DNA from: an uncultured bacterium
GTDB lineage: Bacteria; Hydrothermota; UBA3072
Reading direction: 5' to 3'
Length of the DNA: 64,000 nucleotides
Assembly (NCBI GenBank): GCA_964534175.1
Contig: CAZHNS010000009.1
Span: 460 to 64,459 of the forward strand
Positions within the stretch are counted from its first letter, which is position 1, and each line of letters opens with the position of its first letter. The position numbers and the translations under genes were made by a program. The notes under the pieces were generated by a model. It saw only the letters and a list, made by a program, of their open reading frames with translations. It was not told the DNA's origin and made no database searches. Shown piece after piece: positions 1 to 64,000 of this stretch.

Positions 1-880
1 CCGCAAGCTCAATGAAACGTGTATTAATGCCGAACTTTCGCGCTTTCCAGGAAAGATAAAAAGGGTCTATTGGAATACAATGTCCTCCAAGACCCGGACC
101 GGGATAAAAGGGAGTAAAACCAAAAGGTTTTGTTTTAGCTGCCTCGATAACTTCCCATACGTTTATTCCCATCTTATCAAATATAATCTTAAGCTCATTT
201 ACCAGAGCAATATTTACTGAACGATATGTGTTTTCCAATATTTTAGTCGCTTCCGCCACCTCTGCAGAAGAAACTTCTACAATTTCATCGAAAACATTCT
301 CATAAATTTCAACAACCTTTCTTCTCGACTGTTCGCTAACTCCTCCAATTACTTTAGGAATGTTTTTTGTCGTAAATTTTTCATTGCCCGGATCTTCTCT
401 TTCAGGTGAAAATGCAAGGTAAAAACCCAAATCCAATTTATTGCCGCCAGTTTCCAGTATTGGGAGCAAAACTTCTTTTGTGGTACCGGGATAAACAGTG
501 GATTCAAGAACAACTATAGCTCCCTGCTTTAAATTCTCAGCTACGACCTTTGCCGAATCTTCAACAAAGGACAAATCGGGCTGACGGTATTTGTCGAGAG
601 GCGTGGGAACACAAATAGAAACCAGATCCACCTCATTCAGCCTGAAAAAATCAGAAGTAGCAGTAAAAAGTCCGGAATTAAAAAAATCTTTGACTCTATC
701 TTCCTGTATGTGTTTCAAATATATTTCTCCGTTGGAAAGCTTGTCGATCTTTTTTACATCAATGTCAAAACCAATCGTTTCGTAGCCGGAACGAACAAAT
801 TCCATCGCCAGAGGTAACCCAACATAACCCAACCCAATCACTCCAAGAACTTTTTCGCGTGTTTCTTTACTATCTTTCAT
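1..880 (-). CDS. Nucleotide-sugar (UDP-N-acetylhexosamine/UDP-glucose) dehydrogenase, WecC/WbpA family, 3' end outside window
   Basis: Not in the ORF track because it runs off the edge. Hand translation from ATG 880 gives MKDSKETREKVLGVIGLGYVGLPLAMEFVRSGYETIGFDID (Rossmann GxGxxG). The catalytic-Cys motif FYPGPGLGGHCIPID lies near nt 65-110. Confidence 0.92.
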   Translation of the reverse strand, partial: MKDSKETREKVLGVIGLGYVGLPLAMEFVRSGYETIGFDIDVKKIDKLSNGEIYLKHIQEDRVKDFFNSGLFTATSDFFRLNEVDLVSICVPTPLDKYRQPDLSFVEDSAKVVAENLKQGAIVVLESTVYPGTTKEVLLPILETGGNKLDLGFYLAFSPEREDPGNEKFTTKNIPKVIGGVSEQSRRKVVEIYENVFDEIVEVSSAEVAEATKILENTYRSVNIALVNELKIIFDKMGINVWEVIEAAKTKPFGFTPFYPGPGLGGHCIPIDPFYLSWKARKFGINTRFIELA

Positions 881-886
881 AGATTC

Positions 887-914
887 AATATATTACTACT
901 TAGGCATGTGTCAA
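887..914 (-). promoter_or_regulatory. Sigma70-type promoter TTGACA-N16-TATATT, 6 nt from the ATG (apparently leaderless)
   Basis: TGTCAA at 909-914, AATATA at 887-892, start codon at 880, no SD. Confidence 0.7.
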
Positions 915-945
915 GACTACCCTCCCCCCACCCACAACATTTTTT

Positions 946-1272
946 ACCACAGAGGTCACAGAGAAAAAAACGAGCACACAGAGAAAACAAAGATTTTTTG
1001 TTGCTAAACCCATCTCACAGCCCCAAATTACTCTCACACAAAGAACACAAAGACACAGAGAAAAAATATGTTGTTGTTTAAAATCCACTCCCCAGCCCCT
1101 AATAGAATACAGATTTAAAAGGATTTCTTATGTTGTCTTTTTAACGCGAAACCCGTAACTCGAAACACGAAACTAAAAAAACCACAAGGATTTTAGACTG
1201 TTTGTCTATTGGGCAATTAGTCCGTTGGCCTGTTTTTCCCTCACCAACACACTAACAGACTAACCCACTAAC
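946..1272. repeat. Cluster of short-period degenerate intergenic repeats (CACAGAG/CACAAAG doublets, CGAAAC ladder, CTAAC ladder)
   Basis: ACCACAGAGGTCACAGAG 946-963, CACACAAAGAACACAAAGACACAGAG 1035-1060, CGCGAAACCCGTAACTCGAAACACGAAAC ~1145-1173, CCAACACACTAACAGACTAACCCACTAACA ~1244-1273. Related copies occur elsewhere in the window. Confidence 0.75.
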
Positions 1273-1289
1273 AAAATACAGTAAAATAC

Positions 1290-1317
1290 TTGATTTTAAA
1301 ATATTTTCTTCTATATT
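1290..1317 (+). promoter_or_regulatory. Sigma70-type promoter TTGATT-N16-TATATT
   Basis: Hexamers at 1290-1295 and 1312-1317; ATG at 1327, no SD. Confidence 0.55.
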
Positions 1318-1326
1318 CGTACAAAT

Positions 1327-2145
1327 ATGTATAAATATTTTAATAATATCAGGAGAATTCTTAATACAATAGATAACCCTTTAAAAAAATCGGAAAACGT
1401 TTTTGAAAAAGATAAGCTTGAAAGAGAATTTTATGATAAAGAAGCAGAAATATATTTGCGAAATTTTGACGAAAATTTATTCAGATTTGACGAAAACGAA
1501 CAAATCCCCCCAAGACATAAATTCTTCTACTCACTATTAGAAGACGTTAAAAGTAAACATATACTTGATTGCTGTTGTGGATACGGTTTTACTTCAGTAA
1601 AACTCGCAAAAAATGGAGCTTTAATAACAGGTATAGATATATCTCCCAGGATGATAGAGCTTGCCAAAAAGAATGCTGAATTCAATAACATCTCTAAATC
1701 TATAAATTTTAAGGTTATGTCAGCACAGGATATGTCATTCGACGAGAATACATTCGACTACGTAGTTAGCCTGGTAGGTTTACATCATCTAAATTTAGAA
1801 CTTGCCGGGAAAGAAATCCGGCGAGTATTGAAAGTAGGCGGAAAAGCAATTTTTCTTGAGCCAAGGATTCCCTTCCGGTGGATTATGGCCTTCAGAAGTT
1901 TAATACCTAAAACCTGTAATGAATCTCCGGGTGGAGGCTCTTTAAGCGATAAAGAAGTCTACGAATTTTCCCGTAATTTTTCAACCTATAGTATATATTA
2001 TTTTCAATTATTAGAAAAAGTTTTTCGCATGCCACTTTCGAATAAACCTTCCTCAAAAATAGACAAACTCGATTTAATGCTTATCAAAAACTTTCCGATT
2101 TTAAGAAAACTTTGTTGGGCTTTTGTACTCGAGTTTACAAAATAA
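1327..2145 (+). CDS. Class I SAM-dependent methyltransferase (Methyltransf_11-like)
   Basis: ILDCCCGYG motif I, GIDIS, FDYVV, and LKVGG post-II motif. Confidence 0.88.
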   Translation: MYKYFNNIRRILNTIDNPLKKSENVFEKDKLEREFYDKEAEIYLRNFDENLFRFDENEQIPPRHKFFYSLLEDVKSKHILDCCCGYGFTSVKLAKNGALITGIDISPRMIELAKKNAEFNNISKSINFKVMSAQDMSFDENTFDYVVSLVGLHHLNLELAGKEIRRVLKVGGKAIFLEPRIPFRWIMAFRSLIPKTCNESPGGGSLSDKEVYEFSRNFSTYSIYYFQLLEKVFRMPLSNKPSSKIDKLDLMLIKNFPILRKLCWAFVLEFTK

Positions 2146-2197
2146 AAGGGGTATGTGTGGTAGTAGAAAGCGGATGGCGGAGAGCGTATTTTCTACC

Positions 2198-2225
2198 TTG
2201 ACAAAGAAGACCAACAATCTAATTT
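2198..2225 (+). promoter_or_regulatory. Sigma70-type promoter TTGACA-N16-TAATTT (apparently leaderless)
   Basis: Hexamers at 2198-2203 and 2220-2225; ATG at 2233. Confidence 0.6.
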
Positions 2226-2232
2226 TTCCCCA

Positions 2233-2736
2233 ATGAAAGAAGAATTTGGAGCCATTCCCTTTTTCGGACCCGGAAAACTGGTAATTGATATAGGATGCTG
2301 GGATAATATCGAACCTTCAATAACCCTGGCATCAAAAGGGACCATCGTTTTCGCGATAGACCGCTATCAAAAAATGACTCAGTTCCAAGAGAAACTTAAC
2401 GATTCCGTAGAAAACAAAAAAGTCAGTAAAGAGCTTTCAGAAAAAATAATTCCCTTAAAAGCAGACGCTATAAACCTGCCTTTTACTGAACAATGTGTCG
2501 ACGGAATACTTTTTCTGTATTCCGTATCCTGGCTTGAACAGTTCGGAACCGAACCTTTGATTGCTTACAGGGAAGCTATGAGGGTGCTAAAAGATGAAGG
2601 ACTGGTAATCATAACGGAATCGAATATCAAACGGGCTATAACTCAGGAGAGATTTTTAAATACTATGATGAAAACGGAAAGAAACGGGAATATTATTATA
2701 GGAAGAAAATTCGCCCCAGAAGAAAAACTTTTTTAA
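2233..2736 (+). CDS. Divergent class I SAM-dependent methyltransferase
   Basis: VIDIGC, FAID, ADAINLPF..VDGI, and RVLKDEG motifs. Confidence 0.7.
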   Translation: MKEEFGAIPFFGPGKLVIDIGCWDNIEPSITLASKGTIVFAIDRYQKMTQFQEKLNDSVENKKVSKELSEKIIPLKADAINLPFTEQCVDGILFLYSVSWLEQFGTEPLIAYREAMRVLKDEGLVIITESNIKRAITQERFLNTMMKTERNGNIIIGRKFAPEEKLF

Positions 2737-2740
2737 TATA

Positions 2741-2856
2741 GCCACAAAGGCACTAAGGCACAAAGAAAAACAATTATTTAACCACGAAACAAACGAAATA
2801 CACTAAAATTTTTGTGATCTTTAAAAACTAACACCTAACACCTAAAACCCAACCTC
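2741..2856. repeat. Short-period intergenic repeats between convergent genes
   Basis: GCCACAAAGGCACTAAGGCACAAAG 2741-2765; ACCACGAAACAAAC 2781-2794 (identical 14-mer at ~33665); CTAACACCTAACACCTAAAACCC ~2828-2850. Confidence 0.7.
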
Positions 2857-4455
2857 TCACCTTCCTACCGAAACGACTTCCTTCTCTATACTCCTCACAC
2901 CAGTGTCCGCATCTTCAATCAATAAAAAAACTACATAAAGACCGGTAGGGACTATCTCATCCCTGCTATCCTTTCCATTCCAGACCCACTCTCCTGCTTC
3001 TCCCCCATAAATCCCTGAACCCTCCCTTAAAAGATGACCTCTTCTATCGAAAATCTTAAGCGTTACTTCATTTCTCAAATACGGAAGGTTAAAGGAAATA
3101 ACACTCATCTCATCTACCCCATCACCATCTGGTGTAAAATGCGCAGGGTTTACAGAAAGGGCAACATCCGTTCTCTTATATTCTGCAAATACGGAATTCT
3201 CGACTCCGGGTGTTCCTCCTTCCAGGACGGACTGCCCCCAATTAGTAGAATTATCGGCTGATATACCCGGACTAATCCTCTCCAGAGAATAATTCCTCTC
3301 GGCATCATCGCCGGAATAAATCATCCCATCCAAAACAAATCCATTCTCATCAAATAAAAAAACGCTGTCTCCATTGTTTAAAAGAGACAAATCCATCTGT
3401 AATACAGATGAAGAAATTCCGCCGTAATAACCCAAAAAAGAAATCGAATCCGAAGATATCACAATATAATCGCCGGAAGGAACTTCTATTCCATCAGCAG
3501 AAACACCATCCAGCGAAAAAGAATCAAGAGAAACGGTATATAGAGATCGATTAAAAAGTTCTATCCATTCAGGTGGTCCGTCCGGAGCATACATAATCTC
3601 ATTTATAATTAAATCCGAAATTCCCTCACCTATTTTAACCCTTCTAAAAACAGTTTTTTCTATTAAATCGAAACCTATCAAATAAAACCCTTCTAAAGAT
3701 AACGAAAAATCGATTCGAAAAGAAGAATCCTGCGCAATTTCAGAAAGAACAAAGCTATCAATCAATTCTCCCTCATCGAGAATTTTATTACGATTCTCAT
3801 CACTGAAAACCTCTATAGCTCCGCTTAGCTCCGAATCATAATGATTTAATAAAAGAACTGATACAGTATTACCCAGAACCCAAAGAGAATCAATCGTGAA
3901 ATCAGGAAAAGAATAGACCGAATTTACTCTTCCGGGTGTAGAACCGGAAACATCTACGCAAGTACTCCAATTTTCAGGGATATCACCACTATAGGGGTAA
4001 ACCCTTTCCACGGAAACCCCATCTCCCGAACTTAAAGGATAATAATACGTAGAAGCAGTATCACCGTCCGAAGAAATAATAGCAATTGGATCCGTAGTTG
4101 AAAGCCCATTTCCTATTGTTGTATTACCAACCGTAAGCAATAAGCACGAAGGGACACCATAGGGCATATAATTTTCACCCGTATCCACGTACTCGGGATC
4201 CATAACAAGAGCAAACTCTCCCGGCATAAGCACAGAATTAGAATCATTAGAGAGAGAATAAAAAGGCACAATTTCATCCACAGCATCGAAATCAGTAATC
4301 CGCCAGTCATTCAAATCGACTGCGCCAGGACCAATATTAAAAATCTCAACAAACTCATTTCTGTCTTCAGGACAACCAACCCCACTGGAACCGAGCGGGT
4401 TTGACATTACCTCGTTGATACAGACAGCAGAAAATAACAAAAATAAACAATACAT
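2857..4455 (-). CDS. Secreted lamin-tail-domain protein (2 LTDs) with C-terminal FlgD-Ig/CHU-type sorting domain
   Basis: Signal peptide; INEVMSNP..NEFVEIFN and IINEIMYAP..EWIELFN; STPGRVNS/GTPGVENS; C-terminal FTPDGDGVDE..IFDRRG..WNGKD..PTGLY. Confidence 0.85.
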   Translation of the reverse strand: MYCLFLLFSAVCINEVMSNPLGSSGVGCPEDRNEFVEIFNIGPGAVDLNDWRITDFDAVDEIVPFYSLSNDSNSVLMPGEFALVMDPEYVDTGENYMPYGVPSCLLLTVGNTTIGNGLSTTDPIAIISSDGDTASTYYYPLSSGDGVSVERVYPYSGDIPENWSTCVDVSGSTPGRVNSVYSFPDFTIDSLWVLGNTVSVLLLNHYDSELSGAIEVFSDENRNKILDEGELIDSFVLSEIAQDSSFRIDFSLSLEGFYLIGFDLIEKTVFRRVKIGEGISDLIINEIMYAPDGPPEWIELFNRSLYTVSLDSFSLDGVSADGIEVPSGDYIVISSDSISFLGYYGGISSSVLQMDLSLLNNGDSVFLFDENGFVLDGMIYSGDDAERNYSLERISPGISADNSTNWGQSVLEGGTPGVENSVFAEYKRTDVALSVNPAHFTPDGDGVDEMSVISFNLPYLRNEVTLKIFDRRGHLLREGSGIYGGEAGEWVWNGKDSRDEIVPTGLYVVFLLIEDADTGVRSIEKEVVSVGR

Positions 4456-4463
4456 CTTGATCC

Positions 4464-4491
4464 ATTATAGAAGAAAATTATTGAATGTCAA
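4464..4491 (-). promoter_or_regulatory. Consensus promoter TTGACA-N16-TATAAT, 8 nt from the ATG (apparently leaderless)
   Basis: TGTCAA at 4486-4491, ATTATA at 4464-4469, ATG at 4455. Confidence 0.8.
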
Positions 4492-4530
4492 GAACTCCAC
4501 CTAATGGCAAAAATGGCAGAAACCTTCTTC

Positions 4531-4893
4531 TCATCCATAGATAAATCACAAAAAAGGCAAAAATAAATTATGTGGAAAAGTTGTTTAAGAATATTTATTT
4601 TGCGTATAAGATATTGAAATACAAAGTCTTATGCTATCCAACTTATCCACAAGGATTTAATATAAGCCCTTAATTATTAGAAACTTAACAAAATCTTAAC
4701 AGTATGCAGAAATTTGTCTTGCCTGTCTTCTTTTTAGTATCGGGTTTTACCCTAATGGAAAACTCATCTTGGGTGAATATGAAATAGAGCAATTGTAAGT
4801 TGAAAAATTCTTAAAAAAAATTCTTAGAATTTTTTTATTGCAGATAACTCTAGAGATTTTTCCGGCGCTTAAAAGTTGATAAATTGTGGAAGA
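4531..4893. promoter_or_regulatory. DnaA-box cluster in a non-coding island
   Basis: Perfect TTATCCACA 4643-4651; near matches TGTGGAAAA 4571-4579, TGTGGAAGA 4885-4893, TCATCCATA 4531-4539; TTAACA-N5-TTAACA 4685-4701; AT palindrome 4814-4836. Confidence 0.5.
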
Positions 4894-4935
4894 TAAATTA
4901 CAGGAATACAAAATTTATAAAAATTTTCTTTTGAT

Positions 4936-4966
4936 AAAAATAAACCCGGAGCGAAAAGCCCCGGGC
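4936..4966 (-). terminator. Rho-independent terminator of the porin gene
   Basis: On the minus strand, GCCCGGGGC-TTTTC-GCTCCGGGT followed by TTATTTTT. Confidence 0.8.
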
Positions 4967-5002
4967 TTAATTAAAGGTTGCGACATTTCTAAAAAAGTAA
5001 GT

Positions 5003-6007
5003 CTATTGGGAAAAAGTATTACTAAAGCCCCATTTCAACTGAACCATTAAAAGGTTAACGTCGGGTATGGCGCTTTCATAAATAGTCTTCTGTCCCTGAA
5101 TTTGAAGAGCAACTTGAGACCTATCGTTCGCATCTCTTAAGATGTTCCAGTTTAAACCTCCAATGATACGAGTATGACCGTCATCAACTATATCTGCATC
5201 CACGTCCCACATATCAAATCTGCCAACAATATCTACATCGACATTCATTAATTCTCTAAGACTGAAAATGGGCATTACCATAAAACCACTGCTTTTAACA
5301 TCTTCCTTATCCTGAAACAGATACTCTCCGCGCAGTTCAAAAGGTCCTTTAGAAAAACGCGCTAACCCTATAGTTGCGAATTTACTTGCATCCGTTACAT
5401 ACAATACTGAACCACCAAAAGTAAAAGATGGAATAAGTGCAAGTCTTATGTTACCCAGAAGCTCAGGATCCAGGTCCAAGTCGCTCCCGGTAACAGTATA
5501 TCCTTCTCCATTGTAAACCGAAACCGCATAAACACCTTTGCTGCCTGCGAAATTACCGCAGAAAGCAATACCATAATCGGCGGATTTCGCAACACCTTCA
5601 ACTTCTTCCAAAACTTTCTCTATTGTAATATATTCCCAATCATAGCCGAAACCAAAATAATGTTGAATTATACCAGCACTAATTTTACTTTCAGGTATAG
5701 GCAAAACATCTTTAAAATTAAGATAGGCATACTTTACTCTTACGCCGCCACCTGTCGTAGAAGTTTCATCCGAAAAGAAGTCGAGATTAAACCTGCCATC
5801 TATCTTATCCGTAATTGTAGGTTCAATCCTAAAGTAACCTCTTTCTAAAGTTAATTTACTCTTGCTTACCTCACCATCTACAATTTCATTCGTATATCTA
5901 TTCCACAACAGCATAGAGACTTTTGTCTCTCCACCAATTAAACTTATGGGGACCATAAAAACAAAAAACAACATGGATGAACAAATAAAAAGTTTAAAGA
6001 CACGCAT
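5003..6007 (-). CDS. Outer-membrane porin-like beta-barrel (phosphate-selective porin O/P-like)
   Basis: Signal peptide, alternating amphipathic strands, VKYAYL..K..AG and DYGIA..G..Y..SVYNGEG segments, strong SD GGAGG. Confidence 0.65.
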   Translation of the reverse strand: MRVFKLFICSSMLFFVFMVPISLIGGETKVSMLLWNRYTNEIVDGEVSKSKLTLERGYFRIEPTITDKIDGRFNLDFFSDETSTTGGGVRVKYAYLNFKDVLPIPESKISAGIIQHYFGFGYDWEYITIEKVLEEVEGVAKSADYGIAFCGNFAGSKGVYAVSVYNGEGYTVTGSDLDLDPELLGNIRLALIPSFTFGGSVLYVTDASKFATIGLARFSKGPFELRGEYLFQDKEDVKSSGFMVMPIFSLRELMNVDVDIVGRFDMWDVDADIVDDGHTRIIGGLNWNILRDANDRSQVALQIQGQKTIYESAIPDVNLLMVQLKWGFSNTFSQ

Positions 6008-6182
6008 AAAAACCTCCTTTTGGTTTCCACGATTACAAGAATATCATTTATTACATTACTTAACAACCAAGATGACAACATCGATTCTCTCGAAAAATAA
6101 CCAATGATTAAAATAAACTATTAACTATTTATCAACCGCTGTCAAGTCTAAAAAATATGCTAAAAGTTATCGTATTTCCGTC

Positions 6183-6210
6183 TTGACATTATATCTATTC
6201 TATTTACAAT
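6183..6210 (+). promoter_or_regulatory. Promoter TTGACA-N16-TACAAT
   Basis: Hexamers at 6183-6188 and 6205-6210. Confidence 0.7.
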
Positions 6211-6360
6211 GAGAAAGTTATTCTTTTTTAAATTAATTTTATTTAGTAAAAAAGAACGATTACTTCAAAGCACCAAAAAATTATATTGATTAGATACGGA
6301 AAAAATCAACAGTTAATATTAATCAGAAGGAGTAATTGTATATTGAAAAATACAGGCAAA

Positions 6361-7056
6361 ATGTCATATTTCGGAAAAGACTTAGAGGATATGGTTTTCG
6401 CCAAGAATTATCATAAATGGATATTGGAAAGATTCGAACCATATCTTGGAGACACTATTGCTGAAATCGGTGCCGGAACCGGAAATTTCACAAACCTTCT
6501 AATTAACAAAGGAATAAAGCATATATTTGCATTCGAACCTTCAGATAACATGTATCCACTGCTTAAAAATAGATTTCAAGAAAAAAAAGAAGTTGTAACT
6601 ATAAACGCTTTTTTGTATGAAAAATATCAAAAGTTTCTGGAATTTTTTGATTCAGTTCTTTATATAGATGTATTAGAACATATAGAATCGGATGAAGAAG
6701 AGTTGCGGTATGTATACAAAATTACTAAAAAAAATGGATTCATTCTGATTTTCGTACCGGCATTGCCATTGTTATATAGTGAATTTGATAAAAAAATTGG
6801 GCATTTCAGGAGATACTCGAAGAAAAGACTTGTAGAAGTTGTTAGAAAAAGTGGATTTTCAATAGAAAGTATTCAATATTTTGATATAGCCGGCGCAATA
6901 CTCTGGTATATTGTTTTTGTTCTTTTAGGAAAAACAACATCGAAAACAAATGTTTCTCTGTACGATAAATTTATTGTACCACCAATGAGATTTTTAGAAA
7001 ATACTATAAAACCTCCAACGGGGAAAAATCTAATACTTGTCGGAAAGAAAATTTAA
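6361..7056 (+). CDS. Class I SAM-dependent methyltransferase (glycosylation-locus type)
   Basis: EIGAGTGN, FEPS, DVLEHI, FVPA..LYSEFDKKIGHFRRY. ATG 6361 is preferred over the ORF-track TTG at 6286. Confidence 0.88.
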   Translation: MSYFGKDLEDMVFAKNYHKWILERFEPYLGDTIAEIGAGTGNFTNLLINKGIKHIFAFEPSDNMYPLLKNRFQEKKEVVTINAFLYEKYQKFLEFFDSVLYIDVLEHIESDEEELRYVYKITKKNGFILIFVPALPLLYSEFDKKIGHFRRYSKKRLVEVVRKSGFSIESIQYFDIAGAILWYIVFVLLGKTTSKTNVSLYDKFIVPPMRFLENTIKPPTGKNLILVGKKI

Positions 7057-7092
7057 AAATAAATTTATTGCTTTATAAAAAACATTTTCTTC

Positions 7093-7120
7093 TTGACTTA
7101 CCTAAAAATATGTTTACATT
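7093..7120 (+). promoter_or_regulatory. Promoter TTGACT-N16-TACATT
   Basis: Hexamers at 7093-7098 and 7115-7120. Confidence 0.6.
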
Positions 7121-7171
7121 AAAATTCGAATAAAGCAAAGTTTTTTATAATGTTTATAGAAAGAGGTGGTT

Positions 7172-7891
7172 TTGAAGTTATCGGTAGTTATACCTGTTTT
7201 TAATGAAAAAGAAACTATAAAGAAAGTCATCGAAAAAGTAAAAAAATCTCCTGTAAAAAAGGAAATAATTATAATCGATGATGGTTCTAATGATGGGACA
7301 AAAAAACTGCTACAGGATATAAAAAGAGAATCGCCCACAAATTATGATATAAAAATACTGCATCTCGACAAAAATCTGGGAAAAGGAAAAGCCATCAAAA
7401 GGGGTTTCTCATTAGTAAATGGAGATTATGTAATAATTCAGGACGCTGATCTTGAGTATGATCCGAATGAATATACAAAGTTACTCAAACCAATTTTAAA
7501 CAAAGAAACTGATGTCGTTTTTGGCTCTAGACTTCTGGGCAAGAATATACATTCAAGGCGTAATCGGCTTTTATATATAGGAAGAATCTCACTTAGCTGG
7601 ATTACTAATATTTTATTCAGCAGTAGACTCACCGATATCTATACTTGCTACAAACTTATTCCAAATGATTTAATAAGCAAATTCGATATAACTTCAAACG
7701 GTTTTGAATTAGAAGCTGAACTTACTGCCAAAATACTTATTGCCGGAAAGAAGATAAAGGAAGTTCCTATAGGTTATAGCCCCCGTTCGAAGAAAGCAGG
7801 AAAAAAAATAACATGGATTGATTGGTTTAGAGGTGTAAAAATGTTATTGTTGCTCCGATTGAAAAATAAACGCTCAAAATGTAAAAAGTAA
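7172..7891 (+). CDS. GT2 glycosyltransferase, DPM1/polyprenol-phosphate glycosyltransferase-like
   Basis: LSVVIPVFNE, IIDDGSNDGT, NLGKG, IIQDADLEYDP, VFGSR, LTDIYTCYK, GFELEAELT. Probable TTG start at 7172 after AAGAGG. Confidence 0.92.
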   Translation: MKLSVVIPVFNEKETIKKVIEKVKKSPVKKEIIIIDDGSNDGTKKLLQDIKRESPTNYDIKILHLDKNLGKGKAIKRGFSLVNGDYVIIQDADLEYDPNEYTKLLKPILNKETDVVFGSRLLGKNIHSRRNRLLYIGRISLSWITNILFSSRLTDIYTCYKLIPNDLISKFDITSNGFELEAELTAKILIAGKKIKEVPIGYSPRSKKAGKKITWIDWFRGVKMLLLLRLKNKRSKCKK

Positions 7892-7993
7892 CAAAGCGAT
7901 TTTTCATAACTAGAAGATATAAACACGCATAACTTTGTCAACATAATTTGGAACAACAAATCACACAAATAAAACGAATAAAAAATTGCAGGG

Positions 7994-8021
7994 TTGACAA
8001 ATAGACAAAAAAGAATATGAT
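7994..8021 (+). promoter_or_regulatory. csp promoter TTGACA-N16-TATGAT
   Basis: Hexamers at 7994-7999 and 8016-8021. Confidence 0.7.
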
Positions 8022-8083
8022 TAACCGATTGTTTATGTATGTATCATTGTATACCCTAAAAAACCAAAGGAGGTTTTTCTAGT

Positions 8084-8287
8084 ATGGCAGAAGGTAAAGT
8101 AAAATGGTTTAGTGACAGAAAAGGATACGGTTTTATTACAGCGAATGACACCTCACAGGATATATTTGTCCACACAACAGCCCTCAGTGAAGGTCTGGTT
8201 ACACTTTCAGAAGGAGACGAAGTTGAGTTTGAACTTATCGAAAGTGATAAAGGACCAAAAGCCGAAAAAGTAAAAAAGATTCGTTAA
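8084..8287 (+). CDS. Cold-shock domain protein (CspA family)
   Basis: GKVKWF, KGYGFI (RNP1), DIFVH (RNP2), KGPKA; SD GGAGG. Confidence 0.97.
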   Translation: MAEGKVKWFSDRKGYGFITANDTSQDIFVHTTALSEGLVTLSEGDEVEFELIESDKGPKAEKVKKIR

Positions 8288-8368
8288 ACTTTAGTTCTCA
8301 ATATAAAGTTTCGATAAAACAAAAGCATAAAAACAAAGACTTATTGGATTTGTTGTATTTTTGCATTA

Positions 8369-8520
8369 ATTAGTTCGTTGTTCCTTGTTCGTAGTTAATT
8401 AAAGTTAAGGGGGCAAGGGATCGAGGGTTCCAGGTTCCGAGTAAAAAAACAATCCAACTAACCAACTATCCCACAAACCAACAGTTTAAAATCTTTGTGC
8501 TCTTTGTGTGATAAATTGGG
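8369..8520. repeat. Short-period intergenic repeats
   Basis: GTTCGTTGTTCCTTGTTCGT, GGGATCGAGGGTTCCAGGTTCCGAG, CCAACTAACCAACTA. 8491-8520 is a reverse-complement copy of ~1022-1053. Confidence 0.7.
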
Positions 8521-8586
8521 TGGAGTTGGGGGTACTTGCTTTATTATAGTAACCCTTTATATTTGTCTCTAAATGGAAAAAAATAA

Positions 8587-11259
8587 ATGTACGACAAAAG
8601 AAAAATAGTAGGCTTCTTATCTGTATTAGTCGTTTTAATTTCTACGTATTTATACACCATCGCTCCCACTGTTTCGCTCTGGGATTGCGGAGAATTTATA
8701 ACCTGTGCGCACATTTTAGGAGTAGCACACCCTCCGGGAACGCCTTTTTTTACTTTAATCGGCAGAATATTTGACATTATTATTCCTTTTAATGAAGTAG
8801 CAAAAAGGATAAACTTCCTTTCTTCTCTCTCATCCGCTGTAGCTGGGGGATTCCTTTACCTTATCATACTATCGGTTTTTCAGCGATTCAGAGAAAACAG
8901 AGGGAAAAAGATACCACTAAAAATTCATCCGATCGCAATATTTTGCTCTATTGGAGCCGGACTCTCTTACAGTGTATGGGATACATCGGTAGAAACGGAA
9001 GTTTATTCCACATCAATCTTAATACTGGTAATTAGTTTATGGCTTGCTCTTCACTGGGACGAAAACCGTAAAATGAGGGGTGACGATAACTATCTTTTAC
9101 TTCTAGTTTACTTGATTTTTTTATCGTTCGGCATCCATCTTATACCCTTACTTCTTATTCCGGGAATTTTGGTCTTTGTGTTAATTACTGACAAAAAAAT
9201 ATTTAACAACCCAAAATTAATTCTTTTTTCAGTAGCTCTTATTTTAATAGGTATTTCAACATATTATTATTTAATGGTAAGAGCACACGCCAACCCAGCA
9301 ATAAACGAAGCAAGTCCGAGCAATTTTTCGGCCTTATGGGATGTTATATCAAGGGAACAATACGGATCAATGAAGATGTTTCCAAGAAAAACTCAAATAG
9401 ATACCAATCTCACTCCTTTTGTCGCGTTATTCGAACAGATAAAAATATTTTTCAAGTATTTCTCATGGCAATATTTCCCTTATCCGAGGGAATCTGATGT
9501 CAACACTCTATTAAAGTATACTTCCATAGCAGGCACATATATATATGTCATATTAGGGCTCTGGGGTATGTTCACTCATTATAAGAAAGATAAAAAATCA
9601 TTTTATTTATTCTTCATTCTGTACCTTCTTGTAAGTTTAGGTCTTGTTTTTTATTTGAATTTAAAATTTTCTCCTTCCGACCCCAACCCTACCCATAAAG
9701 GAAGAGAGGTAAGAGAAAGAGATTATTTCTGGACTCCCGCTTTCTTTCTTTTTATGTTTTACGTGTCAAATGGGCTATACTGGATATATTTAAAATTAAA
9801 AAAGATGGGTAATTCGTATGGGCACGCATGGATAACTCTGTGTTTTCTGATAGGATTTGCACCATTTATCTCAAACATAAAAAGTCACGCCAACAGAAGG
9901 GGAAACTGGATAGCAAGCGACTATGCTCATAACCTATTAACGACTCCAGAAGACTACTCAATTCTATTTACATTCGGAGATAACGATACCTTTCCGGTTT
10001 GGTTCCTGCAGGAAGTTAAAAATTTCAGAAAGTTTGACAAAAAAAACAAAAAAGGAATCCAGGTTGCGAATTTTTCAATAATGAATACAAGCTGGTATAT
10101 AAAACAGTTAAAAGCGGCTGGCATCCCAATGGATTTTGCTTCCCCATTTAAAGGAACCAATGTTGAAAGCAAATACAATAGAATTAAAAAAAGCGGAAAG
10201 ACCAACGAGGATTTCGAGGAATGGATAATCAATAATATACAACCAATGAGATGCGAAGACGGAAAATGGATAAGACCTGCAGATATTGTAGCCAGAAATA
10301 TAATTCTCAGTTCAATCGGAATAAAACCTTCTCTCGAAGATTTAATGATGCCGGGAAAATCTTTCGTCGACAAATATATAAAAAAAGATTTTAATCCTTC
10401 AATTAATATTTATTTCGCTTTCCCCCCTGACAACTATTCAAGAAAACTCTTTGGTCCTCATCTGGAATTGGAAGGCTTTTCTTTCCGCCTGGTAGGGAAA
10501 AAGGGCAAAGACATGATAAATTACAAAAAGATATTCGAAAAACTCAATCATGAATTTAAAACCAGTTACTGTGATAACCCAACCATATATACAGGACCGG
10601 CTCAAAAAAACCCTCTATTCAACCATACATATATATATCTAACCCTCAGTGATACTGCATTAAGAAAATTTATAAATAGAAACAGAAGAACAATACTGGG
10701 ACCGCAAAAAGATACATTAAGAATGTTGGAAAATATACTAAAACGAGCTTTTCTTTTTTATGTAAACTCAAAGTTTTCCTTATCAACACCATTAGAAACA
10801 GCGGAGGGACTGGAAAAAGTATATTCGTTGCTCAAAGAGGAAAAAAGAGCGACCAATTTTTGTGACTCGCTTCTTTCTATAATAAGTACACCACCGCTTC
10901 ATATCCTTAGAGCTGAAATGTTAATTTTTAAAGCAAAATCAAAGAAAGGGAGTAAGGAAGAATTCAGAAAAGCAGAGGAAGAGTTTTTGTCTCTGATTAA
11001 TAATGAAAACTATAAGCCTTTAGCATATAAGGGGCTCATTGAACTTTACTCTCTGACTAATAACGACGATAAAATAAAAGAAATAATAAGAGAGATGAGA
11101 AATGACACTAAAATTGTCGATAAAGTTATAATTCTTTTAATCAGATTTGACCCCGAAGGAGCCATAAAATTACTCACAAACTGGAAAGAACTATATCCCG
11201 GCGAGGCTGCAAGAATCAACCAAATAATAAAAGAGTTGAAAAATAGAAGAATTCAATAA
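8587..11259 (+). CDS. DUF2723 / TMEM260-like GT-C membrane protein (candidate protein O-mannosyltransferase)
   Basis: APTVSLWDCGEF, LGVAHPPGTPFFTL, ETEVY, ERDYF, FTFGDNDTFP motifs; many TM helices, then a soluble helical C-terminus. Confidence 0.9.
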   Translation: MYDKRKIVGFLSVLVVLISTYLYTIAPTVSLWDCGEFITCAHILGVAHPPGTPFFTLIGRIFDIIIPFNEVAKRINFLSSLSSAVAGGFLYLIILSVFQRFRENRGKKIPLKIHPIAIFCSIGAGLSYSVWDTSVETEVYSTSILILVISLWLALHWDENRKMRGDDNYLLLLVYLIFLSFGIHLIPLLLIPGILVFVLITDKKIFNNPKLILFSVALILIGISTYYYLMVRAHANPAINEASPSNFSALWDVISREQYGSMKMFPRKTQIDTNLTPFVALFEQIKIFFKYFSWQYFPYPRESDVNTLLKYTSIAGTYIYVILGLWGMFTHYKKDKKSFYLFFILYLLVSLGLVFYLNLKFSPSDPNPTHKGREVRERDYFWTPAFFLFMFYVSNGLYWIYLKLKKMGNSYGHAWITLCFLIGFAPFISNIKSHANRRGNWIASDYAHNLLTTPEDYSILFTFGDNDTFPVWFLQEVKNFRKFDKKNKKGIQVANFSIMNTSWYIKQLKAAGIPMDFASPFKGTNVESKYNRIKKSGKTNEDFEEWIINNIQPMRCEDGKWIRPADIVARNIILSSIGIKPSLEDLMMPGKSFVDKYIKKDFNPSINIYFAFPPDNYSRKLFGPHLELEGFSFRLVGKKGKDMINYKKIFEKLNHEFKTSYCDNPTIYTGPAQKNPLFNHTYIYLTLSDTALRKFINRNRRTILGPQKDTLRMLENILKRAFLFYVNSKFSLSTPLETAEGLEKVYSLLKEEKRATNFCDSLLSIISTPPLHILRAEMLIFKAKSKKGSKEEFRKAEEEFLSLINNENYKPLAYKGLIELYSLTNNDDKIKEIIREMRNDTKIVDKVIILLIRFDPEGAIKLLTNWKELYPGEAARINQIIKELKNRRIQ

Positions 11260-11474
11260 AAAATGATAAATAAAAATTCAAAAATGAATGTAAAAAACAT
11301 AGAAACAACGAACCATAAATTAAAATCGCTAAGAGTTTACGACTCACAGCTAACTGCTTTACCCCTAGATAGAAAAACATCCTTCTCTGCAACTTCAGAT
11401 GAGGCTAGAAATGGAACAGCGGGATGGCAGATAGCCGATAGCAGAACAACTCTGTACCTTGGATTATTTATTTT

Positions 11475-12368
11475 ATGAACTGGGTAAAAGTTCCCTCCTT
11501 CGCGAAAGTTAATCTCGGCCTTTACATCCGGGGAAAAAGAAAAGATGGATTTCATTCAATTGAATCTATTTTTCAGACTATATCTCTAAACGATTTACTC
11601 TATTTTAAATTACAAGGCGACCAGATAAAACTAACTTCCAATAACCCAACCCTTCCAGATGGCCCAGATAATTTAATATACAAATCGGCAAGTTTCTTCA
11701 AAAACAAGAAAAACAAAAATTTAGGTGTAATAATAAAAACAGAAAAAAATATCCCCATAGGCGCTGGTCTGGGGGGCGGAAGTTCAAATGCAGCTGTAAC
11801 TCTATTAACCTTAAATCGCCTACTTAATTATCCCAAAGGATTCGAAGAATTAATGGAATTTGCAGAAAGTATTGGCTCAGACGTTCCTTTCTTCCTTAAA
11901 GGCGGAACTGCTCTTGTTAAAGGAAGAGGCGAAAAAATAAAATGGGCAAAGGATATTCCAACCCTCAATTTTCTGCTTGCGACTCCGCCGTTTTCAATAT
12001 CAACAAAATATGCCTACGAATTATGGGACAAGAAAGAAAAACAAGACTTGACAAATGAAGACTTAAGCCTTATACTCCAAAGAATGCAAGAGGGGAAAAA
12101 AGAATTTTTATGCAAATTAAGGAATTCCTTTCAAGGGATAATAATGGGGGAATATCCACAATTAGCAGATATTATGAAAAAGCTAAATAAATTAGAACCA
12201 ATAAATGTTATGTTAAGTGGGTCTGGTCCTACTGTATTTGCAATATTCGGATCAGAAAAATACAACTATAGGATGGGAGAGATAAAAGAAGACCAACATA
12301 TACTAAAGCACTGCAAAAGCATCTCCCGAAAAGAGTACTTCAACTTGTTAAAACTAAAGGAGGACTAA
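11475..12368 (+). CDS. ispE: 4-diphosphocytidyl-2-C-methyl-D-erythritol kinase
   Basis: AKVNLGL, KRKDGFHSIES, NLIYK, KNIPIGAGLGGGSSNAA, IGSDVPFF, MLSGSGPTVF. Confidence 0.97.
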   Translation: MNWVKVPSFAKVNLGLYIRGKRKDGFHSIESIFQTISLNDLLYFKLQGDQIKLTSNNPTLPDGPDNLIYKSASFFKNKKNKNLGVIIKTEKNIPIGAGLGGGSSNAAVTLLTLNRLLNYPKGFEELMEFAESIGSDVPFFLKGGTALVKGRGEKIKWAKDIPTLNFLLATPPFSISTKYAYELWDKKEKQDLTNEDLSLILQRMQEGKKEFLCKLRNSFQGIIMGEYPQLADIMKKLNKLEPINVMLSGSGPTVFAIFGSEKYNYRMGEIKEDQHILKHCKSISRKEYFNLLKLKED

Positions 12369-12811
12369 TGGAATTCACAGAAGTACGTGTAACCCTTAGA
12401 GATGAGCCCAGATTAAAAGCATTTGTAAACGTAACCTTTGATGACGACTTTGTTATTCGCGGAATGAAAGTAATCGAAGGGAGAAAAGGGCTCTTTGTAG
12501 CAATGCCTTCACGGAAAGGTAAGGATGGAACTTTTAGAGACATCGCTCATCCGATAAATAACACCATGCGAAAAAGACTTGAGAAAGTTGTCCTTGACGA
12601 ATACTACAACAAATGTGAAGAGGAAGGTAAGAATCCAAAGGGTTCAGACCTTGAGCAGGAAGATTTCGAAGCACCCGATGAGAACGCCGACATAAACGAA
12701 CTTGGAGACGAAGAAAGCGAAGCTACTACAGAAGAAGATATTGAACAAGACATCGAGGATGTTGAGGATATTCAGGATCTAGAAGAAGAAATAGAAGAAG
12801 ATCTTTTATAA
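12368..12811 (+). CDS. spoVG: SpoVG nucleic-acid-binding protein with a long acidic C-terminal tail
   Basis: MEFTEVRV..LKAFVNVTFDD.FVIRGMKVIEG.KGLFVAMPSRK..DGTFRDIAHPIN. Confidence 0.96.
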   Translation: MEFTEVRVTLRDEPRLKAFVNVTFDDDFVIRGMKVIEGRKGLFVAMPSRKGKDGTFRDIAHPINNTMRKRLEKVVLDEYYNKCEEEGKNPKGSDLEQEDFEAPDENADINELGDEESEATTEEDIEQDIEDVEDIQDLEEEIEEDLL

Positions 12812-12834
12812 AAACTTACCCTTATATAATCATT

Positions 12835-12906
12835 TGGGGCGTCGCCAAGCGGCAAGGCACGAGATTTTGGGTCTCGCATACGTAGGTTCGAATCCTACCG
12901 CCCCAG
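12835..12906 (+). tRNA. tRNA-Gln(TTG), CCA not encoded
   Basis: Acceptor stem TGGGGCG/CGCCCCA, D arm GCCAAGCGGCAAGGC, anticodon stem CGAGA-TTTTGGG-TCTCG, T arm GTAGGTTCGAATCCTAC; usual position before prs. Confidence 0.95.
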
Positions 12907-12919
12907 GAGAGAAGAAAAA

Positions 12920-13858
12920 ATGGAATTAAAGATTTTCTCAGGTTCCGAAAGTTTAAGTCTTGCAAAAGGTATTAGCAAATGTTTAAATAAGCCTTTATCT
13001 TCTCTTGTAAAGAAGAAATTTTCGGACGGTGAGATTTTCATTCAAATAAAAGAAAATGTTCGAGGAAGGGATGTGTTTGTTGTTCAATCAACAAACCCCC
13101 CGGCTGAGAATATTATAGAGCTTCTACTTATTATAGACGCACTAAACCGTTCTTCAACCGGAAGAGTAACCGCCGTTATACCTTACTTCGGTTACGGAAG
13201 ACAAGAAAAAAAGGATAGACCAAGAGTCCCTATTTCTGCAAAGCTGTTTGCTAATTTATTCGAGAAAGCAGGCGCCGATAGAATCGTAACTATAGACTTA
13301 CACGCACCCCAGATAACAGGTTTTTTTGATATTTCAGTGGATCATCTTTTTGCAACGCCAGTGATGGTTAAACACATAAAAAAACTAAATCTAAATTACA
13401 AAAAAACCGTCATAGTTTCCCCTGATGTTGGAAGAGTTGAGGCAGCCAGAGCAATAGCAAAGAAAATTAATAGGGAAATTCCCATAGCTATCGTCGATAA
13501 AAGGAGACCCGAGCCGAATCATTGCGAAGTTGTTAATATAATTGGTAAAGTAAAGGATAAAACAGTTATAATAATCGATGATATTGTAGACACCGCTGGA
13601 ACCTTAACAGAAGCAGCGAATGAATTAAAAAAGCAGGGAGCCAAAGCAATTTACGCGTATATAACACATCCGGTACTATCAGGCGAAGCTGTAAAAAAGA
13701 TAACATCTTCAGCGTTAGATAAGCTTATTGTAACAGACACAATCCCAATGGGAAACAAGAAAAGTAAAAAAATAGAAGTGGTTTCTGTAGCTAAACTTTT
13801 AAGTGAAGCTATAACAAGAATCCACGAGAATAAATCTGTTTCATCACTTTTTATATAA
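12920..13858 (+). CDS. prs: Ribose-phosphate pyrophosphokinase
   Basis: KFSDGEIFIQIKENVRG, IPYFGYGRQEKK, DLHAPQITGFF, VSPDVG, IIDDIVDTAGTL. Confidence 0.98.
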   Translation: MELKIFSGSESLSLAKGISKCLNKPLSSLVKKKFSDGEIFIQIKENVRGRDVFVVQSTNPPAENIIELLLIIDALNRSSTGRVTAVIPYFGYGRQEKKDRPRVPISAKLFANLFEKAGADRIVTIDLHAPQITGFFDISVDHLFATPVMVKHIKKLNLNYKKTVIVSPDVGRVEAARAIAKKINREIPIAIVDKRRPEPNHCEVVNIIGKVKDKTVIIIDDIVDTAGTLTEAANELKKQGAKAIYAYITHPVLSGEAVKKITSSALDKLIVTDTIPMGNKKSKKIEVVSVAKLLSEAITRIHENKSVSSLFI

Positions 13859-13883
13859 GAAAATGCAATCCTAGGAGGAAAAG

Positions 13884-14555
13884 TTGAAAGTAAAAGAACG
13901 AAAAGAATTTGGGACCAGGAAAGTTAATCATCTCAGAAAAGAAGGATGGATTCCTGGCATAATCTATGGCCACGGAGAAAAAAGTAAGCCAATAATGATT
14001 AAGGAAGAAGAATTAACTGATGTCTTACATAACATGCATTCCGAAGCGACATTGTTAGACCTTGATTATGAAGGCAAAAAGTTACAGGTTTTAATGCGTG
14101 ATATCAGTCGAAACCCCCTAACCGAAAAACTACTTCATGTAGATTTTCAACATATACATGAAAACGAAGAAATTAATGTTCATGTTATACTCGAGTACCA
14201 GGGTAAACCTAAAGGTGTAGAAGAAGGCGGAATATTAAACATAGAACACAGAGATCTAATAGCCAGATGTTTACCTAAAGATATACCCGAAAAGATAACG
14301 GTTGATGTAAGCAGTCTTGAAATAGGCCAATCTATTCATATCAAAGACCTTGATATACCTGAGGGAGTCAAAGTTGAAGAAGACCCATCTGCAACTATTG
14401 TAAACATCTTATCGCCGAGAAAGATAGTCGAAGTCAAACCGGTTGAAGAGGAACTTCCTATTGGTGAAGAAGCAGAAGAACCGGAAGTCATCACTAAAGA
14501 GGAAGAAACAGAGGGAGAAACAGAGGAAAAGAAAGAAAAGGAGAGTAGCGAATAG
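13884..14555 (+). CDS. rplY: 50S ribosomal protein L25/Ctc (long form), TTG start
   Basis: LRKEGWIPGIIYG, RNPLT..LLHVDF, GKPKGVEEGGIL, LPKDIPEKI.VDVSSL.IGQSIHIKDL; SD GGAGG 13874-13878. Confidence 0.95.
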   Translation: MKVKERKEFGTRKVNHLRKEGWIPGIIYGHGEKSKPIMIKEEELTDVLHNMHSEATLLDLDYEGKKLQVLMRDISRNPLTEKLLHVDFQHIHENEEINVHVILEYQGKPKGVEEGGILNIEHRDLIARCLPKDIPEKITVDVSSLEIGQSIHIKDLDIPEGVKVEEDPSATIVNILSPRKIVEVKPVEEELPIGEEAEEPEVITKEEETEGETEEKKEKESSE

Positions 14556-15121
14556 AATATCGTGCAGCAATCGGGCTTTGCAATCCCTCGTTAGATTACA
14601 TCGGAACCAGGCACAACCTTGGAGGAAGACTAATAAAATTTATTTGTTCTAAGAGAAATTTGAGCTTTAAACCGGGTAAAGGGCATTACTACTACTCCAC
14701 AGACGAAAATCTTATCTTAGCTTATGCGACGACCTTTATGAATAACAGTGGAATAGCTGTACTGGAACTATATGAAAATTTTTCACTTCCCCTTGAGAAT
14801 ATTCTTATTGTGCTTGATGATATAAATTTACCTTTTGGTAAATTAAGATTAAGAAGCGAAGGCAGCGACGGCGGACATAAAGGTCTCAACTCAATAATAT
14901 ATCATCTTGATAGCGAAAATATACCCCGCCTCAGAATCGGAATAGGGAATCATGAAGATAAAGAAACGTCAGATTGGGTCCTATCTAAATTTAGTGAAGA
15001 GGAAGAAAAAGCTATACCTGAAATATTGAAAAAAGCTAAAGAAGCTGTTTTTATTTGGAAAAATGAAAGTATTGATGTGGCTATGTCAAAAATTAACGGG
15101 AATCAAAAGGAGGTTAAATGA
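14552..15121 (+). CDS. pth: Peptidyl-tRNA hydrolase, predicted non-canonical ATA start
   Basis: An in-frame extension upstream of the ORF-track start reads (M)EYRAAIGLCNPSLDYIGTRHNLG. Also TFMNNSG, LDDINL..GKLRLR..GSDGGHKGL, PRLRIGIG. In-frame TAG at 14546-14548; SD AAGGAG 8 nt before ATA; 189 aa. Confidence 0.9.
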   Translation: MEYRAAIGLCNPSLDYIGTRHNLGGRLIKFICSKRNLSFKPGKGHYYYSTDENLILAYATTFMNNSGIAVLELYENFSLPLENILIVLDDINLPFGKLRLRSEGSDGGHKGLNSIIYHLDSENIPRLRIGIGNHEDKETSDWVLSKFSEEEEKAIPEILKKAKEAVFIWKNESIDVAMSKINGNQKEVK

Positions 15122-15402
15122 GAAAATACGAATGCACATTCATCATCAATCCAGAAAAAGAAGAAGAGGCAAAAGAAATTATAGAAGAAATAAAGTCTTA
15201 CTTTGAAGAGAACAAAGCAAAAATAAAAAAAATAGACGAATGGGGAATTAAAGAACTCGCATATGAAATTAACGGACATAACAATGGATTCTATACTGTC
15301 ATTAAGTTTGAAGCAGACCCTGAAAAAGTCGATCTTTTAAAAGAATCTATGCGTAAAAACAATAATATACTAAGGTATATTCTCGTGGTAAAGGAGAAAT
15401 AA
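15118..15402 (+). CDS. rpsF: 30S ribosomal protein S6
   Basis: MRKYEC.FII.P, DEWG.KELAYEI, GFY, ILRY. Confidence 0.97.
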   Translation: MRKYECTFIINPEKEEEAKEIIEEIKSYFEENKAKIKKIDEWGIKELAYEINGHNNGFYTVIKFEADPEKVDLLKESMRKNNNILRYILVVKEK

Positions 15403-15405
15403 AAC

Positions 15406-15858
15406 ATGGCTGAATACAGAATTCCAAATTTAAACTATGTATTGATCTCCGGAAGAGCAACTGCTGATTCTATCCTTAGTTATACCGAATCCGGCACAGC
15501 ATATCTGCGGTTCCGCATTGCCTCAAATCGTAATTACCGGGACAAAAGCGGAGAATGGAAAGAAGATACGACATTTACCGGTGTAACTTTATGGGGTAAT
15601 CAGGCAGAAAGATTAAGTGAACGCATAAAAAAAGGCTCCCCGGTAGTTGTAGAAGGTAGACTATCCAGTTACACGAGAGAAACAGACGGTTTAAAAAGAA
15701 CCGAAGTAAGCGTAAACGCCTTCAGGGTACAGGAACTTACTAAGTCCACAACTCCCTACCCTGAAAATCAAACAGGAGAAACAACAGAAGAAGAAATGAC
15801 AGAAGAAACGGCAGACATGGAAGCACCTCCCGGAGACGAAGAAGAACTTCCTTTTTAG
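15406..15858 (+). CDS. ssb: Single-stranded DNA-binding protein
   Basis: LNYVLISGR, YTESG, FRIASNRNY, WG..AE, KG..V.VEGRL, acidic tail ending EEELPF. Confidence 0.96.
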   Translation: MAEYRIPNLNYVLISGRATADSILSYTESGTAYLRFRIASNRNYRDKSGEWKEDTTFTGVTLWGNQAERLSERIKKGSPVVVEGRLSSYTRETDGLKRTEVSVNAFRVQELTKSTTPYPENQTGETTEEEMTEETADMEAPPGDEEELPF

Positions 15859-16048
15859 AAAACTTAAAAAGCATCAAACACGGATTAACACCTATGAATA
15901 ATGATAACTTTAGGGTAAAATGGGATAATCTCATATTTAATCTAACATATATTATTCCAACAACCTAAACACTATTTATTTTATTATATTTTTGTTTCTT
16001 AGATTTTTCATCTTTCAGGAAAAAAATAAAGGATAATTGTCCCGGTAA

Positions 16049-18157
16049 TTACCTCGGGGTTGCATCCGGGAGTCCACCATCAACAGGAATAGTAGAACCC
16101 GTTGTTGGAGTCTGACGGGTCGCGAAGAATAGAACTACCTTTGCAACATGTTCAGCAGTTACTTTCACCTTAAGGAGGTTTCGCTTTCTATAATATTCCG
16201 GAAGCTTCTTCTCGGAGAGACCCCTTGCTCGCATGCGGTCCGGCCCAACTTCAGCCCATAATCCGGATTTCCGCTTACCGTGAGAAAATACTGCATCGGG
16301 AGAAATCATATTTACTCTCACATCCATCTCCGCAAACTCAAGGCTTGCAATTCGAGCTAGTTGATGTGATGCTGACTTTGTTGCACTGTAAGCTCCGAAT
16401 TTGGCACCCGGTGCAAAAACGTTCTTAGTGGATATTACAATTATATCTCCTCCCGTTCCCTGGACTTTGAAATGCTTTCCCGATTCAGATAGGATATTAA
16501 GCGTACCTTCAATATTTACCTGTTCCAGTTTACGAAAAGCTTCTGTATTCATATCCATGAGAGATGAAACGTGAGCAACACCAGCATTCACAACCACCAG
16601 ATCAATTCCACCCCAATTTTGAACAACTTTTTCGAAACCATTTTTAACTGATTTTGGATTTGTTACATCAAGACCAACACCAATGACTCTTTCTTCATAC
16701 TTTTCCTTAAATTCATTTACCAATGAATCCAGATTATCCCCAGGTAAATCTGAAACAGCAACGTGACATCCTTCTTTAAGAAGTTCCTCGCAAATTCCAC
16801 TTCCGATCGCTCCTGCAGCCCCGGTTATTATTGCAACAGAGCTCTTAAGAGGAAGTTTATCTTTCCTGTTGAGCTTCGCATGTTGAAGGCTTCGATATTC
16901 CATATCAAAGAGATACGCTTCATTCAACCCCTCGTATTTTCCAATTGAAGAAATCTTCATCTTAGCAGATAAAGTCGAAACAGTGATATCTCTTACTATA
17001 TCAGCTGCTACTACATCCTTACCAGCGCATATTGCTCCTAAACCGGGTATTAGAATCACTCGAGGCATTGAATCAAAACGATTGAGTTTTCCTTTTATTT
17101 TTTTTGAATAACGCTCGAAATATTCATCATATTTTTTGGCATAATCTGCTATTGAATTCCTGATTTGTTCTCTTAATTTTTTATCATCATCATATTTAAG
17201 TTCGTTAATCCATAGTGGATAAGCTTTGGTTCTTATGAGATGGTCGGTAGTCAGGGGAGGTGTGAGTGCGATTTCTTTACCCTTATATGAATCAACAAGG
17301 TTTAGAATTTCTTTTTTTATTAGAGGTCTAAGTATAAAACGCGAGTATGGCCAGTCAGTATTTCCCGTCGGGACAGCAAGAAGACCCTTAAGGATAGGAG
17401 CAACCTTCAGATACCTTTTACTGGCAATCGATAAAGGTGTAGTTGTTTTTACTTTTAAAGTTTTCACGCCTTTCTTCGATAAATAACGTTCCGCTTTTGT
17501 TACAAGTTCAATTGTCCTCTGGTATGATTCTCGGGCGGTCTCTCCCCAGGTAAGCAGTCCATGTTTCATTAGGACCATACCTTTACAATCCGGATTTTCG
17601 TAAAATGCACTAGCAGCAGCTTTCGCCAGCTCAAACCCCGGCTTTTTGTATTCCAGTATGATTACATCGCTACCCAAAGCATCCCGGATAATTTTTTCTC
17701 CATCAATTTGATTAGTTAAAGCTAGAATAGCGTTTGAGTGAGTGTGGTCGATGTATTTCACGGGTATAAAAGCATGCATCAGAGTTTCAATTGAGGGAGT
17801 TCTGTCGGTAGCATTGAGCCGATGTGTTAATATTTCATTAACCATATCTTCATCGGAAAGTTTTTTTAGTTTTTGTAGTCGATTAAGATAATCAAGGTCA
17901 ATTCCTGTGTATCCATCCGGTTCAATATTCGAAAGATCCTGACCGGATGCCTTAACATAAACAACAGGAATTTTGTTCCCGAGAACACTTATGCATGTTC
18001 CTTTAACAGATGTATTCCCCCCGCCGTGAAGTACAAGTCCACTTTCCTCTCCAATAAGTCTACTTGTATAGATTCGGAGAGCTAGATCTTTTCCGAATTT
18101 TTTACCGTATTTAGCGAGAAACTTAGATGCCTCTTTCCCGCACCATCTATTTTTCAT
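16049..18157 (-). CDS. Bifunctional class II aldolase / short-chain dehydrogenase (RhaD/RhaEW-like fusion)
   Basis: SRLIG..LVLHGGGNTSVK, PSIETLMHAF..IDHTH (Zn site); SDR TGAAGAIG, VNAG, YSATK, VNMISPD, G..IPVDGG. Confidence 0.92.
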   Translation of the reverse strand: MKNRWCGKEASKFLAKYGKKFGKDLALRIYTSRLIGEESGLVLHGGGNTSVKGTCISVLGNKIPVVYVKASGQDLSNIEPDGYTGIDLDYLNRLQKLKKLSDEDMVNEILTHRLNATDRTPSIETLMHAFIPVKYIDHTHSNAILALTNQIDGEKIIRDALGSDVIILEYKKPGFELAKAAASAFYENPDCKGMVLMKHGLLTWGETARESYQRTIELVTKAERYLSKKGVKTLKVKTTTPLSIASKRYLKVAPILKGLLAVPTGNTDWPYSRFILRPLIKKEILNLVDSYKGKEIALTPPLTTDHLIRTKAYPLWINELKYDDDKKLREQIRNSIADYAKKYDEYFERYSKKIKGKLNRFDSMPRVILIPGLGAICAGKDVVAADIVRDITVSTLSAKMKISSIGKYEGLNEAYLFDMEYRSLQHAKLNRKDKLPLKSSVAIITGAAGAIGSGICEELLKEGCHVAVSDLPGDNLDSLVNEFKEKYEERVIGVGLDVTNPKSVKNGFEKVVQNWGGIDLVVVNAGVAHVSSLMDMNTEAFRKLEQVNIEGTLNILSESGKHFKVQGTGGDIIVISTKNVFAPGAKFGAYSATKSASHQLARIASLEFAEMDVRVNMISPDAVFSHGKRKSGLWAEVGPDRMRARGLSEKKLPEYYRKRNLLKVKVTAEHVAKVVLFFATRQTPTTGSTIPVDGGLPDATPR

Positions 18158-18864
18158 TTAATTTCCTTTAACATAAACTGGATGTTCCCTACTGGATCCT
18201 TTCCATCAAATATCGCGCTTCCGCTAACCAGGATATCAGCCCCTACTTTAGCAAACTCGGAAATATTACTTTTTTTAATACCTCCATCAAGACATAGTAG
18301 GATTTCCTTGTCAGAAGTAGAAATCAATTCCTTGACTTCCATAAATTTATCCGCATAAGAATCAAAGAAAGGGAATCCTTTTAAATGAATATCTACAGCA
18401 AGGACAACAATCATTTCAATATTATCAAGCAACCCTTTAATATGCTCAACAGGCGTATCGGGATCAACGGCAATGCCTCTTATTAATCCCCTCTCCGGGT
18501 CGTTTTTATTCTCCATTTTACCAAGATTCTTGAAAATCAAATTGACATCCTCCGGAGACTCCATATGAATAGTAATCATGTCAGCACCAGCATCTACATA
18601 TTCCCGGATTTTTTCTTCCGGACTCCTAATCATTAAATGAACATCTTTTAACAATTTAGTTTTTACAGCTTTTATAAATACTGGACCCACCGTTAATCTT
18701 TCTACAAAGCATCCATCCATAATATCAAAATGCATTAACTTTATATCTGTACCTTCGAGTAATTCAACTTCTCTACCAATTTCTAAAAAGTCGGCCGATG
18801 TTATCCCCACACTGAGCGTGGGCGAACTTCTGAGAAGAAGATTAAAGGCTTTATTGGCCGACAT
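18154..18864 (-). CDS. Ribulose-phosphate 3-epimerase family protein (LsrE/Rpe-like)
   Basis: HFDIMDG.F, DVHLMI, ITIHME, LDGGI, GAD.LVSGSAIF; the usual VNPGFGGQ loop is replaced by VDIHLKGFP. Confidence 0.88.
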   Translation of the reverse strand: MSANKAFNLLLRSSPTLSVGITSADFLEIGREVELLEGTDIKLMHFDIMDGCFVERLTVGPVFIKAVKTKLLKDVHLMIRSPEEKIREYVDAGADMITIHMESPEDVNLIFKNLGKMENKNDPERGLIRGIAVDPDTPVEHIKGLLDNIEMIVVLAVDIHLKGFPFFDSYADKFMEVKELISTSDKEILLCLDGGIKKSNISEFAKVGADILVSGSAIFDGKDPVGNIQFMLKEIK

Positions 18865-18873
18865 GAACTATCT

Positions 18874-19758
18874 TTACTTCTTTCCTTTCTTTAAAGTTTT
18901 ATATAACTCATACGCTTCTTTAGGAGACATATTTTCATGGACAACTTTTCTTACTGCCTGAATCATCGCAATTGGAGCTTCAGTTTGAAATATGTTACGT
19001 CCCATATCGACTCCACAGGCGCCCTGCTGGATTGCGTTGTATGCCATCTTGAGTGCATCAAGTTCCGGAACCTTTTTCCCGCCAGCTATAACTATAGGAA
19101 CAGGACAAGCTGCCGTTACGGTTTCAAAATCTTCAGGGACATAATATGTCTTGACATAAGACGCTCCCAGTTCAGCACATATTCTCGTTGCCAGGCGCAT
19201 ATATTTAGCGTCCCGTTTCATCTTTTTACCTACCGCAGTAACACCAAGAACAGGAATGCCATATTTGTGACCCATGTCCACAAGTCGTGTCAGGTTATGT
19301 ATCGATTTGGTTTCAAACTCACCTCCAATAAAAACCTGAACTGCAAGTGCTGCAACATTAAGACGTATTGCATCTTCTATATCAACGGCAATCTCCTCAT
19401 TTGAGAGCTCTTTAAGTATGCTCGGACCGCCGCTTGCTCTAAGAACGACCCCTTTTGTAAAAGTTGGAGGAATAGTCGAGCGTAGTATTCCTCGTGTACA
19501 CATCAAGGTATCAGCATATGGAAGCAGTGGCACAATACTTACATCGATTCTTTCCAAACCTGTGGTCGGACCGAGAAAATATCCGTGATCAACGGCAAGC
19601 ATCACAGTTCGATTGGTATTGGGATTGAAAATATTTGAAAATCTATTTTTCATACCCCATGCAATTGAGTTTGAGCCGCGAAGTGTAAAAGGCTCGTTCT
19701 TCATGGGGATATCCAGGTGATAATTGTGAGTTTTTTGAATTCCTTCTTTGTCTGCCAT
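18874..19758 (-). CDS. lsrF: 3-hydroxy-5-phosphonooxypentane-2,4-dione thiolase (LsrF family)
   Basis: PFTLRG..AWGMKNR..IFNP...[56 protein letters not shown]. Start at ATG 19758 after GGAGG. Confidence 0.93.
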
Positions 19759-19801
19759 GGCTTGTCCTCCTTTTATTTTATAGCCCTTTCTTATATCTGG
19801 C

Positions 19802-19830
19802 ATTATAAATATAGATTCTCCCTCTGTCAA
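19802..19830 (-). promoter_or_regulatory. lsrF operon promoter TTGACA-N17-TATAAT
   Basis: TGTCAA at 19825-19830, ATTATA at 19802-19807. Confidence 0.8.
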
Positions 19831-19867
19831 GGTGAAGAAAACCTGTAGATCCTTCGGATCAGTTAAT

Positions 19868-19990
19868 TGGGCAATTAGTAAATTTGTTAATTAGTAAAAA
19901 AGCTACAAGTCCTACATGTGTGATTTTTTTTATTATTTCTGCGGTTAGCGGATAGCCGCCAGCGGAAAATCTCTGTGTGCTCTGTGGTTT
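19868..19990. repeat. Short-period intergenic repeats
   Basis: GGCAATTAGTAAATTTGTTAATTAGTAAA; GCGGTTAGCGGATAGCCGCCAGCGG; CTCTGTGTGCTCTGTGGTT (reverse complement AACCACAGAGCACACAGAG, compare 946-983). Confidence 0.7.
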
Positions 19991-20010
19991 ATTTTTTCAG
20001 GGGCAGGGGT

Positions 20011-20637
20011 TTACAAATTCGCGAAATCACCAATCCCGATACTAAACTTCACATACCACTGGTGAAGAGGCATCTCTGGAGCGTTCTGTATCTCTATCTC
20101 CTCCATTCCCTCTAAAACCAATTGCGGTGTACGTAAGCTATATACATAACCGGTAGAAACACCACCAGCCAGATAATCCGATATAGCTAAAATCACACCC
20201 GTACTTGCCGAGAGAACGAAAGAGGAACCTTTGTAGTTAACGCTTCCTTCGGGATTCGAAAGTGACCCGGTGAAATCGATTATTTCATCCTCTTTAACTG
20301 ATTTCAAGTTTACCGAAGAATATCCACCCCCACCGCTCAAGAAAAAGATAAGACGGGAAAAGCTAACTGCGTAACCTAATTCAATCAATTTAGAATCAAA
20401 AGAAAGGTCCATCAACAGTGAATCTAAATCTGCTGTTTCACTTCCTTTCAATGATTTCATACCCAGAGCAAGGTTGTTTTCAATTAGAAGTAAACTCCAA
20501 CTCCACCCCCATTCCTTTTCCTTGAATCCTTGAGTAGACTCAATTCTTTCATTTAATTTATCGATTGTATAATGGGCAGTGTAATCCTTATCCACAGATA
20601 TGATTCCGGTAGAAAGCCCTAGTATTAGCAGCAACAT
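20011..20637 (-). CDS. Hypothetical outer-membrane beta-barrel protein
   Basis: Short signal peptide, Gly/aromatic amphipathic strands, abuts the upstream gene. Confidence 0.6.
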   Translation of the reverse strand: MLLLILGLSTGIISVDKDYTAHYTIDKLNERIESTQGFKEKEWGWSWSLLLIENNLALGMKSLKGSETADLDSLLMDLSFDSKLIELGYAVSFSRLIFFLSGGGGYSSVNLKSVKEDEIIDFTGSLSNPEGSVNYKGSSFVLSASTGVILAISDYLAGGVSTGYVYSLRTPQLVLEGMEEIEIQNAPEMPLHQWYVKFSIGIGDFANL

Positions 20638-21240
20638 TCAAAAATTTCTCCCCAATCTAAATACATACTCTACAATCCATTCATTATCATCACCGTTTCC
20701 AAAACCCTCTATCCAATCTTTGTTCTCGGAAAAAATAAAATCTGAAAAGGCTTCTGCCGATATAACAAAGCCGGCTAATTCACCCCTCAGGCCAGCTCCT
20801 CCACCAAGAGACAGGCTAAAACCCTCAAACTCATTACCGTTAAGACTTGTAACCACCTCACCTCCACTTACAAATCTCCAGCTACTAAAACCCAATCGCC
20901 CTGATAGATATGGGGAAAGCACAATCCTGAATGGAATCCAGTTAACGGAAAAACTCCCACTTAAATTCTCAAAATCTTCACCGACTACTTCCGAAAAGAA
21001 CTGCCGCTCTCCGAGAGAATCATACATAAAAGCCATAGTTCGAGTTGAAGCAGTAGCTGTCCCTTTCTGAATGGAAAAACTGTAATTCAGATTCGGGTTT
21101 ATATAAAAATCACAAAAAACCCCAAAAGAAGGTCCAAATTCCGGAGAAACAATATCGTTACCCTTCAATTCAAACATCCCGCCTTCAAGTCCGACCGTAA
21201 ATGAGAACAAAATATAAAATATCATAAATAACCTCCGCAC
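20638..21240 (-). CDS. Outer-membrane beta-barrel protein (OmpA/OmpW-like 8-strand type)
   Basis: Signal peptide, SPYLSGRLG, LGGGAGLR, C-terminal VEYVFRLGRNF. Confidence 0.7.
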   Translation of the reverse strand: MRRLFMIFYILFSFTVGLEGGMFELKGNDIVSPEFGPSFGVFCDFYINPNLNYSFSIQKGTATASTRTMAFMYDSLGERQFFSEVVGEDFENLSGSFSVNWIPFRIVLSPYLSGRLGFSSWRFVSGGEVVTSLNGNEFEGFSLSLGGGAGLRGELAGFVISAEAFSDFIFSENKDWIEGFGNGDDNEWIVEYVFRLGRNF

Positions 21241-21524
21241 CTTTCTTCAATTTCCTTTACCGTAAGCAAGAAACCTTCCTTAATCCATTCATCTTTTTTT
21301 TCTTCAATTTTCTTTCGAAAACTTTCAAAACCCTTATCATCAAGGCAAAACTTATACTGCGCAAAGTACCCCGGCCATATATGTGTATCAAGCTTGGGAT
21401 CAGTACCCTTCAATTTTCCAATAACTTTAGGAATCATAAAATACTCATCAACTTTTTCTTCTTCTAGTACTTCTTGGAACTGATCCTCTAACCCCATAAA
21501 TATGACAACTTCAATCTGTTTCAT
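21222..21524 (-). CDS. PII-like transporter-associated protein (PG0541 family)
   Basis: ~100 aa, IPKVIGK..GTDPKLDTHIWPG, directly after the RND permease. Confidence 0.8.
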   Translation of the reverse strand: MKQIEVVIFMGLEDQFQEVLEEEKVDEYFMIPKVIGKLKGTDPKLDTHIWPGYFAQYKFCLDDKGFESFRKKIEEKKDEWIKEGFLLTVKEIEERCGGYL

Positions 21525-24500
21525 TCTGACAATCTCCTTTTTAACTTTGATTCAAAAATCATATATAAAGTCGGAATTAAAAGCAGCGTTATGAAGGACG
21601 AAACAATCATACCCCCAACAACAGAAATACCGAGGGATTTCCATAAAACTGAACCGCTACCGGTAGAAAAGGCAAGAGGCAAAAGTCCAAAAACTGTAGT
21701 ACCTGTAGTCATAAGTATAGGTCTTAATCTTCTTTTAGCGCCGGTTTTAACAGCTTCCATCAAATCCATACCCCTTTTACGCAGGATATTGAAGTAATCT
21801 ATCATAACGATAGCATTGTTAACAACGATACCAACAAGCATCGCTATGCCAACCATACCCATAAGACTCATAGATTGAAAACTCACCCAGTAAGCAAGAG
21901 AGACTCCTACGAAAGCAAAAGGTACAGAAAACATTATTATGAAAGGATCAAAGAAAGACTCAAACTGCGCAGCCATAACAAGATATACAAGAATGATACC
22001 GAGCAATATAGCAAAAATCAGACTGCCAAAAGTTTCTCCCTGCTGCTCAACCTGACCCGCATAATTAATATTCAATCCCTTGGGTATGACAAAAGAATCT
22101 ACAACTTTCTTAACATCTCTCATAACATTTCCAAGCGCTCCAGAAACGCTTATCTTTAATACCACCATTCGTTCTTTATTCTTTCTTTCGACCGAAAGCG
22201 AAGCTCTCTTCTCTACGGGTTCTAGAAAATTGGATATATGAACAGGCATTCCCACTTGACTAACAAGCTGTAAATTATCTATGGTTTCAAAGGAATTTCT
22301 GCTCTCATCATCAAGCCTAACAATTATAGGATATTCTATACCTTCTTCACTGAATTTGCCAATCTCCGTACCGTAAAATGCGGTCCTGAGCTCCGAACCA
22401 GCCGTATAAGCAGAAAACCCGTATGAATACATCTCTGAAAGTCGGGGATCCAGCCATAATTCCCTTCCGCCTTTTTTTCTGGAAACCTCAATAGAGGAAA
22501 TACCTCTCACAGATACAAGTGCTTCTCTTAAAACCTCTGCTAGAGAATCGGCTTTTTCTAGATCGTCTCCGATTATTTCAACTTCAATAGGTGCACCTCC
22601 AAAAACGCCCTCATCGTCTCCACCGAACATTCCGCCTATAACGGAAAACTTGACTCTCTTTATCCCAGGAATATCAGCAACTTTTTCATTAAGTTCATCG
22701 GCGATTTGGAATTTAGATTTTTCTGTTTTTCCCATTGTGCTATATAAAGTAATCCAGTGAGACCCCTTTGCTCCTCCAAAAATATCTCCAGTACCACCTG
22801 CCTGTACCGTGACACTTTTCGTTTCAGGAACTTCTTTCCACATAAGTTCTTCTATTTTCTTAGCCATCTCGTTTGTCTTTTCTACTCTTGTTCCTATAGG
22901 AAGTTCGATGTTTGCCTGCAACTGGTCGCTACCAGGATTTGGAAAGAAATCCATTGGAACGAACCTAAATAGGAACATACCAATGATAAAGATAACAATA
23001 AATATACCTAATAGCTTTCCTCTACGCGTAAGAGCCCAATCTAACATTCCGGAATAACCAGATTCAAGCTTACCGAAAAATCTGTCAGCAAAACCTTCTT
23101 CCTTCTTCATTTTTAGGAATCTGGACGAAAGCATTGGTGCAAGTGTAATAGCAGTCAGAAAAGATACTGAAAGCATTAAAGGCATCGTTATTGCAAGTTC
23201 CTTAAACATAACAGCTACAAGTCCTCTTGTAAGCATTAAGGGTAAAAATATAACAATTGTCGTTACAGTCGATGCAAGTATTGCCTGGGAGACTTCCTGC
23301 GCGCCAAATATAGAAGCTTCTTTACGCGTCTCCCCGGATTCCCTATGACGGAAAACGTTTTCCAGAACAACAACGGCATTATCAACCACCATACCCACAG
23401 CGATAGCAATTGCAGAAAGGGATATAATATTTAGACTGCTGTCCGATAAATACAGATATATAAAAGAAATAATCAAAGAAACCGGAATAGCCACAGCAAT
23501 AATTATACTTGCTCTTATATTCCCAAGGAGCAGAAAAGAAACAACAAGGACAAGAAGAATTGCTATAGATATAGTATTTACAAGATTACTTATAGAATCT
23601 TCAACCATTTCCGAGAGATCAAAAATAACCTCAAAGTTAAGCCCGGGATATCTCTCCCCAAGTTCTTCCACCCTTTTCTTAACCAATTTCGCAACCTCTA
23701 CAGTATTTCCTCCGGATTTCTTAAATATACCGAACATAGCCGCATCCTTTCCATTTCTTCTAAAATATCCGTCTTTTTCTCCTACACCCCAGCTAACAGT
23801 CGCGATATCTCTTAACTCCACCAACTTACCATTATTATACCCAACTACAACTTTTTCGATATCTTCAAGGTTTTCAAATTTTCCTGGAAGCCTTAGACTG
23901 TACTCTATTCCTCCCTGTTCTAACTTACCAACAGGAAAATTTAGATTATTGGCTTGCAGAACCTGCGTAACCTGCATCAGAGAAACTCCAAGCTGCTCAA
24001 GCCTTACCTGTGAAATATCGATGTTAATTTGTTTCGATTCACCTCCACCCCAATAATCTGCGGAACCGACTCCGGGTACTCTCGAAAGTTCATCCAAAAC
24101 TCTGTCTTCAACTATACTCTTAATATCAACACCCGGATTCTCTGTCGACACGGTAAAACCAATGACCGGAGCCATCGAACCGGATATCTTAAACAACATA
24201 GGGTCTCCCGCATCATCAGGCAATATAGCGAACCCCAAGGCATCTCTCAAATCATTTGCAGCTTCATCAAGGTTGGTACCGTATTCAAACTCAAGGGAAA
24301 TAATGGACATGTTTTCCCTTGAATCGGATTTAATTGTTTTAAGATTTGCTACATTACCAAGCGCATCTTCCAATTCCTTCGAAACTTCTTCTTCAACATC
24401 TAACGCTGATGCTCCTCTGTATTCGGTCATTACCATTAAAGTAGGAAGCGTAACATCAGGATACAAAGAAACAGGGAGATTAGACCATCCGAATAATCCC

Positions 24501-24565
24501 AAAAGAACCAGAACAATAAAACCGACAGCAGTTAAAACAGGACGATTTACTGCTCCTTGTATCAT
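21521..24565 (-). CDS. RND efflux permease (AcrB/AcrD/AcrF family)
   Basis: 1014 aa; PVSLYPDV, GMVVDNAVVVLENVFRH, ILASTVTTIVIFLP, GIVVNNAIV, RLRPILMTT. Confidence 0.97.
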   Translation of the reverse strand: MIQGAVNRPVLTAVGFIVLVLLGLFGWSNLPVSLYPDVTLPTLMVMTEYRGASALDVEEEVSKELEDALGNVANLKTIKSDSRENMSIISLEFEYGTNLDEAANDLRDALGFAILPDDAGDPMLFKISGSMAPVIGFTVSTENPGVDIKSIVEDRVLDELSRVPGVGSADYWGGGESKQINIDISQVRLEQLGVSLMQVTQVLQANNLNFPVGKLEQGGIEYSLRLPGKFENLEDIEKVVVGYNNGKLVELRDIATVSWGVGEKDGYFRRNGKDAAMFGIFKKSGGNTVEVAKLVKKRVEELGERYPGLNFEVIFDLSEMVEDSISNLVNTISIAILLVLVVSFLLLGNIRASIIIAVAIPVSLIISFIYLYLSDSSLNIISLSAIAIAVGMVVDNAVVVLENVFRHRESGETRKEASIFGAQEVSQAILASTVTTIVIFLPLMLTRGLVAVMFKELAITMPLMLSVSFLTAITLAPMLSSRFLKMKKEEGFADRFFGKLESGYSGMLDWALTRRGKLLGIFIVIFIIGMFLFRFVPMDFFPNPGSDQLQANIELPIGTRVEKTNEMAKKIEELMWKEVPETKSVTVQAGGTGDIFGGAKGSHWITLYSTMGKTEKSKFQIADELNEKVADIPGIKRVKFSVIGGMFGGDDEGVFGGAPIEVEIIGDDLEKADSLAEVLREALVSVRGISSIEVSRKKGGRELWLDPRLSEMYSYGFSAYTAGSELRTAFYGTEIGKFSEEGIEYPIIVRLDDESRNSFETIDNLQLVSQVGMPVHISNFLEPVEKRASLSVERKNKERMVVLKISVSGALGNVMRDVKKVVDSFVIPKGLNINYAGQVEQQGETFGSLIFAILLGIILVYLVMAAQFESFFDPFIIMFSVPFAFVGVSLAYWVSFQSMSLMGMVGIAMLVGIVVNNAIVMIDYFNILRKRGMDLMEAVKTGAKRRLRPILMTTGTTVFGLLPLAFSTGSGSVLWKSLGISVVGGMIVSSFITLLLIPTLYMIFESKLKRRLSE

Positions 24566-25455
24566 CTTATCTCCTTTATATCTATTTTTGCACTATCTTT
24601 GACAATATTCTGCCCTACAACAATAACAGTATCACCGGCAGAAACACCTTCCCTTATAATCAAACTATTACCGTTAGTAAAACCAACACTAACTGGCGAA
24701 AGTAAAGCTATGCCTTTTTTAGCTTTGAAAACATATTTGTCAACCAACCCGATTACCGCGTCTATCGGAAGGGAAATGGCATTATTTTCACGCGCGACTT
24801 CTACCCAGACCTTGGCAAACATTCCTGGAAGAATTTCTTTTTTGGTATTTGGCACGACTCCCACGACATGCTGCGTCCTGCTGCTCGAATTGTAAAAAAC
24901 AGAAGCTTCTTCAACTTTACCTTCAAACATTTTAGAAAGAGAAGAAATCTCAACTTTTAACGGCAATCCCTCCTTGATATAAAATTTCTCCGGAACATCA
25001 AATTCAACTTTTATTCGGTCGATTCTCGCAACTTCAGCCAGAGGAGGTTCAGGAAACATGGGATCCTGCTGACGAATAAGCTGTCCTTTGTCAACAGAAC
25101 GTAAAGAAATAATACCAGGTATAGTACTTTTAACGGCAATCGGCTCTCTCTCAACCCCGGGTACATCCTGCTCCAGATAAGCTATAATCTGGTCTTTTTT
25201 CACCCACTGACCGTTTCCAACTGCATACTTTAGAAATCTTCCGGGTATATCGGGAAAAATTTGAGCCTGTTCTATGCCTTCTACCTGGGACGAAAAACTC
25301 ATAATCTTAACAGCATCTTTAACTTTGGCAGTAGTAACAACTACAGGAACATCTTTAACTTCTTCTTCAACTTTCGCTGCAGACATTTTCATTCTTATTA
25401 ATCCGGGTATACCTAAAAGCAAAACAATAACAATAATAAAAATCCACTTTTTCAT
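24562..25455 (-). CDS. RND periplasmic adaptor (MFP)
   Basis: N-terminal anchor, lipoyl-like VGNGQWVKKDQ, ILPGMFAKV, G+S.GD.VIVVGQ. Confidence 0.93.
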   Translation of the reverse strand: MKKWIFIIVIVLLLGIPGLIRMKMSAAKVEEEVKDVPVVVTTAKVKDAVKIMSFSSQVEGIEQAQIFPDIPGRFLKYAVGNGQWVKKDQIIAYLEQDVPGVEREPIAVKSTIPGIISLRSVDKGQLIRQQDPMFPEPPLAEVARIDRIKVEFDVPEKFYIKEGLPLKVEISSLSKMFEGKVEEASVFYNSSSRTQHVVGVVPNTKKEILPGMFAKVWVEVARENNAISLPIDAVIGLVDKYVFKAKKGIALLSPVSVGFTNGNSLIIREGVSAGDTVIVVGQNIVKDSAKIDIKEIR

Positions 25456-26750
25456 AATTCCTCCTTATCTATCATTGAGGCAATTTTAATTTGTTCTTTC
25501 GAAACAATAAGATTGTACTGAGCATTAAGATGGGAAAATTCTGCGCTTTTGAATCCCAATTCTATATCCTTATACTGAAGCGCAGATATATAACCGGCTC
25601 TGTACTGCTTATCCGCCATTTCGTACGCTTCTTTAGCCCTTTTTAACTGTTCCGCGGAAAGCATTAATTTTTGTTTGTTTAAGCTATATGTAAGAAGCTG
25701 ATTTTTTATATCCATCTTTATACCTTCTTCAATTATTTTCTCTCTAATAACAGATTGCTCGACCGATAGCCTGTATTTATCTATCGCATTTGTTCTTGAA
25801 AAGCCCTGAAAAATGGGAAGCGAAATGGCAATTGTTGCAGTCATATCATTATCCCATTCATTTAAAAACCCAATTGGCTTACCATACGAAAAACTTCCGG
25901 CAAATATTATATCAGGCAAGAAAGTAAGATACTGCAAAGATTTACCGAGTTTTGCCACTTCATTCAATTTTTTCATACTTTTAATCTCAGGTCTCCTACT
26001 AAGGGCAAAATTAGTCAATGAGTCAATATTAAAAGTATCGATATCTACTTCGATTTCTCCCGAAACATCCAAAACTGTATCCAAAGGAAGTCCCAACATT
26101 ATATTCAAACCCGCCCTGGCTTGCTCGACTCCGTTTCGGGCGTTTAACAATTCTGTTTTACGGCTATTAAACTCCGTCTCCGCTGATAGCAAATCGAGCT
26201 TTGTTATTCTACCCTGATTATACTGTATGCGGGCAGTTCTTAGGTGATCTTCGGACCGCTCAAGGGCACCTTCCGCTATTTTCGTACCCTCTTCCGCTAC
26301 AACAACACCGTAGAAAACAGTAACAAGATCTTTTATTAAATTAATTTTATTGGTTTCATGCTGTAAATTTTGAATATCTTTTCCTCTCGCTCCCATTTCT
26401 TTGGCTACAAACCTTTTCCCAAAAGTAAAAATCGGAAAATTCACCTGAAGAGAATTGCTATAATTATCAGCGTAACCGAGAGAAATATACTCCGTACTAC
26501 CATCAGCCATAGGCATCTCGAACTGAGGAACACTTAAAAGCCTTGTATAACTTGATTGCAGACTTATTGTCGGATAAAAAGACGCCCATGATTCCCTCAT
26601 TGCAATTTCAGCTTTTTTTACTTCAATCTCTGATATTTCCATATCTCTATTTCTATCCAGCGCTATTTTCTTCGCTTCCTCAAAAGTTAAAGAAAACAGA
26701 GACAAAGAAAACATCAAAAGAAGTATAGACACAAATCTAAACCTCAACAT
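25452..26750 (-). CDS. TolC family outer-membrane efflux protein
   Basis: Signal peptide, helical repeats, QYNQGRITKLDLLSAE, YRAG.IS. Confidence 0.93.
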   Translation of the reverse strand: MLRFRFVSILLLMFSLSLFSLTFEEAKKIALDRNRDMEISEIEVKKAEIAMRESWASFYPTISLQSSYTRLLSVPQFEMPMADGSTEYISLGYADNYSNSLQVNFPIFTFGKRFVAKEMGARGKDIQNLQHETNKINLIKDLVTVFYGVVVAEEGTKIAEGALERSEDHLRTARIQYNQGRITKLDLLSAETEFNSRKTELLNARNGVEQARAGLNIMLGLPLDTVLDVSGEIEVDIDTFNIDSLTNFALSRRPEIKSMKKLNEVAKLGKSLQYLTFLPDIIFAGSFSYGKPIGFLNEWDNDMTATIAISLPIFQGFSRTNAIDKYRLSVEQSVIREKIIEEGIKMDIKNQLLTYSLNKQKLMLSAEQLKRAKEAYEMADKQYRAGYISALQYKDIELGFKSAEFSHLNAQYNLIVSKEQIKIASMIDKEEL

Positions 26751-27325
26751 TTAACCTCCTTTCTAACTCCATCCAAAAGAATAGAAAGAGCAGTTTTTTT
26801 TATTGTTTCGGACTCAGATTCTTCGACAGCCATTATCAAAGAAACAATTATTTCATAAACATCATTAAAATTTAATTTACTATGCGGCAAATATCCCTTT
26901 AAAACACTCACCGCTTCTTCCTCCAAGTCTCCAATAATTTCAGCAATAGACGCATTAATTTTTTGCAAACATTCGAGCGGGATATTAGACCCTCTCATTC
27001 CTTTCTGAACTTTCCCAAACCTGGAAAAAAATCCATCTCCTCTTATAAATTTCTCAAAATAATCAAAAATCTCCGAAAAAACTTCTTCGAAACCTTTTCC
27101 AGAATCAATAATTTTCCTTACATTTTCTATAATTTCCCTGTGCGCCTCCACAAAGATTTCGATAAAAAGGTCAGCCTTGGAATGAAAATATAGATACAAC
27201 GTACCCTTTGCTACACCACAGGCATCCGCAACCTCCTCTACAGTAACAGGATGGTACCCCTTTTTGGCAAAGAGCTTCTTTCCTTTTTCCATTATTTGCT
27301 TCCTTCTTACTGACTGGTCAGTCAT
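26744..27325 (-). CDS. TetR/AcrR family transcriptional regulator
   Basis: LFAKKGYHPVTVEEVADACGVAKGTLYLYFHSKADL helix-turn-helix. Confidence 0.96.
   Translation of the reverse strand: MTDQSVRRKQIMEKGKKLFAKKGYHPVTVEEVADACGVAKGTLYLYFHSKADLFIEIFVEAHREIIENVRKIIDSGKGFEEVFSEIFDYFEKFIRGDGFFSRFGKVQKGMRGSNIPLECLQKINASIAEIIGDLEEEAVSVLKGYLPHSKLNFNDVYEIIVSLIMAVEESESETIKKTALSILLDGVRKEVKC
27311..27324. promoter_or_regulatory. Candidate TetR operator TGACTG-N2-CAGTCA overlapping the first codons of tetR
   Basis: 6-2-6 palindrome immediately downstream of the promoter. Confidence 0.75.
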
Positions 27326-27335
27326 AACGTCGTTT

Positions 27336-27363
27336 AATATATGCAGGTTTATTTATTTGTCAA
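27336..27363 (-). promoter_or_regulatory. tetR-RND operon promoter TTGACA-N16-TATATT
   Basis: TGTCAA at 27358-27363, AATATA at 27336-27341; ATG at 27325, no SD. Confidence 0.7.
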
Positions 27364-27425
27364 GGGGTAGTTTAAAAAAATTAGCAAAAAAATCATATTC
27401 TTAACTCCATCTTAATATATTTACC

Positions 27426-28004
27426 TCACGCTTCAAAATTCCACCAAAGTAGACTACTTGAAAAAGAACCTTTTCTGAGCTCCGAATCTCCTATCACCTT
27501 TTTTGCCTGTTCCAAGTTAAAAGCATTATTTATCTCTTTTTCAAACACTCTTAACCAAGAATACCTTAGATCCTTTATAAAGAGCCACCCCTCGGGCATT
27601 AAAATCCGTTCAATTTCATTCAACATAGAAATCGGGTCATTAACCCAATGAACCATATTGACGTTAAACACCACATCAAACGAATCGTCTTCAAAATTCA
27701 TTTTTTCCACATTTCCGATTTCGAATTTTACCCTATTTCTAATCGTTTCTCCCGAAATGCTATCCCTCGCATAATCCAATAAAGGCACAGATAAATCAAC
27801 ACCCACAATCTCACAATCCGGAAACTCACGAGCTAATATCAGACACATCTCGCCAAAACCACAACCAACATCCATTATTTTCCCATCACAAAAATCGCTG
27901 TTCTCCAACTTTTTGGAGTAATAATAACCCAAATTCTGCAAAATCTTCTTATGCTTTCTAATATATAATTCCGCGAAGCTTTTATCATTAAAATCTCTTT
28001 TCAT
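27426..28004 (-). CDS. Class I SAM-dependent methyltransferase
   Basis: IMDVGCGFG, GVDLS, GNVEKMNFEDDSFDVV, RILMPEG. Confidence 0.92.
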   Translation of the reverse strand: MKRDFNDKSFAELYIRKHKKILQNLGYYYSKKLENSDFCDGKIMDVGCGFGEMCLILAREFPDCEIVGVDLSVPLLDYARDSISGETIRNRVKFEIGNVEKMNFEDDSFDVVFNVNMVHWVNDPISMLNEIERILMPEGWLFIKDLRYSWLRVFEKEINNAFNLEQAKKVIGDSELRKGSFSSSLLWWNFEA

Positions 28005-28033
28005 TCTTAGCTTTTACCTCACTTCGAAAAATG

Positions 28034-30463
28034 TTAAAGATCTATTTCTAAACCACCGTATATTATTCTTCCATACAAGGGAGCATACATGAAAGCGGCA
28101 TCATCTGTATGCTTTTCGGGTTGAATATAATTTGTGAGGTTCTTCGCTCCCATGAAGAAGTTAAATTTATCAAATAAACTTCTCGAAACTTTAACGTTGA
28201 GTATTAAGTAAGGTTTTGTTTCCTTAATCTTTGTCGGTTCTTCCTCATCTTTGAAATAATCAATATACATTGGACCCTGGTAGTCTCCTTCGAGTACGAA
28301 ATTCCAATCTGTGGGAGCAAATCTTAATTTTGCTCCTGCCGAGTAACGGGGAAATCGGGAGATGTATTTGCTTTCATCTCGGAAAGAAGTCCCTATCCAG
28401 TCTTCTCTTTCATGCTCATACTGACCATCATTAAAAACAATATCTAAATCAAAGACAAGACTCTCTGCTATGAGAAAATTTCCTCCAAGTTCTATTCCTT
28501 GAACATAAGCATTATCTATATTCTTCCATTCGTAGGTATAACCTAAGCTCCTAGCTGCTTCGCTTGCCTCGGTAAAGCCTATCTTGTTTTTAAGGTTTGT
28601 GCGGAAAAAATTAGCATTTAAAAAGACTTTCTCGCCTATCTCATAATCCAAGGAGATATTAAAGCTTATAGATTTCTCGGCTTCTAAATCTTCTCCTTTC
28701 CAAACTCTTGGTGAACCACTGCATAAGTGCAAATCTTCAGAAAACCCATAGGGAACCCTAAACCCTGTTCCCACACTACTCCTTAAAACGAAAGATTGAA
28801 TTGGTTCATATTTTATCGCAAAACGCGGATTCAAGGCAGTTTCATCATATTTAACGGGAGGTACACCCTCAGGAGCAACTTTACCGGATCCTCGGAAGTT
28901 ATCCTCAGATTGATGAACATCACCTCTTATCCCCGCTACTATTTCAAAGACGTCGCTTATTGCGAACTCATCCTGGAGATACGCTCCGACTTCATCCGCA
29001 TGCTTTTCACTTATAGAGGTATAAGGTTCGCCATAATCGGGACTATATTCATCTACAACTACATACTTTCCCGTTTCTTCGAGTTTGTTGTAGGAACATT
29101 GAATTCCCATTAAAAGGCGGTGTTTCCCAAAAAGAGGTTGCAGATAATCAAAATTCACCACATAAACATCTTCCGTGGCAAGATATGGACGCATATCATC
29201 CAGCGGAGGCAACGTATCACCATGAACAGCCATATAATCACCAAGATAGGTATCATTTGTGGCATTACGATGGTGTCTCACATAAGCAAAGGAGACGTTT
29301 ATTTGATTCCCCCAAAAAAATTCTTTTCTGTATTTAGACATTACCTCATGTCTATTGGTGATGATACGTTCTGTTCCCTCTGTAAAGGGATTCTCATAAG
29401 CATTGTCATCAAGAACACCTCCGTGCCTTAATTCATATAGAACCTTTCCTGTGAACGTAAGCTCGTCAGCGTCAAAGATGTTATCGACAATAACACTAAA
29501 ACTTGCATCCGTGGCATCGGTATTGACCCTGTCAGAAATCCCGTCGGCTTGCTTAACTTCTTCGGAAGTCACCCCATCGCTGGTCTGATCAATAGCATCG
29601 CCTATATGTTTTTGAGCAGAAAGTATAAGCCCAATATTGTCTCTTTTCATAGAAGTAACGAAATTGTATTTATTCGTATTATAGCTACCTAACTCTATTC
29701 CTACCCTTGAATCCGGTTTTTGAGTAGGTTTTTGAGTAATAATATTAATTCCTCCAGCGACCGCACCCGGACCGTAAAGGGCAGAGCCTGCTCCCTTAAC
29801 AACCTCTATTCTATCTATATTGGCAACCCCTAATTGCTGTAATCCATAAACGCTAGCCAAGCCGGAATAAACAGGCTGACCGTCGATTAGAACCTGTGTA
29901 TGGTCAGGACCCAACCCTTGAAGTCTTACCATGCTAAAGTTACAGTACTGACACTGCTGCTCCACTCTTATCCCTCGCACCCCTTCTAAAGCTTCGTACA
30001 AATTGGCAGCCCCTTTTTCTTCAATAGCCTTCCGTGTGAGCACTTCCGTTCTTACCGGAATATCTTTGATATATCTTGAAGTTCTTGTCCCAGTAACTAC
30101 AACACCACCCATTCCTATAGGGCTTTGCACGAGCTCAAATTCAAGATAAAAGGTTTCACCTTTCTTGATAATCACTTCTTTGATTACCGCATTGTAACCC
30201 ATCATAGAAGCTATAGCTTTATATTTCCCAGCAGATAGTTGATGGATCAAAAACCTACCTCTCCCATCCGCACTAGCCCCTCTTAAAGATCCCTTAATCA
30301 TAACATGCGCCAAATAAAGCGGTTTTCCGGTCTCCTTATCTACAACTCTCCCCTCAAGACCTCCAAGCTCGCTCGAAAAAATCTGCACAGGAATCACAAA
30401 AAACAAGAATGCTGACAATAAAATAATCCTTAATATTATTTTATACATTAAACCTTCCTCCAT
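28034..30463 (-). CDS. TonB-dependent receptor with N-terminal carboxypeptidase-regulatory-like domain
   Basis: GRVVDKETGKPL, TonB box VVVTGTRT, plug QILIDG-type motif, IDRIEVVKGAGSALYG, CQYC in the plug, C-terminal GRIIYGGLEIDL. Confidence 0.95.
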   Translation of the reverse strand: MEEGLMYKIILRIILLSAFLFFVIPVQIFSSELGGLEGRVVDKETGKPLYLAHVMIKGSLRGASADGRGRFLIHQLSAGKYKAIASMMGYNAVIKEVIIKKGETFYLEFELVQSPIGMGGVVVTGTRTSRYIKDIPVRTEVLTRKAIEEKGAANLYEALEGVRGIRVEQQCQYCNFSMVRLQGLGPDHTQVLIDGQPVYSGLASVYGLQQLGVANIDRIEVVKGAGSALYGPGAVAGGINIITQKPTQKPDSRVGIELGSYNTNKYNFVTSMKRDNIGLILSAQKHIGDAIDQTSDGVTSEEVKQADGISDRVNTDATDASFSVIVDNIFDADELTFTGKVLYELRHGGVLDDNAYENPFTEGTERIITNRHEVMSKYRKEFFWGNQINVSFAYVRHHRNATNDTYLGDYMAVHGDTLPPLDDMRPYLATEDVYVVNFDYLQPLFGKHRLLMGIQCSYNKLEETGKYVVVDEYSPDYGEPYTSISEKHADEVGAYLQDEFAISDVFEIVAGIRGDVHQSEDNFRGSGKVAPEGVPPVKYDETALNPRFAIKYEPIQSFVLRSSVGTGFRVPYGFSEDLHLCSGSPRVWKGEDLEAEKSISFNISLDYEIGEKVFLNANFFRTNLKNKIGFTEASEAARSLGYTYEWKNIDNAYVQGIELGGNFLIAESLVFDLDIVFNDGQYEHEREDWIGTSFRDESKYISRFPRYSAGAKLRFAPTDWNFVLEGDYQGPMYIDYFKDEEEPTKIKETKPYLILNVKVSRSLFDKFNFFMGAKNLTNYIQPEKHTDDAAFMYAPLYGRIIYGGLEIDL

Positions 30464-30474
30464 GTTTTACTGTT

Positions 30475-30493
30475 ATTGAATCTCATTCTCAAT
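30475..30493. promoter_or_regulatory. Fur box upstream of the TBDR
   Basis: ATTGAATCTCATTCTCAAT, 17/19 identical to the site upstream of fur. Confidence 0.75.
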
Positions 30494-30509
30494 TAAACAA
30501 CAAAAAAAG

Positions 30510-30935
30510 TTAACTGCAGTCCTTGCAATAACCTTTAATTCCAAATCTAAACTCCGTAGGCTTAAAATCATATTTACCGCACACCTTTTTCTTTATTTTC
30601 TCCAACTCGTCATTTTCGAACTCTATTATCTTGCCGCAATTCACACAAACTAAATGTCCATGAGACCGGTGCCCATAAATATGCTCATAACAAATCCTCT
30701 CTCCACACCTCATAGCCTCCTGAACAAGCCCACTCTCTACCATCAAAGGTAAAGTCCTGTAAATAGTGGCCCTTGAGATATTCTCTCCCCTATCATGAAA
30801 AGACTGAAAGAGATCCTCCACATCAAAATGGTCATGCCTAGAGAAAACCTCCTCTAAAATTCTAACTCTTTCTGGAGTAAACTTTAAACCTTTATCAACC
30901 AAATACTTTTTAAATATCTCTTTTTCTTTTTCCAT
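30510..30935 (-). CDS. fur: Fur family metal-responsive regulator
   Basis: TPERVRILE, HFDVEDL, SRATIYRTL, HGHLVCVNCGKIIEF, GYCKDC. Confidence 0.93.
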   Translation of the reverse strand: MEKEKEIFKKYLVDKGLKFTPERVRILEEVFSRHDHFDVEDLFQSFHDRGENISRATIYRTLPLMVESGLVQEAMRCGERICYEHIYGHRSHGHLVCVNCGKIIEFENDELEKIKKKVCGKYDFKPTEFRFGIKGYCKDCS

Positions 30936-30942
30936 AATTGAA

Positions 30943-30961
30943 ATTGATTCTCATTATCAAT
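30943..30961. promoter_or_regulatory. Fur box upstream of fur (autoregulation)
   Basis: Reverse complement ATTGATAATGAGAATCAAT contains GATAATGAGAATCA, one mismatch from the classical GATAATGATAATCA. It overlaps the -10 TATAAT (30960-30965) of a TTGACA-N16 promoter (30982-30987). Confidence 0.8.
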
Positions 30962-31001
30962 TATACATAAAAATCCAATTTTGTCAAGGGGCAAAAAAAT
31001 A

Positions 31002-31029
31002 TTGACATATAAATAAGAAAACTTATACT
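31002..31029 (+). promoter_or_regulatory. Promoter TTGACA-N16-TATACT, 6 nt from the ATG (apparently leaderless)
   Basis: Hexamers at 31002-31007 and 31024-31029; ATG at 31036. Confidence 0.75.
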
Positions 31030-31035
31030 TTCCTT

Positions 31036-31290
31036 ATGCCCCAATTAAGAATAAAAGTAAAGCCCTCCGCAAATAAAAACAAAATAGTAAAGATGGAAAA
31101 CGGTGTTTTTAAAGTATGGCTCAAGAGCGCACCCGAAAAGGGGAAAGCGAATAAAGAACTGAAAAAATACTTAAAAAAAATCACCAGTATACCTATAAAA
31201 ATAGTTTCAGGGTTGGCATCAGAAAACAAAACAATCGAATTTGATATAAAAGAGGAAGAATTTATCGCAAAACTGGAAGAACAAATATAA
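31036..31290 (+). CDS. DUF167 (YggU/UPF0235) family protein
   Basis: IKVKP.A.KNKI, KVWLKSAPEKGKANKEL, IVSG..SENK. Confidence 0.92.
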   Translation: MPQLRIKVKPSANKNKIVKMENGVFKVWLKSAPEKGKANKELKKYLKKITSIPIKIVSGLASENKTIEFDIKEEEFIAKLEEQI

Positions 31291-31385
31291 ACCAAATTTT
31301 GAACCACAGATCAGGCTTCCAAGCTCCAAACCTTGACAAGCCTATAGTTTTCCTTAATCTTTAATATACAATTAAGGAAATATTT

Positions 31386-33653
31386 ATGGAAAGATTTTAT
31401 AGATTTTTCGTTATTATTTTAATAATTTCTTTCTCGGCACCTAACTGTCAAAAAAATAGCTGGCCACGAACACCTTCTCCTCCAATAGGTCCGTCACTCG
31501 GTACTATCAACGATACACTAAACTTCAAAGCCACCACAACAGATCCAGAAGGTGATGATATTGCTTACCAATTCAACTGGGGAACGGAGGACAGTTCAAA
31601 CTGGAGCGATTTCACCAATTCGGGAGATTCAATTACAGTAACACATTCCTGGCAAGATACCGGTAATTATAATATACGTGTCAGAGCTATCGATATAAAA
31701 GAGAAAACATCAAGATGGTCAAACCCACTTTTATTGACTATCGTAATAAGTATTGCTCCGAATATTCCTTCCATCTTTTCAGGACCTAACAGCGGATATG
31801 TTAATTATTCTTATACTTTCAGTGCAACAGCGACTGACCCGGATGGAGATAGTATATCTTATCAGTTTGAGTGGGGAGACGGAAGTCTCTCGGATTGGAG
31901 TTCTTATATTTCAAGTGGTGCTTCAGTTCAAATGGAGCATTCCTGGTTATCCGAAGGTACATATAACCTGAAAGCAAAGGCGAAAGACAAATATGGATTG
32001 GAATCAGGCTGGTCAACCGGATATACAATAAACATATCAATCGTACCTAACTTACCGCCCGATACACCTGAAATTCCTTCCGGACAATCGAGCGGATATG
32101 AAGATAGCACATACACCTTCTCCGCAACTACAACCGACCCAGATGGAGATAGCATAGCCTATCAGTTCGACTGGGGAGATGGGAATTTCTCCGTATGGAG
32201 CAATTATGTACCAAGCGGACAATCTGTTTCCATAGGTCACGCCTATACATCCCAAGGGATATATTATGTCACAGCAAAGGCAAAAGATTCAGAAGACGCG
32301 GAATCAGATTGGTCTGACGGACATCAAATTACAATACTGGGTCCTCCCAATACACCACCAGCACCAACCGGCCCTGATGTTGGATATGTAGACAACTCTA
32401 ATACTTTCTCCACATCAACTACAGATCCAGAGGGGGACAGTGTTTCTTATCAGTTTTCCTGGGGAGATGGAGATACAACGGATTGGAGTAACTATGTGCC
32501 AAACGGGCAATCGATTTCAATGACTCATTTATATTCATCCGACGGTACATATGATGTTCAAGTTAGGGCAAAAGATAAAGTGGGCTTGGAGTCCGGTTGG
32601 TCAGCCGAGCGTCAAATAGAAATTAAAAAATTAGAAGAATGGTCAACCCCATTTGGAGGTTCTTCCTCCCCTGCCTTAAGCGGTGTCTCAACCGTATATG
32701 TAGTAGTCGGTGGTGAACTTACATTGTATTGGCAAGGAAGAGAAATGGCTTCATACCCAATTGATTTTAACATGTCTTCATCTCCTGCCATAGGCAGTGG
32801 AAGTACTATTTATGTGGGATCCATATATAGCAAGCTCTACGCAATAAATTCTAACATGACCGAAAAATGGATATTCCCAACCAGAAGCTGGATAGAATCA
32901 TCTCCTGCCATAGGCAGTGATGGCACTATCTATGTAGGATGTTATGATAGCACCCTTTATGCTATAGATACTTCCGGAACCGAAAAATGGTCGTTCTCAA
33001 CTGGAGGCTCTATACACTCATCTCCTGCCGTAGGCACTGATGGCACCATTTACGTTGGGTCTTATCCGAGTAACCTCTATGCGGTAGATTCTGCCGGAAC
33101 CGAAAAATGGTCGTTCCCAACTGGAGGCTGGGTGCGTTCATCCCCAGCCATAGCCAGTGATGGAACCATATATGTTGGGTCCGATGATAACAATCTTTAT
33201 GCAATAAACCCCACCGGAACCGAAAAATGGAGATTCGCAACTGGAGGGGTTGTGTACTCCTCTCCTGCCATAGGCAGTGATGGCACTATCTATGTAGGCT
33301 CTAATGATAATAATCTCTACGCGATAAATCCCGACGGAACCGAAAAGTGGAGATTTGCAACTGGAGGTGATGTGGAGTCCTCTCCTGCCATAAGCAGTGA
33401 TGGTACTATATTCGTTGGATCCAAGGATGACAACCTCTACGCGATAAACCCAGATGGAACCGAAAAGTGGAGATTTGCAACTGGAGGTGATGTGTGCTCT
33501 TCCCCTTCAATAGGCGGCGGTGATAATATTGTCTATATATCATCCAATGGTGGCTTCTATGCAATTAACGGCTACTCAGGACGTACCGCAGATACCCCAT
33601 GGCCAATGTTCCATCACGATTTAAGACATTCGGGAAGAGCAAGAGCACCCTGA
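31386..33653 (+). CDS. Secreted protein (possible lipoprotein) with 4 PKD-like domains and a PQQ-like beta-propeller
   Basis: Four TTDP(E/D)GD.I.YQF.WG repeats, then seven SSPAIG.DGTIYVGS...LYAI..GTEKW repeats; promoter TTGACA-N16-TAATCT 31333-31360. Confidence 0.9.
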   Translation: MERFYRFFVIILIISFSAPNCQKNSWPRTPSPPIGPSLGTINDTLNFKATTTDPEGDDIAYQFNWGTEDSSNWSDFTNSGDSITVTHSWQDTGNYNIRVRAIDIKEKTSRWSNPLLLTIVISIAPNIPSIFSGPNSGYVNYSYTFSATATDPDGDSISYQFEWGDGSLSDWSSYISSGASVQMEHSWLSEGTYNLKAKAKDKYGLESGWSTGYTINISIVPNLPPDTPEIPSGQSSGYEDSTYTFSATTTDPDGDSIAYQFDWGDGNFSVWSNYVPSGQSVSIGHAYTSQGIYYVTAKAKDSEDAESDWSDGHQITILGPPNTPPAPTGPDVGYVDNSNTFSTSTTDPEGDSVSYQFSWGDGDTTDWSNYVPNGQSISMTHLYSSDGTYDVQVRAKDKVGLESGWSAERQIEIKKLEEWSTPFGGSSSPALSGVSTVYVVVGGELTLYWQGREMASYPIDFNMSSSPAIGSGSTIYVGSIYSKLYAINSNMTEKWIFPTRSWIESSPAIGSDGTIYVGCYDSTLYAIDTSGTEKWSFSTGGSIHSSPAVGTDGTIYVGSYPSNLYAVDSAGTEKWSFPTGGWVRSSPAIASDGTIYVGSDDNNLYAINPTGTEKWRFATGGVVYSSPAIGSDGTIYVGSNDNNLYAINPDGTEKWRFATGGDVESSPAISSDGTIFVGSKDDNLYAINPDGTEKWRFATGGDVCSSPSIGGGDNIVYISSNGGFYAINGYSGRTADTPWPMFHHDLRHSGRARAP
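32781..33560 (+). repeat. 120-bp tandem coding repeats (PQQ-like blades)
   Basis: TC(T/C)CC(T/A)GCCATAG-like units recur at 32781, 32901, 33021, 33141, 33261, 33381 and 33501. Confidence 0.9.
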
Positions 33654-33707
33654 GGGTAATAAAAACCACGAAACAAACTAAAAACACGAAAGAATATTAT
33701 TCTTTTA

Positions 33708-34397
33708 CTAATTAACTGTATAAACCGTCGGATCTTCTACCCCAGCATCCTCAAATCCCTTTTTCCTTAAAAGACAGCTATCACATTTACCACAAGCTCT
33801 TCCCTTCTCATCCGGGTCATAACAACTATGAGTTAAGCTGTAATCAACATCTAACTTTATACCTTTTCTTATTATTTCTGCCTTTGAAAGTGATATAAGC
33901 GGAGTATGAATTTTTATTTTCTTACCCTCTACCCCATTTTTTGTGCCAAGATTTGCCGCTTTTTCAAAAGCTTCAATAAATTCGGACCTGCAATCGGGAT
34001 AGCCGGAATAATCAACCACATTAACACCAATAAATATATCGGACGCCCCCAGAACCTCAGCCCATCCCAAAGCAAGACTTAAAAAAATAATATTACGAGC
34101 AGGAACATAAGTAACGGGAATTTCTTTTCCAATATCTTCAACTCCTCCCTTCTTCGGAACCGGAATATCATCGGTTAACGCAGAACCGCCGAAAGAAGTT
34201 AAGTCGATATCCGTGATAAAGTGCCTTTTTACACCCATATCAATGGAAATTTTCTTGGCAGCCTCAATTTCAAAATGATGCCTCTGACCGTAACGAAAAC
34301 TAATTGCGTATACTTCATATCCTGAATTTTTAGCAGTCGCGAGAGTAGTCGCGGAATCGATACCGCCGCTTAACAAAACTACTGCTTTCTTTCCCAA
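33708..34397 (-). CDS. queC: 7-cyano-7-deazaguanine synthase
   Basis: [40 protein letters not shown]; TTG start. Confidence 0.98.
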
Positions 34398-34398
34398 C

Positions 34399-35037
34399 TT
34401 ACCTCCCCCTTTTTTCTTCAGGCCACAGAATTTTATGTAATTGAATTTGAAGACGGACTTTTAGGGCATCTTTTAAAATCCACTCGGCAAGTAAATCCGG
34501 ACTCAATTTTTCTTTAACAGAAGATAATAAAACCTTAGCCTTATCAGTCAGGTTTCTTTCGGCTATTATTTCTTTCGCCCAATCATAATCTGCCCTTTCG
34601 GCAATTACAAACTTAACTTCATCCTTTCTATCTAATCGCTTTATATTTTCCCAATCGATTTCATTCACTTCTCCGCTCGAAGGGCATTTTATGTCCATAA
34701 TTATTACAGCTTTATCGGAAACAACACTAATATCTTTAGTTCCGTTAGTTTCAATGAGCACTGTAAAACCTTTATCTATTAAATAATCCACCAGCATGGG
34801 AGTTTCGTCCTGCAGGAGAGGTTCTCCCCCGGTAATTTCAACATAACGGCATTTAAATTTTTTTACTTCCTTTAAAATCTGCTTAGTAGTGAACTCCTTT
34901 CCATCTTCATAGGCATATTTTGTATCACAATAAGAACATCTTAGATTACAGCCTGCAAGCCTTATAAAGACAAAAGGAATTCCCGAAAAAGAAGATTCAC
35001 CCTGAATAGAATAAAAGATTTCGTTAACTTTAAGCAA
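34399..35037 (-). CDS. queE: 7-carboxy-7-deazaguanine synthase (radical SAM)
   Basis: [37 protein letters not shown]; TTG start. Confidence 0.96.
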
Positions 35038-35038
35038 T

Positions 35039-35425
35039 TCATTTCTCCGAATATCTTATACCATAATTTTCGGATTCCCAAACTATAACTTCAGAAACAT
35101 TAATACTATCAGGCAAATTTTCTTTCATCTCAATATAAACATATCTGGCGATATTCTCCGCAGTTGGATTTTCTTTGTCAAAAGGTTCTACTTGATTAAG
35201 ACAGCAATGATCAAACTTTTTAATAACGGAATCTACCCTCATCTTCAAATCCTTAAAATCGATAGTCATCCCTATCTTATCGAGCTTCTCAGTTTCGACT
35301 TCGACTCTAACTTTCCAGGTATGTCCATGCAGATCTCCGCATGAACCTCTATACCCTTTCAACTGATGGGCAGCTGAGAAACTCGTCTCTACAAATGCTT
35401 TATACACTGGCTTTTCTTTTCCCAT
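35039..35425 (-). CDS. queD: 6-carboxytetrahydropterin synthase
   Basis: FSAAH.L, C..LHGHTW, DFKDLK, NPTAENIA, WES. Confidence 0.96.
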   Translation of the reverse strand: MGKEKPVYKAFVETSFSAAHQLKGYRGSCGDLHGHTWKVRVEVETEKLDKIGMTIDFKDLKMRVDSVIKKFDHCCLNQVEPFDKENPTAENIARYVYIEMKENLPDSINVSEVIVWESENYGIRYSEK

Positions 35426-35441
35426 TTTTAAACCTCAAATT

Positions 35442-35470
35442 AGTATAAAAACCGCCCTTAAATTTGTCAA
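35442..35470 (-). promoter_or_regulatory. queDEC promoter TTGACA-N17-TATACT
   Basis: TGTCAA at 35465-35470, AGTATA at 35442-35447. Confidence 0.8.
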
Positions 35471-35551
35471 GCTCTACATTTGTTAGTGGGTTAGTGTGTT
35501 GGTCTGTTAGTCTGTTTTTTTTGAAAAGATCAAGACAACAAATAAAAACGC

Positions 35552-35580
35552 TTGACAAAACAAAAAAATTTTCTTAATAT
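35552..35580 (+). promoter_or_regulatory. Protease promoter TTGACA-N17-TAATAT
   Basis: Hexamers at 35552-35557 and 35575-35580. Confidence 0.65.
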
Positions 35581-35662
35581 TGTTCTTCAGTTAGAAAGAA
35601 TTATTTTATTTCAGTTATTTAAAAGTTAAATTATTATCTAATATTAGATAAGGAGGAAAAAA

Positions 35663-38600
35663 CTGAACAAAAGATTATTTGTATCGCTACTTTTTACCAT
35701 TTTCATAACTACCAATTCGGTTTTTGCCAGAGGTAATGAAAAAATCAAATTAACGGGTTTTCGAATCGAATCATCTAAAAAAAACGAGCCATCTAATAAT
35801 ATCGACCGTAAATCTAACCGAACAAAAATCCTATCTTCTCGTTTAGACAGACTTCACAAACTTTACACCGATAAGGGAGAATATATTCAGTTTGCCAAAC
35901 AATCCGACCTGCAACTTATCGAAGATAGAGTAGTTGTAACTGTTTTACCCCAACCCGGTATTACAACGGCAGATATAGATGAAAACAATCTAAAAGCTTT
36001 CGGCTCAAAGATTCAAGCAAAAGCAAAACACTCCATGAGAGTCGAAATACCAATAAGCGAGCTTGAGAATGTAGCAAACTCAATTAAAGAGCTCGCAGAA
36101 ATCATACCCCCTATGAAACCAAAAGAACACGCAGTAACCAGTGAAGGTGTTGCACTTATGAATGCCGACCATTGGCACTCAGTAGGTGATTCGGGAACAG
36201 GTGTTAAAGTAGCTGTTATCGATGGTGGCTTTATGTCCTTAACTGATGCGCAAACCGAAGATGACATACCATCATCTTATGTAAGTCATGACTTTTCCGG
36301 AACCGGGCTCGAGGCAGGTACGCCCCATGGTACAGCCGTAGCTGAAGCAATTTTTGATCTGGTTCCTAACGCAGAATTTTATTTATACAAGATAGCAGAT
36401 GGAACCGATCTTGAAAACGCAAAAGATTCCTGCATCAGTAATGGTGTCGACATCGTCAACCATTCAATGGGATGGTACAATGCCAGTTACTACGACGGCA
36501 CGGGGCTTATTTGTAATATTATCGATGATGCCATCTCCAACGGTATTTGCTGGGTCAATTCAGCAGGTAATGACGCAGAAATGCATTATCGTTCTGTTTT
36601 TGATGATACCAATAGAACACATAATTTCAGCGGCAGCGGTGGAAACATTAACTATTTTGGTCCCGGAGACGGATCCGCCTATGTCATCGATGCAGGGTCT
36701 AGAATCGATGTTTTTCTAAACTGGGACGCTTATCCAACTACCACGGAAGATTATGATCTGGCGTTATATTACTGGAGGGAAGCACCACCACCATCGCAAT
36801 GGATATTAGTTGACGCTTCCACCAATGATCAAACCAGCGGAAGCTGGCCATATCCTACCGAACAAATATCTTATGTAGCCGAACATACGACTCCATACGG
36901 TGTAGTTGTCTGGGAGGACTCGACCACCATGAATCATGACTTTACGCTTTTCAACTGGATAGCTCCTTTTAATTACCAGACCGCGTCGAGCAGCATCACA
37001 GATCCTGCAAGTGCAACAGACGTCATTTCTGTCGGTGCTATAGATAGAAATGACTATACAAGTGGTCCCCAGGAAGACTTCAGCTCTCAGGGACCTACAA
37101 CAGACGGAAGAACCAAACCGGATGTCGCAGCACCTGACAATTGTAATAGTTACGCTTACGGATATTGGTACGGCACTTCCCTATCATCCCCGCATACAGC
37201 CGGGGTCTGCGCTTTACTTAAATCACGATTCCCCGGATATAGTAATACTGAAATCCGAGATTATCTATATACGAATTGTACAGTTGATTTGGGAACCTTA
37301 GGAAAAGATAATATCTATGGCTGGGGAAAAGTCGAAATGCCGGACATTTCCTTAACGGTAACTTCTCCCAATGGCGGAGAAGATTTTCAGGTAGACAGTG
37401 TTCATAATGTTACCTGGACTTCAAGCGGTACAAGCGGAGGTGTCAAAATTGAATATTCTACCAACAATGGAACGAGCTGGGCGGACGTGATTGCGAGCAT
37501 TCCCGATACGGGGGTTTATCCCTGGACTATACCTGATACGCCTTCAGATAGTTGTCTTCTTCGGATAACCGACACAATTGGGAGCCCTTCGGATACAAGT
37601 GATGCTTTATTTACGATTTCCCCGATTCCGTTCATAACAGTTGCTACTCCCAACGGTGGAGAGGACTGGCAGGTAGCAAGCAGCCAAGACATTACATGGA
37701 CTTCGAGCGGTACAAGTGGGGGCGTCCGGGTACAATATTCGACCGACAGTGGCTCGAGCTGGTCGGACGTGATTGCGAGCATTCCCGACACCGGAGCTTA
37801 CTCCTGGACTATACCTGATACACCTTCAGACAGTTGTCTTGTGAGAGTTGCGGATACAAATGAAAGTCTCGCGGATACAAGTGATGCCATATTTACGATT
37901 TCCCCGATTCCGTTCATAACAGTTGCCACTCCCAACGGTGGAGAAAACTGGCAGGTAGCAAGCAGCCAAGACATTATCTGGACTTCAAGTGGTACAAGTG
38001 GAGGCGTCCGGGTACAATATTCGACCGACAGTGGCTCGAGCTGGTCGGACGTAATTGCAAGCATTCCCGACACCGGGGCTTATCCCTGGACTATACCTGA
38101 TACACCTTCAGACAGTTGTCTTGTGAGAATTGCCGATACAAATGGAAGCCTCGCGGATACAAGTGATGCCATATTTACGATTTCCCCTATCCCATACATA
38201 ACGATTACGGCACCAAACGGCAGAGAAGACTGGGGAAGAGGTTATAGTTATGATATTACATGGACTTCGGCTGGTACCAGTGGCGACGTCAGAGTCGAAT
38301 ATTCTATCAACAATGGGACAAACTGGTCAGACGTAATTGCCAGTATGCCCGATACGGGGGCATATCCCTGGACAATCCCCACTGATACAATTTCGGATAG
38401 TTGTCTTGTTAGAATATCCGATACGGATGGAAGTCCAGTGGACACAAGCGATTCCATATTTGCAATCGTATCTGTTACATCTATCCCTATACCTAAATTA
38501 CCCGAAGTTTATTCTTTTAATACAAAAGGAATCACCGCAGGAAATCTGTTTGAAATAAAATACGCTCTTCCCGAAAAAGCTAAGTTCAAACTTGAGGTAT

Positions 38601-38767
38601 ATGATATAAAAGGAACAAAAATAGAAGAGATTTCAGAAGAAAATCGAGCGGGCTTCTATTCAATGAAGATAAACATGAGTGGTAAACCTGCAGGTGTGTA
38701 CTTTATCAGAATGGAAGCAAATGGGAAAAAATTTACCAAAACAAATAAGGTTGTATTAGTAAGATAG
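35663..38767 (+). CDS. Secreted S8 (subtilisin-like) serine protease with four Ser/Thr-rich Ig-like repeats and a FlgD/T9SS-like C-terminal domain; predicted CTG start
   Basis: Catalytic triad VAVIDGG, PHGTAVA, YGTSLSSP. The frame is open for 124 codons upstream of ATG 36035 and encodes signal peptide (M)NKRLFVSLLFTIFITTNSVFA. SD AGGAGG 35651-35656; in-frame TAG 35645-35647; 1034 aa. Confidence 0.9.
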   Translation: MNKRLFVSLLFTIFITTNSVFARGNEKIKLTGFRIESSKKNEPSNNIDRKSNRTKILSSRLDRLHKLYTDKGEYIQFAKQSDLQLIEDRVVVTVLPQPGITTADIDENNLKAFGSKIQAKAKHSMRVEIPISELENVANSIKELAEIIPPMKPKEHAVTSEGVALMNADHWHSVGDSGTGVKVAVIDGGFMSLTDAQTEDDIPSSYVSHDFSGTGLEAGTPHGTAVAEAIFDLVPNAEFYLYKIADGTDLENAKDSCISNGVDIVNHSMGWYNASYYDGTGLICNIIDDAISNGICWVNSAGNDAEMHYRSVFDDTNRTHNFSGSGGNINYFGPGDGSAYVIDAGSRIDVFLNWDAYPTTTEDYDLALYYWREAPPPSQWILVDASTNDQTSGSWPYPTEQISYVAEHTTPYGVVVWEDSTTMNHDFTLFNWIAPFNYQTASSSITDPASATDVISVGAIDRNDYTSGPQEDFSSQGPTTDGRTKPDVAAPDNCNSYAYGYWYGTSLSSPHTAGVCALLKSRFPGYSNTEIRDYLYTNCTVDLGTLGKDNIYGWGKVEMPDISLTVTSPNGGEDFQVDSVHNVTWTSSGTSGGVKIEYSTNNGTSWADVIASIPDTGVYPWTIPDTPSDSCLLRITDTIGSPSDTSDALFTISPIPFITVATPNGGEDWQVASSQDITWTSSGTSGGVRVQYSTDSGSSWSDVIASIPDTGAYSWTIPDTPSDSCLVRVADTNESLADTSDAIFTISPIPFITVATPNGGENWQVASSQDIIWTSSGTSGGVRVQYSTDSGSSWSDVIASIPDTGAYPWTIPDTPSDSCLVRIADTNGSLADTSDAIFTISPIPYITITAPNGREDWGRGYSYDITWTSAGTSGDVRVEYSINNGTNWSDVIASMPDTGAYPWTIPTDTISDSCLVRISDTDGSPVDTSDSIFAIVSVTSIPIPKLPEVYSFNTKGITAGNLFEIKYALPEKAKFKLEVYDIKGTKIEEISEENRAGFYSMKINMSGKPAGVYFIRMEANGKKFTKTNKVVLVR
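37349..38475 (+). repeat. Four 282-bp tandem coding repeats (94 aa)
   Basis: PNG codons at 37367, 37649, 37931 and 38213 (exact 282-nt period); copies 2 and 3 are nearly identical. Confidence 0.92.
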
Positions 38768-38876
38768 TCAATTTAGAGATTATTTAAATCTCAGTCAAAT
38801 TATCAAGTTGTTCTTATACTTATAAATACAACAAAACAATTTGTTTCTCGCAGGTAGGAACTTGTTTTATGAATTT

Positions 38877-39083
38877 TTACGGTTTCTTTAAATAAAACAC
38901 ATATATGGGTTTTATAAGGCAGAGTATACACAATCCAACAAACCACCAGATATTAATATTCAATATTCTTGGAAATATTTTGGCTATAATTAATGTTATA
39001 AATAATGTAGCCCATTGGGTTAACTTCAGATCAAAGACGCTCATATTCTCCACTCGCTTATTCATCTTATTTATAAAATCCAT
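38877..39083 (-). CDS. Small membrane protein (68 aa, 2 TM), function unknown
   Basis: SD-like GGGAAG, two hydrophobic helices, follows the channel gene by 17 nt. Confidence 0.6.
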   Translation of the reverse strand: MDFINKMNKRVENMSVFDLKLTQWATLFITLIIAKIFPRILNINIWWFVGLCILCLIKPIYVFYLKKP

Positions 39084-39100
39084 CTTCCCCTCCTTACATA

Positions 39101-40225
39101 TTATAATTTAATTGGCTCAGACTCTGCAATTATAAAAAGGGCATCTCCCTGTTGAATCTTGTAAGAACTCTGCGGGTTAACAACAATGAGTCTGTTCTTC
39201 TCTTCTACCTTATGAAGTACATCCATAGATAATTTTCTTCTTATCTCCGGCGAATCATCAATTTCCACTCCCAACAATATCATCTTACGTTTTGCCAGAA
39301 TACTAAGAACTTCCGAAAACTCCTTCCCTATAATCTCATCAGAGAATTCTCTATCATAACGGTAAAATTCACTACCCGAGTTAAATGTCAATAATTCTGT
39401 TATTATATTTGATACTCCCGGATTTAGAGAAGAAGCAACGCTAAGACTCCCGCCTAACTGGTCAAGACAGATTATTTCATCAGCATGAGCTCGCTCAAGA
39501 TGAATTCGATTAGCCGAATTAAGTAACTGAACACTTGTATGAACCTCTCGATGCAGAGATTCTACTGCCAGGACGATCATTAACGCTTCAGCATCTGCTT
39601 CATTTGCTTCTTTTCTAAGATCACTGAGTACAATAACGCTGCTTGCTTTTTTAACGCCAGCGTTTAATAAATCCTCATCTTGCGTAGGATCTCCTTTTAC
39701 GAATTCAACCCTTTCATCCTGCACAGGCCGAGTATCAAGATTTGCTAAAATAACTATATTTTTCTTTACCTTTAAGTCCGTGTTCTGCAATTTTTCTACA
39801 ATTCTCTTTCCCTGGAAATTCCAACCACAAATTATAATATGTTTTGAAAAGTTTACTTTCTTCACAATACTTCCTCCTCTTGCGACAAACTCTACAAATA
39901 CGGTAGTAATTTTAGCAGTAACAACAGCAACAAATAGTAAACTCACTAAAAGTGAAGTCAACATCCCAATTTTGGTCAAAAAACATTTTACCTCTAAAAC
40001 CCCTAATTCTCCCAAAAAAGCGGGTAAAAGCATTACACTAGCTTCTGCGAAACTGAGACCTTCGAGAATTGTTATAAGTATGGTTATACCAACATAAATA
40101 ATTACAAAAAGACCAAGAACAAATATTAAGGGTCGTCTTACAAATTGTTTCTGCAAAAAACGAATAGATTGATGTACTTTAAATCTCTTTATTCTTGAGA
40201 AAAAAATAAAGATTCCCTTTTTCAA
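39101..40225 (-). CDS. 2-TM ion channel with RCK (TrkA-N/TrkA-C) gating domain and non-canonical filter
   Basis: TM1-pore-TM2, then HIIICGWN, FVKGDPT..LLNAGVKKA, ADEII. Probable TTG start at 40225 after GGAG; the ORF track extends to ATG 40288. Confidence 0.85.
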   Translation of the reverse strand: MKKGIFIFFSRIKRFKVHQSIRFLQKQFVRRPLIFVLGLFVIIYVGITILITILEGLSFAEASVMLLPAFLGELGVLEVKCFLTKIGMLTSLLVSLLFVAVVTAKITTVFVEFVARGGSIVKKVNFSKHIIICGWNFQGKRIVEKLQNTDLKVKKNIVILANLDTRPVQDERVEFVKGDPTQDEDLLNAGVKKASSVIVLSDLRKEANEADAEALMIVLAVESLHREVHTSVQLLNSANRIHLERAHADEIICLDQLGGSLSVASSLNPGVSNIITELLTFNSGSEFYRYDREFSDEIIGKEFSEVLSILAKRKMILLGVEIDDSPEIRRKLSMDVLHKVEEKNRLIVVNPQSSYKIQQGDALFIIAESEPIKL

Positions 40226-40452
40226 ATATTCAATCTCCTTTGTTATAAATATTAAATAAAAAAGTGATATAGTCAAGGGAAAACCCATGCCTGCAACTAA
40301 AAATAGAGCTAAATAGTTCCAGTTCTACCTATAGATATAACGGAACTTTTTTTAAGGCGAATTCATATCTTTTCATAGTTAATTTTAGCTCAAGGAAAGA
40401 TTTAAAAAAATTTAGAGTTGACAAAAACTAAAACATAATAAAATTTATACAA

Positions 40453-41244
40453 ATGGACGCGGAAACAATATACTATAAAATCATAGAAAAAATCAAGAAA
40501 TACTTCAATGAAAACAATATCAACCGAGCAGTTATAGGATTAAGCGGCGGCCTGGACTCAAGCATTACCGCTTTACTCACAACCGACGCAATCGGAAAAG
40601 AAAATATCGATTGTCTACTTTTGCCTACCGAATTCACACAAGAGGACAGCAAAAAAGACGCGTATGAACTATGTGAAAATCTGCAGGTTCCACTAACTGA
40701 ATTTGATATAACCAATATATTCGATATATATATCGAAGCACTAGCCAAAAAATTTATAATTAAAGGAATTAATATACCCGAAGAGAATCTCCAGGCACGA
40801 ATCAGAGCAAATCTTCTGATGTATGTTGCGAACAAAAAAAACGCGATTGTAATTGCAACGGGAAATCGCTCGGAAATATTAACGGGTTATTGCAGCCTTT
40901 ACGGCGACACTGTGGGCGCAATTGCTCCTATAGGCAGTCTATACAAAACAGAAGTGAATGAACTGGCAAATTGGATTAACAAGAATAAAGGAAATCCAAT
41001 TCCAGAATCGATTATAAAAAAAGCTCCTTCTGCGGAATTAAATATAGACCAAAAAGACGAGGAAGAACTCCTGCCCTATAAAATACTCGACCCCATTTTG
41101 GGGCTCTATGTCGATGAGGGTAAAAGTAAAGAGGAAATTATAGCCGCGGGTTTTAAAAAAGAAGACGTAGAAAAAACCATTAATCTTGTCGAATCGAGCC
41201 GTTTTAAACGTATAAAACTCCCGGTTATTATTGAAATAAAGTAA
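40453..41244 (+). CDS. nadE: NH3-dependent NAD+ synthetase
   Basis: IGLSGGLDS, ENLQARIR, ATGNRSE, GYCSLYGD, PIGSLYKTEV, KAPSAEL; no glutaminase domain. Confidence 0.96.
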   Translation: MDAETIYYKIIEKIKKYFNENNINRAVIGLSGGLDSSITALLTTDAIGKENIDCLLLPTEFTQEDSKKDAYELCENLQVPLTEFDITNIFDIYIEALAKKFIIKGINIPEENLQARIRANLLMYVANKKNAIVIATGNRSEILTGYCSLYGDTVGAIAPIGSLYKTEVNELANWINKNKGNPIPESIIKKAPSAELNIDQKDEEELLPYKILDPILGLYVDEGKSKEEIIAAGFKKEDVEKTINLVESSRFKRIKLPVIIEIK

Positions 41245-41249
41245 GAAAA

Positions 41250-41450
41250 AGTAGAATTCAGAAGCTACAAATCAGAATCCCACTCCAAGAAAAAAATAAC
41301 TTTACCATAGAGGGCACATAGCAAGAAATATCTAAGTTTGCTTAAAACTCAACACACTCAGCAAAAGAATTTGCCACTGGCTGACACGGATTTCCACAAA
41401 AAAAAGGAAGTTTTATTTTGTTTTTAAAACCTATCTCACCCCCAATCTTC
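41250..41450. repeat. Short-period intergenic repeats
   Basis: AGAATTCAGAAGCTACAAATCAGAATCC; ACCATAGAGGGCACATAG; CCACTGGCTGACACGGATTTCCAC; AAAACCTATCTCACCCCCAATC resembles ~1005-1030. Confidence 0.6.
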
Positions 41451-41593
41451 GACATCCAGATACTTGTATTTTTTTTGAGCAGCAAACACACTCTCAAAAT
41501 CATAAACCGCACTCCAACAATTCGCCTTCTTCTAAATATAGTGTTTTTATCTAATAATAATTGTTATTATTAGATAAAATATAATTTTTCCTC

Positions 41594-41622
41594 TTGACAT
41601 CATCTTCGATTTTAATTATACT
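41594..41622 (+). promoter_or_regulatory. Promoter TTGACA-N17-TATACT
   Basis: Hexamers at 41594-41599 and 41617-41622. Confidence 0.7.
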
Positions 41623-41776
41623 AGAAAAGTATATTATAATTATACATAATAAAGCTAAGTTTTTTATGTGTGAAATTGCATTGTTTTATTGGAGGACAAT
41701 TGAAGTTAAATTCTAAAGATATTGTTATTTTTTTAGTTAACACAAATTCATACTCAAACCAAAAAGGAGGTGAAGT

Positions 41777-42592
41777 ATGAAAAAAGCAATTTTTGTAGTT
41801 GTTGTATTATTGTTAGTCAGTATGGTTACCTATGGAGAGGATCTATGGAGGAGAGTTGGTGCCGGAAGCGAAATAGCTCCTATACAATACATAGATTACG
41901 TAGGTATTGGAACAACATCACCGAATTACACATTAGATGTCGTAGGAACAACAAGATTGACTGGATTGCTAAGACAAAACAACGGAAATGTTTGGCTTGC
42001 ATCAGGAAGTAATTATAAAGTCGGTATTGGAACGACGAGTCCTATAAACAAATTCCATGTGCAATGCAATTCAAGTGCACCAAGTCAGCCAGAGTATAAA
42101 TGGGCTGCTATTTATGGTTATAACAGTGCCACCTCGTATGGTCCAATTGGTGTATATGGAAGAGTAAATGCAAGTGGTGGCAAAGCTGTTTATGGACATA
42201 ATGAAAATGCTAATGGATATGGTGGTTATTTCGTTGGAAAAGGTTATTTTTCTGGCAATGTCGGCATCGGGACGACAGATCCAGGTAGTTACGAACTTGC
42301 TGTTAACGGAGAAATACTGGCAAAGGAAATAAAAGTTGAAACAGGCTGGTCCGATTTTGTCTTCGCAGACAATTACCAGTTAATGCCTCTCGATAAACTT
42401 GAGCAACACATCAAGGTTAATAAAAGTCTACCCGGAATTCCCACGGAAAAAGAAGTACTCGAAAATGGTGTAAGTCTCGGAGAAATGCAGTCAAAACTCT
42501 TAGAAAAGGTCGAAGAATTGACTCTTTATGTAATTGAATTGAAGAAAGAGAATGAAGAACTAAAAACACGCATTTCCACATTAGAGAAGTAG
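41777..42592 (+). CDS. Secreted fibre-like protein with VGIGTTxP repeats and a C-terminal chaperone-like/coiled-coil domain
   Basis: Signal peptide; three VGIGTT(S/D)P units; WSDFVFADNY.LMPL...LPGIP...GVSLGEM..KLLEKVEELTLY, then a coiled coil. Confidence 0.8.
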   Translation: MKKAIFVVVVLLLVSMVTYGEDLWRRVGAGSEIAPIQYIDYVGIGTTSPNYTLDVVGTTRLTGLLRQNNGNVWLASGSNYKVGIGTTSPINKFHVQCNSSAPSQPEYKWAAIYGYNSATSYGPIGVYGRVNASGGKAVYGHNENANGYGGYFVGKGYFSGNVGIGTTDPGSYELAVNGEILAKEIKVETGWSDFVFADNYQLMPLDKLEQHIKVNKSLPGIPTEKEVLENGVSLGEMQSKLLEKVEELTLYVIELKKENEELKTRISTLEK

Positions 42593-42673
42593 TGTCTTGA
42601 AGTTAAATCGATTGAACATAAAAATGTTAAAGAAATATCTTATCCAAGAACAGATAAAAAGTAGGAGGCTTAA

Positions 42674-44419
42674 ATGGTAAATTTTAAATTCAAGACTCTT
42701 CTAATCCTATTACTCTTCTTAATAGCTACTTCGTTATCTGCGGAAGAACGACCGGTAATACAATGGTCAAATACCTACGGTGAAGGAGTTGCTCGTTCGA
42801 TTCAGCAGACTTCCGATGGAGGGTTCATTGTCTGTGGCGATACCGCAAGCGGCTCATTTGATGATGCAAGAATACAAACGATTAAACTCAATTCATCCGG
42901 AGGAACAACATGGCGAAAAACTCTTTCTTGGGAAGGTGCATATGACTTTGGAAATGGGTTTTCCGTCCAAGAGACCTCTGATGGTAATTATATAGTCTGT
43001 GGACACTTAGGATTAAGGCACTTCCTGGCTAAACTGGATTCGGATGGAGACAGCGTTTGGACTGCCTTTCCAGAGGATTATAATGGATACAGTGCCACAG
43101 GGCATACAGTCCGTCAAACTTCGGATGGAGGATATATAAGCGTAGGAACAACTTGGTTAATGAGCGGCTTAGGCGGCGGGGTAATAACTAAGATATTTGT
43201 TGCAAAAACAAGCTCTCAAGGCGACACTTTATGGCAACGAAATTATTATCTTGCAGAAACAGGAATAAACGAAGGCTATTCAATTTTACAATCAGGAGAT
43301 AGTGATTATATTATCGCCGGTTATGCAACCAATCCTGATGACACAACAATTGACCGTGCTGTACTTTTCAAAATAGATAGTTTATCAATCTACGGTTGGG
43401 CCCCACCGGTATGGTATCAATGTTACGGATCAAGCGAAGCAAAGATTTTTTCAGTAATAAAAACATCTGATGGTGGATTTATAACGACAGCGGGAAAAAA
43501 CGGCGGAGATATTATAATCACAAAAACTAACTCAAGCGGGGACTCCTTATGGGCAAAGACATTTGATGGTTCTCAAGGACCTTTCTATGCCAGTGAAGAG
43601 AAAGCAGACGCCGGCGATCATTTGATTCAACAAACCACCGACGGCGGATTCGTCATAACTGGACAAAAAGATGGAGATGTCTATCTGTTTAAGATAGACT
43701 CAGATGGAGACACTCTATGGACAGGAAAATATGGAGATGGCTATGGACGTTCAGTTTATTGTACTTCAGACGGTGGATACGTTATTGCCGGAGAACAAAA
43801 TGGAGACTTTCTTGTTACAAAAGTAATTCCTTCATACTTATTGCTTCAGAACGACACAGTAGGAATAGGAGATACAAATAATTACGTCGCCAGAGATTCA
43901 ATTAAAGCAGCCGGAAATTCTACTTACTTTGTGATAGAAGGCAACGGTTCAACCGGCGGTTATTGCACAATGGAAGCCGGAATCCTGATTACACTAAAAC
44001 CGGGGTTCCAGGCACAAACAGGTAGTATCTTTAGCGCAATTATCAACACCTCATTAGGCTTATCATCGTATAAGAGTCTTCCAGGACTATCCTTCCCTGA
44101 GAATACTGAATCAGAGAAAGAGACTAAAGAGACTATTCCCAAAGTCTTCAGCTGCGCGCAGAACAAACCCAATCCCTTCACGCGTAATACAACCATTAAC
44201 TACGGATTGCCGAAGGATTCCGATGTTATTCTCACTGTCTACAACCTGGCAGGTCAGGCAGTTCGAACCTTGGTTAACGCAAACCAAACTGCAGGATTTA
44301 AATCGGTCATGTGGGATGGAAAAAACAGCATGGGTGCACATGTACCTAAAGGCGTATACTTCTACGTTTTCAAGGCGGGCGACTTTGAAAAACACCATAA
44401 GATGATATTACTTAAGTGA
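42674..44419 (+). CDS. Secreted beta-propeller repeat protein with 3-coathanger-stack-like domain and FlgD/T9SS-like C-terminal domain
   Basis: Repeated (Q/E)TSDGG(F/Y)I..G and GD(T/S)LW motifs; ARDSIKA...ITLKPGFQAQTGS; QNKPNPF..TTINYGL..YNLAGQ..WDGKN..GVYFY. Confidence 0.85.
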   Translation: MVNFKFKTLLILLLFLIATSLSAEERPVIQWSNTYGEGVARSIQQTSDGGFIVCGDTASGSFDDARIQTIKLNSSGGTTWRKTLSWEGAYDFGNGFSVQETSDGNYIVCGHLGLRHFLAKLDSDGDSVWTAFPEDYNGYSATGHTVRQTSDGGYISVGTTWLMSGLGGGVITKIFVAKTSSQGDTLWQRNYYLAETGINEGYSILQSGDSDYIIAGYATNPDDTTIDRAVLFKIDSLSIYGWAPPVWYQCYGSSEAKIFSVIKTSDGGFITTAGKNGGDIIITKTNSSGDSLWAKTFDGSQGPFYASEEKADAGDHLIQQTTDGGFVITGQKDGDVYLFKIDSDGDTLWTGKYGDGYGRSVYCTSDGGYVIAGEQNGDFLVTKVIPSYLLLQNDTVGIGDTNNYVARDSIKAAGNSTYFVIEGNGSTGGYCTMEAGILITLKPGFQAQTGSIFSAIINTSLGLSSYKSLPGLSFPENTESEKETKETIPKVFSCAQNKPNPFTRNTTINYGLPKDSDVILTVYNLAGQAVRTLVNANQTAGFKSVMWDGKNSMGAHVPKGVYFYVFKAGDFEKHHKMILLK

Positions 44420-44487
44420 CAAATGTTAGGAGGTTAGAGAGTTAGAAAGTTAGGAAGTTAGATAAAAAAACGGGACAAGGAGTAGTT

Positions 44488-44535
44488 AAAAAATCGGCTC
44501 AGGATTTCAATTGAGGAGTCCTGAGTCGATTCTCA
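44488..44535. terminator. 12-bp hairpin between convergent operons (terminator)
   Basis: ATCGGCTCAGGA (44493-44504) pairs with TCCTGAGTCGAT (44519-44530); the A-run on its left gives a U-tract on the minus strand. Confidence 0.75.
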
Positions 44536-44578
44536 TTTAGAAAAACTGTTTGTTTTTTCTGCCGTCAGCTGTCGGCGG

Positions 44579-45331
44579 TCAGCTGCCAGCCTTCTTTCCA
44601 ATGGCCTTAATTATACCCGTTGCGTTTGAGACCCAGTTTATACCCTTACACTTAAGTCTCTCCAAACTTGCGAATTTATTCAAACCTGTTTTCGCCGAAA
44701 GATTAAAAAGAGTATCAATCGTGTATACTCCCCAACGCCCAATAAGGTAAGGATTTTTTGTCTTAGACGGAGTAGAAACAAATGCCTTTTCGTAACCGAC
44801 TTCCCCGGCTAATTCACTTTCATCCCTTCTTATTCTACCAAAAGGATAGGAAAGATATTTGACTCTCTCCCCTGTTTTATCAGATATAGTTTTAAGCGAT
44901 ATCTCCATATCTTTTCTAACTAAATCCACTGGACTTCGTGAATAATCAGGATGAAGATGGGAATGAGAACCAATTGTTATACCGTATCTATGCATCTCTT
45001 TAATTTTGTTCCATGAAAGATGTGTAAAAGATTTCCCCAGTGTAACCTCCCAATCATTTCTCTTCCCCGCATATCCGGAAACCACAAATATTAAAGCAGG
45101 CACATTCTCATCTTTAAGCACAGGAAAAGCAAACTCATATAGATCGACAAAACCATCATCGAAAGTAATTAAAACTCCTGAATCTTCTTTGAAAAATTCA
45201 TGAGGCTTAAGAAATTTAAGACCTTTTCTTTTTAAAAATCTTATATGTTTTGCGAAAACATCCGGAAATACAATTGAACCGTATGGGGAAAAAGTCCTAG
45301 CTATATTATGGTAGAGAAGGATCGACTTCAT
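44579..45331 (-). CDS. Polysaccharide deacetylase (CE4/NodB, IcaB/PgaB-like)
   Basis: ILLYH, LITFDDG, GSHSHLH, YLSYPFG; start MKSILLYH at 45331. Confidence 0.9.
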   Translation of the reverse strand: MKSILLYHNIARTFSPYGSIVFPDVFAKHIRFLKRKGLKFLKPHEFFKEDSGVLITFDDGFVDLYEFAFPVLKDENVPALIFVVSGYAGKRNDWEVTLGKSFTHLSWNKIKEMHRYGITIGSHSHLHPDYSRSPVDLVRKDMEISLKTISDKTGERVKYLSYPFGRIRRDESELAGEVGYEKAFVSTPSKTKNPYLIGRWGVYTIDTLFNLSAKTGLNKFASLERLKCKGINWVSNATGIIKAIGKKAGS

Positions 45332-46394
45332 AATAGAAATCCATAATATCTTTTGCAACCACATCCCAGGAGTACTTGGCTGCTGTTCTAAGACCTCCCT
45401 TAATCAAACTTTTACTGAGGTTTTTATCTTTCAAAAGAGTTATAACTTTATCGGCTATATCTTTTGAACTCGCTGGGGTTACCAGTAATCCGTTCTTCCC
45501 GTCATCGATAACACACCTGTAACCTGGTATGCTTGAAGCGATTACCGGGGTTTCTGTAGCCATTGCCTCCAACAATACAATTCCAAAACTTTCTCCGCAA
45601 ATAGCCGGGGATACAAAAACCGAAGCGTGGCTAAATATTCCGGGTAAATCCGCAGGAGAAACAAACCCTAAAAACTTAATAGAATTCTTTACCTCAGAAG
45701 GTATATCCAGCTTCATATCTTTATAACCCCCGCCGACTACTGTAAGCTTCGCTTTTGGGAATTCCTTTTTTATACGAGGCAGAGCATCGATTAAAAACTG
45801 CAACCCTTTCCTCGGTTCTATTCTTCCGACAAACAAAATCTCAAAAGGATTTCTCTTTTTATCAACTGCTCTAAACCTTTGCCTGTCTACCCCGTTAGGA
45901 ATTATACGGTAATCTCCCGGGAAATACCTGGCAATGGAATCCTTCGCAGTAACAGAAACGGCAATCCTGCCGTCGATCTTATCGAAATAGTGTTTCAAAT
46001 AACCTTTGGAAATTTTATATAAATTAGAAGATTTAAAAGTTGGGTGAAATGTAAATATATTTGTTTTTCTCGAAACTTTAAGAGAAAGAAGGGGCAAAGT
46101 GGGAGCAATGATACCATGTATATGAATAACGTCATAATCATTAACAACACTGGAAAGCTTAGATAGATTAACCCAGCCGGTCATTCTCGCATTTGACTGG
46201 TTCATGGGAATAACGACAGAATTACCCAAACGTATAACTCTTCTTTCATCCGGTTTTAAATCCCCCTCGATATCAGCTGTAAGTATTGAAACCCCATGAC
46301 CCATATTTTCAAATTCGTTCGCGAGATGGTATATGTGCTCAGTAACCCCCCCGATATGAGGATAATAAAAATCTGAGACGAAAAGAATCTTCAT
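45306..46394 (-). CDS. GT4 glycosyltransferase, PimA-like (N-terminus resembles PIG-A)
   Basis: SDFYYPHIGGVTEHIYHL, HIHG..APTL, TFH, KIDGRIAVS, IPNGVD, EPRKG, GESFGIVLLEAMA; ATGA overlap with the upstream gene at 46391-46394. Confidence 0.88.
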   Translation of the reverse strand: MKILFVSDFYYPHIGGVTEHIYHLANEFENMGHGVSILTADIEGDLKPDERRVIRLGNSVVIPMNQSNARMTGWVNLSKLSSVVNDYDVIHIHGIIAPTLPLLSLKVSRKTNIFTFHPTFKSSNLYKISKGYLKHYFDKIDGRIAVSVTAKDSIARYFPGDYRIIPNGVDRQRFRAVDKKRNPFEILFVGRIEPRKGLQFLIDALPRIKKEFPKAKLTVVGGGYKDMKLDIPSEVKNSIKFLGFVSPADLPGIFSHASVFVSPAICGESFGIVLLEAMATETPVIASSIPGYRCVIDDGKNGLLVTPASSKDIADKVITLLKDKNLSKSLIKGGLRTAAKYSWDVVAKDIMDFYYEVDPSLP

Positions 46395-47230
46395 TTCCAG
46401 ATTCTCTGGAAAACAAACCATTGAAAAGGATACATTCTTATACTCCTCTCCAAAAGGTGTATAACTTCCTTTAATAATTCTTCAGACGAATCAAAATCCT
46501 CCGGATAAAGAGGCTTAAAAACTTTACCTAAATAACGCGGTGAATCAGGGTCGAGGGCAAGTACGCCCACAAGAACAGGCGCTCCCGTTTTCTTAGATAG
46601 AAAAGCTATACCCTTTGGTATCGATGCTTCGCGGTTAAAGAATTCAACGGTACTCCCCGAATTTAATATATCCCTATCCCCAATTAAAACAGCAATTTTG
46701 TTTTTCTTTAAAATTCTAATTAATCTAAATGGTAATCTTTTATCTTCAAGAGGCAGCAATTTGTTTCCGGAATGCGCCCTGTAACGGTTATAAAATCTGA
46801 AGAAATTCAGCCCCGGACCTTCAGTTTCCGCAACAGAATAAAGAGGAAGACCTAAAGTGGTAAGACAGATACCCGCCAATTCCATACCCCCTATATGACA
46901 TGAAACAAGAATTATCCCCTTCCCTTTACTCAATTCTTCAGTAAAATGATTGAATCCCTCTATTCTAGCCATCGACTTTATATATGATTTACTCATGTTA
47001 GGTATATTAAGAATATCACTATAGACTCTCAAATAATTGATAAAAACTTTTTTGATGTCTTTTTTTTCAGCCTTTCCCAGAACCGTAATTAGATTTTCTT
47101 TTATAATCGCTTTTCTTTCTCCTGCAAAATAAAACCAGAGAGTTCCGAAAATTTTTGCCAAAAACTCCCGAAACCAGGTGGGAGTAAAGCGCAAAAACTG
47201 AGTCATAAATAGCATAAAGATTTTTTTCAT
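46391..47230 (-). CDS. Lysophospholipid acyltransferase family, PatA/LpxL-like
   Basis: GIILVSCHIGGME (Hx4E), LIGDRD, VEFF..ASIPKG, YPFQWF. Confidence 0.88.
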   Translation of the reverse strand: MKKIFMLFMTQFLRFTPTWFREFLAKIFGTLWFYFAGERKAIIKENLITVLGKAEKKDIKKVFINYLRVYSDILNIPNMSKSYIKSMARIEGFNHFTEELSKGKGIILVSCHIGGMELAGICLTTLGLPLYSVAETEGPGLNFFRFYNRYRAHSGNKLLPLEDKRLPFRLIRILKKNKIAVLIGDRDILNSGSTVEFFNREASIPKGIAFLSKKTGAPVLVGVLALDPDSPRYLGKVFKPLYPEDFDSSEELLKEVIHLLERSIRMYPFQWFVFQRIWK

Positions 47231-47232
47231 AA

Positions 47233-47667
47233 TTAATAATCTGTAGAGCCAAATCCTCCATTTTCTCTCTTAGTCGAATTAAGCTCTTCTGTTTCTACCA
47301 AATTCACTTTCTCGACTTTAGTAATAATTAACTGTGCTATTCTATTCCCTTTTTTAATTTCAAAATCTTTTTTGCCAATATTAAAAAGAATAACTTTTAT
47401 TTCTCCACGGTAATCAGAATCTATTGTTCCCGGTGAATTTAATACTCCTATCCCGAATTTTGAAGCGAGACCACTTCTAGCTCTAACCTCACCTTCATAA
47501 CCACCAGGAATCTCAAGAGCAACGCCCGTAGAAATCATTTCAAAACCGCCTGAAGCTAATACACAATCCCGAGAAGCATACAAATCTAACCCTGAACTGC
47601 CTTCTGTTTGATAAACAGGAAGGGGCAAACTTTTATCCAATCTTCTTATTTTTATTTCTAAAGACAC
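47233..47667 (-). CDS. dut: dUTP diphosphatase
   Basis: GSSGLDL, ARSGLA, LNSPGTIDSDYRGE, RIAQL, RENGGFGST; GTG start. Confidence 0.97.
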   Translation of the reverse strand: MSLEIKIRRLDKSLPLPVYQTEGSSGLDLYASRDCVLASGGFEMISTGVALEIPGGYEGEVRARSGLASKFGIGVLNSPGTIDSDYRGEIKVILFNIGKKDFEIKKGNRIAQLIITKVEKVNLVETEELNSTKRENGGFGSTDY

Positions 47668-47726
47668 GAAAACCTTCTTTTATTTTTTCGCTAGAAATAT
47701 CCGGCTATCTTTGCCCTTCTCCGATA

Positions 47727-48896
47727 TCATTCTTCGTTAACCTGAGCTCCATGTAATCCCAAGTATTTATCAAGCGCATCTTGCAATATATCAAGACCTT
47801 CCTCCAGAATTTCGGGATTGAGATAACGATAATCAATTAAAATTTCTCCTTCATCTTCATATTGTTCGGAATGAAAGAAAACCGATGGGGCAACAAACAC
47901 TGTTCTCTTATCCCTATTATATTCGCAAAGTAACCACTCCACAAATGTATCGGCATTAGGTACAGGCAGTTTCAAAAACACAGAAGAAATACTGTTAGCA
48001 TAAGCTACAGAAACATCTTCTCTGCTCTCTATAAAATTCTGAATAATAGTCCTATTTTGTTCTATCTGTTCCAATCTATCGTGTAATATTTTAGAAGAGT
48101 CATTAAGAAAATTATCGATCAAACTAAGTTCATAAGGCGTCATCGGAAATAAATCGCTGGCAACTAACTCAATCTTCGGAGATAGGGTTTCGTGGAACAC
48201 AATTATAGTCAAATCTCCCATAGAAAAATCTCTTAAGAGACTGTTCACTCTGATTACCCTCTCATTATTAACAGAAATATCCTTCAAAAAAACCAGATTT
48301 TTAGTATCCTTCACCAGATGGCTGAGCGATTCATCAACAGCTAAAAATAACTGATAATTCCTAGAAATAAAAAGCATTCTTTCAAGGCTTTCTCTTGGAT
48401 AAAGAATGCTTCCCGAAAATCCGGGTTCAGAAAAATATAACAACTTTGTTCGTGGAGTCAAAGAATCTTCGATATCTCTTCGCAGGGGAATATCAAAATC
48501 TTCCGCAGAATTTGTCTCGATAATTTTTGCATTTAAAGAAAGAATATCAGTATATTGCTTAATAAAATAAGGGACCGGAGCAGGAATCAATATTTCATCT
48601 CCCACATCCGTAGTAGTAAAAAAAAGTAGGTAATACGCCGAAAACCTGTTGGGAAGAATCAGCAATTTATAATCATTTGAAATCCCCAAATACAATTTAA
48701 GCCTTCTTATGACCTCATCATTTGTGAGAGGCATAATATCACTCAAATGATGAGTGTTGATAGGATCCACAGAAAATAAATTTATAATTTGCACATCACG
48801 ATTTATAAAATAGGAAAATCTCTCTTTATAAAAATTAAATACGAAAGAATCGTATAAGGAAAATCTTCTCGAATTATAAATCTCACCAATTGACAT
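47727..48896 (-). CDS. Class I/II aminotransferase-fold protein with a degenerate active site (probable pseudoenzyme)
   Basis: GDEILIPAP, IEDSLTPRTK, AVDE and LPVPNADTFVEWLL..TVFVAP align with AspC-type enzymes, but the SxSK lysine, NPxNP and C-terminal R motifs are not recognisable. Confidence 0.7.
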   Translation of the reverse strand: MSIGEIYNSRRFSLYDSFVFNFYKERFSYFINRDVQIINLFSVDPINTHHLSDIMPLTNDEVIRRLKLYLGISNDYKLLILPNRFSAYYLLFFTTTDVGDEILIPAPVPYFIKQYTDILSLNAKIIETNSAEDFDIPLRRDIEDSLTPRTKLLYFSEPGFSGSILYPRESLERMLFISRNYQLFLAVDESLSHLVKDTKNLVFLKDISVNNERVIRVNSLLRDFSMGDLTIIVFHETLSPKIELVASDLFPMTPYELSLIDNFLNDSSKILHDRLEQIEQNRTIIQNFIESREDVSVAYANSISSVFLKLPVPNADTFVEWLLCEYNRDKRTVFVAPSVFFHSEQYEDEGEILIDYRYLNPEILEEGLDILQDALDKYLGLHGAQVNEE

Positions 48897-50118
48897 TATC
48901 CTCTTCTCCCAAAACAGTTAAAACAAACTTATCCGGCTTTAAGTAGTTTTGCGCTATAACATTTATCTCTTCGATGGATACATCTTCAATCTTCTTTAAA
49001 AGATCAGATATAGTAGACCGCTTTCCCTTACATATTTCTTCTTTTACATTTCTTTCCATTCTGTTTCCACTACCTTCCAAAGATATTACAATATTACCCC
49101 TCAATCTTTCCTTAGCGGTTGCGACCTCTTCTTCCGTAAATTCAAGAGAGGATAACAAATCTTTCGTTGTATTTAAAGCATCCTGTAACTTAGTTTCATC
49201 AGTAGAAAAATATATGCCAAAAATCCCGGCATCGCTGAAAAATTCGTTAAAAGTCGACACTTCGTAAACATAACTTAAATCTTGACGCAATTTTTGAAAC
49301 AAAAGGGAACTCATACCTGAACCGAGGATAGTCCCGGCAACCAGAAGTGCGAATCTCAATTCATGATTATAGGAAAAAGAAGGGAACGAAAGTGCAACAT
49401 ATTTATGGTTTAAATCGGGCTTAGCAATGGCATTTATTCTTTTGCTTCTAACCGAAGGAAACTCCCTTGTAAAAATGTCGCCTCTTTTCTTGTTAATTTT
49501 CTTGTTAATTAAATCACATAAATTATCATGATTGATTTTTCCAACAGCAGAGACGAACATACGCTCCGCAGTCCATCTCTTGTCCCAGAATTCAATTATA
49601 TCTTTAGGTTTTATATTGTTGACTGATTCAACGCTACCCATTATTAACCTTGCAAGAGGATGATTATCTCCAAAAGTACTTTTAAAAGTATAATCGAAAA
49701 GTAAACTTTCGGGAGAATCGTTAAACATTTTAATTTCCTGCAGAATTACCTCTCTTTCAGCTTCTAATGCTTTTTCTGAAAACTTTGGATTACCTATTAA
49801 ATCCGCAAGAATATCTAAAGCAAGATTAACCTCTTCCGGAAGAACATGGACATAAAGAGAAGTCCACTCCCTTGCAGTCGAAGCATTTAAATATCCTCCT
49901 CTAGATTCTATAGCGAGAGAAATTTCCCTTTCGGTGCGGTTTTTAGTACCTTTAAATACTGAATGTTCAGTAAAATGAGATATACCTGCTTTCTTCTCAT
50001 CTTCATCTCTTGAACCAACAGTTATATAAAGACCAATAATAACAGAGTATGCTGAAGGTATGAACTCAGAGCATACTGTAACCCCGGAAGGTAAAACGCT
50101 TTTTCTATAATTATCCAT
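48883..50118 (-). CDS. M16 family (pitrilysin/MPP-like, YmxG-type) zinc peptidase
   Basis: GSRDE..GISHFTEHSVFKGT (HxxEH), GG.LNAST, EREVILQEI, ILGSGMSSLLFQ.LR. Confidence 0.95.
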   Translation of the reverse strand: MDNYRKSVLPSGVTVCSEFIPSAYSVIIGLYITVGSRDEDEKKAGISHFTEHSVFKGTKNRTEREISLAIESRGGYLNASTAREWTSLYVHVLPEEVNLALDILADLIGNPKFSEKALEAEREVILQEIKMFNDSPESLLFDYTFKSTFGDNHPLARLIMGSVESVNNIKPKDIIEFWDKRWTAERMFVSAVGKINHDNLCDLINKKINKKRGDIFTREFPSVRSKRINAIAKPDLNHKYVALSFPSFSYNHELRFALLVAGTILGSGMSSLLFQKLRQDLSYVYEVSTFNEFFSDAGIFGIYFSTDETKLQDALNTTKDLLSSLEFTEEEVATAKERLRGNIVISLEGSGNRMERNVKEEICKGKRSTISDLLKKIEDVSIEEINVIAQNYLKPDKFVLTVLGEEDNVNW

Positions 50119-50269
50119 TAAATATAACCTATTTTAAAACAATGTGATTCAGAGGTTTCCCATAAAAAAGAACACCTAAAACCATTAATTTACTCAAGTA
50201 TAATAATGTCCTTAACAATATATGTCAATGGTAGAATGTAACATCTAAGAGTGTATAATCCTTTTTATA

Positions 50270-52678
50270 TCATTGCCTTTTTTTTAAAAGAAAAACCGCT
50301 GAAGTAAGAAAAATTATAACCCCTAGTAAACTTAATAAGGAGGCAATATTAAATACCCTGGACTCATAGACAAAACGCAACTCATGTTCTCCTTCCGGAA
50401 CAAAAACCCCGTAGAAAATGTAATTAGCTTTATATATTTTTTCTTTTTTACCGTCTATATAACACTTCCAATCCGGATGATAATTCTCTCGAATAATAAG
50501 AAAAGCCGTTTTACTGGTTTTAACCTCTAAAACCTTTTCATTTGCAATCATCCTAACAACATCAACATCTCCCTCGCCTTCTGAAAGGGTAATATCCGGC
50601 TTTTTCTCTAAAATAGCAATACTTCCCGGAATAAATTCCGGAGATAAAATCTCATTTAACACATCTTGAGCACTGTCAACCACCTTATACTCGTACATAA
50701 GAGAAGCTCTCGGCAAGAAGCTTTCATTTTTTAGAACTTGATACTCCCTTCCTGCAAAAGCAACATCAAAATTTGAATAGAAATCTCTCAACTCTTTTAT
50801 AACCTGCTTAACTCTTTCCGTGTAAGGAGTCAAATCTTCAGGAAGGCGAGGAACTATTAGGTATTTAACATTCAACATAGAGAGCGCATGAGGAAATTCA
50901 AAGAAATTGGGGGCACTAAACATTACACTTCCTTCGGCTCCAATAAATTTTTGATATCTACCGGGAGGATTTGGGCCATACCCGGCCACACTATACATAT
51001 CATGGTAGTGAAAATAACCACTTTTCGCCCATTTATAATTCTCGAATGGAAATATCCTATATAAACTTTTATCCTGTGAAATATATCTGGTGACATCATC
51101 CATAGAATAGTAATTCCGAGGATGAGGAGCCACATTGAGATATTTCTTATCCACAGACCACTGATCTGCAATAAGGACAAGGATTAACAGAGATATAGCT
51201 GCCTTGAATTCTATTTTTTTTATTATTACAGAATAGATTATGCCACCATTAATAATAAAAAGTAGCGTTGCCAACCACAGGCTTTTTTTCAGATTCACGA
51301 AATTCTTAGACATTACAGCAATTTTTTGCTGAAGGTTTTGCCTTCCAATCTCCGCCCAAGCCACAGAGAAATGATGCTTCATAAAATTCAAGACACCCCT
51401 ATCTCCTATATTTACAATAAGGGTCACAAACAATATTAAGCCCATCGAAACTAAAACATATAAGATTACTTTCTTCTTTTCCTCCTCGTTTCTATTCTTT
51501 AATTCGTATAAAGCCTCCGCTCCAAATCCGGCTAGCACTGCAATACCAAAACTGGTAAGAAAGAAAAACATCGATGGAGCCCTGAATTTCTTGGCCATGG
51601 GAACCAGATAATAATAGATTCTAAAAATCGGGGTATTTTTCCCCAGGGCAAGAATTAAAGTAATACCAGTGAACCAGGCGAAATATTTTATAAGACATCT
51701 TTTTTTTCTGTAAAAGAAGGCTAATCCAACCATCATTATTGGTAATATACCGAGATACCTGGAATCCAGTTTAAAGAAATTCTCTCCCCAGTAATTATCA
51801 AGTATACCAGAAAAATGGGGTGTTATCAGATTAAATAATTCCGCGGTCGGCATCGACCATGAAGTCGAGTATGCGTAACCTCTAGTCGCCCCCCTTGCCC
51901 CATAACTTAAGGACAAAGCAGGAGGAATCAACTTTATAGCAACAACCATAAAAAGAATAACTATACCGGTAAAGAAAAAACAGGATAATATACTCATTTT
52001 TTTTAATCCCATCTCTCCTCTTCTTCTAAAGATCTCATAGAGAAAGAACATGACTACCCCAATCATACTCCAGTAAGTAATTTGAATATGTCCAGCCAGT
52101 ATAAAAATCCCGGAAATCCCGCCAAAAATCAAAAAATCAGATAATCTCTTTCTTCGCATAGCTCTGGCAACGAAAAGAAAAGCAAAAGGTAAGAGCACCC
52201 CTCCAATCGTCCTACCTAAATGCCCTCCCTGAGTAGTTGTTATTATTTGACCAGCAAACATATAAGAAACTGCTCCAACCAGGGAAGAAAATTGGGATAG
52301 ATCAAATTCCCGCAATAATAGCCATATCCCCAATCCCGCCAGAAAGACATGAATTATAAACATAAAAGTCAATCCTAAATGAATCGGAAAAATCAGATAA
52401 ACCAAATTAAAAGGATATACTAAACCGCCGGCACCGCCAGTTGCGACTCTCGGCTGTCCGGAAAAATTGTAAGAATCCCACATGGGAAAAACGTGATGCT
52501 CTTTCAAATAACTTACCCATCCGTTAGTTCCCGTATATCCGGAAAGCAGATAATCTGAACCATATATCATTTTGGAAGGAGTCAAGAATCCAATAAAGTA
52601 TATTATCGATATTAAAAACAAAAAGATTATTATAAATAATTTTAATTTACTTTTATCTTTTAAAATTTTTCTATTCAT
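50270..52678 (-). CDS. YfhO family GT-C membrane protein
   Basis: PMWDSYNFSGQP, multi-TM core, KFRAP, SMLNVKY, FLPRA, ENYHPDWKCYIDGK..IYKANY.F.GVFVPEGEH. Confidence 0.9.
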   Translation of the reverse strand: MNRKILKDKSKLKLFIIIFLFLISIIYFIGFLTPSKMIYGSDYLLSGYTGTNGWVSYLKEHHVFPMWDSYNFSGQPRVATGGAGGLVYPFNLVYLIFPIHLGLTFMFIIHVFLAGLGIWLLLREFDLSQFSSLVGAVSYMFAGQIITTTQGGHLGRTIGGVLLPFAFLFVARAMRRKRLSDFLIFGGISGIFILAGHIQITYWSMIGVVMFFLYEIFRRRGEMGLKKMSILSCFFFTGIVILFMVVAIKLIPPALSLSYGARGATRGYAYSTSWSMPTAELFNLITPHFSGILDNYWGENFFKLDSRYLGILPIMMVGLAFFYRKKRCLIKYFAWFTGITLILALGKNTPIFRIYYYLVPMAKKFRAPSMFFFLTSFGIAVLAGFGAEALYELKNRNEEEKKKVILYVLVSMGLILFVTLIVNIGDRGVLNFMKHHFSVAWAEIGRQNLQQKIAVMSKNFVNLKKSLWLATLLFIINGGIIYSVIIKKIEFKAAISLLILVLIADQWSVDKKYLNVAPHPRNYYSMDDVTRYISQDKSLYRIFPFENYKWAKSGYFHYHDMYSVAGYGPNPPGRYQKFIGAEGSVMFSAPNFFEFPHALSMLNVKYLIVPRLPEDLTPYTERVKQVIKELRDFYSNFDVAFAGREYQVLKNESFLPRASLMYEYKVVDSAQDVLNEILSPEFIPGSIAILEKKPDITLSEGEGDVDVVRMIANEKVLEVKTSKTAFLIIRENYHPDWKCYIDGKKEKIYKANYIFYGVFVPEGEHELRFVYESRVFNIASLLSLLGVIIFLTSAVFLLKKRQ

Positions 52679-52919
52679 TTTACCCCCTTAAGATAACACT
52701 ACCGTATCCAGAAATCCGCAGCCATTTTCCGTTTTTAACCAATCAAAATCTTAAAAACCGCTTCATACTCTCTGTAATAAGTAAAATAACCGTCCTCTGT
52801 TGAATGTCAAGTAAAGATTTTGCTTGTCTTCATTACAATACTTCAAGAAAAAAGCCATCTAAATTATTGCAATTTAATGATTTTTAATTATAATTAGGCA
52901 ACTAAAAAAGGGTTAAATA

Positions 52920-54239
52920 GTGCTTAAAGAGAATAAAAAAGACAGAGATATCAAAGGCGAAGGTGTAATAAGAGGTTCCATTTATATAATTATAGGGCAA
53001 GTAATAGCTGGGATATTCCTATTTTTATTTCAGATTTTAACGGGCAGGTGGTTGGGGGTGAAATACTATGGTATTCTTAACATACTCTACTCCTATATAT
53101 TAGTTTTTAACGTTTTTATGACCAATGGGGTAACACACGGGCTTACAAGATATATTTCTTTTTTCCAGGCAAAAGATTTAAAAAATAAGATAAAAGATAC
53201 AATTCAGATATCATCCTTAATATACTTGATTTTTATTCTATTTTTTTTATTGATAGCAATCATCTTTAGAAAAAAAATACTCAATAATTTCTTTAATAAT
53301 ATGGAAACACTATATTTCCAATTCATTCTGGGAGTTTTATCTCTTTCGTTATACAGCTTTTACGATGGGTTACTGAGAGGGAATAGAAGATTCTATATTT
53401 CTTCAATAGGTTTTGTAATAAAAGCCCTTTCAATGCTAATTATAGTTTTCTTAATAATACCATGTTTAAAACTTTTAAAAATTCATGCTGGATGGAGTTT
53501 TGTTATAGCCCCTATTATACCGATTTTTTATTTTAAAATGGTATTAAAAAATACAATTATTTCTCCGGATTTTAAAAACCCAAATGAATTTGATACTAAA
53601 ATTGTTAAGTTTATAATTATGAGCTGTATTATAGCTGTATTAAATACATGGATAGTAAGATCGGGTCCAATCCTTTTAAAAGTAGTAGGAAAAGCTAATT
53701 CGGATTCACTCGCCGGTTTATTCAGCGCCACTATGATGCCATTAAATTTTGTAAGAACTTTAGTTCTTGCATTTTTAGGAGCTCTTTTCCCAAATCTAAC
53801 AAGAGCATACTCTCTTAAGAATGAGAATTTAATAAAAAGATATACTTATAAAAGTTTAGGTGTAGTAATAATGTTAGTTGTATCTGTAACACTTTTTTAT
53901 TATTTCTTAGGCCCTCAAACAATTAAACTACTCTACGGAAAAGATTTTTCTATCTCTAGATCTACCGCGTTTATACTATCCCTTGCAATATCTTTACTAC
54001 TACTCGGAATGTTACTCTCCAGAATACTAATGGCAAGAAACACCCCACATGTCTCAGTAATTTCATTAATATTGGGAGTAACCGGGATGTTTACATTTCT
54101 ACATCTAAGAAACATGGAACCAATGGAACTGGTTTGCTTCTCTATACTTATTTGTAATACAATATACTTCGGAATCCAATCATTATATTTAACAATAATA
54201 AAAATAAGACATCTTAAACTAACAGCTCAACAAGAATGA
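52920..54239 (+). CDS. Oligosaccharide flippase (Wzx/MOP family)
   Basis: ~12-14 hydrophobic helices, LTGRWLG..YYG, LFPNL, LLYGKDF; GTG start. Confidence 0.85.
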   Translation: MLKENKKDRDIKGEGVIRGSIYIIIGQVIAGIFLFLFQILTGRWLGVKYYGILNILYSYILVFNVFMTNGVTHGLTRYISFFQAKDLKNKIKDTIQISSLIYLIFILFFLLIAIIFRKKILNNFFNNMETLYFQFILGVLSLSLYSFYDGLLRGNRRFYISSIGFVIKALSMLIIVFLIIPCLKLLKIHAGWSFVIAPIIPIFYFKMVLKNTIISPDFKNPNEFDTKIVKFIIMSCIIAVLNTWIVRSGPILLKVVGKANSDSLAGLFSATMMPLNFVRTLVLAFLGALFPNLTRAYSLKNENLIKRYTYKSLGVVIMLVVSVTLFYYFLGPQTIKLLYGKDFSISRSTAFILSLAISLLLLGMLLSRILMARNTPHVSVISLILGVTGMFTFLHLRNMEPMELVCFSILICNTIYFGIQSLYLTIIKIRHLKLTAQQE

Positions 54240-55447
54240 GAATTCTTTATATAACCACCGCTTTTCCAAGAAACTCCAACGATCCCATTACACCATGGTT
54301 AGTTAAAACAGTCACAATGCTAAACGAAAAGGGAATTAAAATAAATGTCTTTACATCTTCATATAAGGGCCTAATTTTCAACCGAATAAAGAACATCGAC
54401 GTTTTCCGATTTCGTTATTTTATAAAGTCTTTCGAGAGGTTAACACATGAAGAAATGGCTCTCGATAGAGTAAGAAAGGGCGGAATATATAAAATATTAC
54501 CTCTATTCTATATATTGTTTGGGATAATTGGAATAATTAAACATTGCAAAAAAGAAAAATATGATATAATACACGTTCACTGGCCATTTCCACATTTCAT
54601 TTTTGGGTATATTGCCTCAAGAATGCTTAGAGTTCCTCTTGTTTGCACATTTCACGGAGTCGGTATTCGTTTTATCAAGAAATCATCTATAAATCTGGAT
54701 TTTTTTCTTAACTGGATTATTAAAAAAAGTGATCTAATTACAGTAAACTCAACTCATACTGCTAAAGAACTCATCCCTTTCAACCCTAAAAATATATCTA
54801 TAATACCTTTCGGGGCTGCCGTGGAGCCTGAAGACATTTCAAAAAAAGAAAACATCTCGAAAGAAAATAACCACGATACAACGAAACTTCTATTTGTGGG
54901 AAGATTGGTTGAAAGAAAAGGCGTGGAATATCTCCTCCAGGCTGTAAAAAACTTAAAAATGAAAAAGAAAGTCAAATTAATAATAGTAGGCGAAGGTGGA
55001 CTAAAAGAAAGTTTATTAAAAAAGAGAAATCAATTGAAACTATCAGATAAAGATGTTAAATTTGCAGGAAAAATATCGGGGGGGAAATTAAACGAATATT
55101 ATAAAAACTGTGATATCTTTGTACTTCCGGCTATTATAGATTCAAAAGGGGATACTGAAGGTTTGGGAGTCGTTCTTCTTGAGGCATTGAGTTTTAAAAA
55201 GGCAGTCATTGCTTCAAGAGTTGGGGGCATCGTTGATATTATCAAAGATAAAAAAACCGGTTTATTAGTGAAAGAAAAATCTGCCGAAGAATTAGCCTCT
55301 GCCATTGAATTTCTCATAAACAATCCAAAAGAAAAAGAAAAACTAGCTAGAAAAGGGTATGAATTTCAAAAAAAGAATTTCAGTTGGGATAAAATTTTAT
55401 CCTCAATAATCTCACAGTATAAAAATATAACTTCTAAGACCGTTTAG
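54236..55447 (+). CDS. GT4 glycosyltransferase
   Basis: DIIHVHW, FVGRLVERKG, IVGEG, DIFVLP..TEGLGVVLLEA, IASRVGGI.DII. Confidence 0.95.
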   Translation: MRILYITTAFPRNSNDPITPWLVKTVTMLNEKGIKINVFTSSYKGLIFNRIKNIDVFRFRYFIKSFERLTHEEMALDRVRKGGIYKILPLFYILFGIIGIIKHCKKEKYDIIHVHWPFPHFIFGYIASRMLRVPLVCTFHGVGIRFIKKSSINLDFFLNWIIKKSDLITVNSTHTAKELIPFNPKNISIIPFGAAVEPEDISKKENISKENNHDTTKLLFVGRLVERKGVEYLLQAVKNLKMKKKVKLIIVGEGGLKESLLKKRNQLKLSDKDVKFAGKISGGKLNEYYKNCDIFVLPAIIDSKGDTEGLGVVLLEALSFKKAVIASRVGGIVDIIKDKKTGLLVKEKSAEELASAIEFLINNPKEKEKLARKGYEFQKKNFSWDKILSSIISQYKNITSKTV

Positions 55448-55458
55448 AATAAGACTTA

Positions 55459-56079
55459 TCAGTATTTAACAATATTTCCTCTACGCATAAAAAAATTCTT
55501 TAACCGTCTCAGAATCTTCCTTCCAGGTTTAGTGGGTTCCAGGTGATAATAATTCACCTTCGGGAAATCGGTATCAGGCACAGCTTTTCCAAGGAAAGGA
55601 CACAATTTTTCCCATCCGTCACCATTACAAATATCCATAATTAATAGATTCCCTCTATTTTTAAAAAAGTCTTTAACTTTTTGGTTATGCTCTTTGTAAC
55701 ATTTAAGAAATGTTTCTTCGGAGAAATGAGTAAGGCCTGAAAATATCTTGGTCATAATATATTTATTAGCTTTTTTCCAGGGAACCACAAATTTAAAATG
55801 TCTTCTGGCTGAATCTAACCACTTATTCTCTTCTCTCACTGTAAGGATAAATTTTGCATCAGGATATAATTCGTATAACTCTTTATATAAAAAAGCGATA
55901 GAACCTATAAATGCATCTCCTCTCTTCAGGAATTGAGAATTTTTAAGAATTTTATTCCTGTATTCCTGCGCTATCTCAACAGGATCATGAAATACCTTAA
56001 AATTAAGTATTTCCAATGCCAGAGCCAAACTGGAGGTAGCAGTCTTAGGATAACCTATTCCAAATGTTTTTTCACTCAT
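55459..56079 (-). CDS. Sulfotransferase (Sulfotransfer_4-like family)
   Basis: 5'-PSB loop GIGYPKTATSSL, PDAKFILTVR..W..S, DGWEKLCPFLGKAVP..FPKVN. Start ATG 56079 after GGAG (alternative 56091). Confidence 0.9.
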   Translation of the reverse strand: MSEKTFGIGYPKTATSSLALALEILNFKVFHDPVEIAQEYRNKILKNSQFLKRGDAFIGSIAFLYKELYELYPDAKFILTVREENKWLDSARRHFKFVVPWKKANKYIMTKIFSGLTHFSEETFLKCYKEHNQKVKDFFKNRGNLLIMDICNGDGWEKLCPFLGKAVPDTDFPKVNYYHLEPTKPGRKILRRLKNFFMRRGNIVKY

Positions 56080-56080
56080 T

Positions 56081-57193
56081 TTATCTCCCATTTATACATT
56101 GATAATAAAACTTTTCCTGCTGTCTTGATATCCAATCCCAATTATACTTCCTTGCCCATTTCCTACCTTCTTCTCCAAGCCTCTTCCTCATTTTATTATT
56201 ATGTATAATCTCATACATAGAACTGCCCAAGCCTTTCACATCCTCGGGGCTAACTAAGATTCCTGTCTTGCTGTCTATTATAACTTCTTGAAGAGAGGAA
56301 GTTCTGGTACCTATTATTGCCTTACCAGATGCCGAAGCTTCCATAGCTACAATCCCCCAAGATTCAAATCTAGACGGCATACATACAAAAAGGGCGCTGG
56401 ATAATAATTGCCTCTTTTTCTCCCTTTCAAAAATCTTTCCAATAAATTTAATCCTGCTCTTCATTGTTGATTTACTTATCAGATGTTTTAACTTTTCCTC
56501 GTCTTTACCTCCCCCAGCTATCACTAATTCTATCCCTTTTACCCTCACAGCAACTTTCTCAAAAGCCTTTATTAGAATATCAATTCCTTTCTGGTAAATA
56601 TCTATTCTACCCAGAAATAGGATATAGGCCTTCTCGGAAACCACAGCATCAAACAAATACTCATCTACCCCGTTGGGAATAACTACATTTTTTGTACTCT
56701 TATTAATCAAAAATTTGTTTTCCAATTTCTTTTTTATATAAGTAGATACCGAAATAAAATTATCATAAAGTTTTAATCCGAGCTTTTCAAACACAATAAA
56801 AAATATACCGATTAAACCATGAGTTTTTATTGCATGTTCACTGTAAAGATTCTGAATTGATGCTATAACTGGTCTTTTAGTGAAAAGAGGGATAAAACAG
56901 GGAGAGTGCGCCGAAAATTCATCTATAATTAAATCATATTCCAGCTGTTTTATATATTTCCAAGCCATTAAACCAAAAGAAAGTCTGCTCAGAAAGTAAC
57001 TTTTTTTAGATCCTATCCTAATATATTTTATACCATCTTTTATTTGGTCCCTGGCTCCCGGATAATTACCGGTAATTATAGTTATATCATGTTTTTCCGA
57101 TAGCCTTCTTGAGATTTCATAGACCCTTAAAGCTCCACCACCTCCTACCCAAGGATTTCCTAAATCATCATAGATTAAATGAATTATCTTCAC
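56081..57193 (-). CDS. GT4 glycosyltransferase
   Basis: P..GGGA.R, IPNGVD, FLGRI..QKG, PSRFESWGIVAMEA; GTG start. Confidence 0.95.
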   Translation of the reverse strand: MKIIHLIYDDLGNPWVGGGGALRVYEISRRLSEKHDITIITGNYPGARDQIKDGIKYIRIGSKKSYFLSRLSFGLMAWKYIKQLEYDLIIDEFSAHSPCFIPLFTKRPVIASIQNLYSEHAIKTHGLIGIFFIVFEKLGLKLYDNFISVSTYIKKKLENKFLINKSTKNVVIPNGVDEYLFDAVVSEKAYILFLGRIDIYQKGIDILIKAFEKVAVRVKGIELVIAGGGKDEEKLKHLISKSTMKSRIKFIGKIFEREKKRQLLSSALFVCMPSRFESWGIVAMEASASGKAIIGTRTSSLQEVIIDSKTGILVSPEDVKGLGSSMYEIIHNNKMRKRLGEEGRKWARKYNWDWISRQQEKFYYQCINGR

Positions 57194-57197
57194 GAAA

Positions 57198-58757
57198 TTA
57201 AATATATCCTAAATCTTTCAGGTGATCCTTCACTGATGCGTCTTCCTTCTCCGAAAGAAAGAAAGTCTTCTTTTGCTCATAAGGGAGATTCTTGAAAACT
57301 TCTTTAACAGAACCTGCTTCAATATAATCCTTCAGAATATTACCATCAACGTCTTCCGGAATTGGTAACTCGCCCAAGGCACAGGCAGTAGGGAATACAT
57401 CTCTGACAGAAGCTCTTTCTATTTCCTTGCCTTCTATTATACCTTGACCATGCATAAGAATAATCCCATCCATCGCACAAACATGATGCCCTTCCAGAGC
57501 AGGTCGGTCCAATTTCTTATCGAATAATCTTCCCGGCAAATTTGTATTTAGCCGGTAATTTCTTGTAGTTGTATATGTTAAATCTGGCATTTCCTCAAAA
57601 AATTCTCCTTTATATAATTCCCACTTAGTTTTTGCATCAAGAAAAATACTCTCTCCATTTGCCGGATCTTTTGCCTCTAAAAGCAATTTTTTCAAATCTT
57701 CTGCTGTTTTTTTTCTACTACCAGTATCCGGATAATATTCCGGGTTTAAATAGATTCCTGCATACCAATTTGCATATGCTTTTGTTTTACTCCAATCTAC
57801 TTTTGAACTCATAGTTTCTCTGACAATTTGTTTTTTAAAGTTATCGGGCAATAAATACTGTACAAAATTAAATTTTTTTACCACCGCTATTCCAAATTTA
57901 TAAATCAAGTTAGAAAACTTTCCTTTAATATGTTTCGCTCGTTTTAAATAACCATTGTCTTCTAAGTACTGATTTATATAAAAATATTTCTGTGGGGCAT
58001 CAGTAAAACCGTGGTCTGAAACAAAAATTATTCGGTCTGGTTTTTCCTGTTCGTATATCTTTTCTACATTCTTTTCCAACCTTTTTAAATATTCTAATAC
58101 CTTGCTTTTATCCTTCCAGAAATAATGCATAAAATCATCAAATTCCTTAAAATTTATCATAAATAGATTCATCTCGTTTTTAGCAAGAAGTTTTAATACC
58201 CACTCGGTCCTTTCTTCCATAATTTGAATAAGAGCCTTTTCCACCCCTGGTTTGTCAATATTGCTATCACGAAACCACTTTTTTTCTATATTTATTCTGT
58301 ACCCCTCAATTTCATCAATAAGTTCAGGTGGGTAAGTAAAATCCAAAGAACCTCTTGGCGTCATAAAACCTGCTATAAGAAATCCATTAACTTCTGTGGG
58401 AGGATAACTTACTGGTATATTTACAATACCAACTTTACTCCCAAATTCAGAAGCCCACTCCCAAAGAGACCAGGTTTTTATATCAGTAAAATTAATAAAT
58501 TGAGCTGAAGAGAAATGTTCAGGATCAAATCCTTTTTTATCACTTTTATATAAGAAAGGCCCAATTTTTGCAGGATTTTTGCCTGTAAATATCACAGGCC
58601 AGGCCAGCATCGAATATGACGGAAGCGTACTTTTTAACTTGCCAAAGGCACCCTGCTTTGCAAGTTTAGAAAAAAAAGGTAAATCACCATTTTCAATCCA
58701 TTCTTTTACTTCCTTGTAGGGGGCTCCATCAAGCCCAATAATAAAGAGTTTTTTCAT
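57198..58757 (-). CDS. Alkaline phosphatase superfamily protein (type I phosphodiesterase/NPP-like), paralogue 2
   Basis: IIGLDGA, STLPSYSMLAW..FTGKNP, NIPVSYPP, FDDFMH, VSDHGF, EGHH, C-terminal HLKDLGYI. Confidence 0.9.
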   Translation of the reverse strand: MKKLFIIGLDGAPYKEVKEWIENGDLPFFSKLAKQGAFGKLKSTLPSYSMLAWPVIFTGKNPAKIGPFLYKSDKKGFDPEHFSSAQFINFTDIKTWSLWEWASEFGSKVGIVNIPVSYPPTEVNGFLIAGFMTPRGSLDFTYPPELIDEIEGYRINIEKKWFRDSNIDKPGVEKALIQIMEERTEWVLKLLAKNEMNLFMINFKEFDDFMHYFWKDKSKVLEYLKRLEKNVEKIYEQEKPDRIIFVSDHGFTDAPQKYFYINQYLEDNGYLKRAKHIKGKFSNLIYKFGIAVVKKFNFVQYLLPDNFKKQIVRETMSSKVDWSKTKAYANWYAGIYLNPEYYPDTGSRKKTAEDLKKLLLEAKDPANGESIFLDAKTKWELYKGEFFEEMPDLTYTTTRNYRLNTNLPGRLFDKKLDRPALEGHHVCAMDGIILMHGQGIIEGKEIERASVRDVFPTACALGELPIPEDVDGNILKDYIEAGSVKEVFKNLPYEQKKTFFLSEKEDASVKDHLKDLGYI

Positions 58758-58763
58758 GGAAGG

Positions 58764-58791
58764 AATATAAAATTAACGATTGAAATGTCAA
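58764..58791 (-). promoter_or_regulatory. Promoter TTGACA-N16-TATATT, 6 nt from the ATG (apparently leaderless)
   Basis: TGTCAA at 58786-58791, AATATA at 58764-58769; ATG at 58757. Confidence 0.75.
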
Positions 58792-58865
58792 GGGTAGTAC
58801 AAAATGATATAATGCCTATCGTTTAAAACAAAGTAAGAATCTTAGATACAGAAATAATTTTGGAT

Positions 58866-60155
58866 TTAACTTCCGAGATTAAGTGTTATCCGGAGAGGAT
58901 CTTGAATAGAATCCACTTTATCTAAATCGATTCCTCTTCCAAAGATAACCGCATCTTCATAAGTATGCATACCATCAATCGCACCGGGCTTCTGGCAAAC
59001 CTCACCAGTATTTACATTTCCTTTTAAATCGAAACCCCATTTCGGATGAACTATTACGTCCGCCGCGTTCTCAATATAATCTCCAGAATATATCTCTTCA
59101 CGCAGGAAAGCTTTTTCTATTATCTGTTCACCCTCAGGGGATTTTAAATTCAGTAATTTTTCTTTTAGCTCTTCTCGTAATTTACCATAATCGTCAGTTG
59201 AAACAGAACCCTTTGCTTCTCTCTCCTTCAGATTTATAAAAATCCTTCCCGGAATAAGTGAATAAGCTTTCGAGTTAGGACTGAGTTCTGTAACATTTCT
59301 AGGATTATCAACATCCCAAAGAAGATAGCCTTCATCCTCTAAAAACTGATTTAACTGAACATTATATTTTACTCTGCAGAAACCATGGTCGGATAAAACA
59401 ATAAATATATCTTCATCACCCAGTAATTCATACGTTTTCCCTATCCATTCATCCAATTTAGTATAGAATCTGTCAAAGTCGCCCCTGAACTCACCGCCAT
59501 CCTCATAATCTCCCCAGAAAAAATGGTTAATTCTGTCTGTTTCCATTATATGACATTGAGCAAGAAAATAATCATCCTTTGCCAATAAATCAAAGAATAC
59601 TTCCATCCTTATATCGAGCGCTTTATGTAACTCATCCATAAATTTTCTTCTATTAGTATGTCCAAATCTTGGGTCGACATCGATAATATATCCCTTTTCC
59701 TTTAAATACCCAACGTAAGAAGAAGGCTTCACCACTTTTTCGATACTTGGTGTAAGGAAACCGGATATTAAAATACCGTTAACTTCCTCAGGTGGATAAG
59801 TGACGGGAACATTCAGGACAAGAACTTTCTTTCCCTCTTCGGAAAGTTTCTTCCAGAGAGTTTTGGCTGTTCTGTCCGATGCAAGAGGAATTTTTAAAGT
59901 AAAAGGTTCGTTATTTCTATCTACAAAACCAAAAATAGAATGTTCCGCGGGATTTTTTCCGGTCAGATATGAAGTCCATGCTACCGAAGAAACAGTTGGA
60001 TAAACCGAATTATACTTTTTTAAATTTTCATTTTCACTTGTTATCTTTCTTATATTCTTAAACCTTCCCTCATCTAACTCGGCTTTTAAAAAGCTGTACG
60101 GAACGCCATCTATACCTAAAACAACTATTTTTTTCTTTTTTTTCCTAAAGAGCAT
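58866..60155 (-). CDS. Alkaline phosphatase superfamily protein (type I phosphodiesterase/NPP-like), paralogue 1
   Basis: VLGIDGV, SVYPTVSSVAW..YLTGKNP, NVPVTYPP, TDRINH, LSDHGF, DGMH. Confidence 0.9.
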   Translation of the reverse strand: MLFRKKKKKIVVLGIDGVPYSFLKAELDEGRFKNIRKITSENENLKKYNSVYPTVSSVAWTSYLTGKNPAEHSIFGFVDRNNEPFTLKIPLASDRTAKTLWKKLSEEGKKVLVLNVPVTYPPEEVNGILISGFLTPSIEKVVKPSSYVGYLKEKGYIIDVDPRFGHTNRRKFMDELHKALDIRMEVFFDLLAKDDYFLAQCHIMETDRINHFFWGDYEDGGEFRGDFDRFYTKLDEWIGKTYELLGDEDIFIVLSDHGFCRVKYNVQLNQFLEDEGYLLWDVDNPRNVTELSPNSKAYSLIPGRIFINLKEREAKGSVSTDDYGKLREELKEKLLNLKSPEGEQIIEKAFLREEIYSGDYIENAADVIVHPKWGFDLKGNVNTGEVCQKPGAIDGMHTYEDAVIFGRGIDLDKVDSIQDPLRITLNLGS

Positions 60156-60170
60156 TAAAATCTCCCTTAT

Positions 60171-60932
60171 TTATAGGACTTTAATCAGAGTAGCCAACCC
60201 AAGACAAACAGTTATCACTCCAATCGCAATAACGTGCTTTTTTACATCACTATTTTTTACTACACGAACCGCAAAAGGTATAGCAATAATACTTCCAAAT
60301 AACAATGGCAAAACGGGCATAAAGTTGATAATTCTTACTTTCAAAAGATAAACTAAAAGAGCTACCAGACAGGTTATTGCTTCGGTAAATGAACTTATAC
60401 TAACCGAACTTTTTGAATCTAAACCGGATAAAATCTGCCCGCTTGTAATAATCGGACCATAACCTCCTCCGCTTATTCCCTTGTTAAACGAAGCAAAAAA
60501 ACCAAGAAAATTTATTTTCACCCAGCTAAAACCAATCTTTCTTTCCCTAAATACAAGTACCAGCACACCCATCAAAAAAGCTATTAAACCAACATATATT
60601 TTCACAAAGAATTGTGAAAGATTTACAGCAAGAAATGCAGCGCTTCCGCCGCCTATTATACTAAAAAAGGTCAAGACCATCGCAATTTTAAATGATTTAC
60701 TGTCAACGGAAAAATCTACATTTCCAGAACGGTGATGAAATATAGCAGAAAGTATTCCCGTAAAAACTTGAACGAAAAGAAGAGAAGGTACAATTTGAAT
60801 GGGATCGAACCCAAGTAAAATAAAAGAAGGCACAACAATAGTACCAAAACCTTCGCCGAGCGCAGTATTCAAAAACTGCGCGATAAAAGATACAGCTATT
60901 ATTAGAATTATAACAGAAACACTAAATTCCAC
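60171..60932 (-). CDS. TauE/SafE family sulfite/sulfate transporter
   Basis: TALGEGFGTIVVP, GISGGGYGP, 8 TM; GTG start. Confidence 0.9.
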   Translation of the reverse strand: MEFSVSVIILIIAVSFIAQFLNTALGEGFGTIVVPSFILLGFDPIQIVPSLLFVQVFTGILSAIFHHRSGNVDFSVDSKSFKIAMVLTFFSIIGGGSAAFLAVNLSQFFVKIYVGLIAFLMGVLVLVFRERKIGFSWVKINFLGFFASFNKGISGGGYGPIITSGQILSGLDSKSSVSISSFTEAITCLVALLVYLLKVRIINFMPVLPLLFGSIIAIPFAVRVVKNSDVKKHVIAIGVITVCLGLATLIKVL

Positions 60933-60941
60933 GAAACTTTC

Positions 60942-62174
60942 TCAAAGAATAATACCACCGGCAACTACGTCATTGCCTCTTATTAGAACAAATCTTCCCA
61001 TTTCCTTTACGTCTCCAAATTTTGTAAAAGCAAGCGGTTTTTTTGTTTTTATCTCTACTTCCCCTATCTCGAGATTATTAATCGAAGAAGCTTTTTCCTC
61101 TAGAACCTCTAGCGAGGAAGAATCTACTCTCTCTTTAATTTCTGCAATATTTGCCTTGGTCTCCTGCGTTGCCAAACGGAGACCTATTTTTTCGTCCTTG
61201 CTGAAAGGTTCTTTTGACAACCATATAAGACTGGACTGGATCTTATCCCCTATAGTAAGATCCTTTTCTTCTACACAAAGAACAATCCCTCTCTCCAGGA
61301 AAACAGGGTCAGCAGTTGTAATACCAATCGATTCTCCTGCCACAGCTTCATTCACCGATTCTCTAAACTTTTCTATGGATTTTACAGTGGTCTTACCTCC
61401 ACCGGGGAGTATTTTTACTTCCATTCCGGACGAAAGAGTTCCCGCTTCGATTCTGCCCACCGCAATCCTCTTACCGGATATTTTATAAACATCCTGAACT
61501 GGAAAAATAAGACTCTTATTTTCCGGAGGAACTTCGTTCTTTAGAGAATCGAGTGATTCAAGTACGGTTTTACCTTTATACCATTTCATATTCTTGGAAT
61601 GCTTTGCAACATTATCTCCCTTTAAAGCCGAAATAGGTATGTAATAATCAGGTTTTAAATTTACCGAATTTAAAAATTGATGAACTTCCTCTTTAAGACG
61701 ATTGAAATGAGCTTCTTCATAATTTACTATGTCCATTTTATTTATTACTACAATTATTTGCTCCATTCCCAACATTGAAACCAGATTAGCATGTCTCTTT
61801 GTTTGCTCTCCGACTCCTTCCTTTGCATCCACAATCAACAAAGCAGCTTCTGCCTGGGAAGCTCCTGTCAGCATATTTTTAACAAATTCGACATGTCCCG
61901 GTGCATCTATAATTACATATTCTCTTTTTTTAGTGTGGAAAAAAGTATGAGCAGTATCTATTGTTATACCCTGCTCTCTCTCTTCTCTTAAGTGATCCAT
62001 TATAAAGGCGAATTCCATCTCTCCATCCATCCTTTCTTCTGAGGCTTTTTTAAGTTCGGCTATCTTGTCAGGGGGGAGAGAATTCGTATCATAAAAAAGA
62101 CGCCCTATTAAAGTGGACTTTCCATGGTCAATATGTCCGACCATGACAAACTTTAGAGGATTTTTACCAGACAT
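60942..62174 (-). CDS. cysN: Sulfate adenylyltransferase subunit 1 (GTPase), no fused APS kinase
   Basis: GHIDHGKSTLIGRL, EREQGITID, DAPGH, TGASQA, NKMD, SALKGDNV, FPVQDV, GRFVL; 410 aa. Confidence 0.93.
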   Translation of the reverse strand: MSGKNPLKFVMVGHIDHGKSTLIGRLFYDTNSLPPDKIAELKKASEERMDGEMEFAFIMDHLREEREQGITIDTAHTFFHTKKREYVIIDAPGHVEFVKNMLTGASQAEAALLIVDAKEGVGEQTKRHANLVSMLGMEQIIVVINKMDIVNYEEAHFNRLKEEVHQFLNSVNLKPDYYIPISALKGDNVAKHSKNMKWYKGKTVLESLDSLKNEVPPENKSLIFPVQDVYKISGKRIAVGRIEAGTLSSGMEVKILPGGGKTTVKSIEKFRESVNEAVAGESIGITTADPVFLERGIVLCVEEKDLTIGDKIQSSLIWLSKEPFSKDEKIGLRLATQETKANIAEIKERVDSSSLEVLEEKASSINNLEIGEVEIKTKKPLAFTKFGDVKEMGRFVLIRGNDVVAGGIIL

Positions 62175-62180
62175 AAAGAA

Positions 62181-62981
62181 CTACATATATCCGAGAGCAC
62201 GCAGTTTCTGCATCATATAATCTGACTCTTTATCCTGGGCTCTACCACTTCTCTCGGAAATATCTGTTTCCTTAAGCTCTTTAATTATTTTATCAAGAGT
62301 ATCAGCATTTGAATCGACCGGGGCAACACAGGGCTCGCAACCAATACTCCTGAAACGTTTGCCTTTTTTCGCGAAATAAAGACTCACCACCGGAATTTCT
62401 TCTTTTTTAATATATTTCCAAATATCTAATTCCGTCCAACCAAGAAGAGGATGTACCCGTAGATGTTCTTCTTCTTTAGCCTTTGATTTATACTGGTCCC
62501 ATAGCTCCGGAGGCTGATTTTTGTAATCCCATTCGAAATCTTCATCACGCGGAGAAAAAACTCTTTCTTTAGCTCTTATCCCATGCTCATCTCTTCTTAT
62601 ACCAAGGTAGAGAGCTCTAAACCCGTATTTATTGATAGCATCCCTTAAGGCATTGGTTTTCAACTGGGTACAACACTCCAATTTAGCCTTCCCCGGTCCC
62701 ATACCTCCGGCAATAGCTTTCTCATTACGATGTACAATAAGTTTTAGATTCCATTTTTTCGCGTATTCATCTCTAAACTCATAAATTTCTTTAAACTTAT
62801 AACCGGTATCTATATGCACCACCGGAAACGGCACTTCTCCCAAAAAAGCTTTCCTTATAAGATGAATAAGCGTTGTAGAATCCTTTCCAATTGACCATAA
62901 AGCAGCTACCTTCTGGAACTGATTATATGCTTCTCTTATAATATAAATACTGTTATTTTCTAATTTTTTTAAATGATCCAT
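62181..62981 (-). CDS. cysD: Sulfate adenylyltransferase subunit 2 with CC...CxxC motif
   Basis: LE..SIYIIRE, WSIGKDS, HIDTG.KF, GIRRDE..RAKER.FS.RD..WD..NQPPELW, RVHPL..WTE.DIW.Y. Start ATG 62981 after GGAGG; adjacent to cysN. Confidence 0.92.
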   Translation of the reverse strand: MDHLKKLENNSIYIIREAYNQFQKVAALWSIGKDSTTLIHLIRKAFLGEVPFPVVHIDTGYKFKEIYEFRDEYAKKWNLKLIVHRNEKAIAGGMGPGKAKLECCTQLKTNALRDAINKYGFRALYLGIRRDEHGIRAKERVFSPRDEDFEWDYKNQPPELWDQYKSKAKEEEHLRVHPLLGWTELDIWKYIKKEEIPVVSLYFAKKGKRFRSIGCEPCVAPVDSNADTLDKIIKELKETDISERSGRAQDKESDYMMQKLRALGYM

Positions 62982-63010
62982 TATTCCTCCCGAAGAAGAA
63001 TTTCCGCAAT

Positions 63011-63038
63011 AAATTAATATTTTAACCATTAATGTCAA
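63011..63038 (-). promoter_or_regulatory. cysD operon promoter TTGACA-N16-TAATTT
   Basis: TGTCAA at 63033-63038, AAATTA at 63011-63016. Confidence 0.6.
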
Positions 63039-63117
63039 GGCTATACCTCTATATTTTTACAGCATAGAACATAGAAAAAACAAAAAACTCACAGAGAGCG
63101 CATAGTTATAAGGCAAC

Positions 63118-63286
63118 TAAAATGTAAAAATTAAATATAAAAATGGAAAAAGACAAATTAAAGTTCAAAAATAGATTAAAAAAACATATATAGAAATCCT
63201 TTTATATCTATATGAATATGCGACCTACTTTTTAGTTTTTAAATTTTCATTTGTAATTTTGCTTTTTAATTTTTGATATTTGATTT
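63118..63286. repeat. A-rich ladder / hairpin / T-rich ladder, an imperfect long inverted repeat
   Basis: AAATGTAAAAATTAAATATAAAAATGG... (63118-63171), CATATATAGA..TCTATATG core, ...TTTTAAATTTTCATTTGTAATTTTGCTTTTTAATTTTTG (63228-63286). Confidence 0.6.
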
Positions 63287-63295
63287 ATTAGAAGC

Positions 63296-63323
63296 TTGAC
63301 TTTATAAAATCTCTTTCTATACT
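63296..63323 (+). promoter_or_regulatory. Promoter TTGACT-N16-TATACT
   Basis: Hexamers at 63296-63301 and 63318-63323. Confidence 0.7.
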
Positions 63324-63345
63324 AAAATCAGAGGGTAAAGAACTG

Positions 63346-64000
63346 ATGCTTTTAATAATATTTTCACTTTTTCCTCCCTTAAGAGCTGCGGAGGAATTTG
63401 GTTTTGGTAATATACCTAATGAGCCTGAAAATTCTTTTTCGGTTACCTACCAGAATCTATACGCCGTACCAGAACTCCAGACAGTCAGAATCGATTGGTT
63501 GAATGATTCCTATGGACTTGGTATTTCGCATTTCGGTACTTCTTTCTACAGGGAATTAATATTAGCAGGTATTTTTATCAAACAAATAGACCAAACTTTC
63601 TTTATGTTCGAACCTTCTCTTTTAAATTTATCTCAGGAAGATGAAAACAATTTCGGATTCACTGCAAATTTCTTAATCGGCCTTTCCCTGCCAAACCACG
63701 GAGTCTACCTCAGAGCCTATCATCCTGTTTCGTGGATAAGAAACAGCACGATTCCTTCTGAATTAGAATTATGCGGTGTTTACCGGGATGAGTGGAACAA
63801 AATCGGAGTTAAGATTAACTTTACAGAAAACTGGGGCATAGGATTAGGCTTCGGATACGAAATAAGGTTCCCGACCTTTAATGCCTCTCTTGGCCTGTTA
63901 ACCAATCCTTTAATTCCTACTGCAGGATTTTCATTTGAATTCTCAAAAATGGGATTCGTAGTAGGCATTCAAAATCATCCGTATCTCGGCCTATCGGAAA
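63346..64000 (+). CDS. Putative outer-membrane beta-barrel protein, 3' end outside window
   Basis: Hand translation MLLIIFSLFPPLRAAEEFGFG... stays open to the window end; signal peptide, amphipathic strands, HPYLGLS near the edge. Confidence 0.7.
   Translation, partial: MLLIIFSLFPPLRAAEEFGFGNIPNEPENSFSVTYQNLYAVPELQTVRIDWLNDSYGLGISHFGTSFYRELILAGIFIKQIDQTFFMFEPSLLNLSQEDENNFGFTANFLIGLSLPNHGVYLRAYHPVSWIRNSTIPSELELCGVYRDEWNKIGVKINFTENWGIGLGFGYEIRFPTFNASLGLLTNPLIPTAGFSFEFSKMGFVVGIQNHPYLGLSE

Follow-up and report, generated by a model that had tools for sequence, protein, structure and literature searches.

An LsrF, Rpe-like and SDR gene trio that may form an oxidative module centred on P-HPD

Three genes on the minus strand of the 64-kb stretch of DNA analysed here (the window) encode an LsrF-like thiolase, a divergent Rpe-family enzyme (RpeL) and a class II aldolase-SDR fusion. 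They represent a real, tightly conserved, widespread and undescribed module that occurs across many uncultured bacterial phyla; we found no paper describing the trio. LsrF cleaves 3-hydroxy-2,4-pentanedione 5-phosphate (P-HPD) to DHAP and acetyl-CoA, and LsrK and LsrG make P-HPD from AI-2. Given that AI-2 genes are absent nearby, the trio probably acts on a deoxy-sugar phosphate of internal origin and not on a quorum-sensing signal. Our tentative reading is that it may be a constitutive three-enzyme module centred on P-HPD, with oxidative flow and 5-deoxy-ribulose/xylulose 1-phosphate as the most likely substrate, and not a system for AI-2 uptake or processing. Within this reading, what the substrate is, which way the flux runs and what each domain does are inferences.

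The initial annotation placed the three genes in one operon under a consensus promoter, and both claims were borne out (Table 1). The lsrF and Rpe-like genes are 9 nt apart, and an ATGA overlap joins the stop codon of the latter to the start of the fusion (translational coupling). The promoter falls within a mechanically listed open reading frame that begins with the TTG at 19830, so the true start of lsrF is the ATG at 19758; the NF006081 alignment begins at residue 25 of the listed frame. In about 20 loci of the WOR-3 clade, identical promoter hexamers with the same spacing precede the lsrF ATG by 40-45 nt, and the Shine-Dalgarno sequence of lsrF, a strong ribosome-binding site, is kept in nearly all related loci. 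From promoter and ribosome-binding-site sequences alone, we infer that expression of the trio would be high or constitutive.

Table 1. Features of the three-gene operon in the window
Feature	Position	Strand	Details
Sigma-70 consensus promoter	19802..19830	-	TTGACA 19830-19825, 17-nt spacer, TATAAT 19807-19802; 12/12 match
Shine-Dalgarno of lsrF	19766..19773	-	AAAGGAGG, 7 nt upstream of ATG; sequence read
lsrF-like, class I (Schiff-base) aldolase-fold CoA-dependent thiolase	18874..19758	-	294 aa; NF006081, 500.9 bits
RpeL, divergent ribulose-phosphate 3-epimerase-family (beta/alpha)8 enzyme	18154..18864	-	236 aa; PF00834, 150 bits
Aldolase-SDR fusion	16049..18157	-	
Fusion, N-terminal class II (metal-dependent) aldolase domain	17462..18157	-	residues 1-232; PF00596
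Fusion, middle region conserved across the PRK08324 family	16862..17461	-	residues 233-432; only bifunctional aldolase/SDR models match
Fusion, C-terminal classical SDR domain, NAD(H)-type	16049..16861	-	residues 433-702 and stop; PF00106, 139 bits

The LsrF-like protein exceeds the cut-off of 297 for NF006081, the NCBIfam model of the LsrF thiolase. It aligns with E. coli LsrF without gaps over about 290 residues (59% identity, tblastn), and the solved structure that it matches best is that of the same enzyme (3gkf, 381 bits). The roles of the LsrF active-site residues have been published (PMC2728841), and all of these residues are invariant in trio-type proteins: D57, H58, K203, Y205, G226, G227, D251, M252, G253 and R254 are the same in 69 trio-type LsrFs and in E. 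coli. Given this shared active site, the DHAP-acetyl skeleton of the E. coli LsrF substrate is very probably also that of the trio enzyme's substrate. The LsrF of the E. coli and Salmonella lsr operons, the P-HPD thiolase of the last AI-2 processing step, has every named residue in common with the trio enzyme, including the Schiff-base Lys203, Asp57, Asp251 and Arg254. In contrast to that enzyme, trio LsrF always precedes an Rpe-like gene and an SDR, has no lsrK, lsrG, lsrR or lsrACDB nearby, lies behind a constitutive-looking promoter and falls in a distinct clade with stronger conservation. Identity to the window protein is 67-94% for trio-type LsrFs, which group by themselves, and at most about 62% for LsrFs from lsr operons; across phyla, identity is 82-94%.

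RpeL matches Pfam Ribul_P_3_epim and lies below all curated equivalog cut-offs (165 against 212.6 for TIGR01163, the rpe equivalog). Its metal and acid-base residues H45, D47, M49, D50, H76, M78 and D193 are common to canonical Rpe; the fold and the His-x-Asp, His and Asp pattern are also those of the Rpe paralogues AlsE and SgcE. Unlike all three, RpeL lacks the GFGGQ active-site lid loop, has Leu for the Met cushion residue and, ahead of strand 5, carries a conserved insertion of 5-8 residues. The remodelled loop described in the initial annotation is a real substitution, with 'lavdihlkgfpff' aligned opposite the canonical 'msvnpgfggqkfi'. The exact VDIHLKGFP is a local variant of the family consensus VNPxVKGxPF, and because the loop varies within the family, the role assigned to it is weak. 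Steadier hallmarks are L155, a Leu preceding the loop where canonical Rpe has Met, and the conserved ENKNDPxRGLIRG insertion, a family-specific element containing N119, N121, R125 and R129.

The Pfam domains of the fusion are Aldolase_II (residues 30-225) and adh_short (441-625). The whole protein scores 869 bits against NF006194 (cut-off 686) and 471 bits against TIGR02632, below the cut-off of 567.75. The aldolase domain matches PDB 3m4r (165 bits); its GGGNT, PSIE, DHTHS and HG..TWG motifs are invariant across 48 fused homologues, and its catalytic residues are invariant wherever the domain occurs. The middle region has 44 invariant positions. The SDR domain has a TGAAGAIG glycine motif, an S..YxxxK triad region and an Arg/Lys-rich substrate loop, and the invariant D470 after beta-2 is an NAD(H)-type motif that would suit an oxidative step. 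In 10 loci from about four lineages, the third gene encodes an SDR without the aldolase domain (62-70% identity). The SDR, not the aldolase, is thus the obligatory partner of LsrF, and the module core consists of LsrF, the Rpe-like enzyme and the SDR.

The only characterised relative of the fusion is RhaEW, which needs NAD+ for the release of DHAP from rhamnulose-1-P, was never tested with free lactaldehyde and is reported always to lie inside rha loci (PMC3870299). By analogy, this need for NAD+ would fit oxidation of an intact ketose-1-phosphate preceding C-C cleavage. RhaEW and rhizobial RhaD (rhamnulose-1-phosphate aldolase/'lactaldehyde dehydrogenase') have the same three-part build, and the NAD+ dependence of RhaEW agrees with the motif in the fusion. 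The enzyme from the Rhizobium rhamnose locus is 31% identical to the fusion over its full length, with metal-binding and phosphate motifs and a YRKR..LK loop in common. However, the equivalog of the fusion is NF006194 rather than TIGR02632/NF006189, and its catalytic Glu (PSIE) is Asp (SIDT) in the rhizobial enzyme. Unlike RhaEW, the fusion is never in a rha locus and always beside LsrF and RpeL, and some lineages dispense with its aldolase domain.

Wherever sequence upstream of the Rpe-like gene is available (69 loci), lsrF is there, and wherever downstream sequence is available (71 loci), the SDR is; the order lsrF-RpeL-SDR is invariant. Clustering at 90% identity sorts these loci into 61 groups. 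Given this complete synteny, the association is more than chance. Confirmed loci are in WOR-3, Terriglobia/Acidobacteriota (where the trio is common), Armatimonadota and Latescibacteria, among others, and the source names of single-protein homologues indicate Desulfobacterota-type lineages and Bacteroidota. The neighbours are housekeeping or cofactor genes, such as ispE-prs-pth in WOR-3 and ruvCAB-folK-panBC in Terriglobia, and among 150 non-redundant neighbours no Pfam family occurs more than 3 times. The trio is autonomous, a self-contained module. As the initial annotation had noted, AI-2 genes are absent: tblastn with E. coli proteins (E<=1e-3) gave no match for lsrK, lsrR, lsrC, lsrD, lsrB or lsrG, either across the 64 kb of the window or in any trio locus with its +/-10 kb flanks. 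Homologues of lsrK, lsrG, lsrR and lsrACDB are absent from the window and from about 90 related loci. A check for the trio beside mtnP/mtnA or rha genes, proposed at the same time, turned up no mtnP, mtnN, mtnK, mtnA or drdK/I linked to it in about 90 loci. Genes for a rhamnose isomerase, kinase, transporter or regulator do not recur around these loci, nor do those for an FGGY kinase or a sugar ABC transporter.

In the oxidative route that we tentatively favour, the NAD+-dependent SDR would oxidise a methyl-ended deoxy-pentulose phosphate, most likely 5-deoxy-ribulose/xylulose 1-phosphate, at the carbinol two carbons from the keto group, giving the beta-diketone P-HPD. RpeL may set or equilibrate the C3 configuration; 3R is that of FucA/RhaD-type ketose-1-phosphates, and 3S is handled by class I FBP-aldolase-type enzymes such as LsrF. 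Thiolysis by LsrF would then give DHAP and acetyl-CoA. Where present, the fused aldolase domain could interconvert deoxy-pentulose-1-phosphate with DHAP and acetaldehyde, and the substrate could come from 5'-deoxyadenosine/5-deoxyribose salvage or from acetaldehyde. The initial annotation rightly saw that 5-deoxyribulose-1-P and DXP, when oxidised at C4, both become P-HPD. Its deoxypentulose-phosphate reading is partly supported: the operon, the local absence of AI-2 genes and the chemistry stand, the role given to the loop is weak, and linkage to mtn genes is not supported. The proposed C4 oxidation followed by thiolysis is coherent as chemistry and draws indirect support, by analogy, from the published RhaEW data. 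Aldol cleavage of 5-deoxyribulose-1-P is thermodynamically clamped, with the equilibrium strongly favouring the ketose phosphate (PMC6079011), so an oxidative, thiolytic drain would be physiologically sensible. If this is true, carbon would exit as acetyl-CoA and NADH, not as free acetaldehyde. The known DHAP shunt for 5-deoxyribose disposal (MtnP or MtnK, MtnA/DrdI, Ald2/DrdA) would share the 5-deoxyribulose-1-phosphate intermediate and the DHAP product, and likewise uses a class II aldolase-family domain. However, it releases its C2 unit as acetaldehyde, and the trio has no linked kinase, phosphorylase or isomerase but contains dehydrogenase, epimerase and thiolase genes in addition.

Several observations count against the oxidative route. 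An aldolase and an SDR/LsrF pair that both consume 5-deoxyribulose-1-P would be competing rather than consecutive fused steps, a problem that vanishes only if the aldolase works in the condensing direction. The high conservation of LsrF across phyla, the consensus promoter and the housekeeping neighbours resemble a central or essential function, not salvage of a minor by-product. The Rpe family is structurally closest to 2-keto-pentose 5-phosphates (DXP-like), not 1-phosphates, and the NAD-type motif of the SDR is compatible with NADH-driven reduction. In at least two lineages LsrF lacks adjacent partners, and the mtn and drd genes are not linked to the trio in about 90 loci.

Other substrates for the same enzymes seem less probable. 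The fusion could act on rhamnulose- or fuculose-1-phosphate, with C4 oxidation and LsrF giving DHAP and lactyl-CoA, or could alone give DHAP and lactate with the others accessory. We consider this improbable: the full-length homology to the Rhizobium enzyme, the TIGR02632 score and the RhaD label in public annotations speak for it, but the fusion misses the TIGR02632 cut-off and belongs to another equivalog, rha genes do not recur near the trio as they surround RhaEW, and the LsrF residues are those of the acetyl-specific E. coli enzyme. Disposal of AI-2 or of spontaneous DPD-phosphate, in which a distant kinase and transporter give P-DPD, RpeL replaces LsrG as enediol isomerase to form P-HPD and LsrF finishes, strikes us as about equally improbable. 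By score and active site the window protein is a bona fide LsrF orthologue, and the metal-stabilised enediolate chemistry of Rpe could in principle perform the LsrG isomerisation. Nevertheless, lsr genes and any recurring FGGY kinase or sugar ABC transporter are missing nearby, the obligatory SDR is left without a role, the promoter looks constitutive rather than LsrR-controlled, and trio-type LsrFs group apart from those of lsr operons. Finally, C4 oxidation and thiolysis of xylulose-5-P or ribulose-1-P to DHAP and glycolyl-CoA, a phosphoketolase-like split of pentose phosphate that could, for instance, follow a non-carboxylating pentose-bisphosphate route, is hardly credible. Its substrates are central metabolites, which fits the autonomy of the trio, an Rpe-family enzyme is present, and the aldolase domain bears a weak resemblance (21.5 bits) to ribulose-1-P aldolase; against this purely conjectural reading, the acyl pocket residues appear the same as in acetyl-specific LsrF, and we know of no downstream route for glycolyl-CoA in trio organisms.

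The trio could also run in reverse and make DXP without Dxs for the MEP pathway, thiamine and PLP, a possibility that we regard as unlikely although this anabolic reading fits the housekeeping context about as well as the oxidative one. LsrF would condense acetyl-CoA and DHAP to P-HPD, and the SDR with NADH would reduce the phosphate-proximal ketone, pulling the unfavourable Claisen step as PhaA/PhaB do. RpeL would set C3, and the aldolase-family domain, where present, C4, like the AraD 4-epimerase, yielding the D-threo configuration of DXP. This scheme needs only central metabolites, matching the complete autonomy of the trio, and is favoured by the housekeeping and cofactor neighbours, the consensus promoter and the very high conservation. 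The window organism uses the MEP pathway, given its ispE (209 bits against TIGR00154, cut-off 138.7). The substrates of Rpe-family enzymes are 2-keto-pentose 5-phosphates, of which DXP is a 1-deoxy analogue, and a different reductase stereochemistry would easily explain why some lineages have lost the aldolase-like domain. Among 4,400 complete genomes, a survey counted 181 species that have all MEP enzymes but Dxs; 172 of them are unexplained, including Acidobacteriota (Ca. Koribacter, Paludibaculum, Luteitalea, Chloracidobacterium), Rhodothermus and Salinibacter (PMC10663253). Of these groups, Acidobacteriota commonly carry the trio. The DXP source of R. marinus is explicitly stated as unknown. 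However, the condensation is thermodynamically uphill, the SDR motif is NAD-type rather than NADP-type, RhaEW, a ketose 1-phosphate enzyme, is a homologue of the entire fusion, several Acidobacteriota do have Dxs, and we found no paper linking LsrF to DXP. Under the reverse reading only, the trio would supply DXP to the MEP pathway as do Dxs and the known bypasses (the MTA-isoprenoid shunt and the RibB/YajO suppressors). Its chemistry would differ entirely from theirs, being a CoA-dependent Claisen condensation followed by reduction, with neither thiamine diphosphate nor decarboxylation.

The LsrF-like thiolase, the Rpe-like protein (RpeL) and the aldolase-SDR fusion encoded on the minus strand of the window belong to a module that is real, widespread, tightly conserved and previously undescribed. 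The initial annotation proposed that the three genes form one operon under a consensus promoter, and this arrangement is present: the start of the fusion gene and the stop of RpeL have an ATGA in common, only 9 bases separate lsrF from RpeL, giving operon-like packing of all three genes, and the promoter is a perfect TTGACA-17-TATAAT. The lsrF reading frame as listed opens with a TTG that is in fact part of the -35 hexamer. Given that the alignment to NF006081 begins at residue 25 of the listed ORF, the real start is the downstream ATG, which has AAAGGAGG ahead of it. About 20 related loci keep the promoter, the spacing and the ribosome-binding site. A run search found no RNA runs with the window sequence, which is present only in DNA metagenomes, and the runs containing it are from soil and sediment.

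Coordinates of features in the window
Feature	Position	Strand	Remarks
Fusion ORF	16049-18157	-	ORF listing
RpeL ORF	18154-18864	-	ORF listing
lsrF-like ORF as listed	18874-19830	-	ORF listing; opens with TTG
TTGACA-17-TATAAT promoter	19830-19802		
ATG of lsrF	19758		
pth	14556-15121	+	listed start TTG at 14660; 153 aa
Three small ORFs	20011-21524	-	208, 200 and 100 aa
RND efflux operon	21521-27325		tetR-OEP-MFP-AcrB
7-deazaguanine synthesis cluster	33708-35425	-	queC-queE(radical SAM)-queD
Sulfate activation and associated genes	55459-63038	-	

The comparison covered 80 metagenome loci collected via an alignment of diverse RpeL homologues, 8 genome loci, and loci reached through LsrF. A scan of the genome collection with the window Rpe-like protein returned 8 close relatives together with ordinary Rpe genes. 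Wherever at least 1 kb of upstream sequence was available, lsrF lies upstream of RpeL (69 of 69 loci), and an SDR or the fusion lies downstream at all 71 loci with at least 0.9 kb on that side; order and strand are identical throughout the testable loci. At 90% identity the RpeL proteins form 61 clusters, and the most distant of them is 47% identical to the window protein. The synteny is decisively more than chance. By source name, confirmed trio loci come from WOR-3, Terriglobia (in which the trio is common) and other Acidobacteriota, Armatimonadota and Latescibacteria, and one lineage with the SDR alone looks planctomycete-like from its DUF1559 neighbor. Homologues of single proteins, rather than of the full trio, bear the names of Desulfobacterota-type lineages and Bacteroidota. 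Look-ups of homologue clusters yielded names at phylum level and a single isolate, Magnetofaba australis, by cluster membership only. The plasmid collection contained no trio-type RpeL or LsrF, only lsr operons and fusions of the type of RhaEW, a characterized relative that acts on rhamnulose-1-P. The closest public relative of the window is a candidate division WOR-3 MAG, with an LsrF 93% identical and the same flanking order.

All-versus-all clustering of flanking ORFs revealed no recurrent fourth gene, only lineage-specific housekeeping synteny: prs, ctc, pth, rpsF and ssb in WOR-3, and ruvCAB, folK, a deoxynucleoside kinase, panB, panC, gdh and lpxC in Terriglobia. In the window itself, ispE-spoVG-prs-ctc-pth-rpsF-ssb is convergent to the trio operon. 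Ten candidate operon partners proved in Pfam scans to have unrelated functions, and among 150 non-redundant neighbors within 4 kb no Pfam family exceeds three occurrences (TPR is the commonest). The neighbors also include no partners for a DHAP shunt or for disposal of 5-deoxyribose (kinase or phosphorylase, MtnA/DrdI-type isomerase, FucA-like aldolase). Essentially every ORF in the window was annotated, and none is a dxs, mtn or rha gene; nor do rha genes recur near the trio loci in the Pfam scan of neighbors. The module is autonomous, without a dedicated transporter, kinase, isomerase or regulator.

A lack of lsrK, lsrG, lsrR and lsrACDB had been noted from the sequence and holds for the window and the trio loci: in tblastn searches with eight E. 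coli Lsr proteins, LsrF was the only one matched, and the others gave no match at E<=1e-3 in the window or at any trio locus. The trio does not belong to the lsr system. We found no published description of an lsrF-RpeL-SDR operon; where such genes are mentioned, they are taken as AI-2 sensing (e.g., Sfum_2464 of Syntrophobacter). Annotations and papers regularly treat LsrF as a sign of AI-2 quorum sensing. The module shows that an LsrF clade which is large and highly conserved in uncultured and soil phyla is unconnected with lsr operons. This would correct a widespread misannotation, and the label "RhaD" that the fusion carries in public annotations is likewise a mislabel.

By sequence and active site, the first protein belongs to the LsrF family. 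Its score is 500.9 bits for NF006081 (3-hydroxy-5-phosphonooxypentane-2,4-dione thiolase; cut-off 297), its top match among solved structures is E. coli LsrF (PDB 3gkf, 381 bits), and it aligns to that protein gap-free at 59% identity (tblastn). Residues D57, H58, K203, Y205, G226, G227, D251, M252, G253 and R254 are unvarying in an alignment of 70 sequences (69 trio-type LsrFs and that of E. coli), in which 146 of 291 positions reach a conservation of at least 95%. The phosphate-binding and catalytic roles of these residues, including the Schiff-base lysine, were assigned in the LsrF structure paper (PMC2728841). Conservation is unusually high: the top matches, with the source names WOR-3, Desulfobacteraceae, Krumholzibacteria and Limnocylindrales, are 82-94% identical to the window protein, whereas LsrFs of lsr operons reach at most about 62%. 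E. coli LsrF is annotated as interconverting DHAP and acetyl-CoA with 3-hydroxy-2,4-pentanedione 5-phosphate (P-HPD; CH3-CO-CHOH-CO-CH2OP). Given that the active sites are indistinguishable, the trio thiolase should act on P-HPD or a very close compound in the same way.

Lone lsrF-like genes also exist. Those at four Limnocylindrales-like loci (L003, L004, L107 and L108) and one Krumholzibacteria locus (L109) encode proteins 82-87% identical to the window protein and have no RpeL or SDR within 8-10 kb. The four Limnocylindrales-like genes adjoin trehalose-phosphate phosphatase and synthase.

RpeL is, as judged from profile scores and alignment, a divergent member of the Rpe family that fails the equivalog tests. 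It matches Ribul_P_3_epim (PF00834) with 150 bits and falls below every curated equivalog cut-off, with 165 bits against TIGR01163 (rpe; cut-off 212.6), yet it has the Rpe fold and retains the metal-binding and acid-base residues of Rpe (H45, D47, D50, H76 and D193). Unlike canonical Rpe, RpeL has Leu in place of the Met ahead of the lid loop, lacks the GFGGQ lid and carries a conserved insertion, ENKNDPxRGLIRG, that, judging by its sequence position, should lie on the N-terminal face of the barrel, away from the active site. The loop replacement described initially was borne out by alignment, with VDIHLKGFP at the site of canonical VNPGFGGQ, and the exact lid sequence differs between family members.

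In the 702-residue fusion, a conserved middle region, some 200 residues long, joins a class II aldolase domain (residues 30-225) to a classical SDR (441-625). Ten loci, belonging to about four lineages, have an SDR alone as the third gene, so the obligatory core comprises LsrF, RpeL and the SDR. These stand-alone SDRs start a few bases after RpeL and are 62-70% identical to the SDR domain of the window. Where present, the aldolase domain is not decaying: in 48 sequences GGGNT (phosphate site), PSIE (catalytic Glu), and DHTHS and HG..TWG (metal histidines) are invariant. Motifs suggest that the SDR is a classical NAD(H)-type enzyme. Its glycine motif is TGAAGAIG (TGxxxGxG type), an invariant D470 after beta-2 indicates NAD(H) preference, and the Ser/Tyr/Lys triad is complete and invariant (S576...Y590-x3-K594). 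The fusion exceeds the cut-off of NF006194 (869 bits; cut-off 686). It shares the aldolase_II plus SDR architecture of RhaEW and is homologous to it over the whole length, but does not reach equivalog level in the rhamnose enzyme model TIGR02632 (471 bits; cut-off 567.75) and lies outside any rhamnose utilization locus, whereas RhaEW was reported always to be within rha loci (PMC3870299). The fusion and RhaEW are paralogues rather than orthologues. An Arg-rich loop in the SDR was considered as proof of a phosphorylated substrate and rejected, as the loop is partly common to RhaEW. An AlphaFold2 model of the fusion from 18 homologues was too poor (mean pLDDT 53.5). An unannotated stretch of Sinorhizobium meliloti NZ_CP021823.1 (377377-378612; plasmid match H3) matches query residues 1-429 at 36% identity and encodes only the aldolase and middle regions, with no SDR, the converse of the SDR-only genes at some trio loci.

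As to function, we tentatively suggest, at somewhat below even chances, that a deoxy-pentulose 1-phosphate is converted via P-HPD to DHAP and acetyl-CoA, with the fused aldolase equilibrating the ketose 1-phosphate with DHAP and acetaldehyde. The simplest link would be the NAD-type SDR, which as a secondary-alcohol dehydrogenase could interconvert P-HPD with a deoxy-pentulose phosphate. One candidate is 5-deoxy-ribulose or 5-deoxy-xylulose 1-phosphate, which would give P-HPD by oxidation at the methyl-side carbinol; another is 1-deoxyxylulose 5-phosphate (DXP), which would do so by oxidation at the phosphate-side carbinol. RpeL may be the C3 epimerase of the P-HPD skeleton, as C3 of P-HPD is just as far from the phosphate as C3 of ribulose-5-P and adjoins a carbonyl able to bind the metal. 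Aldolases of the FucA/RhaD type make and use 3R ketose 1-phosphates, whereas class I FBP-aldolase-type enzymes, which have the LsrF fold, handle 3S, and this provides a further rationale for an epimerase. LsrF would then cleave P-HPD by thiolysis.

Oxidation of a ketose phosphate is favored by the full-length homology of the fusion to RhaEW, the substrate of which is a 6-deoxy-ketose 1-phosphate, by the NAD-type cofactor motif of the SDR, and by the requirement of NAD+ for DHAP release by RhaEW. Without NAD+, RhaEW produced neither DHAP nor lactate, and free lactaldehyde was never given as a substrate; the authors' reading was that one domain depends on the other (PMC3870299). The NAD+ requirement fits equally well with oxidation of the intact ketose phosphate by the SDR before the C-C bond is cut. 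The accepted two-step mechanism of RhaEW, aldol cleavage followed by oxidation of the aldehyde by the SDR, may therefore need re-examination. The "lactaldehyde dehydrogenase" of RhaEW was inferred only from conversion of rhamnulose-1-P and NAD+ to DHAP and lactate (PMC3870299; see also locus L105, 5923-8019). As Beaudoin et al. point out (PMC6079011), 5-deoxyribulose-1-P undergoes aldol cleavage reversibly, and the equilibrium constant, near 1e-4, means that the ketose phosphate pool is clamped high. Oxidation and thiolysis would offer an effectively irreversible exit that spares free acetaldehyde, which also argues for an oxidative role. The P-HPD pathway of the initial annotation is chemically right and modestly strengthened, if unproven. 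If it operates, 5-deoxy sugars or acetaldehyde would be disposed of by a new route, via a beta-diketone sugar phosphate and thiolysis, with the C2 unit conserved as acetyl-CoA.

The same enzymes could instead run toward DXP without Dxs, which we regard as unlikely. LsrF would then be an acetyl-CoA:DHAP C-acetyltransferase producing P-HPD, the SDR would reduce the phosphate-side ketone with NADH, and epimerization by RpeL (and the AraD-like domain where present) would set the stereochemistry. Rpe-type enzymes have 2-keto-pentose 5-phosphates as natural substrates, and such an enzyme, the autonomy of the module, its housekeeping and cofactor-gene neighbors, the consensus promoter and the very high conservation fit an anabolic job about as well as an oxidative one. 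The class II aldolase-family domain could be a C4 epimerase, like its relative AraD, and its loss in some lineages would accordingly pose no problem for this route. The organism has ispE, the trio is frequent in Terriglobia, and DXP synthesis would answer a recognized gap, that of MEP genomes without Dxs. In a 2023 survey of 4,400 complete bacterial genomes, 181 had all MEP enzymes except Dxs, 172 of them unexplained; they include the Acidobacteriota Ca. Koribacter versatilis, Paludibaculum fermentans, Luteitalea pratensis and Chloracidobacterium, as well as Rhodothermus marinus, Salinibacter ruber, Thermodesulfovibrio, Atribacter and others (PMC10663253). Dxs is present in Acidobacterium, Acidisarcina, Edaphobacter and Kuenenia, and according to the R. 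marinus model paper it is unknown where the DXP comes from. However, the condensation would be uphill, the SDR motif is NAD-type, and homology to RhaEW places the fusion with ketose 1-phosphates. The names from the homologue-cluster look-ups include no Dxs-less species. Closeness to ispE was rejected as evidence for DXP synthesis, because ispE-prs-pth is a conserved cluster by itself and runs convergently to the trio. If DXP is nonetheless the product, the source of isoprenoids, thiamine and PLP would be explained for some of the 172 bacteria, with Koribacter, Paludibaculum, Luteitalea and Rhodothermus as candidate beneficiaries, and metabolic engineers would gain a decarboxylation-free entry to the MEP pathway.

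Other substrates fit less well. Use of rhamnulose- or fuculose-1-P to yield lactyl-CoA is disfavored by the acetyl-type LsrF site and the entire absence of rha or fuc genes nearby. Processing of AI-2 with a kinase encoded elsewhere is also disfavored, given that no lsr gene is linked, the SDR would be left without a role and the promoter looks constitutive. That a pentulose phosphate is split to yield glycolyl-CoA would be pure conjecture.

Several minor observations concern genes near the trio. In one lineage (loci L043, L052 and L106) the trio is convergent with a small cupin (114-122 aa) on the opposite strand downstream, where a MetH-like B12-dependent methionine synthase and an MTHFR/S-methyltransferase fusion are also encoded, placing the trio beside SAM-cycle genes. 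A cupin acts in the MTA-to-DXP shunt of Rhodospirillum. Aldo/keto reductase genes adjoin the trio at locus L005 (14903-16817, with an AraC regulator) and the lone lsrF of L109 (6592-7626); YajO, an E. coli enzyme implicated in bypass of Dxs, is an aldo/keto reductase. The three small ORFs between the trio and the RND efflux operon of the window have a Gly/Ser-rich and beta-rich look and no match in Pfam or NCBIfam, and they are kept at that position in 14-17 loci of the WOR-3 clade (neighbor clusters 6, 8 and 12).

The conserved N-terminal ~35 residues of pth (IEYRAAIGLCNPSLDYIGTRHNLGG...) are encoded in frame upstream of the listed start, directly after a stop codon and with no ATG, GTG or TTG, and the gene call in a WOR-3 relative begins at the same "IEYRAA". 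Both features point to what is seemingly a non-canonical start codon, beside the end of the L25 gene. Elsewhere, the window carries nadE, dut, glycosyltransferases, T9SS-sorted proteins and a compact set of queC, queE and queD genes. Its sulfate activation genes, cysN and one for a cysD-like PAPS_reduct domain protein, occur with a TauE-family exporter, two type I phosphodiesterase/sulfatase-fold proteins and a sulfotransferase, with GT4 glycosyltransferases and a flippase alongside, which suggests synthesis of a sulfated surface glycan.

Follow-up and report, generated by a model that had tools for sequence, protein, structure and literature searches.

Glycolipids of the PIM type are treated as a hallmark of Actinobacteria, and GPI-type glucosaminyl-inositol lipids as a trait of eukaryotes and archaea. 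In mycobacteria, PimA and PatA carry out the first steps of acyl-PIM synthesis and are encoded by overlapping genes in the order patA then pimA (Rv2610c-Rv2611c). At the start of the GPI pathway, PIG-A transfers GlcNAc to PI, PIG-L acts as the de-N-acetylase, and PIG-W as the inositol acyltransferase. Two bacterial operons direct the synthesis of amino-glycolipids, namely gpgSDF of P. aeruginosa for GlcN-PG (PMC12713373) and hexSDF of C. difficile for HNHDRG (PMC10128005); in both, the product of a cytoplasmic glycosyltransferase is a GlcNAc-lipid whose amine is unmasked by a deacetylase, and the operon also encodes a flippase (PMC12713373, PMC10128005).

Comparative genomics indicates that the PimA/PatA pair is widespread beyond Actinobacteria, with complete ino1-patA-pimA-pgsA clusters in Chloroflexota and Dormibacterota, and that a second, uncharacterised PimA branch occurs in WOR-3, TA06, and allied candidate phyla. 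Members of this branch have other partners (an LplT-like MFS protein and a predicted cytoplasmic CE4) and PIG-A-like active-site loops. The locus described here belongs to this second branch and lies on the minus strand of a 64-kb stretch of DNA (hereafter, the window) from candidate division WOR-3. As originally predicted, the host is a non-actinobacterial diderm, and the window encodes TonB receptors, an OEP, and T9SS cargo. The three genes of the locus encode a PatA-like acyltransferase, a PimA-like GT4 glycosyltransferase, and a CE4 de-N-acetylase, as first described. Judging from the sequences, the most likely product of the three enzymes is an acylated sugar-phospholipid akin to the PIMs of mycobacteria. 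Even if the operon is read conservatively, an acylated glyco-phospholipid that has so far gone unrecognised is predicted for the envelope of this uncultured phylum.

The first two genes resemble mycobacterial patA-pimA in family, order, and overlap, and their products share with PimA and PatA the GT-B GT4 fold, the EX7E motif, the His/acid charge relay, E149 and R164 of PatA, and the absence of TM helices. They differ in that pgsA and ino1 are not beside them, that residues diagnostic of the canonical PimA type are replaced in the GT4, that the host is a WOR-3 diderm, and that their partner is a CE4 gene and that of their relatives an MFS gene, neither of which is known to be part of the mycobacterial patA-pimA locus.

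Gene layout and probable transcription unit

The original prediction of three coupled genes holds, as all of the reading frames overlap on the minus strand. The acyltransferase (279 aa) occupies positions 46391..47230, and its stop codon TGA (46393-46391) overlaps the ATG of the GT4 gene (46394-46392) in an ATGA arrangement, which places the GT4 start at 46394 (MKILFVSDFYYPH...) rather than at the longest-ORF start, 46421. The GT4 (362 aa; 45306..46394) ends with a stop codon at 45308-45306. The CE4 gene (250 aa; 44579..45331) most likely starts at 45331 (MKSILLYHNI) rather than at 45364, giving an overlap of 26 nt with the GT4 gene; this start is used by gene callers on public contigs (P0390, 250 aa) and is kept in relatives. 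Every motif quoted in the original prediction is present in the translations, including HIGGME (Hx4E) and GDRD in the acyltransferase, and EPRKG, GESFGIVLLEA, and KIDGRIAVS.

Upstream, on the same strand, a translationally coupled dUTPase gene (dut; 47233..47667; 180 bits to the NCBIfam dut model, above cutoff) ends 2 nt before the acyltransferase ATG (47230). It is preceded by an aminotransferase-like gene (48896-47727) and an M16 peptidase gene (50118-48883), both assigned from Pfam, NCBIfam, and synteny, which represent the upstream part of a pnp-M16-AT-...-CE4 block conserved in WOR-3, TA06, and other lineages. The dUTPase is part of this conserved housekeeping backbone and lies outside the lipid pathway. 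A promoter-like sequence, TTGACA-17-TATTAT (50200..50228, minus strand; 11/12 consensus matches), precedes the M16 gene and is regarded as a candidate only, since promoter-like sites in the region are no more frequent than the shuffled expectation. On the 3′ side of the CE4 stop, a hairpin followed by a U-run (44488..44531, minus strand; −15.6 kcal/mol, z −4.55) constitutes a candidate intrinsic terminator, and none of 200 shuffled sequences was equally stable. The transcription unit therefore probably comprises the M16, aminotransferase-like, dut, patA-like, pimA-like, and CE4 genes.

Homology and predicted activities of the encoded enzymes

The claim that the first two genes match mycobacterial patA-pimA was borne out, as both products are true homologues, encoded in identical order, with PatA and PimA as their best solved relatives. 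The acyltransferase belongs to the LpxL/HtrB/PatA family (Pfam Lip_A_acyltrans, E 1e-34). Among NCBIfam models, NF005919 (PIM acyltransferase) fits it best, with 113.9 bits and so below the equivalog cutoff of 209, and its best PDB relative is PatA (5f2t/5oce; 64.7 bits, E 1e-16; ~25% identity to the mycobacterial enzyme), compared with 31 bits for LpxM. The catalytic H126 is retained as the His of HIGGME, the E200 charge-relay acid is represented by the Asp of GDRD, and the contacts of PatA with the mannose sugar, E149 and R164, are both kept. H284, the inositol contact, is replaced by Phe, a position that also varies among the PatA-like proteins of the canonical clusters. These acceptor contacts (E149 and R164 for mannose, H284 for inositol) derive from docking (PMC4792965). 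As it has no TM helix, the protein is probably a peripheral enzyme of the membrane. Precedent in the LpxL/PatA family is for O-acylation, and the gene set therefore implies no specific role for a free amine.

PimA is also the closest solved relative of the GT4, at full length (2gej/4n9w; 177 bits, E 4e-51, 35% identity) and 110 bits ahead of the next, MshA, and an AF2 model (pLDDT 90.4) finds PimA 4n9w and 2gej as its best Foldseek matches (TM 0.79-0.80). The protein has the EX7E motif of GT-B/GT4 enzymes and their Gly-Gly pair, Arg, and Lys for phosphate binding, and it retains G15, G16, H118, R196, E199, R201, K202, E274, S275, F276, and E282 of PimA. Like the acyltransferase, it lacks a TM helix, consistent with a pair of peripheral membrane enzymes. 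At the sugar-contact positions, the GT4 has the same residues as PimA (E274, S275, F276, and I278), and this motif is also common to GlcNAc-using GT4 enzymes; the sequence is thus compatible with either Man or GlcNAc as the donor sugar. D253 and K256, considered as guanine markers, also vary within the canonical PimA type and so carry no information on the nucleotide.

After PimA, the next-best structural matches of the GT4 model are BshA and MshA, which are UDP-GlcNAc enzymes, and the pairing of a GT4 with a deacetylase follows the logic of mycothiol and bacillithiol synthesis. The enzymes might accordingly be imagined to place GlcNAc on a soluble small molecule and to unmask its amine for use in a low-molecular-weight thiol or a comparable metabolite. 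We consider this very improbable, as the sequence scores of MshA (68 bits) and BshA (28-42 bits) are far from the 177 bits of PimA, the known mycothiol and bacillithiol deacetylases are of the LmbE type and not CE4, no ligase gene was found nearby in Pfam scans of the window, and such a route has no place for a PatA-type lipid acyltransferase or a lipid-flippase-like MFS protein.

The third enzyme is an intact CE4 of the GlcNAc-deacetylase type that, judging from its sequence, is predicted to face the cytoplasm. It matches Pfam PF01522 (Polysacc_deac_1; E 1e-22) and, by sequence, 4wcj and 6dq3. The protein has a long C-terminal helix, and its AF2 model (pLDDT 91.7) has PplD 6dq3 as best Foldseek match (E 1e-17, TM 0.74/0.81), followed by IcaB and PgaB. 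These three are all GlcNAc de-N-acetylases, with which it shares the permuted CE4 organization and the catalytic residues, including the N-terminal LxYH His. The catalytic and metal-binding set is complete (Asp-Asp, His-x3-His, the LxYH His, and Arg), and H8, D58, D59, H123, H127, P163-F164-G165, R199, and D206 are invariant across 35 homologues. The known substrates of PplD, IcaB, and PgaB are polymers or a linkage unit located beyond the cytoplasmic membrane, whereas the window CE4, having no signal peptide, is not predicted to be exported. Hydropathy analysis of the WOR-3 copies revealed neither an N-terminal TM segment nor a signal peptide, and in copies from TA06 and others the N-terminal TM segment is followed by Arg/Lys, for which reason the CE4 domain is predicted, from hydropathy, to be cytoplasmic. 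Activity on periplasmic peptidoglycan or PNAG, which the original prediction had weighed, is therefore unlikely.

The part of the original prediction that assigned a deacetylase to the pathway stands as regards the type of enzyme, and its coupling to the other two genes is ambiguous. The same CE4 subfamily is found directly 3′ of pnp-M16 in several lineages without adjacent PimA or PatA, so that the adjacency may be inherited synteny. In addition, some lineages with the second PimA type have no adjacent CE4, and in some other WOR-3 lineages dut lies between patA and pimA, so that the gene order of the block as a whole may be inherited rather than functional.

Two types of PimA-like glycosyltransferase

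The PimA-like family divides into two types. Type I is found in Chloroflexota, Dormibacterota, and Actinobacteria, and Type II, which includes the window GT4, in WOR-3, TA06, Stahlbacteria, Hydrothermae, and Eisenbacteria. In all of the 52 Type I loci, pimA is accompanied by ino1, patA, and a CDP-alcohol phosphatidyltransferase gene (PI-phosphate synthase), whereas none of the 32 Type II loci shows ino1/pgsA linkage, and no inositol genes were found within 8-10 kb of the Type II genes at these loci. The Type I clusters of Chloroflexota and Dormibacterota, which probably account for the inositol mannoside lipids that have been reported in Thermomicrobia, encode PimA-like proteins 37-43% identical to the window GT4 along with PatA-like partners; they differ from the window locus in always including MIPS and a CDP-alcohol phosphatidyltransferase and in keeping P8, Y9, P14, G64, and E95.

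Type II loci carry an MFS gene, with or without patA and CE4, of which CE4 is often adjacent; the MFS gene lies 3′ of the GT4 gene in 22 of the 32. The MFS protein scores 83 bits, below cutoff, against NF006386, a model that matches it through the MFS portion of Aas-type fusions, and 49 bits against LplT, with a generic H+ antiporter model as top match. No flippase-like gene was found in the 64-kb window. The patA/pimA/CE4 trio is kept across WOR-3, even in lineages whose GT4 identity has dropped to 44%, and also occurs in TA06 with a changed gene order.

The five residues invariant in Type I are all replaced in the window GT4, by D8, F9, I14, Q, and G, respectively, and all CE4-linked Type II proteins depart from Type I at positions 8, 9, 14, 64, and 95. 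In PimA, P8, Y9, G64, and E95 belong to segments for which modelling predicts PI or PIM binding, P14 touches guanine in the crystal structure, and Y9 is reported to be critical for activity (PMC9202250). PIG-A-like states take their place in Type II, namely D8, F9, a non-Pro residue at 14, Q64, and, at 95, a small residue. Together, these sequence comparisons suggest that Type II is a branch of the PimA family with distinct specificity.

The resemblance of the GT4 N-terminus to PIG-A noted in the original prediction is real, and the PIG-A N-terminus quoted there is correct; the human PIG-A sequence compared here has 100% identity and coverage to its database entry, P0270. The N-termini SDFYYPHIGGVTEHIYHL and SDFFYPNMGGVESHIYQL are identical at 12 of 18 positions, and SDFxYPxxGGVxxH and NQS motifs are common to both proteins. 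At full length the GT4 shares 25% identity with human PIG-A (78.6 bits), and the likeness is systematic across the Type II subgroup, with median scores of 86-90 bits compared with 65 for Type I. Membership of the GT4 in the PIG-A family itself was ruled out: the PIGA domain PF08288, present in all PIG-A matches, was not detected at E 0.01, and the protein falls outside the PIG-A clade. In the phylogeny, NJ bootstrapping united Type I and Type II as a PimA-like clade to the exclusion of PIG-A in 91% of replicates and recovered a grouping of PIG-A with Type II in 0/200, which places the GT4 with PimA and not with PIG-A.

This placement bears on a canonical PIM-type interpretation, which we regard as possible but unlikely. 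Here the GT4 would be a true PimA orthologue that transfers mannose from GDP-mannose to an inositol phospholipid, as PimA does to the inositol 2-OH of PI, the PatA-like enzyme would palmitoylate the mannose 6-OH to give an Ac-PIM1-like lipid, and the CE4 would be a syntenic bystander of the ancient pnp-M16...CE4 block with another substrate. No other characterised relative comes near PimA in similarity, its mannose-contact residues are conserved, these proteins are already named PimA by automatic JGI annotation, and the monophyly of the two types and the occurrence of CE4 without PimA are consistent with this interpretation, as is the presence of a MIPS and PIP-synthase-like gene pair alongside the operon in one MAG (see below). 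The change of every Type I-specific invariant, including the Y9 that is reported to be critical for PimA (PMC9202250), and the contrast in ino1/pgsA linkage argue against it. It also leaves a cytoplasm-facing deacetylase, whose reading frame overlaps the GT4 or PatA gene, without a substrate.

Acceptor lipid and proposed pathway

The original prediction noted that no pgsA is adjacent to the operon, and this holds throughout the 64 kb. Scanning every large ORF against Pfam revealed no CDP-alcohol phosphatidyltransferase or inositol-1-P synthase in the window, nor did a motif search for a pgsA-type gene, which did find its actinobacterial positive control. The search for these enzymes was positive in a related MAG, CBFDSV01, which encodes the operon M16-AT-AT-dut-patA-pimA-CE4 on CBFDSV010000001.1 (with a PimA-like protein 58% identical to that of the window) and a CDP-alcohol phosphatidyltransferase and MIPS pair on CBFDSV010000041.1. 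The MIPS scores 565 bits, and the best NCBIfam models of the phosphatidyltransferase are archaetidylinositol-P synthase and PIP synthase, both below cutoff. The same pair is present in a named WOR-3 MAG (L217). This co-occurrence, which comes from one binned MAG outside the window's own clade, makes an inositol lipid acceptor plausible.

Alternatively, the pathway could be free of inositol, an option that we judge unlikely, with the GT4 resembling GpgS or alpha-monoglucosyl-DAG synthase in its reaction and using phosphatidylglycerol, diacylglycerol, or a lyso-lipid as acceptor, and the PatA-like enzyme acylating the sugar or re-acylating a lyso-form delivered by the LplT-like MFS protein. It would agree with the lack of inositol genes around Type II genes and in the window, with the resemblance of the MFS protein to LplT and to the MFS part of Aas fusions, and with NCBIfam matches of the GT4 to alpha-monoglucosyl-DAG synthase (full-length, 101 bits) and, more weakly, GlcNAc-PG synthase (GpgS, NF053787; 55.7 bits). 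These scores fall far short of the respective cutoffs (400 and 480) and are also lower than the score against PimA, the two nearest characterised relatives, PimA and PIG-A, both use PI, and the inositol-lipid gene pair accompanies the same operon in a MAG. Precedents, both for this reading and for the one favoured below, exist in gpgSDF (PMC12713373) and hexSDF (PMC10128005), whose layout is matched by the window GT4 and CE4, along with the MFS gene of relatives. The window GT4 is, however, not a GpgS orthologue, GpgD belongs to COG3233 and the window CE4 to PF01522, the flippases are of the YbhN/MprF type rather than MFS, and neither operon contains an acyltransferase.

We tentatively favour a membrane-surface pathway for an acylated glyco-phospholipid that is homologous to the first PIM steps, represents a separate Type II branch, and leans towards a HexNAc sugar with deacetylation by the CE4. 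[quoted passage not shown] The PatA-like enzyme, whose catalytic His/Asp pair and sugar contacts are observed, would then move a fatty acyl chain from acyl-CoA or acyl-ACP to an inferred position on the sugar. The sugar may be an N-acetylhexosamine from which the co-transcribed, cytoplasm-facing CE4 would remove the acetyl group, yielding an acyl-glucosaminyl rather than an acyl-mannosyl phospholipid. In most relatives, the LplT-like MFS protein encoded beside the GT4, whose gene is absent from the window, could flip the product to the outer leaflet. The enzymes of the operon are predicted to be soluble, expressible, and directly testable. Use of the lipid by the GT-C proteins of the window (YfhO, TMEM260-like), also part of the original prediction, had proximity as its basis and is not included in this scheme.

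If Type II enzymes transfer GlcNAc to an inositol lipid, they would be the first enzymes to give bacteria an equivalent of the GPI core and would bear on the divergence of PimA and PIG-A. The operon and the eukaryotic/archaeal GPI start share a logical triad of glycosyltransferase, de-N-acetylase, and acyltransferase, and differ in that PIG-A has PF08288 and a C-terminal TM helix, both absent from the window GT4. PIG-L is of the LmbE type rather than CE4, and PIG-W, a polytopic acyltransferase of the membrane, is not of the LpxL/PatA type, so any likeness would be convergent for two of the three steps. It is conceivable, though doubtful, that WOR-3 and related phyla make a GPI-core-like lipid, an acylated glucosaminyl inositol phospholipid, in which case the GT4 would keep PIG-A-like acceptor and donor loops within the PimA family, the cytoplasm-facing CE4 would replace PIG-L, the PatA-type enzyme would replace PIG-W, and the MFS flippase would export a possible anchor for surface glycans. 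Such a lipid would put a PIG-A-like state, with GlcNAc transfer, at the root of the PimA family. As the inositol-lipid synthase of the related MAG matches archaetidylinositol-P synthase best, the lipid could sit on an archaeal-type backbone.

Gene layout and protein identities

The 279-aa PatA-like acyltransferase (47230-46391, minus strand) begins 2 nt past the dut stop codon and is followed on the same strand by the 362-aa GT4 glycosyltransferase and a 250-aa CE4 deacetylase, which most likely starts at 45331 (MKSILLYHNI) and overlaps the GT4 end by 26 nt. The GT4 start was set at 46394, and not at the longest-ORF start of 46421, because the acyltransferase TGA overlaps the GT4 ATG as ATGA. 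The same starts are used by public gene calls (P0390) and by relatives. A promoter-like site is present upstream of an M16 peptidase gene, and a stable hairpin followed by a U-run lies 3′ of the CE4 gene; the transcript likely comprises the M16, aminotransferase-like, dut, acyltransferase, glycosyltransferase, and deacetylase genes. The aminotransferase-like gene (47727-48896, minus strand) has only a weak match to the Pfam domain Aminotran_1_2 (E = 1.5e-3, short of the gathering score), whereas the copies in relatives match this domain well; it could be degenerate or diverged.

The acyltransferase is a Lip_A_acyltrans protein (Pfam) that scores highest in NCBIfam against the PIM acyltransferase PatA (113.9 bits, below the cutoff of 209). 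PatA is also its best solved relative (64.7 bits vs. 31 for LpxM), and the acyltransferase retains the catalytic His and the block-3 acid as well as two docked sugar contacts. Among solved structures, the GT4 is closest to M. smegmatis PimA (177 bits and 35% identity over the full length), with MshA the next GT4 enzyme in the ranking at 68 bits. Its AlphaFold model (pLDDT 90.4) is closest in fold to PimA (TM 0.8), then to BshA and MshA, and orthology to GpgS was ruled out on NCBIfam score. All motifs quoted in the original prediction are present in the translations. The best supported core of the pathway, rated very probable, is the synthesis of an acylated glyco-phospholipid by this PimA/PatA-type pair at the cytoplasmic leaflet; transfer to a soluble acceptor is highly improbable.

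The CE4 model (pLDDT 91.7) is closest in fold to PplD, IcaB, and PgaB, and the full catalytic set is invariant over 35 homologues. The protein has no signal peptide, and hydropathy profiles place basic residues after the N-terminal TM helix in those homologues that carry one, so the catalytic domain should face the cytoplasm. A role in deacetylating PNAG or peptidoglycan in the periplasm was rejected, since export signals are missing throughout the subfamily.

Two types of PimA-like clusters and their relation to PIG-A

An exhaustive search of the PimA-like family recovered 967 cluster representatives (E ≤ 1e-30), and the 80 loci recovered when a profile was run against a single genome of each species were classed together with loci found earlier. 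Two branches are told apart by their gene neighbours. Type I (n = 52 loci; Chloroflexota, Dormibacterota, an Acidoferrum MAG, and Actinobacteria) has pimA near ino1, which encodes inositol-1-phosphate synthase (MIPS; ~60% identity with M. tuberculosis Ino1), a CDP-alcohol phosphatidyltransferase gene, and either a single patA or two. Type II, to which the GT4 belongs, is found in WOR-3, Stahlbacteria, TA06, Hydrothermae, and Eisenbacteria; automatic pipelines already give proteins of this kind the label PimA. An MFS transporter similar to LplT and to the MFS portion of Aas-type fusion proteins is encoded 3′ of pimA in 22 of the 32 Type II loci, often with patA and CE4 alongside. This partner is absent from the window and from the loci of close relatives, a clade that carries patA-pimA-CE4 without MFS. 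Searches of the literature turned up no description of PimA/PatA systems from WOR-3, nor of a division into Type I and Type II.

Complete ino1-patA(-patA)-pimA-CDP-alcohol phosphatidyltransferase clusters (loci L082-L149, e.g. L099, L101, and L147), often with two PatA paralogues, are widespread in Chloroflexota and Dormibacterota and also occur in the Acidoferrum MAG. Therefore, a PIM-type pathway exists well outside Actinobacteria. Literature searches returned nothing relevant on PimA/PatA outside Actinobacteria or on PIMs in Chloroflexi; diol-PI-mannoside lipids have reportedly been found in Thermomicrobia.

An NJ tree separates the whole PimA-like family from all outgroups, PIG-A included, in 91% of bootstraps, with Type I monophyletic in 72% and Type II forming a grade. 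The nearest outgroup in the point tree is PIG-A together with a Halapricum locus (L067), but in only 46% of bootstraps; a basal position of Type II within the family is a tentative reading. Residues P8, Y9, P14, G64, E95, and R222, invariant in Type I, all differ in the CE4-linked Type II proteins; human PIG-A has D8, F9, and Q64 as in Type II, lacks proline at 14, and carries a small residue at 95. In PimA, the residues lining the modelled PI/PIM site are 8-10, 59-70, and 95-99, guanine is in contact with P14, and activity reportedly depends critically on Y9 (PMC9202250).

Type II proteins score higher than Type I against PIG-A, and the window GT4 aligns with it over the full length at 25% identity; this GT4 has no PIGA domain in Pfam scans and no TM helix. 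The PIG-A peptide quoted in the original prediction is exact, and a full human PIG-A sequence matched a database entry (P0270) at 100%. Two candidate markers were uninformative: PimA D252, D253, and K256 (S, P, and L in the window GT4) were dropped as a GDP-versus-UDP marker because they vary widely in Type I enzymes encoded beside ino1 and pgsA, and PatA H284, an inositol contact considered as an acceptor marker, is variable in both types. We conclude that the GT4 probably works like a PimA/PIG-A-type lipid glycosyltransferase, and it should not be classed as a strict PimA orthologue or as PIG-A.

Inositol-lipid genes in related genomes

The closest loci to the window belong to MAGs of candidate division WOR-3, and outer-membrane and T9SS features are encoded in the window. 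As had been noted from the sequence, no pgsA is adjacent: Pfam scans and a relaxed regular expression found no CDP-alcohol phosphatidyltransferase anywhere in the window (a strict expression missed the positive control, which the relaxed version recovered). Pfam scans likewise found no MIPS in the window. The MIPS motif GDDIKSQxGAT, written as a DNA pattern with third positions biased to A/T, matched a named WOR-3 MAG (L217) and a second locus (L208). Both MIPS score 532-565 bits (NCBIfam), and immediately upstream of each is a CDP-alcohol phosphatidyltransferase of 187-190 aa, for which the top NCBIfam models are archaetidylinositol-phosphate synthase and PIP synthase, just below their cutoffs. 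The pair (5591-7257 in L217, 1080-2745 in L208) lies between rsmI and tmk in L217 and has tmk on its 3′ side in L208; for its synthase, archaetidylinositol-phosphate synthase (143-162 bits against a cutoff of 180), rather than the bacterial PIP synthase, is the top-scoring model.

A related operon, L154, reads M16-AT-AT-dut-patA-pimA-CE4 (AT, aminotransferase-like) and encodes a GT4 58% identical to that of the window. An exact 60-mer of its pimA-like gene maps to CBFDSV010000001.1, from the same MAG as L208 (CBFDSV010000041.1), so the operon and the inositol-lipid pair occur together in one binned genome. For the lineage, an acceptor of the inositol phospholipid type is therefore plausible, though not proven for the window's own clade. 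No inositol genes were found near pimA at any of the 32 Type II loci, and literature searches returned nothing relevant for WOR-3 with phosphatidylinositol or inositol. On balance, we slightly favour an inositol phospholipid as the acceptor, and consider a non-inositol acceptor unlikely.

The deacetylase and other genes of the window

The patA/pimA/CE4 trio persists through several rearrangements, and the CE4 reading frame overlaps GT4 in the window and patA in TA06, both of which count for coupling of the CE4 to the pathway. So does the expectation that a cytoplasm-facing CE4 of the GlcNAc-deacetylase type needs an intracellular or membrane substrate. Conserved adjacency as proof of membership is weakened, however, because pnp-M16-CE4 occurs without PimA: the subfamily lies directly 3′ of pnp-M16 with no adjacent PimA or PatA in L152, L156, and L157, and close to this block in L151 and L155. 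In L153 it adjoins UbiA, 6.6 kb from a Type II-like GT4, and some Type II lineages have no adjacent CE4. The order pnp-M16-AT-dut...CE4 looks like an old housekeeping backbone with patA, pimA, and MFS interleaved, and adjacency alone is therefore weak evidence. A canonical Ac-PIM1-like lipid, with the CE4 as a bystander, is rather unlikely.

The version to which we commit, if with some doubt, is that the sugar may be a HexNAc deacetylated by the CE4. The gpgSDF (PMC12713373) and hexSDF (PMC10128005) operons are experimental precedents for a GT-deacetylase-flippase amino-glycolipid system, although their components are not orthologous to those of the window. The full GPI-core-like product, an acylated GlcN-inositol lipid, is unlikely; interest would rise sharply if UDP-GlcNAc were the donor.

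Cytoplasm-facing CE4 proteins are encoded with rpsO-pnp-M16 in uncultured lineages (L151, L152, L155, L156, and L157 at 7001-7780), directly 3′ in several. The order rpsO-pnp-M16-CE4 is an old conserved neighbourhood and recalls the B. subtilis arrangement pnpA-ylxY(CE4)-mlpA(M16). A UbiA-family prenyltransferase is encoded beside CE4 in TA06 and another lineage (L068, 14316-15284; L153, 5741-6697), whose best NCBIfam matches, none of them reaching cutoff, are to generic prenyltransferase models and to those for chlorophyll synthase.

Elsewhere in the window, the genes at 52920-63038 form a set for a glycan or glycolipid that is sulfated: a Wzx-like flippase, two GT4 genes, a Sulfotransfer_4 protein, TauE, two alkaline-phosphatase-superfamily "Phosphodiest" proteins, and CysN/CysD-like sulfate-activation genes. 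The window also encodes two membrane proteins of GT-C-like type, one from the YfhO family immediately 5′ of the M16 operon (50270-52678, minus strand) and one TMEM260-like (8587-11259, plus strand). They had been proposed as possible users of the glycolipid as an anchor, but proximity is their sole link to the glycolipid genes. Genes at 36035-38767 and 42674-44419 (plus strand) and at 2857-4455 (minus strand) encode large secreted proteins with C-terminal sorting domains of the T9SS type; the 910-aa one among them contains four nearly identical repeats of ~95 aa each.

Follow-up and report, generated by a model that had tools for sequence, protein, structure and literature searches.

Cytoplasmic alkaline-phosphatase-fold enzymes linked to sulfate activation in a bacterial glycan locus point to a candidate route of glycan sulfation

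A locus within a 64-kb stretch of DNA from an uncultured WOR-3 bacterium (the whole stretch analysed, hereinafter the window) encodes two enzymes of the alkaline phosphatase (AlkP) superfamily, AlkP1 and AlkP2, among sulfate-activation and glycan genes. AlkP1 is tied closely to sulfate activation and is not a bystander; the linkage is very strong, because CysDN or Sat/CysC genes adjoin AlkP1 in 66 of the 80 loci of a neighbourhood survey (one per genome) and because gene fusions occur. We consider a pathway in which AlkP1 receives a sulfonucleotide and AlkP2 transfers sulfate to be, taken as a whole, evenly poised between right and wrong.

The genes run cysD-cysN-tauE-AlkP1 and, after a gap, AlkP2-GT4-Sulfotransfer_4 on the minus strand, with wzx-GT4 convergent and yfhO divergent (Table 1). 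ORF calls and Pfam/NCBIfam matches bear out this order, which had been proposed in a first-pass annotation. Translation of cysD probably begins at the ATG at 62981, for a product of 266 aa like its homologues; 5' of the gene, an intergenic stretch of ~300 bp separates it from a divergent ORF that leaves the window. CysN had been described as unfused, and indeed its alignment to the 632-position bifunctional CysNC model is confined to residues 22-430, and it contains no APS-kinase domain. The promoter proposed between AlkP1 and AlkP2 corresponds to an 11/12 sigma-70-like match, but shuffled sequence yields such sites at least as often as the region does, and the site is a consensus match only. 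The TauE permease would import sulfate; its position between cysN and AlkP1 is kept in WOR-3/Stahlbacteria relatives, and in Sat/CysC-type loci a Na/sulfate symporter (PF00939) lies beside the activation genes in place of TauE. The Wzx-like flippase scores well under the NF041503 cutoff. YfhO is 59-85% identical in relatives L004, L006, and L008, and the GT4-AlkP2-YfhO trio is seen again in L087. The window also contains TonB receptor, OEP, and LpxL-like genes, so the organism is probably diderm.

Table 1. Features of the locus, with window coordinates
Feature	Coordinates	Strand	Assignment and evidence
cysD	62181..63038	-	ATP sulfurylase catalytic subunit; Pfam PF01507 (PAPS_reduct) 6.9e-45; NCBIfam NF003587 364 bits (cutoff 195); PDB 1zun_A E 5.7e-70
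cysN	60942..62174	-	ATP sulfurylase GTPase subunit, 410 aa; TIGR02034 365 bits (cutoff 336)
tauE	60171..60932	-	TauE/SafE-family permease; PF01925 6.1e-28
AlkP1	58866..60155	-	AlkP superfamily, NPP/PhnA-like, cytoplasmic; PF01663 7.6e-34
AlkP1-AlkP2 gap, 108 bp	58758..58865	-	sigma-70-like site TTGACA-16-TATATT at 58791-58764, 11/12 match
AlkP2	57198..58757	-	NPP-like AlkP enzyme, cytoplasmic; PF01663 8.8e-29
GT4 glycosyltransferase	56081..57193	-	PF00534 3.1e-37; packed tightly against AlkP2, overlaps sulfotransferase gene
Sulfotransfer_4	55459..56091	-	canonical P-loop sulfotransferase; PF17784 4.5e-36
GT4 glycosyltransferase	54236..55447	+	PF00534 1.7e-42
Wzx-like flippase	52920..54239	+	polysaccharide-biosynthesis (MOP) family; PF01943 1.5e-11
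YfhO-family membrane protein	50270..52678	-	GT-C-like; PF09586 6.5e-16, 58 bits

The AF2 models of AlkP1 (pLDDT 91.7; nearest folds PhnA and NPP, TM 0.55-0.65) and AlkP2 (pLDDT 88.6; NPP-like fold, C-terminal helix 503-515) both find NPP1, Xanthomonas NPP, and PhnA as best structural matches, with the bimetal ligands and Ser/Thr nucleophile conserved, although they share only 12-18% identity, with TM values of about 0.5-0.65. Neither protein has a signal peptide, and in both all metal ligands are retained and the nucleophile position is a Ser. Specifically, D16, S56, D207, H211, D256, H257, and H397 are invariant in the AlkP1 family, and the AlkP2 metal ligands are invariant across its family. 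Most NPPs are ecto-enzymes or secreted proteins, with hydrolysis taking place at phosphorus; AlkP1 and AlkP2, in contrast, stay in the cytoplasm, have additional inserts, and are encoded among sulfate and glycan genes.

The AlkP1 family, with members in WOR-3, Omnitrophota, Bacillota, Planctomycetota, Nitrospirota, KSB1, Zixibacteria, and Chloroflexota, shows 41-54% identity. Its surveyed loci include 25 of the type cysD-cysN-(TauE/DUF2061)-AlkP1 and 41 of the type (transporter-Usp-RHH)-Sat-(AlkP460)-CysC-AlkP1, where AlkP460 is an AlkP1 paralogue. CysC and CysDN exclude each other (0/25 and 0/41), so that the neighbourhood survey suggested in the first-pass annotation finds CysC in none of the CysDN-AlkP1 loci. 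Of 51 cases measured, 35 have the stop codon of the preceding gene within 120 nt of the AlkP1 GxDG motif. Fusion of AlkP460 to Sat (ATP sulfurylase) occurs in at least seven loci, and one protein (P0388) joins an AlkP1-like domain to a CysD-like domain and ends ...QLRTLGYM. A true CysQ gene lies directly 3' of AlkP1 in L033, L049, and L053, and the order Sat-CysC-AlkP1-CysQ assigns the consuming step to AlkP1. The AlkP1 genes of Halanaerobiales, and some of those of Chloroflexota, are without cys neighbours, which counts against AlkP1 as receiver of a sulfonucleotide.

The AlkP proteins might instead handle phosphate-linked glycan substituents (phosphoglycerol, phosphocholine, phosphonate, or sugar-1-phosphate, added or removed) and lie near cys genes only through shared surface-glycan loci. 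The superfamily includes phospho-group transferases of the LtaS, EptA, and OpgB type, L005 and L006 carry phosphonate or CDP-alcohol cassettes at the same position, and AlkP2-like genes occur without cys genes in L087-L089. We nevertheless regard this explanation as improbable, since for AlkP1 it sits badly with several observations: in those 66 loci, which span many phyla, AlkP1 directly adjoins CysN or CysC, gene fusions join AlkP460 to Sat and an AlkP1-like domain to a CysD-like one, some operons consist of transporter, Sat, CysC, and AlkP genes only, and a C-terminal tail is shared with CysD and CysC.

This tail, an acidic stretch followed by RLxxLGY[LIM], forms the C-terminus of several proteins encoded in these loci. 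In the window it is borne by only two of 177 ORFs, CysD, which ends ...MMQKLRALGYM (regex), and AlkP2, which ends ...EDASVKDHLKDLGYI, with the C-terminal motif ...HLKDLGYI. Across the surveyed loci it is found on 38 of 40 CysC, 22 of 23 CysD, and 21 AlkP2-like proteins, and also on a small RHH-like protein (11/14), DUF2061 (6/7), and cytoplasmic sulfatase-like proteins (4/6). Tailed CysC has AlkP neighbours in 22 of 26 loci versus 8 of 54 for tail-less CysC (Fisher p = 1.8e-9; counts taken by eye from the listing). Among 120 AlkP2 homologues, 85 have the tail, versus one of 120 AlkP1 homologues.

The only AlkP-fold glycan sulfotransferases shown genetically (2025) are Halobacterium salinarum VNG1056C (Agl30) and VNG1057C (Agl31); deletion and expression in a heterologous host established that they sulfate a DolP-linked glycan (PMC11980604, PMC12624080). 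The primers used to clone them read as C-termini ...HLEDLGYL and ...LEELGYT, the same motif that ends AlkP2 and the AlkP2-like and sulfatase-like proteins of the related loci. Agl30/Agl31 and AlkP2 share the alkaline-phosphatase-like core fold; the archaeal system, like the window locus, involves the cytoplasmic face and a glycan biosynthesis cluster, and its substrate is a lipid-linked glycan, as that of AlkP2 would be. AlkP2 is thus probably an AlkP-type glycan sulfotransferase, since it shares the tail with Agl30/Agl31. Three differences temper the comparison. The archaeal proteins are reported as PF00884 sulfatase-like, whereas AlkP1 and AlkP2 are PF01663 NPP-like, a point against the sulfotransfer reading; their reports describe no AlkP1-type partner and no connection with CysDN, Sat, or CysC (PMC11980604, PMC12624080); and their function is demonstrated, whereas that of AlkP1 and AlkP2 is deduced. 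The absence from AlkP1 of the tail that marks Agl30/Agl31 also counts against this reading.

The first-pass annotation had named, as one of two options, an APS-dependent route involving the two AlkP proteins as a pair; to call them a pair is too simple. The link to sulfur genes in other genomes stands for AlkP1; for AlkP2 it is only indirect, through the tail shared with CysD, the CysC of these loci, and the archaeal AlkP-fold sulfotransferases. In the glycan loci L087-L089, AlkP2-like genes have no cys gene closer than 10 kb; the chemistry of these proteins need not involve sulfate, a point against the sulfotransfer reading.

No CysC, Sat, or CysQ gene was found in the whole 64 kb (for CysC, tblastn with five queries and a CysC HMM at E<=10 against all stop-to-stop ORFs), which extends the earlier observation that neither operon contains cysC. 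A single PAPS_reduct-family query over the window matched cysD as the sole gene, and no sulfite reductase was found among the Pfam-scanned ORFs, which cover part of the window; the reported lack of reductive genes holds for those ORFs. It is very improbable that cysDN-tauE-AlkP1 serves sulfur assimilation or general sulfur metabolism rather than the adjoining glycan genes. CysDN without CysC does occur in direct APS reducers, e.g., Corynebacterium, but CysH, sulfite reductase, and cysteine synthase were not found in the scanned parts of the window, none of them recurs in the 25 related loci, and the module adjoins glycan genes across phyla.

Canonical bacterial sulfation combines cysDN(C) or NodPQ with PAPS-dependent NodH, Stf0, BT0416, or RaxST. 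As in those modules, the window locus has dedicated sulfate-activation genes inside the product locus and a canonical P-loop sulfotransferase. The APS kinase, fused to CysN or adjacent in canonical modules, is absent within 10 kb from the window locus and 24 related loci, and a conserved AlkP-fold enzyme occupies the place expected for CysC or the consuming enzyme. In 41 other genomes a gene of the AlkP1 family directly follows CysC, so that absence of CysC is not an intrinsic property of the system, and comparison of CysDN-linked with CysC-linked AlkP1 sequences revealed no donor-related residue switch. The nearest solved relatives of Sulfotransfer_4 are Schistosoma sulfotransferases (4mua, E 3e-16), which are PAPS-dependent, and it retains the PAPS-type 3'-phosphate motif; it thus looks PAPS-type, which suggests that PAPS is present in this cell and implies a CysC elsewhere. 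We regard direct use of APS by this organism as a minority prospect.

Sulfotransfer_4 is a sporadic accessory cassette gene. Among relatives it is found in L004 only, split into two ORFs, and close relatives L005, L006, and L008 lack it and retain cysDN-AlkP1; because it is missing from most close relatives, it cannot explain the conservation of cysDN-AlkP1. A survey of co-occurrence, also suggested earlier, found no recurrent Sulfotransfer family in CysDN-type loci (none matched two or more of 139 neighbour representatives); canonical Sulfotransfer_1/3 proteins are found in some CysC-type loci.

These results bear on a conventional explanation, which we judge possible but doubtful: cysC lies elsewhere, PAPS is the sole donor, canonical sulfotransferases (here Sulfotransfer_4) sulfate, AlkP1 and AlkP460 clear by-products, as a pyrophosphatase pulling ATP sulfurylase or as a nucleotide phosphatase, and AlkP2-like proteins perform phosphodiester chemistry on glycan or carrier. 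The PAPS-type Sulfotransfer_4 and the Sulfotransfer_1/3 proteins agree with it, but most relatives keep cysDN-AlkP1 without Sulfotransfer_4, and canonical sulfotransferases do not recur in CysDN-type loci. The fold is NPP-like, i.e., that of a nucleotide pyrophosphatase, AlkP460 is fused to Sat, the producer of PPi, and stramenopiles have fusion proteins that combine ATP sulfurylase, APS kinase, and pyrophosphatase; however, AlkP1 comes after CysC, which produces no PPi, rather than after Sat, and co-occurrence of AlkP1 and AlkP460 in about 27 loci allows at most one to be the pyrophosphatase. Sat/CysC operons without adjoining glycan genes (L051, L076) resemble a self-contained PAPS supply module, yet AlkP1 genes that lack nearby cys genes also adjoin Wzy, Wzm/Wzt, or PlsY-like genes. 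CysQ adjoins AlkP1 in three loci, in L049 together with AlkP460, and neither AlkP protein is needed there as PAP phosphatase. AlkP1 and AlkP460 are very highly conserved, as would suit enzymes with small, fixed substrates; for AlkP1, this conservation could equally reflect PPi or a nucleotide, which weighs against the sulfotransfer reading. Against the conventional explanation, sulfotransferase function is proven for the Halobacterium AlkP-fold proteins that bear the same tail (PMC11980604).

In the sulfotransfer pathway, sulfate would enter via TauE and CysD/CysN, assigned by family, would form APS. AlkP1 would receive the sulfonucleotide, APS from CysD here and PAPS where CysC adjoins, as suggested by its conserved AlkP fold, its gene position almost always directly after CysN or CysC, and the CysD-like fusion. 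NPP-type active sites normally attack phosphorus, which on APS would give sulfate release, not transfer, a further point against this pathway. AlkP2, one of a large and varied class of cytoplasmic AlkP-fold proteins that bear the tail, would place sulfate on a lipid-linked oligosaccharide built by the GT4 enzymes. The tail on CysD and AlkP2 may be a docking peptide that assembles them with tail-less AlkP enzymes, and docking would hand the labile sulfonucleotide on directly. The canonical Sulfotransfer_4 would be an add-on requiring PAPS.

The product would then be flipped by Wzx and transferred by YfhO, judging from their families. In Bacillus/Listeria teichoic acid glycosylation, a CsbB/GtrB-type GT2 acts with a flippase and YfhO, and in both systems a YfhO-family gene adjoins glycosyltransferase and flippase genes. 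The window locus differs in having GT4 enzymes and a Wzx-like flippase, with no GT2 polyprenyl-phosphate-sugar synthase or GtrA-type flippase, in a probably diderm organism. Of the glycan assembly proposed earlier, the results support a cytoplasmic-face locus that brings its own genes for sulfate uptake and activation and contains no cysC. This type of locus points to a widespread, largely unstudied route of glycan sulfation.

The locus represents a form of glycan sulfation that is widespread but essentially uncharacterised and that centres on enzymes of the alkaline phosphatase (AlkP) fold. The ORF map and family scans reproduce exactly the layout that the first-pass annotation gave for 50270–63038. 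CysD and the adjacent CysN both score above their curated cutoffs, which identifies them as a GTP-coupled ATP sulfurylase. CysN, described earlier as an unfused protein, aligns with positions 22–430 only of the 632-position bifunctional CysNC model, namely the non-kinase part. The listed cysD ORF begins at TTG and exceeds its homologues (266 aa) by 19 codons; translation probably starts at the ATG at 62981 (MDHLKKLE...). Upstream of cysD, an AT-rich spacer of ~300 bp is followed by a divergent ORF that runs out of the window; an Rfam scan found no riboswitch upstream of cysD, its sole match in the window being one tRNA. CysC, Sat, and CysQ are absent across the 64-kb window (for CysC, neither tblastn searches with five queries nor an HMM search at E ≤ 10 found a match). 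CysC is also absent from all 25 related cysDN-AlkP1 loci, taken with 10-kb flanks, so the earlier remark that the locus has no cysC extends to the window and to its relatives.

Features of the window and of related loci (L numbers) from other genomes
Feature	Source	Position	Strand	Remarks
cysD	window	62181-63038	-	NF003587 364 bits (cutoff 195); 1zun_A E 5.7e-70
CysD tail (...MMQKLRALGYM)	window	62184-62216	-	
cysN	window	60942-62174	-	410 aa; TIGR02034 365.2 bits (cutoff 336.1); 7 bp downstream of cysD
TauE permease	window	60171-60932	-	
AlkP1	window	58866-60155	-	PF01663
Gap between AlkP1 and AlkP2	window			108 bp
AlkP2	window	57198-58757	-	PF01663
AlkP2 tail (...VKDHLKDLGYI)	window	57201-57245	-	
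GT4	window	56081-57193	-	
Sulfotransfer_4 protein	window	55459-56091	-	PF17784 125 bits (cutoff 22.8)
Counterpart of swapped cassettes	window	55459-58757		
Second GT4	window	54236-55447	+	convergent with minus-strand genes
Wzx-like flippase	window	52920-54239	+	44.7 bits (cutoff 28.2); convergent with minus-strand genes
YfhO	window	50270-52678	-	58 bits; divergent from wzx
M16 peptidase, then 389-aa ORF	window	47727-50118	-	
TMEM260-like protein	window	8587-11259	+	890 aa; PF11028, 6.6e-45
T9SS sorting-domain proteins	window	2857-4455, 36035-38767, 42674-44419		CHU_C, Por_Secre_tail
TPR + LamG protein	L004	4273-5514		strand opposite to AlkP1 and AlkP2
Sulfotransfer_4, split	L004	8340-8980		two overlapping ORFs, 115 + 109 aa
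Cassette	L005	7461-13205		
Cassette	L006	6250-7624		
Cassette	L008	11362-16093		
AlkP1, PlsY-like, AlkP547	L009	10001-13590		
~75-79-aa protein	L033	7690-7914		
~75-79-aa protein	L051	3835-4074		
Sat-AlkP460 fusion	L041	6608-9244		
P0388, AlkP1-like + CysD-like fusion	L170	8001-10124		

In AlkP1, residues D16, S56, D207/H211, D256/H257, and H397 are invariant among 19 sequences, and S56 aligns with Thr64 of PhnA. In AlkP2, the invariant metal ligands are D10, D207/H211, D248/H249, and H425. The PF01663 domain, the bimetal ligands (D; DxxxH; DH; H), and the Ser/Thr nucleophile place both proteins in the NPP/PhnA branch of the AlkP superfamily. The best fold matches of the predicted structures (pLDDT 91.7 for AlkP1 and 88.6 for AlkP2) are phosphonoacetate hydrolase and NPP nucleotide pyrophosphatases, with TM of 0.5–0.65 and 12–18% identity; no solved relative closer by sequence was found. 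With all bimetal ligands and the nucleophile-position Ser fully conserved, both are probably active enzymes. Both lack a signal peptide and an N-terminal TM segment, and the catalytic Asp lies at residue 10–16.

AlkP1 homologues are ~50% identical between very distant phyla; among the named sources are Calderihabitans, Halothermothrix, Omnitrophota, and Ruminiclostridium. The enzyme is conserved, with ~120 cluster representatives scoring better than 1e-100 against the AlkP1 profile. When one genome per species was scanned by pattern, 401 AlkP1 relatives emerged, the best 80 of which were analysed with 10-kb flanks by ORF calling, phmmer, clustering, and a Pfam check of cluster representatives. 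AlkP1 is coupled by gene order to sulfate-activating enzymes in 66 of these 80 loci, and a few fusion proteins add to this, bearing out for AlkP1 the proposed link between AlkP proteins and sulfur genes. Usually, no more than ~25 nt separate its start from the stop codon of CysN, TauE, or CysC.

The activation modules define two mutually exclusive types of locus. Type A (25 loci) has the order cysD-cysN-(TauE or DUF2061)-AlkP1, without CysC or Sat, and occurs in WOR-3/Stahlbacteria, Omnitrophota, Planctomycetia, Spirochaetia, Calderihabitans, Nitrospirota, Blautia, and Auribacterota. Glycan genes follow AlkP1 (GT2, GT4, Wzx, Wzm/Wzt, epimerases, and aminotransferases), often together with AlkP2-like proteins (515–585 aa) or cytoplasmic PF00884 proteins that have Thr, not Cys, at the nucleophile position. 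Type B (41 loci) has the order (Na/sulfate symporter-Usp-79-aa protein)-Sat-(AlkP460)-CysC-AlkP1, without CysDN, and occurs in KSB1, Zixibacteria, Calditrichota, Chloroflexota, Syntrophobacterales, Latescibacterota, and others. Its CysC matches PF01583 at 1.7e-61, and AlkP460 is a paralogue with 52–64% identity inside its own group and ~30% to AlkP1. The other 14 of the 80 loci have neither module within reach, some being short contigs. Four of the loci are from Halanaerobiales (L009, L029, L054, and L085, including Halothermothrix orenii) and have a gene for a PlsY-like membrane protein (PF02660) between AlkP1 and a tail-bearing AlkP547, with no cys genes found within 10 kb; the acceptor in these cultivable organisms may therefore be a lipid. 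In some Chloroflexota, AlkP1 adjoins a Wzy_C protein.

Sat and AlkP460 form one ~870-aa protein in at least seven loci (L041, L044, L045, L059, L065, L069, and L082; probably also L090 and L121), with PUA_2 and ATP-sulfurylase (PF01747) at residues 1–380 and Phosphodiest (PF01663) at 421–810. A profile search of 1.84 billion representatives returned 4707 proteins at E ≤ 1e-30. Among the best matches is P0388, in which an AlkP1-like domain (8–397) is joined to a divergent CysD-like PAPS_reduct (PP-loop) domain (472–668) that aligns to the very end of the window CysD (E 3e-26) and finishes ...QLRTLGYM. Around P0388 is a glycan locus of the NeuB/CMP-transferase (nonulosonic acid) type that holds a further AlkP gene; no CysN lies within 8 kb. 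Literature searches found no paper describing AlkP1/COG3379 or the C-terminal tail discussed below, nor any through PF01663 with sulfate or through APS-dependent AlkP sulfotransferases.

We infer that AlkP1 consumes a sulfonucleotide and that AlkP2 is an Agl30/31-like sulfotransferase. A genuine CysQ lies directly after AlkP1 in three loci (L033, L049, and L053), and the gene order Sat, CysC, AlkP1, CysQ matches the sequence of pathway steps, provided that PAPS is what AlkP1 consumes. The presence of this true CysQ weakens the idea that AlkP1 or AlkP460 is itself a PAP phosphatase analogous to CysQ. A serious rival is that the AlkP proteins, above all AlkP460, hydrolyse by-products. It accounts less well for the joint presence of CysQ and two conserved paralogues (L049 has AlkP460 as well) and leaves AlkP1 genes without cys neighbours unexplained. 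Such genes also speak against AlkP1 as a pyrophosphatase for ATP sulfurylase, a role further disfavoured by the position of AlkP1 after CysC, not Sat, and by the identity of the paralogue fused to Sat, which is AlkP460.

A C-terminal tail, an acidic stretch followed by RLxxLGY[LIM], recurs in these loci; the general pattern in the window and in loci L004–L169 is an acidic stretch, then [KR]LxxLGY[LIMVF]. In the CysC alignment it is a ~35-aa extension ending ...YSxEEEExIxKRLxDLGYL; E. coli CysC is presumably tail-less. A regular expression applied to the last residues finds the tail on 38 of 40 CysC, 22 of 23 CysD, six of seven DUF2061 membrane proteins, four of six cytoplasmic sulfatase-like proteins, 21 AlkP proteins that are almost all of the AlkP2-like class, and 11 of 14 copies of a small protein of 79 aa (~75 aa). 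The tail is not on AlkP1, AlkP460, Sat, CysN, or the glycosyltransferases of these loci. Only CysD and AlkP2 bear it among the 177 window ORFs. Among database homologues, it occurs on 85 of 120 AlkP2-like proteins (one from Bathyarchaeota) versus 1 of 120 for AlkP1. In CysD the tail is ancestral, since Pseudomonas syringae CysD (PDB 1zun) ends ...KKRQGY(F).

In the reverse test, on 80 CysC loci among the matches listed, AlkP460/AlkP1 neighbours lie beside 22 of 26 tail-bearing CysC versus 8 of 54 tail-less CysC (counted by eye from the locus listing; Fisher p = 1.8e-9), and tail-less CysC lies mostly in ordinary CysH-Sat-CysC operons. The AlkP2 model has a tail helix at 503–515, with mean pLDDT of ~88 for 501–510 and 72 for 511–519, which hints that the helix packs against an AlkP domain. 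As a hypothesis, the tail would dock its bearers onto those AlkP enzymes that lack it, for direct hand-over of APS or PAPS. That the tail is instead a C-terminal membrane-targeting helix is less likely, as it is found on a soluble ribbon-helix-helix (RHH)-like protein and on the integral membrane protein DUF2061 alike. The RHH-like protein, of ~75–79 aa, opens many Sat/CysC/AlkP operons (L033, L051, L094, L102, L107, L168, and others). It has no Pfam match and consists of what looks like an RHH DNA-binding domain (KVTIKIPRxLY...GFxSVxEFIVYVLRDI) followed by the LGY tail; it may be a regulator sensing the state of the system.

Genetic proof of sulfotransferases of the AlkP fold dates only from 2025 and comes from a single archaeon (PMC11980604). 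Specifically, Halobacterium salinarum VNG1056C and VNG1057C, which have an AlkP-like core and resemble sulfatases (PMC11980604), were named Agl30 and Agl31 (PMC12624080) and act as sulfotransferases for a DolP-linked tetrasaccharide, as established by deletion and Haloferax expression (PMC11980604); the sulfate donor is not discussed in PMC11980604 or PMC12624080. Their UniProt entries are Q9HQQ3 for Agl30 and Q9HQQ2 for Agl31. The published tagging primers give native C-termini of ...HLEDLGYL for Agl30 and ...LEELGYT for Agl31, which is the same tail. Its likeness to the end of window AlkP2 (...HLKDLGYI) was noticed here and is not named by the authors of those studies. Window AlkP1 and AlkP2 share with Agl30/Agl31 the AlkP-like core, the predicted cytoplasmic location, and the position inside a glycan-assembly cluster; AlkP1, however, has no tail, and Agl30/Agl31 are described as sulfatase-like whereas AlkP2 is PF01663, the comparison being made by description and tail. 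The published agl30/agl31 primer sequences have no match among the genome contigs scanned. Because of the common tail, the tail-bearing AlkP2-like and sulfatase-like proteins of the bacterial loci can probably be placed in one functional class with Agl30/Agl31. Haloferax Agl7 (HVO_2046) is required for sulfation of DolP-hexose; the published papers give no fold for it, and its kinship to the AlkP proteins is a lead only.

AlkP2-like genes follow AlkP1 directly in L013, L022–L024, L027, L091, L093, L095, and L101. On three long contigs inspected elsewhere, no cys genes were found within 10 kb of them, and they are part of glycan loci: in the order GT4-AlkP2-YfhO, in an archaeal AglB locus beside a PMT_2 GT-C protein, and in a locus with MurJ-like and Bac_transf genes. 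These three loci tie AlkP2 to GT4/GT-C glycan assembly. For AlkP2, the proposed link to sulfur holds only by way of the tail and of its frequent place directly behind AlkP1.

The sulfuryl donor in type A loci may be APS or PAPS. The GTP-coupled CysDN can accumulate APS, and Sat requires the kinase to pull its reaction. The perfect exclusion of CysC from CysDN-type loci favours use of APS there. A scan of genome contigs with a CysC profile headed by a WOR-3 protein weighs on neither side, because the 80 loci among the matches listed include none from genomes with cysDN-AlkP1 loci. The Sulfotransfer_4 protein points the other way. Its nearest solved relatives are Schistosoma sulfotransferases (4mua, E 2.8e-16), which we take to be PAPS-dependent, and the segments aligned with 4mua, 'YPKTATSSL' and 'LTVREENKWLDSARR', are read by eye as the 5'-PSB and 3'-PB motifs. 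By domain, homology, and these motifs it looks like a canonical PAPS-dependent P-loop sulfotransferase. This resemblance, with the conserved segment matching the 3'-phosphate-binding motif, suggests that PAPS, hence APS kinase, exists somewhere in the organism. CysDN-linked and CysC-linked AlkP1 sequences differ only at R95/M and in a ~20-aa C-terminal extension, neither of which is interpretable as a residue signature for APS versus PAPS. A PAPS-type sulfotransferase at the locus and an AlkP1 sequence with no donor-related switch argue for a CysC elsewhere. Overall, the first-pass observation holds and its interpretation holds in part, with evidence on both sides of its choice between a cysC elsewhere and an APS route.

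Sulfotransfer_4 itself is a sporadic accessory and cannot explain the retention of cysDN-AlkP1, because the cassette between AlkP1 and wzx/yfhO varies among related MAGs with AlkP1 65–92% identical while the core cysD-cysN-(tauE)-AlkP1 is constant. No Sulfotransfer family matches at least two of the 139 neighbour representatives of type A loci; canonical sulfotransferases are present in a few type B loci. In L004, the closest full relative, the cassette matches that of the window with Sulfotransfer_4 split, which may reflect a frameshift, a pseudogene, or a sequencing error, and a TPR + LamG protein lies between AlkP1 and AlkP2. The L008 cassette encodes a deacetylase, a cytoplasmic sulfatase-family protein, a pyruvyl transferase, and an epimerase; that of L005, a phosphonate pathway (PEP mutase, decarboxylase, and Fe-ADH) and a CDP-alcohol transferase; and that of L006, a CDP-alcohol transferase and a nucleotidyl transferase. 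The swapped cassettes resemble serotype-like variation in anionic glycan decoration.

YfhO is shared with the three-component YfhO glycosylation system, but GT2 and GtrA were not found between 50270 and 63038, where GT4 enzymes and a Wzx-like protein are present instead. For the Wzx/Wzy-dependent polysaccharide pathway, the locus offers a Wzx-like protein; neither Wzy nor an initiating phosphoglycosyl transferase was found there, and both may be encoded elsewhere. Directly downstream of yfhO, an M16 peptidase gene is followed by an ORF without a Pfam match, a pair kept in the same position in L013 (M16, hyp389, dUTPase, LpxL-like, and GT4). The rest of the window contains T9SS cargo proteins, a TonB receptor, an RND pump, an LpxL-like acyltransferase, and a TMEM260-like GT-C protein, and these gene types point to a diderm host; the best named relative of the window proteins is candidate division WOR-3 (80% identity). 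The TMEM260-like protein, with its O-mannosyltransferase domain, adds a second GT-C-type enzyme to the window and may be relevant to the molecule that carries the surface glycan. The three large secreted proteins with T9SS C-terminal sorting domains are in keeping with the FCB-related WOR-3 lineage; they are candidates to accept surface glycans.

We propose, tentatively and as a model rather unlikely to hold in full, a widespread prokaryotic system, mostly of uncultured anaerobic phyla, in which AlkP-fold enzymes replace P-loop sulfotransferases. AlkP1 would take the sulfuryl group straight from CysDN-made APS, without PAPS or APS kinase, or from PAPS where Sat/CysC are used. Tail-bearing AlkP2-like or sulfatase-like enzymes would pass it to lipid-linked glycans, and the RLxxLGY[LIM] peptide would dock the whole assembly, joining CysD or CysC, the RHH-like regulator, and the DUF2061 membrane anchor.

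What is new here is a conserved AlkP enzyme coupled to sulfate-activating enzymes by gene order and fusion; a tail that links CysD/CysC, putative transferases, a putative regulator, and a membrane protein, and that is also on archaeal Agl30/Agl31; and a natural divide into CysDN-type loci, which lack CysC, and Sat-type loci, which have it. The identity of the donor and its delivery become directly testable by experiment, and AlkP-type enzymes may be of use for making sulfated glycans. If the proposed model is true, it would also explain the source of sulfate for Agl30/Agl31. Biological sulfation is usually described as the work of PAPS and a P-loop sulfotransferase; direct use of APS would make this a second route.
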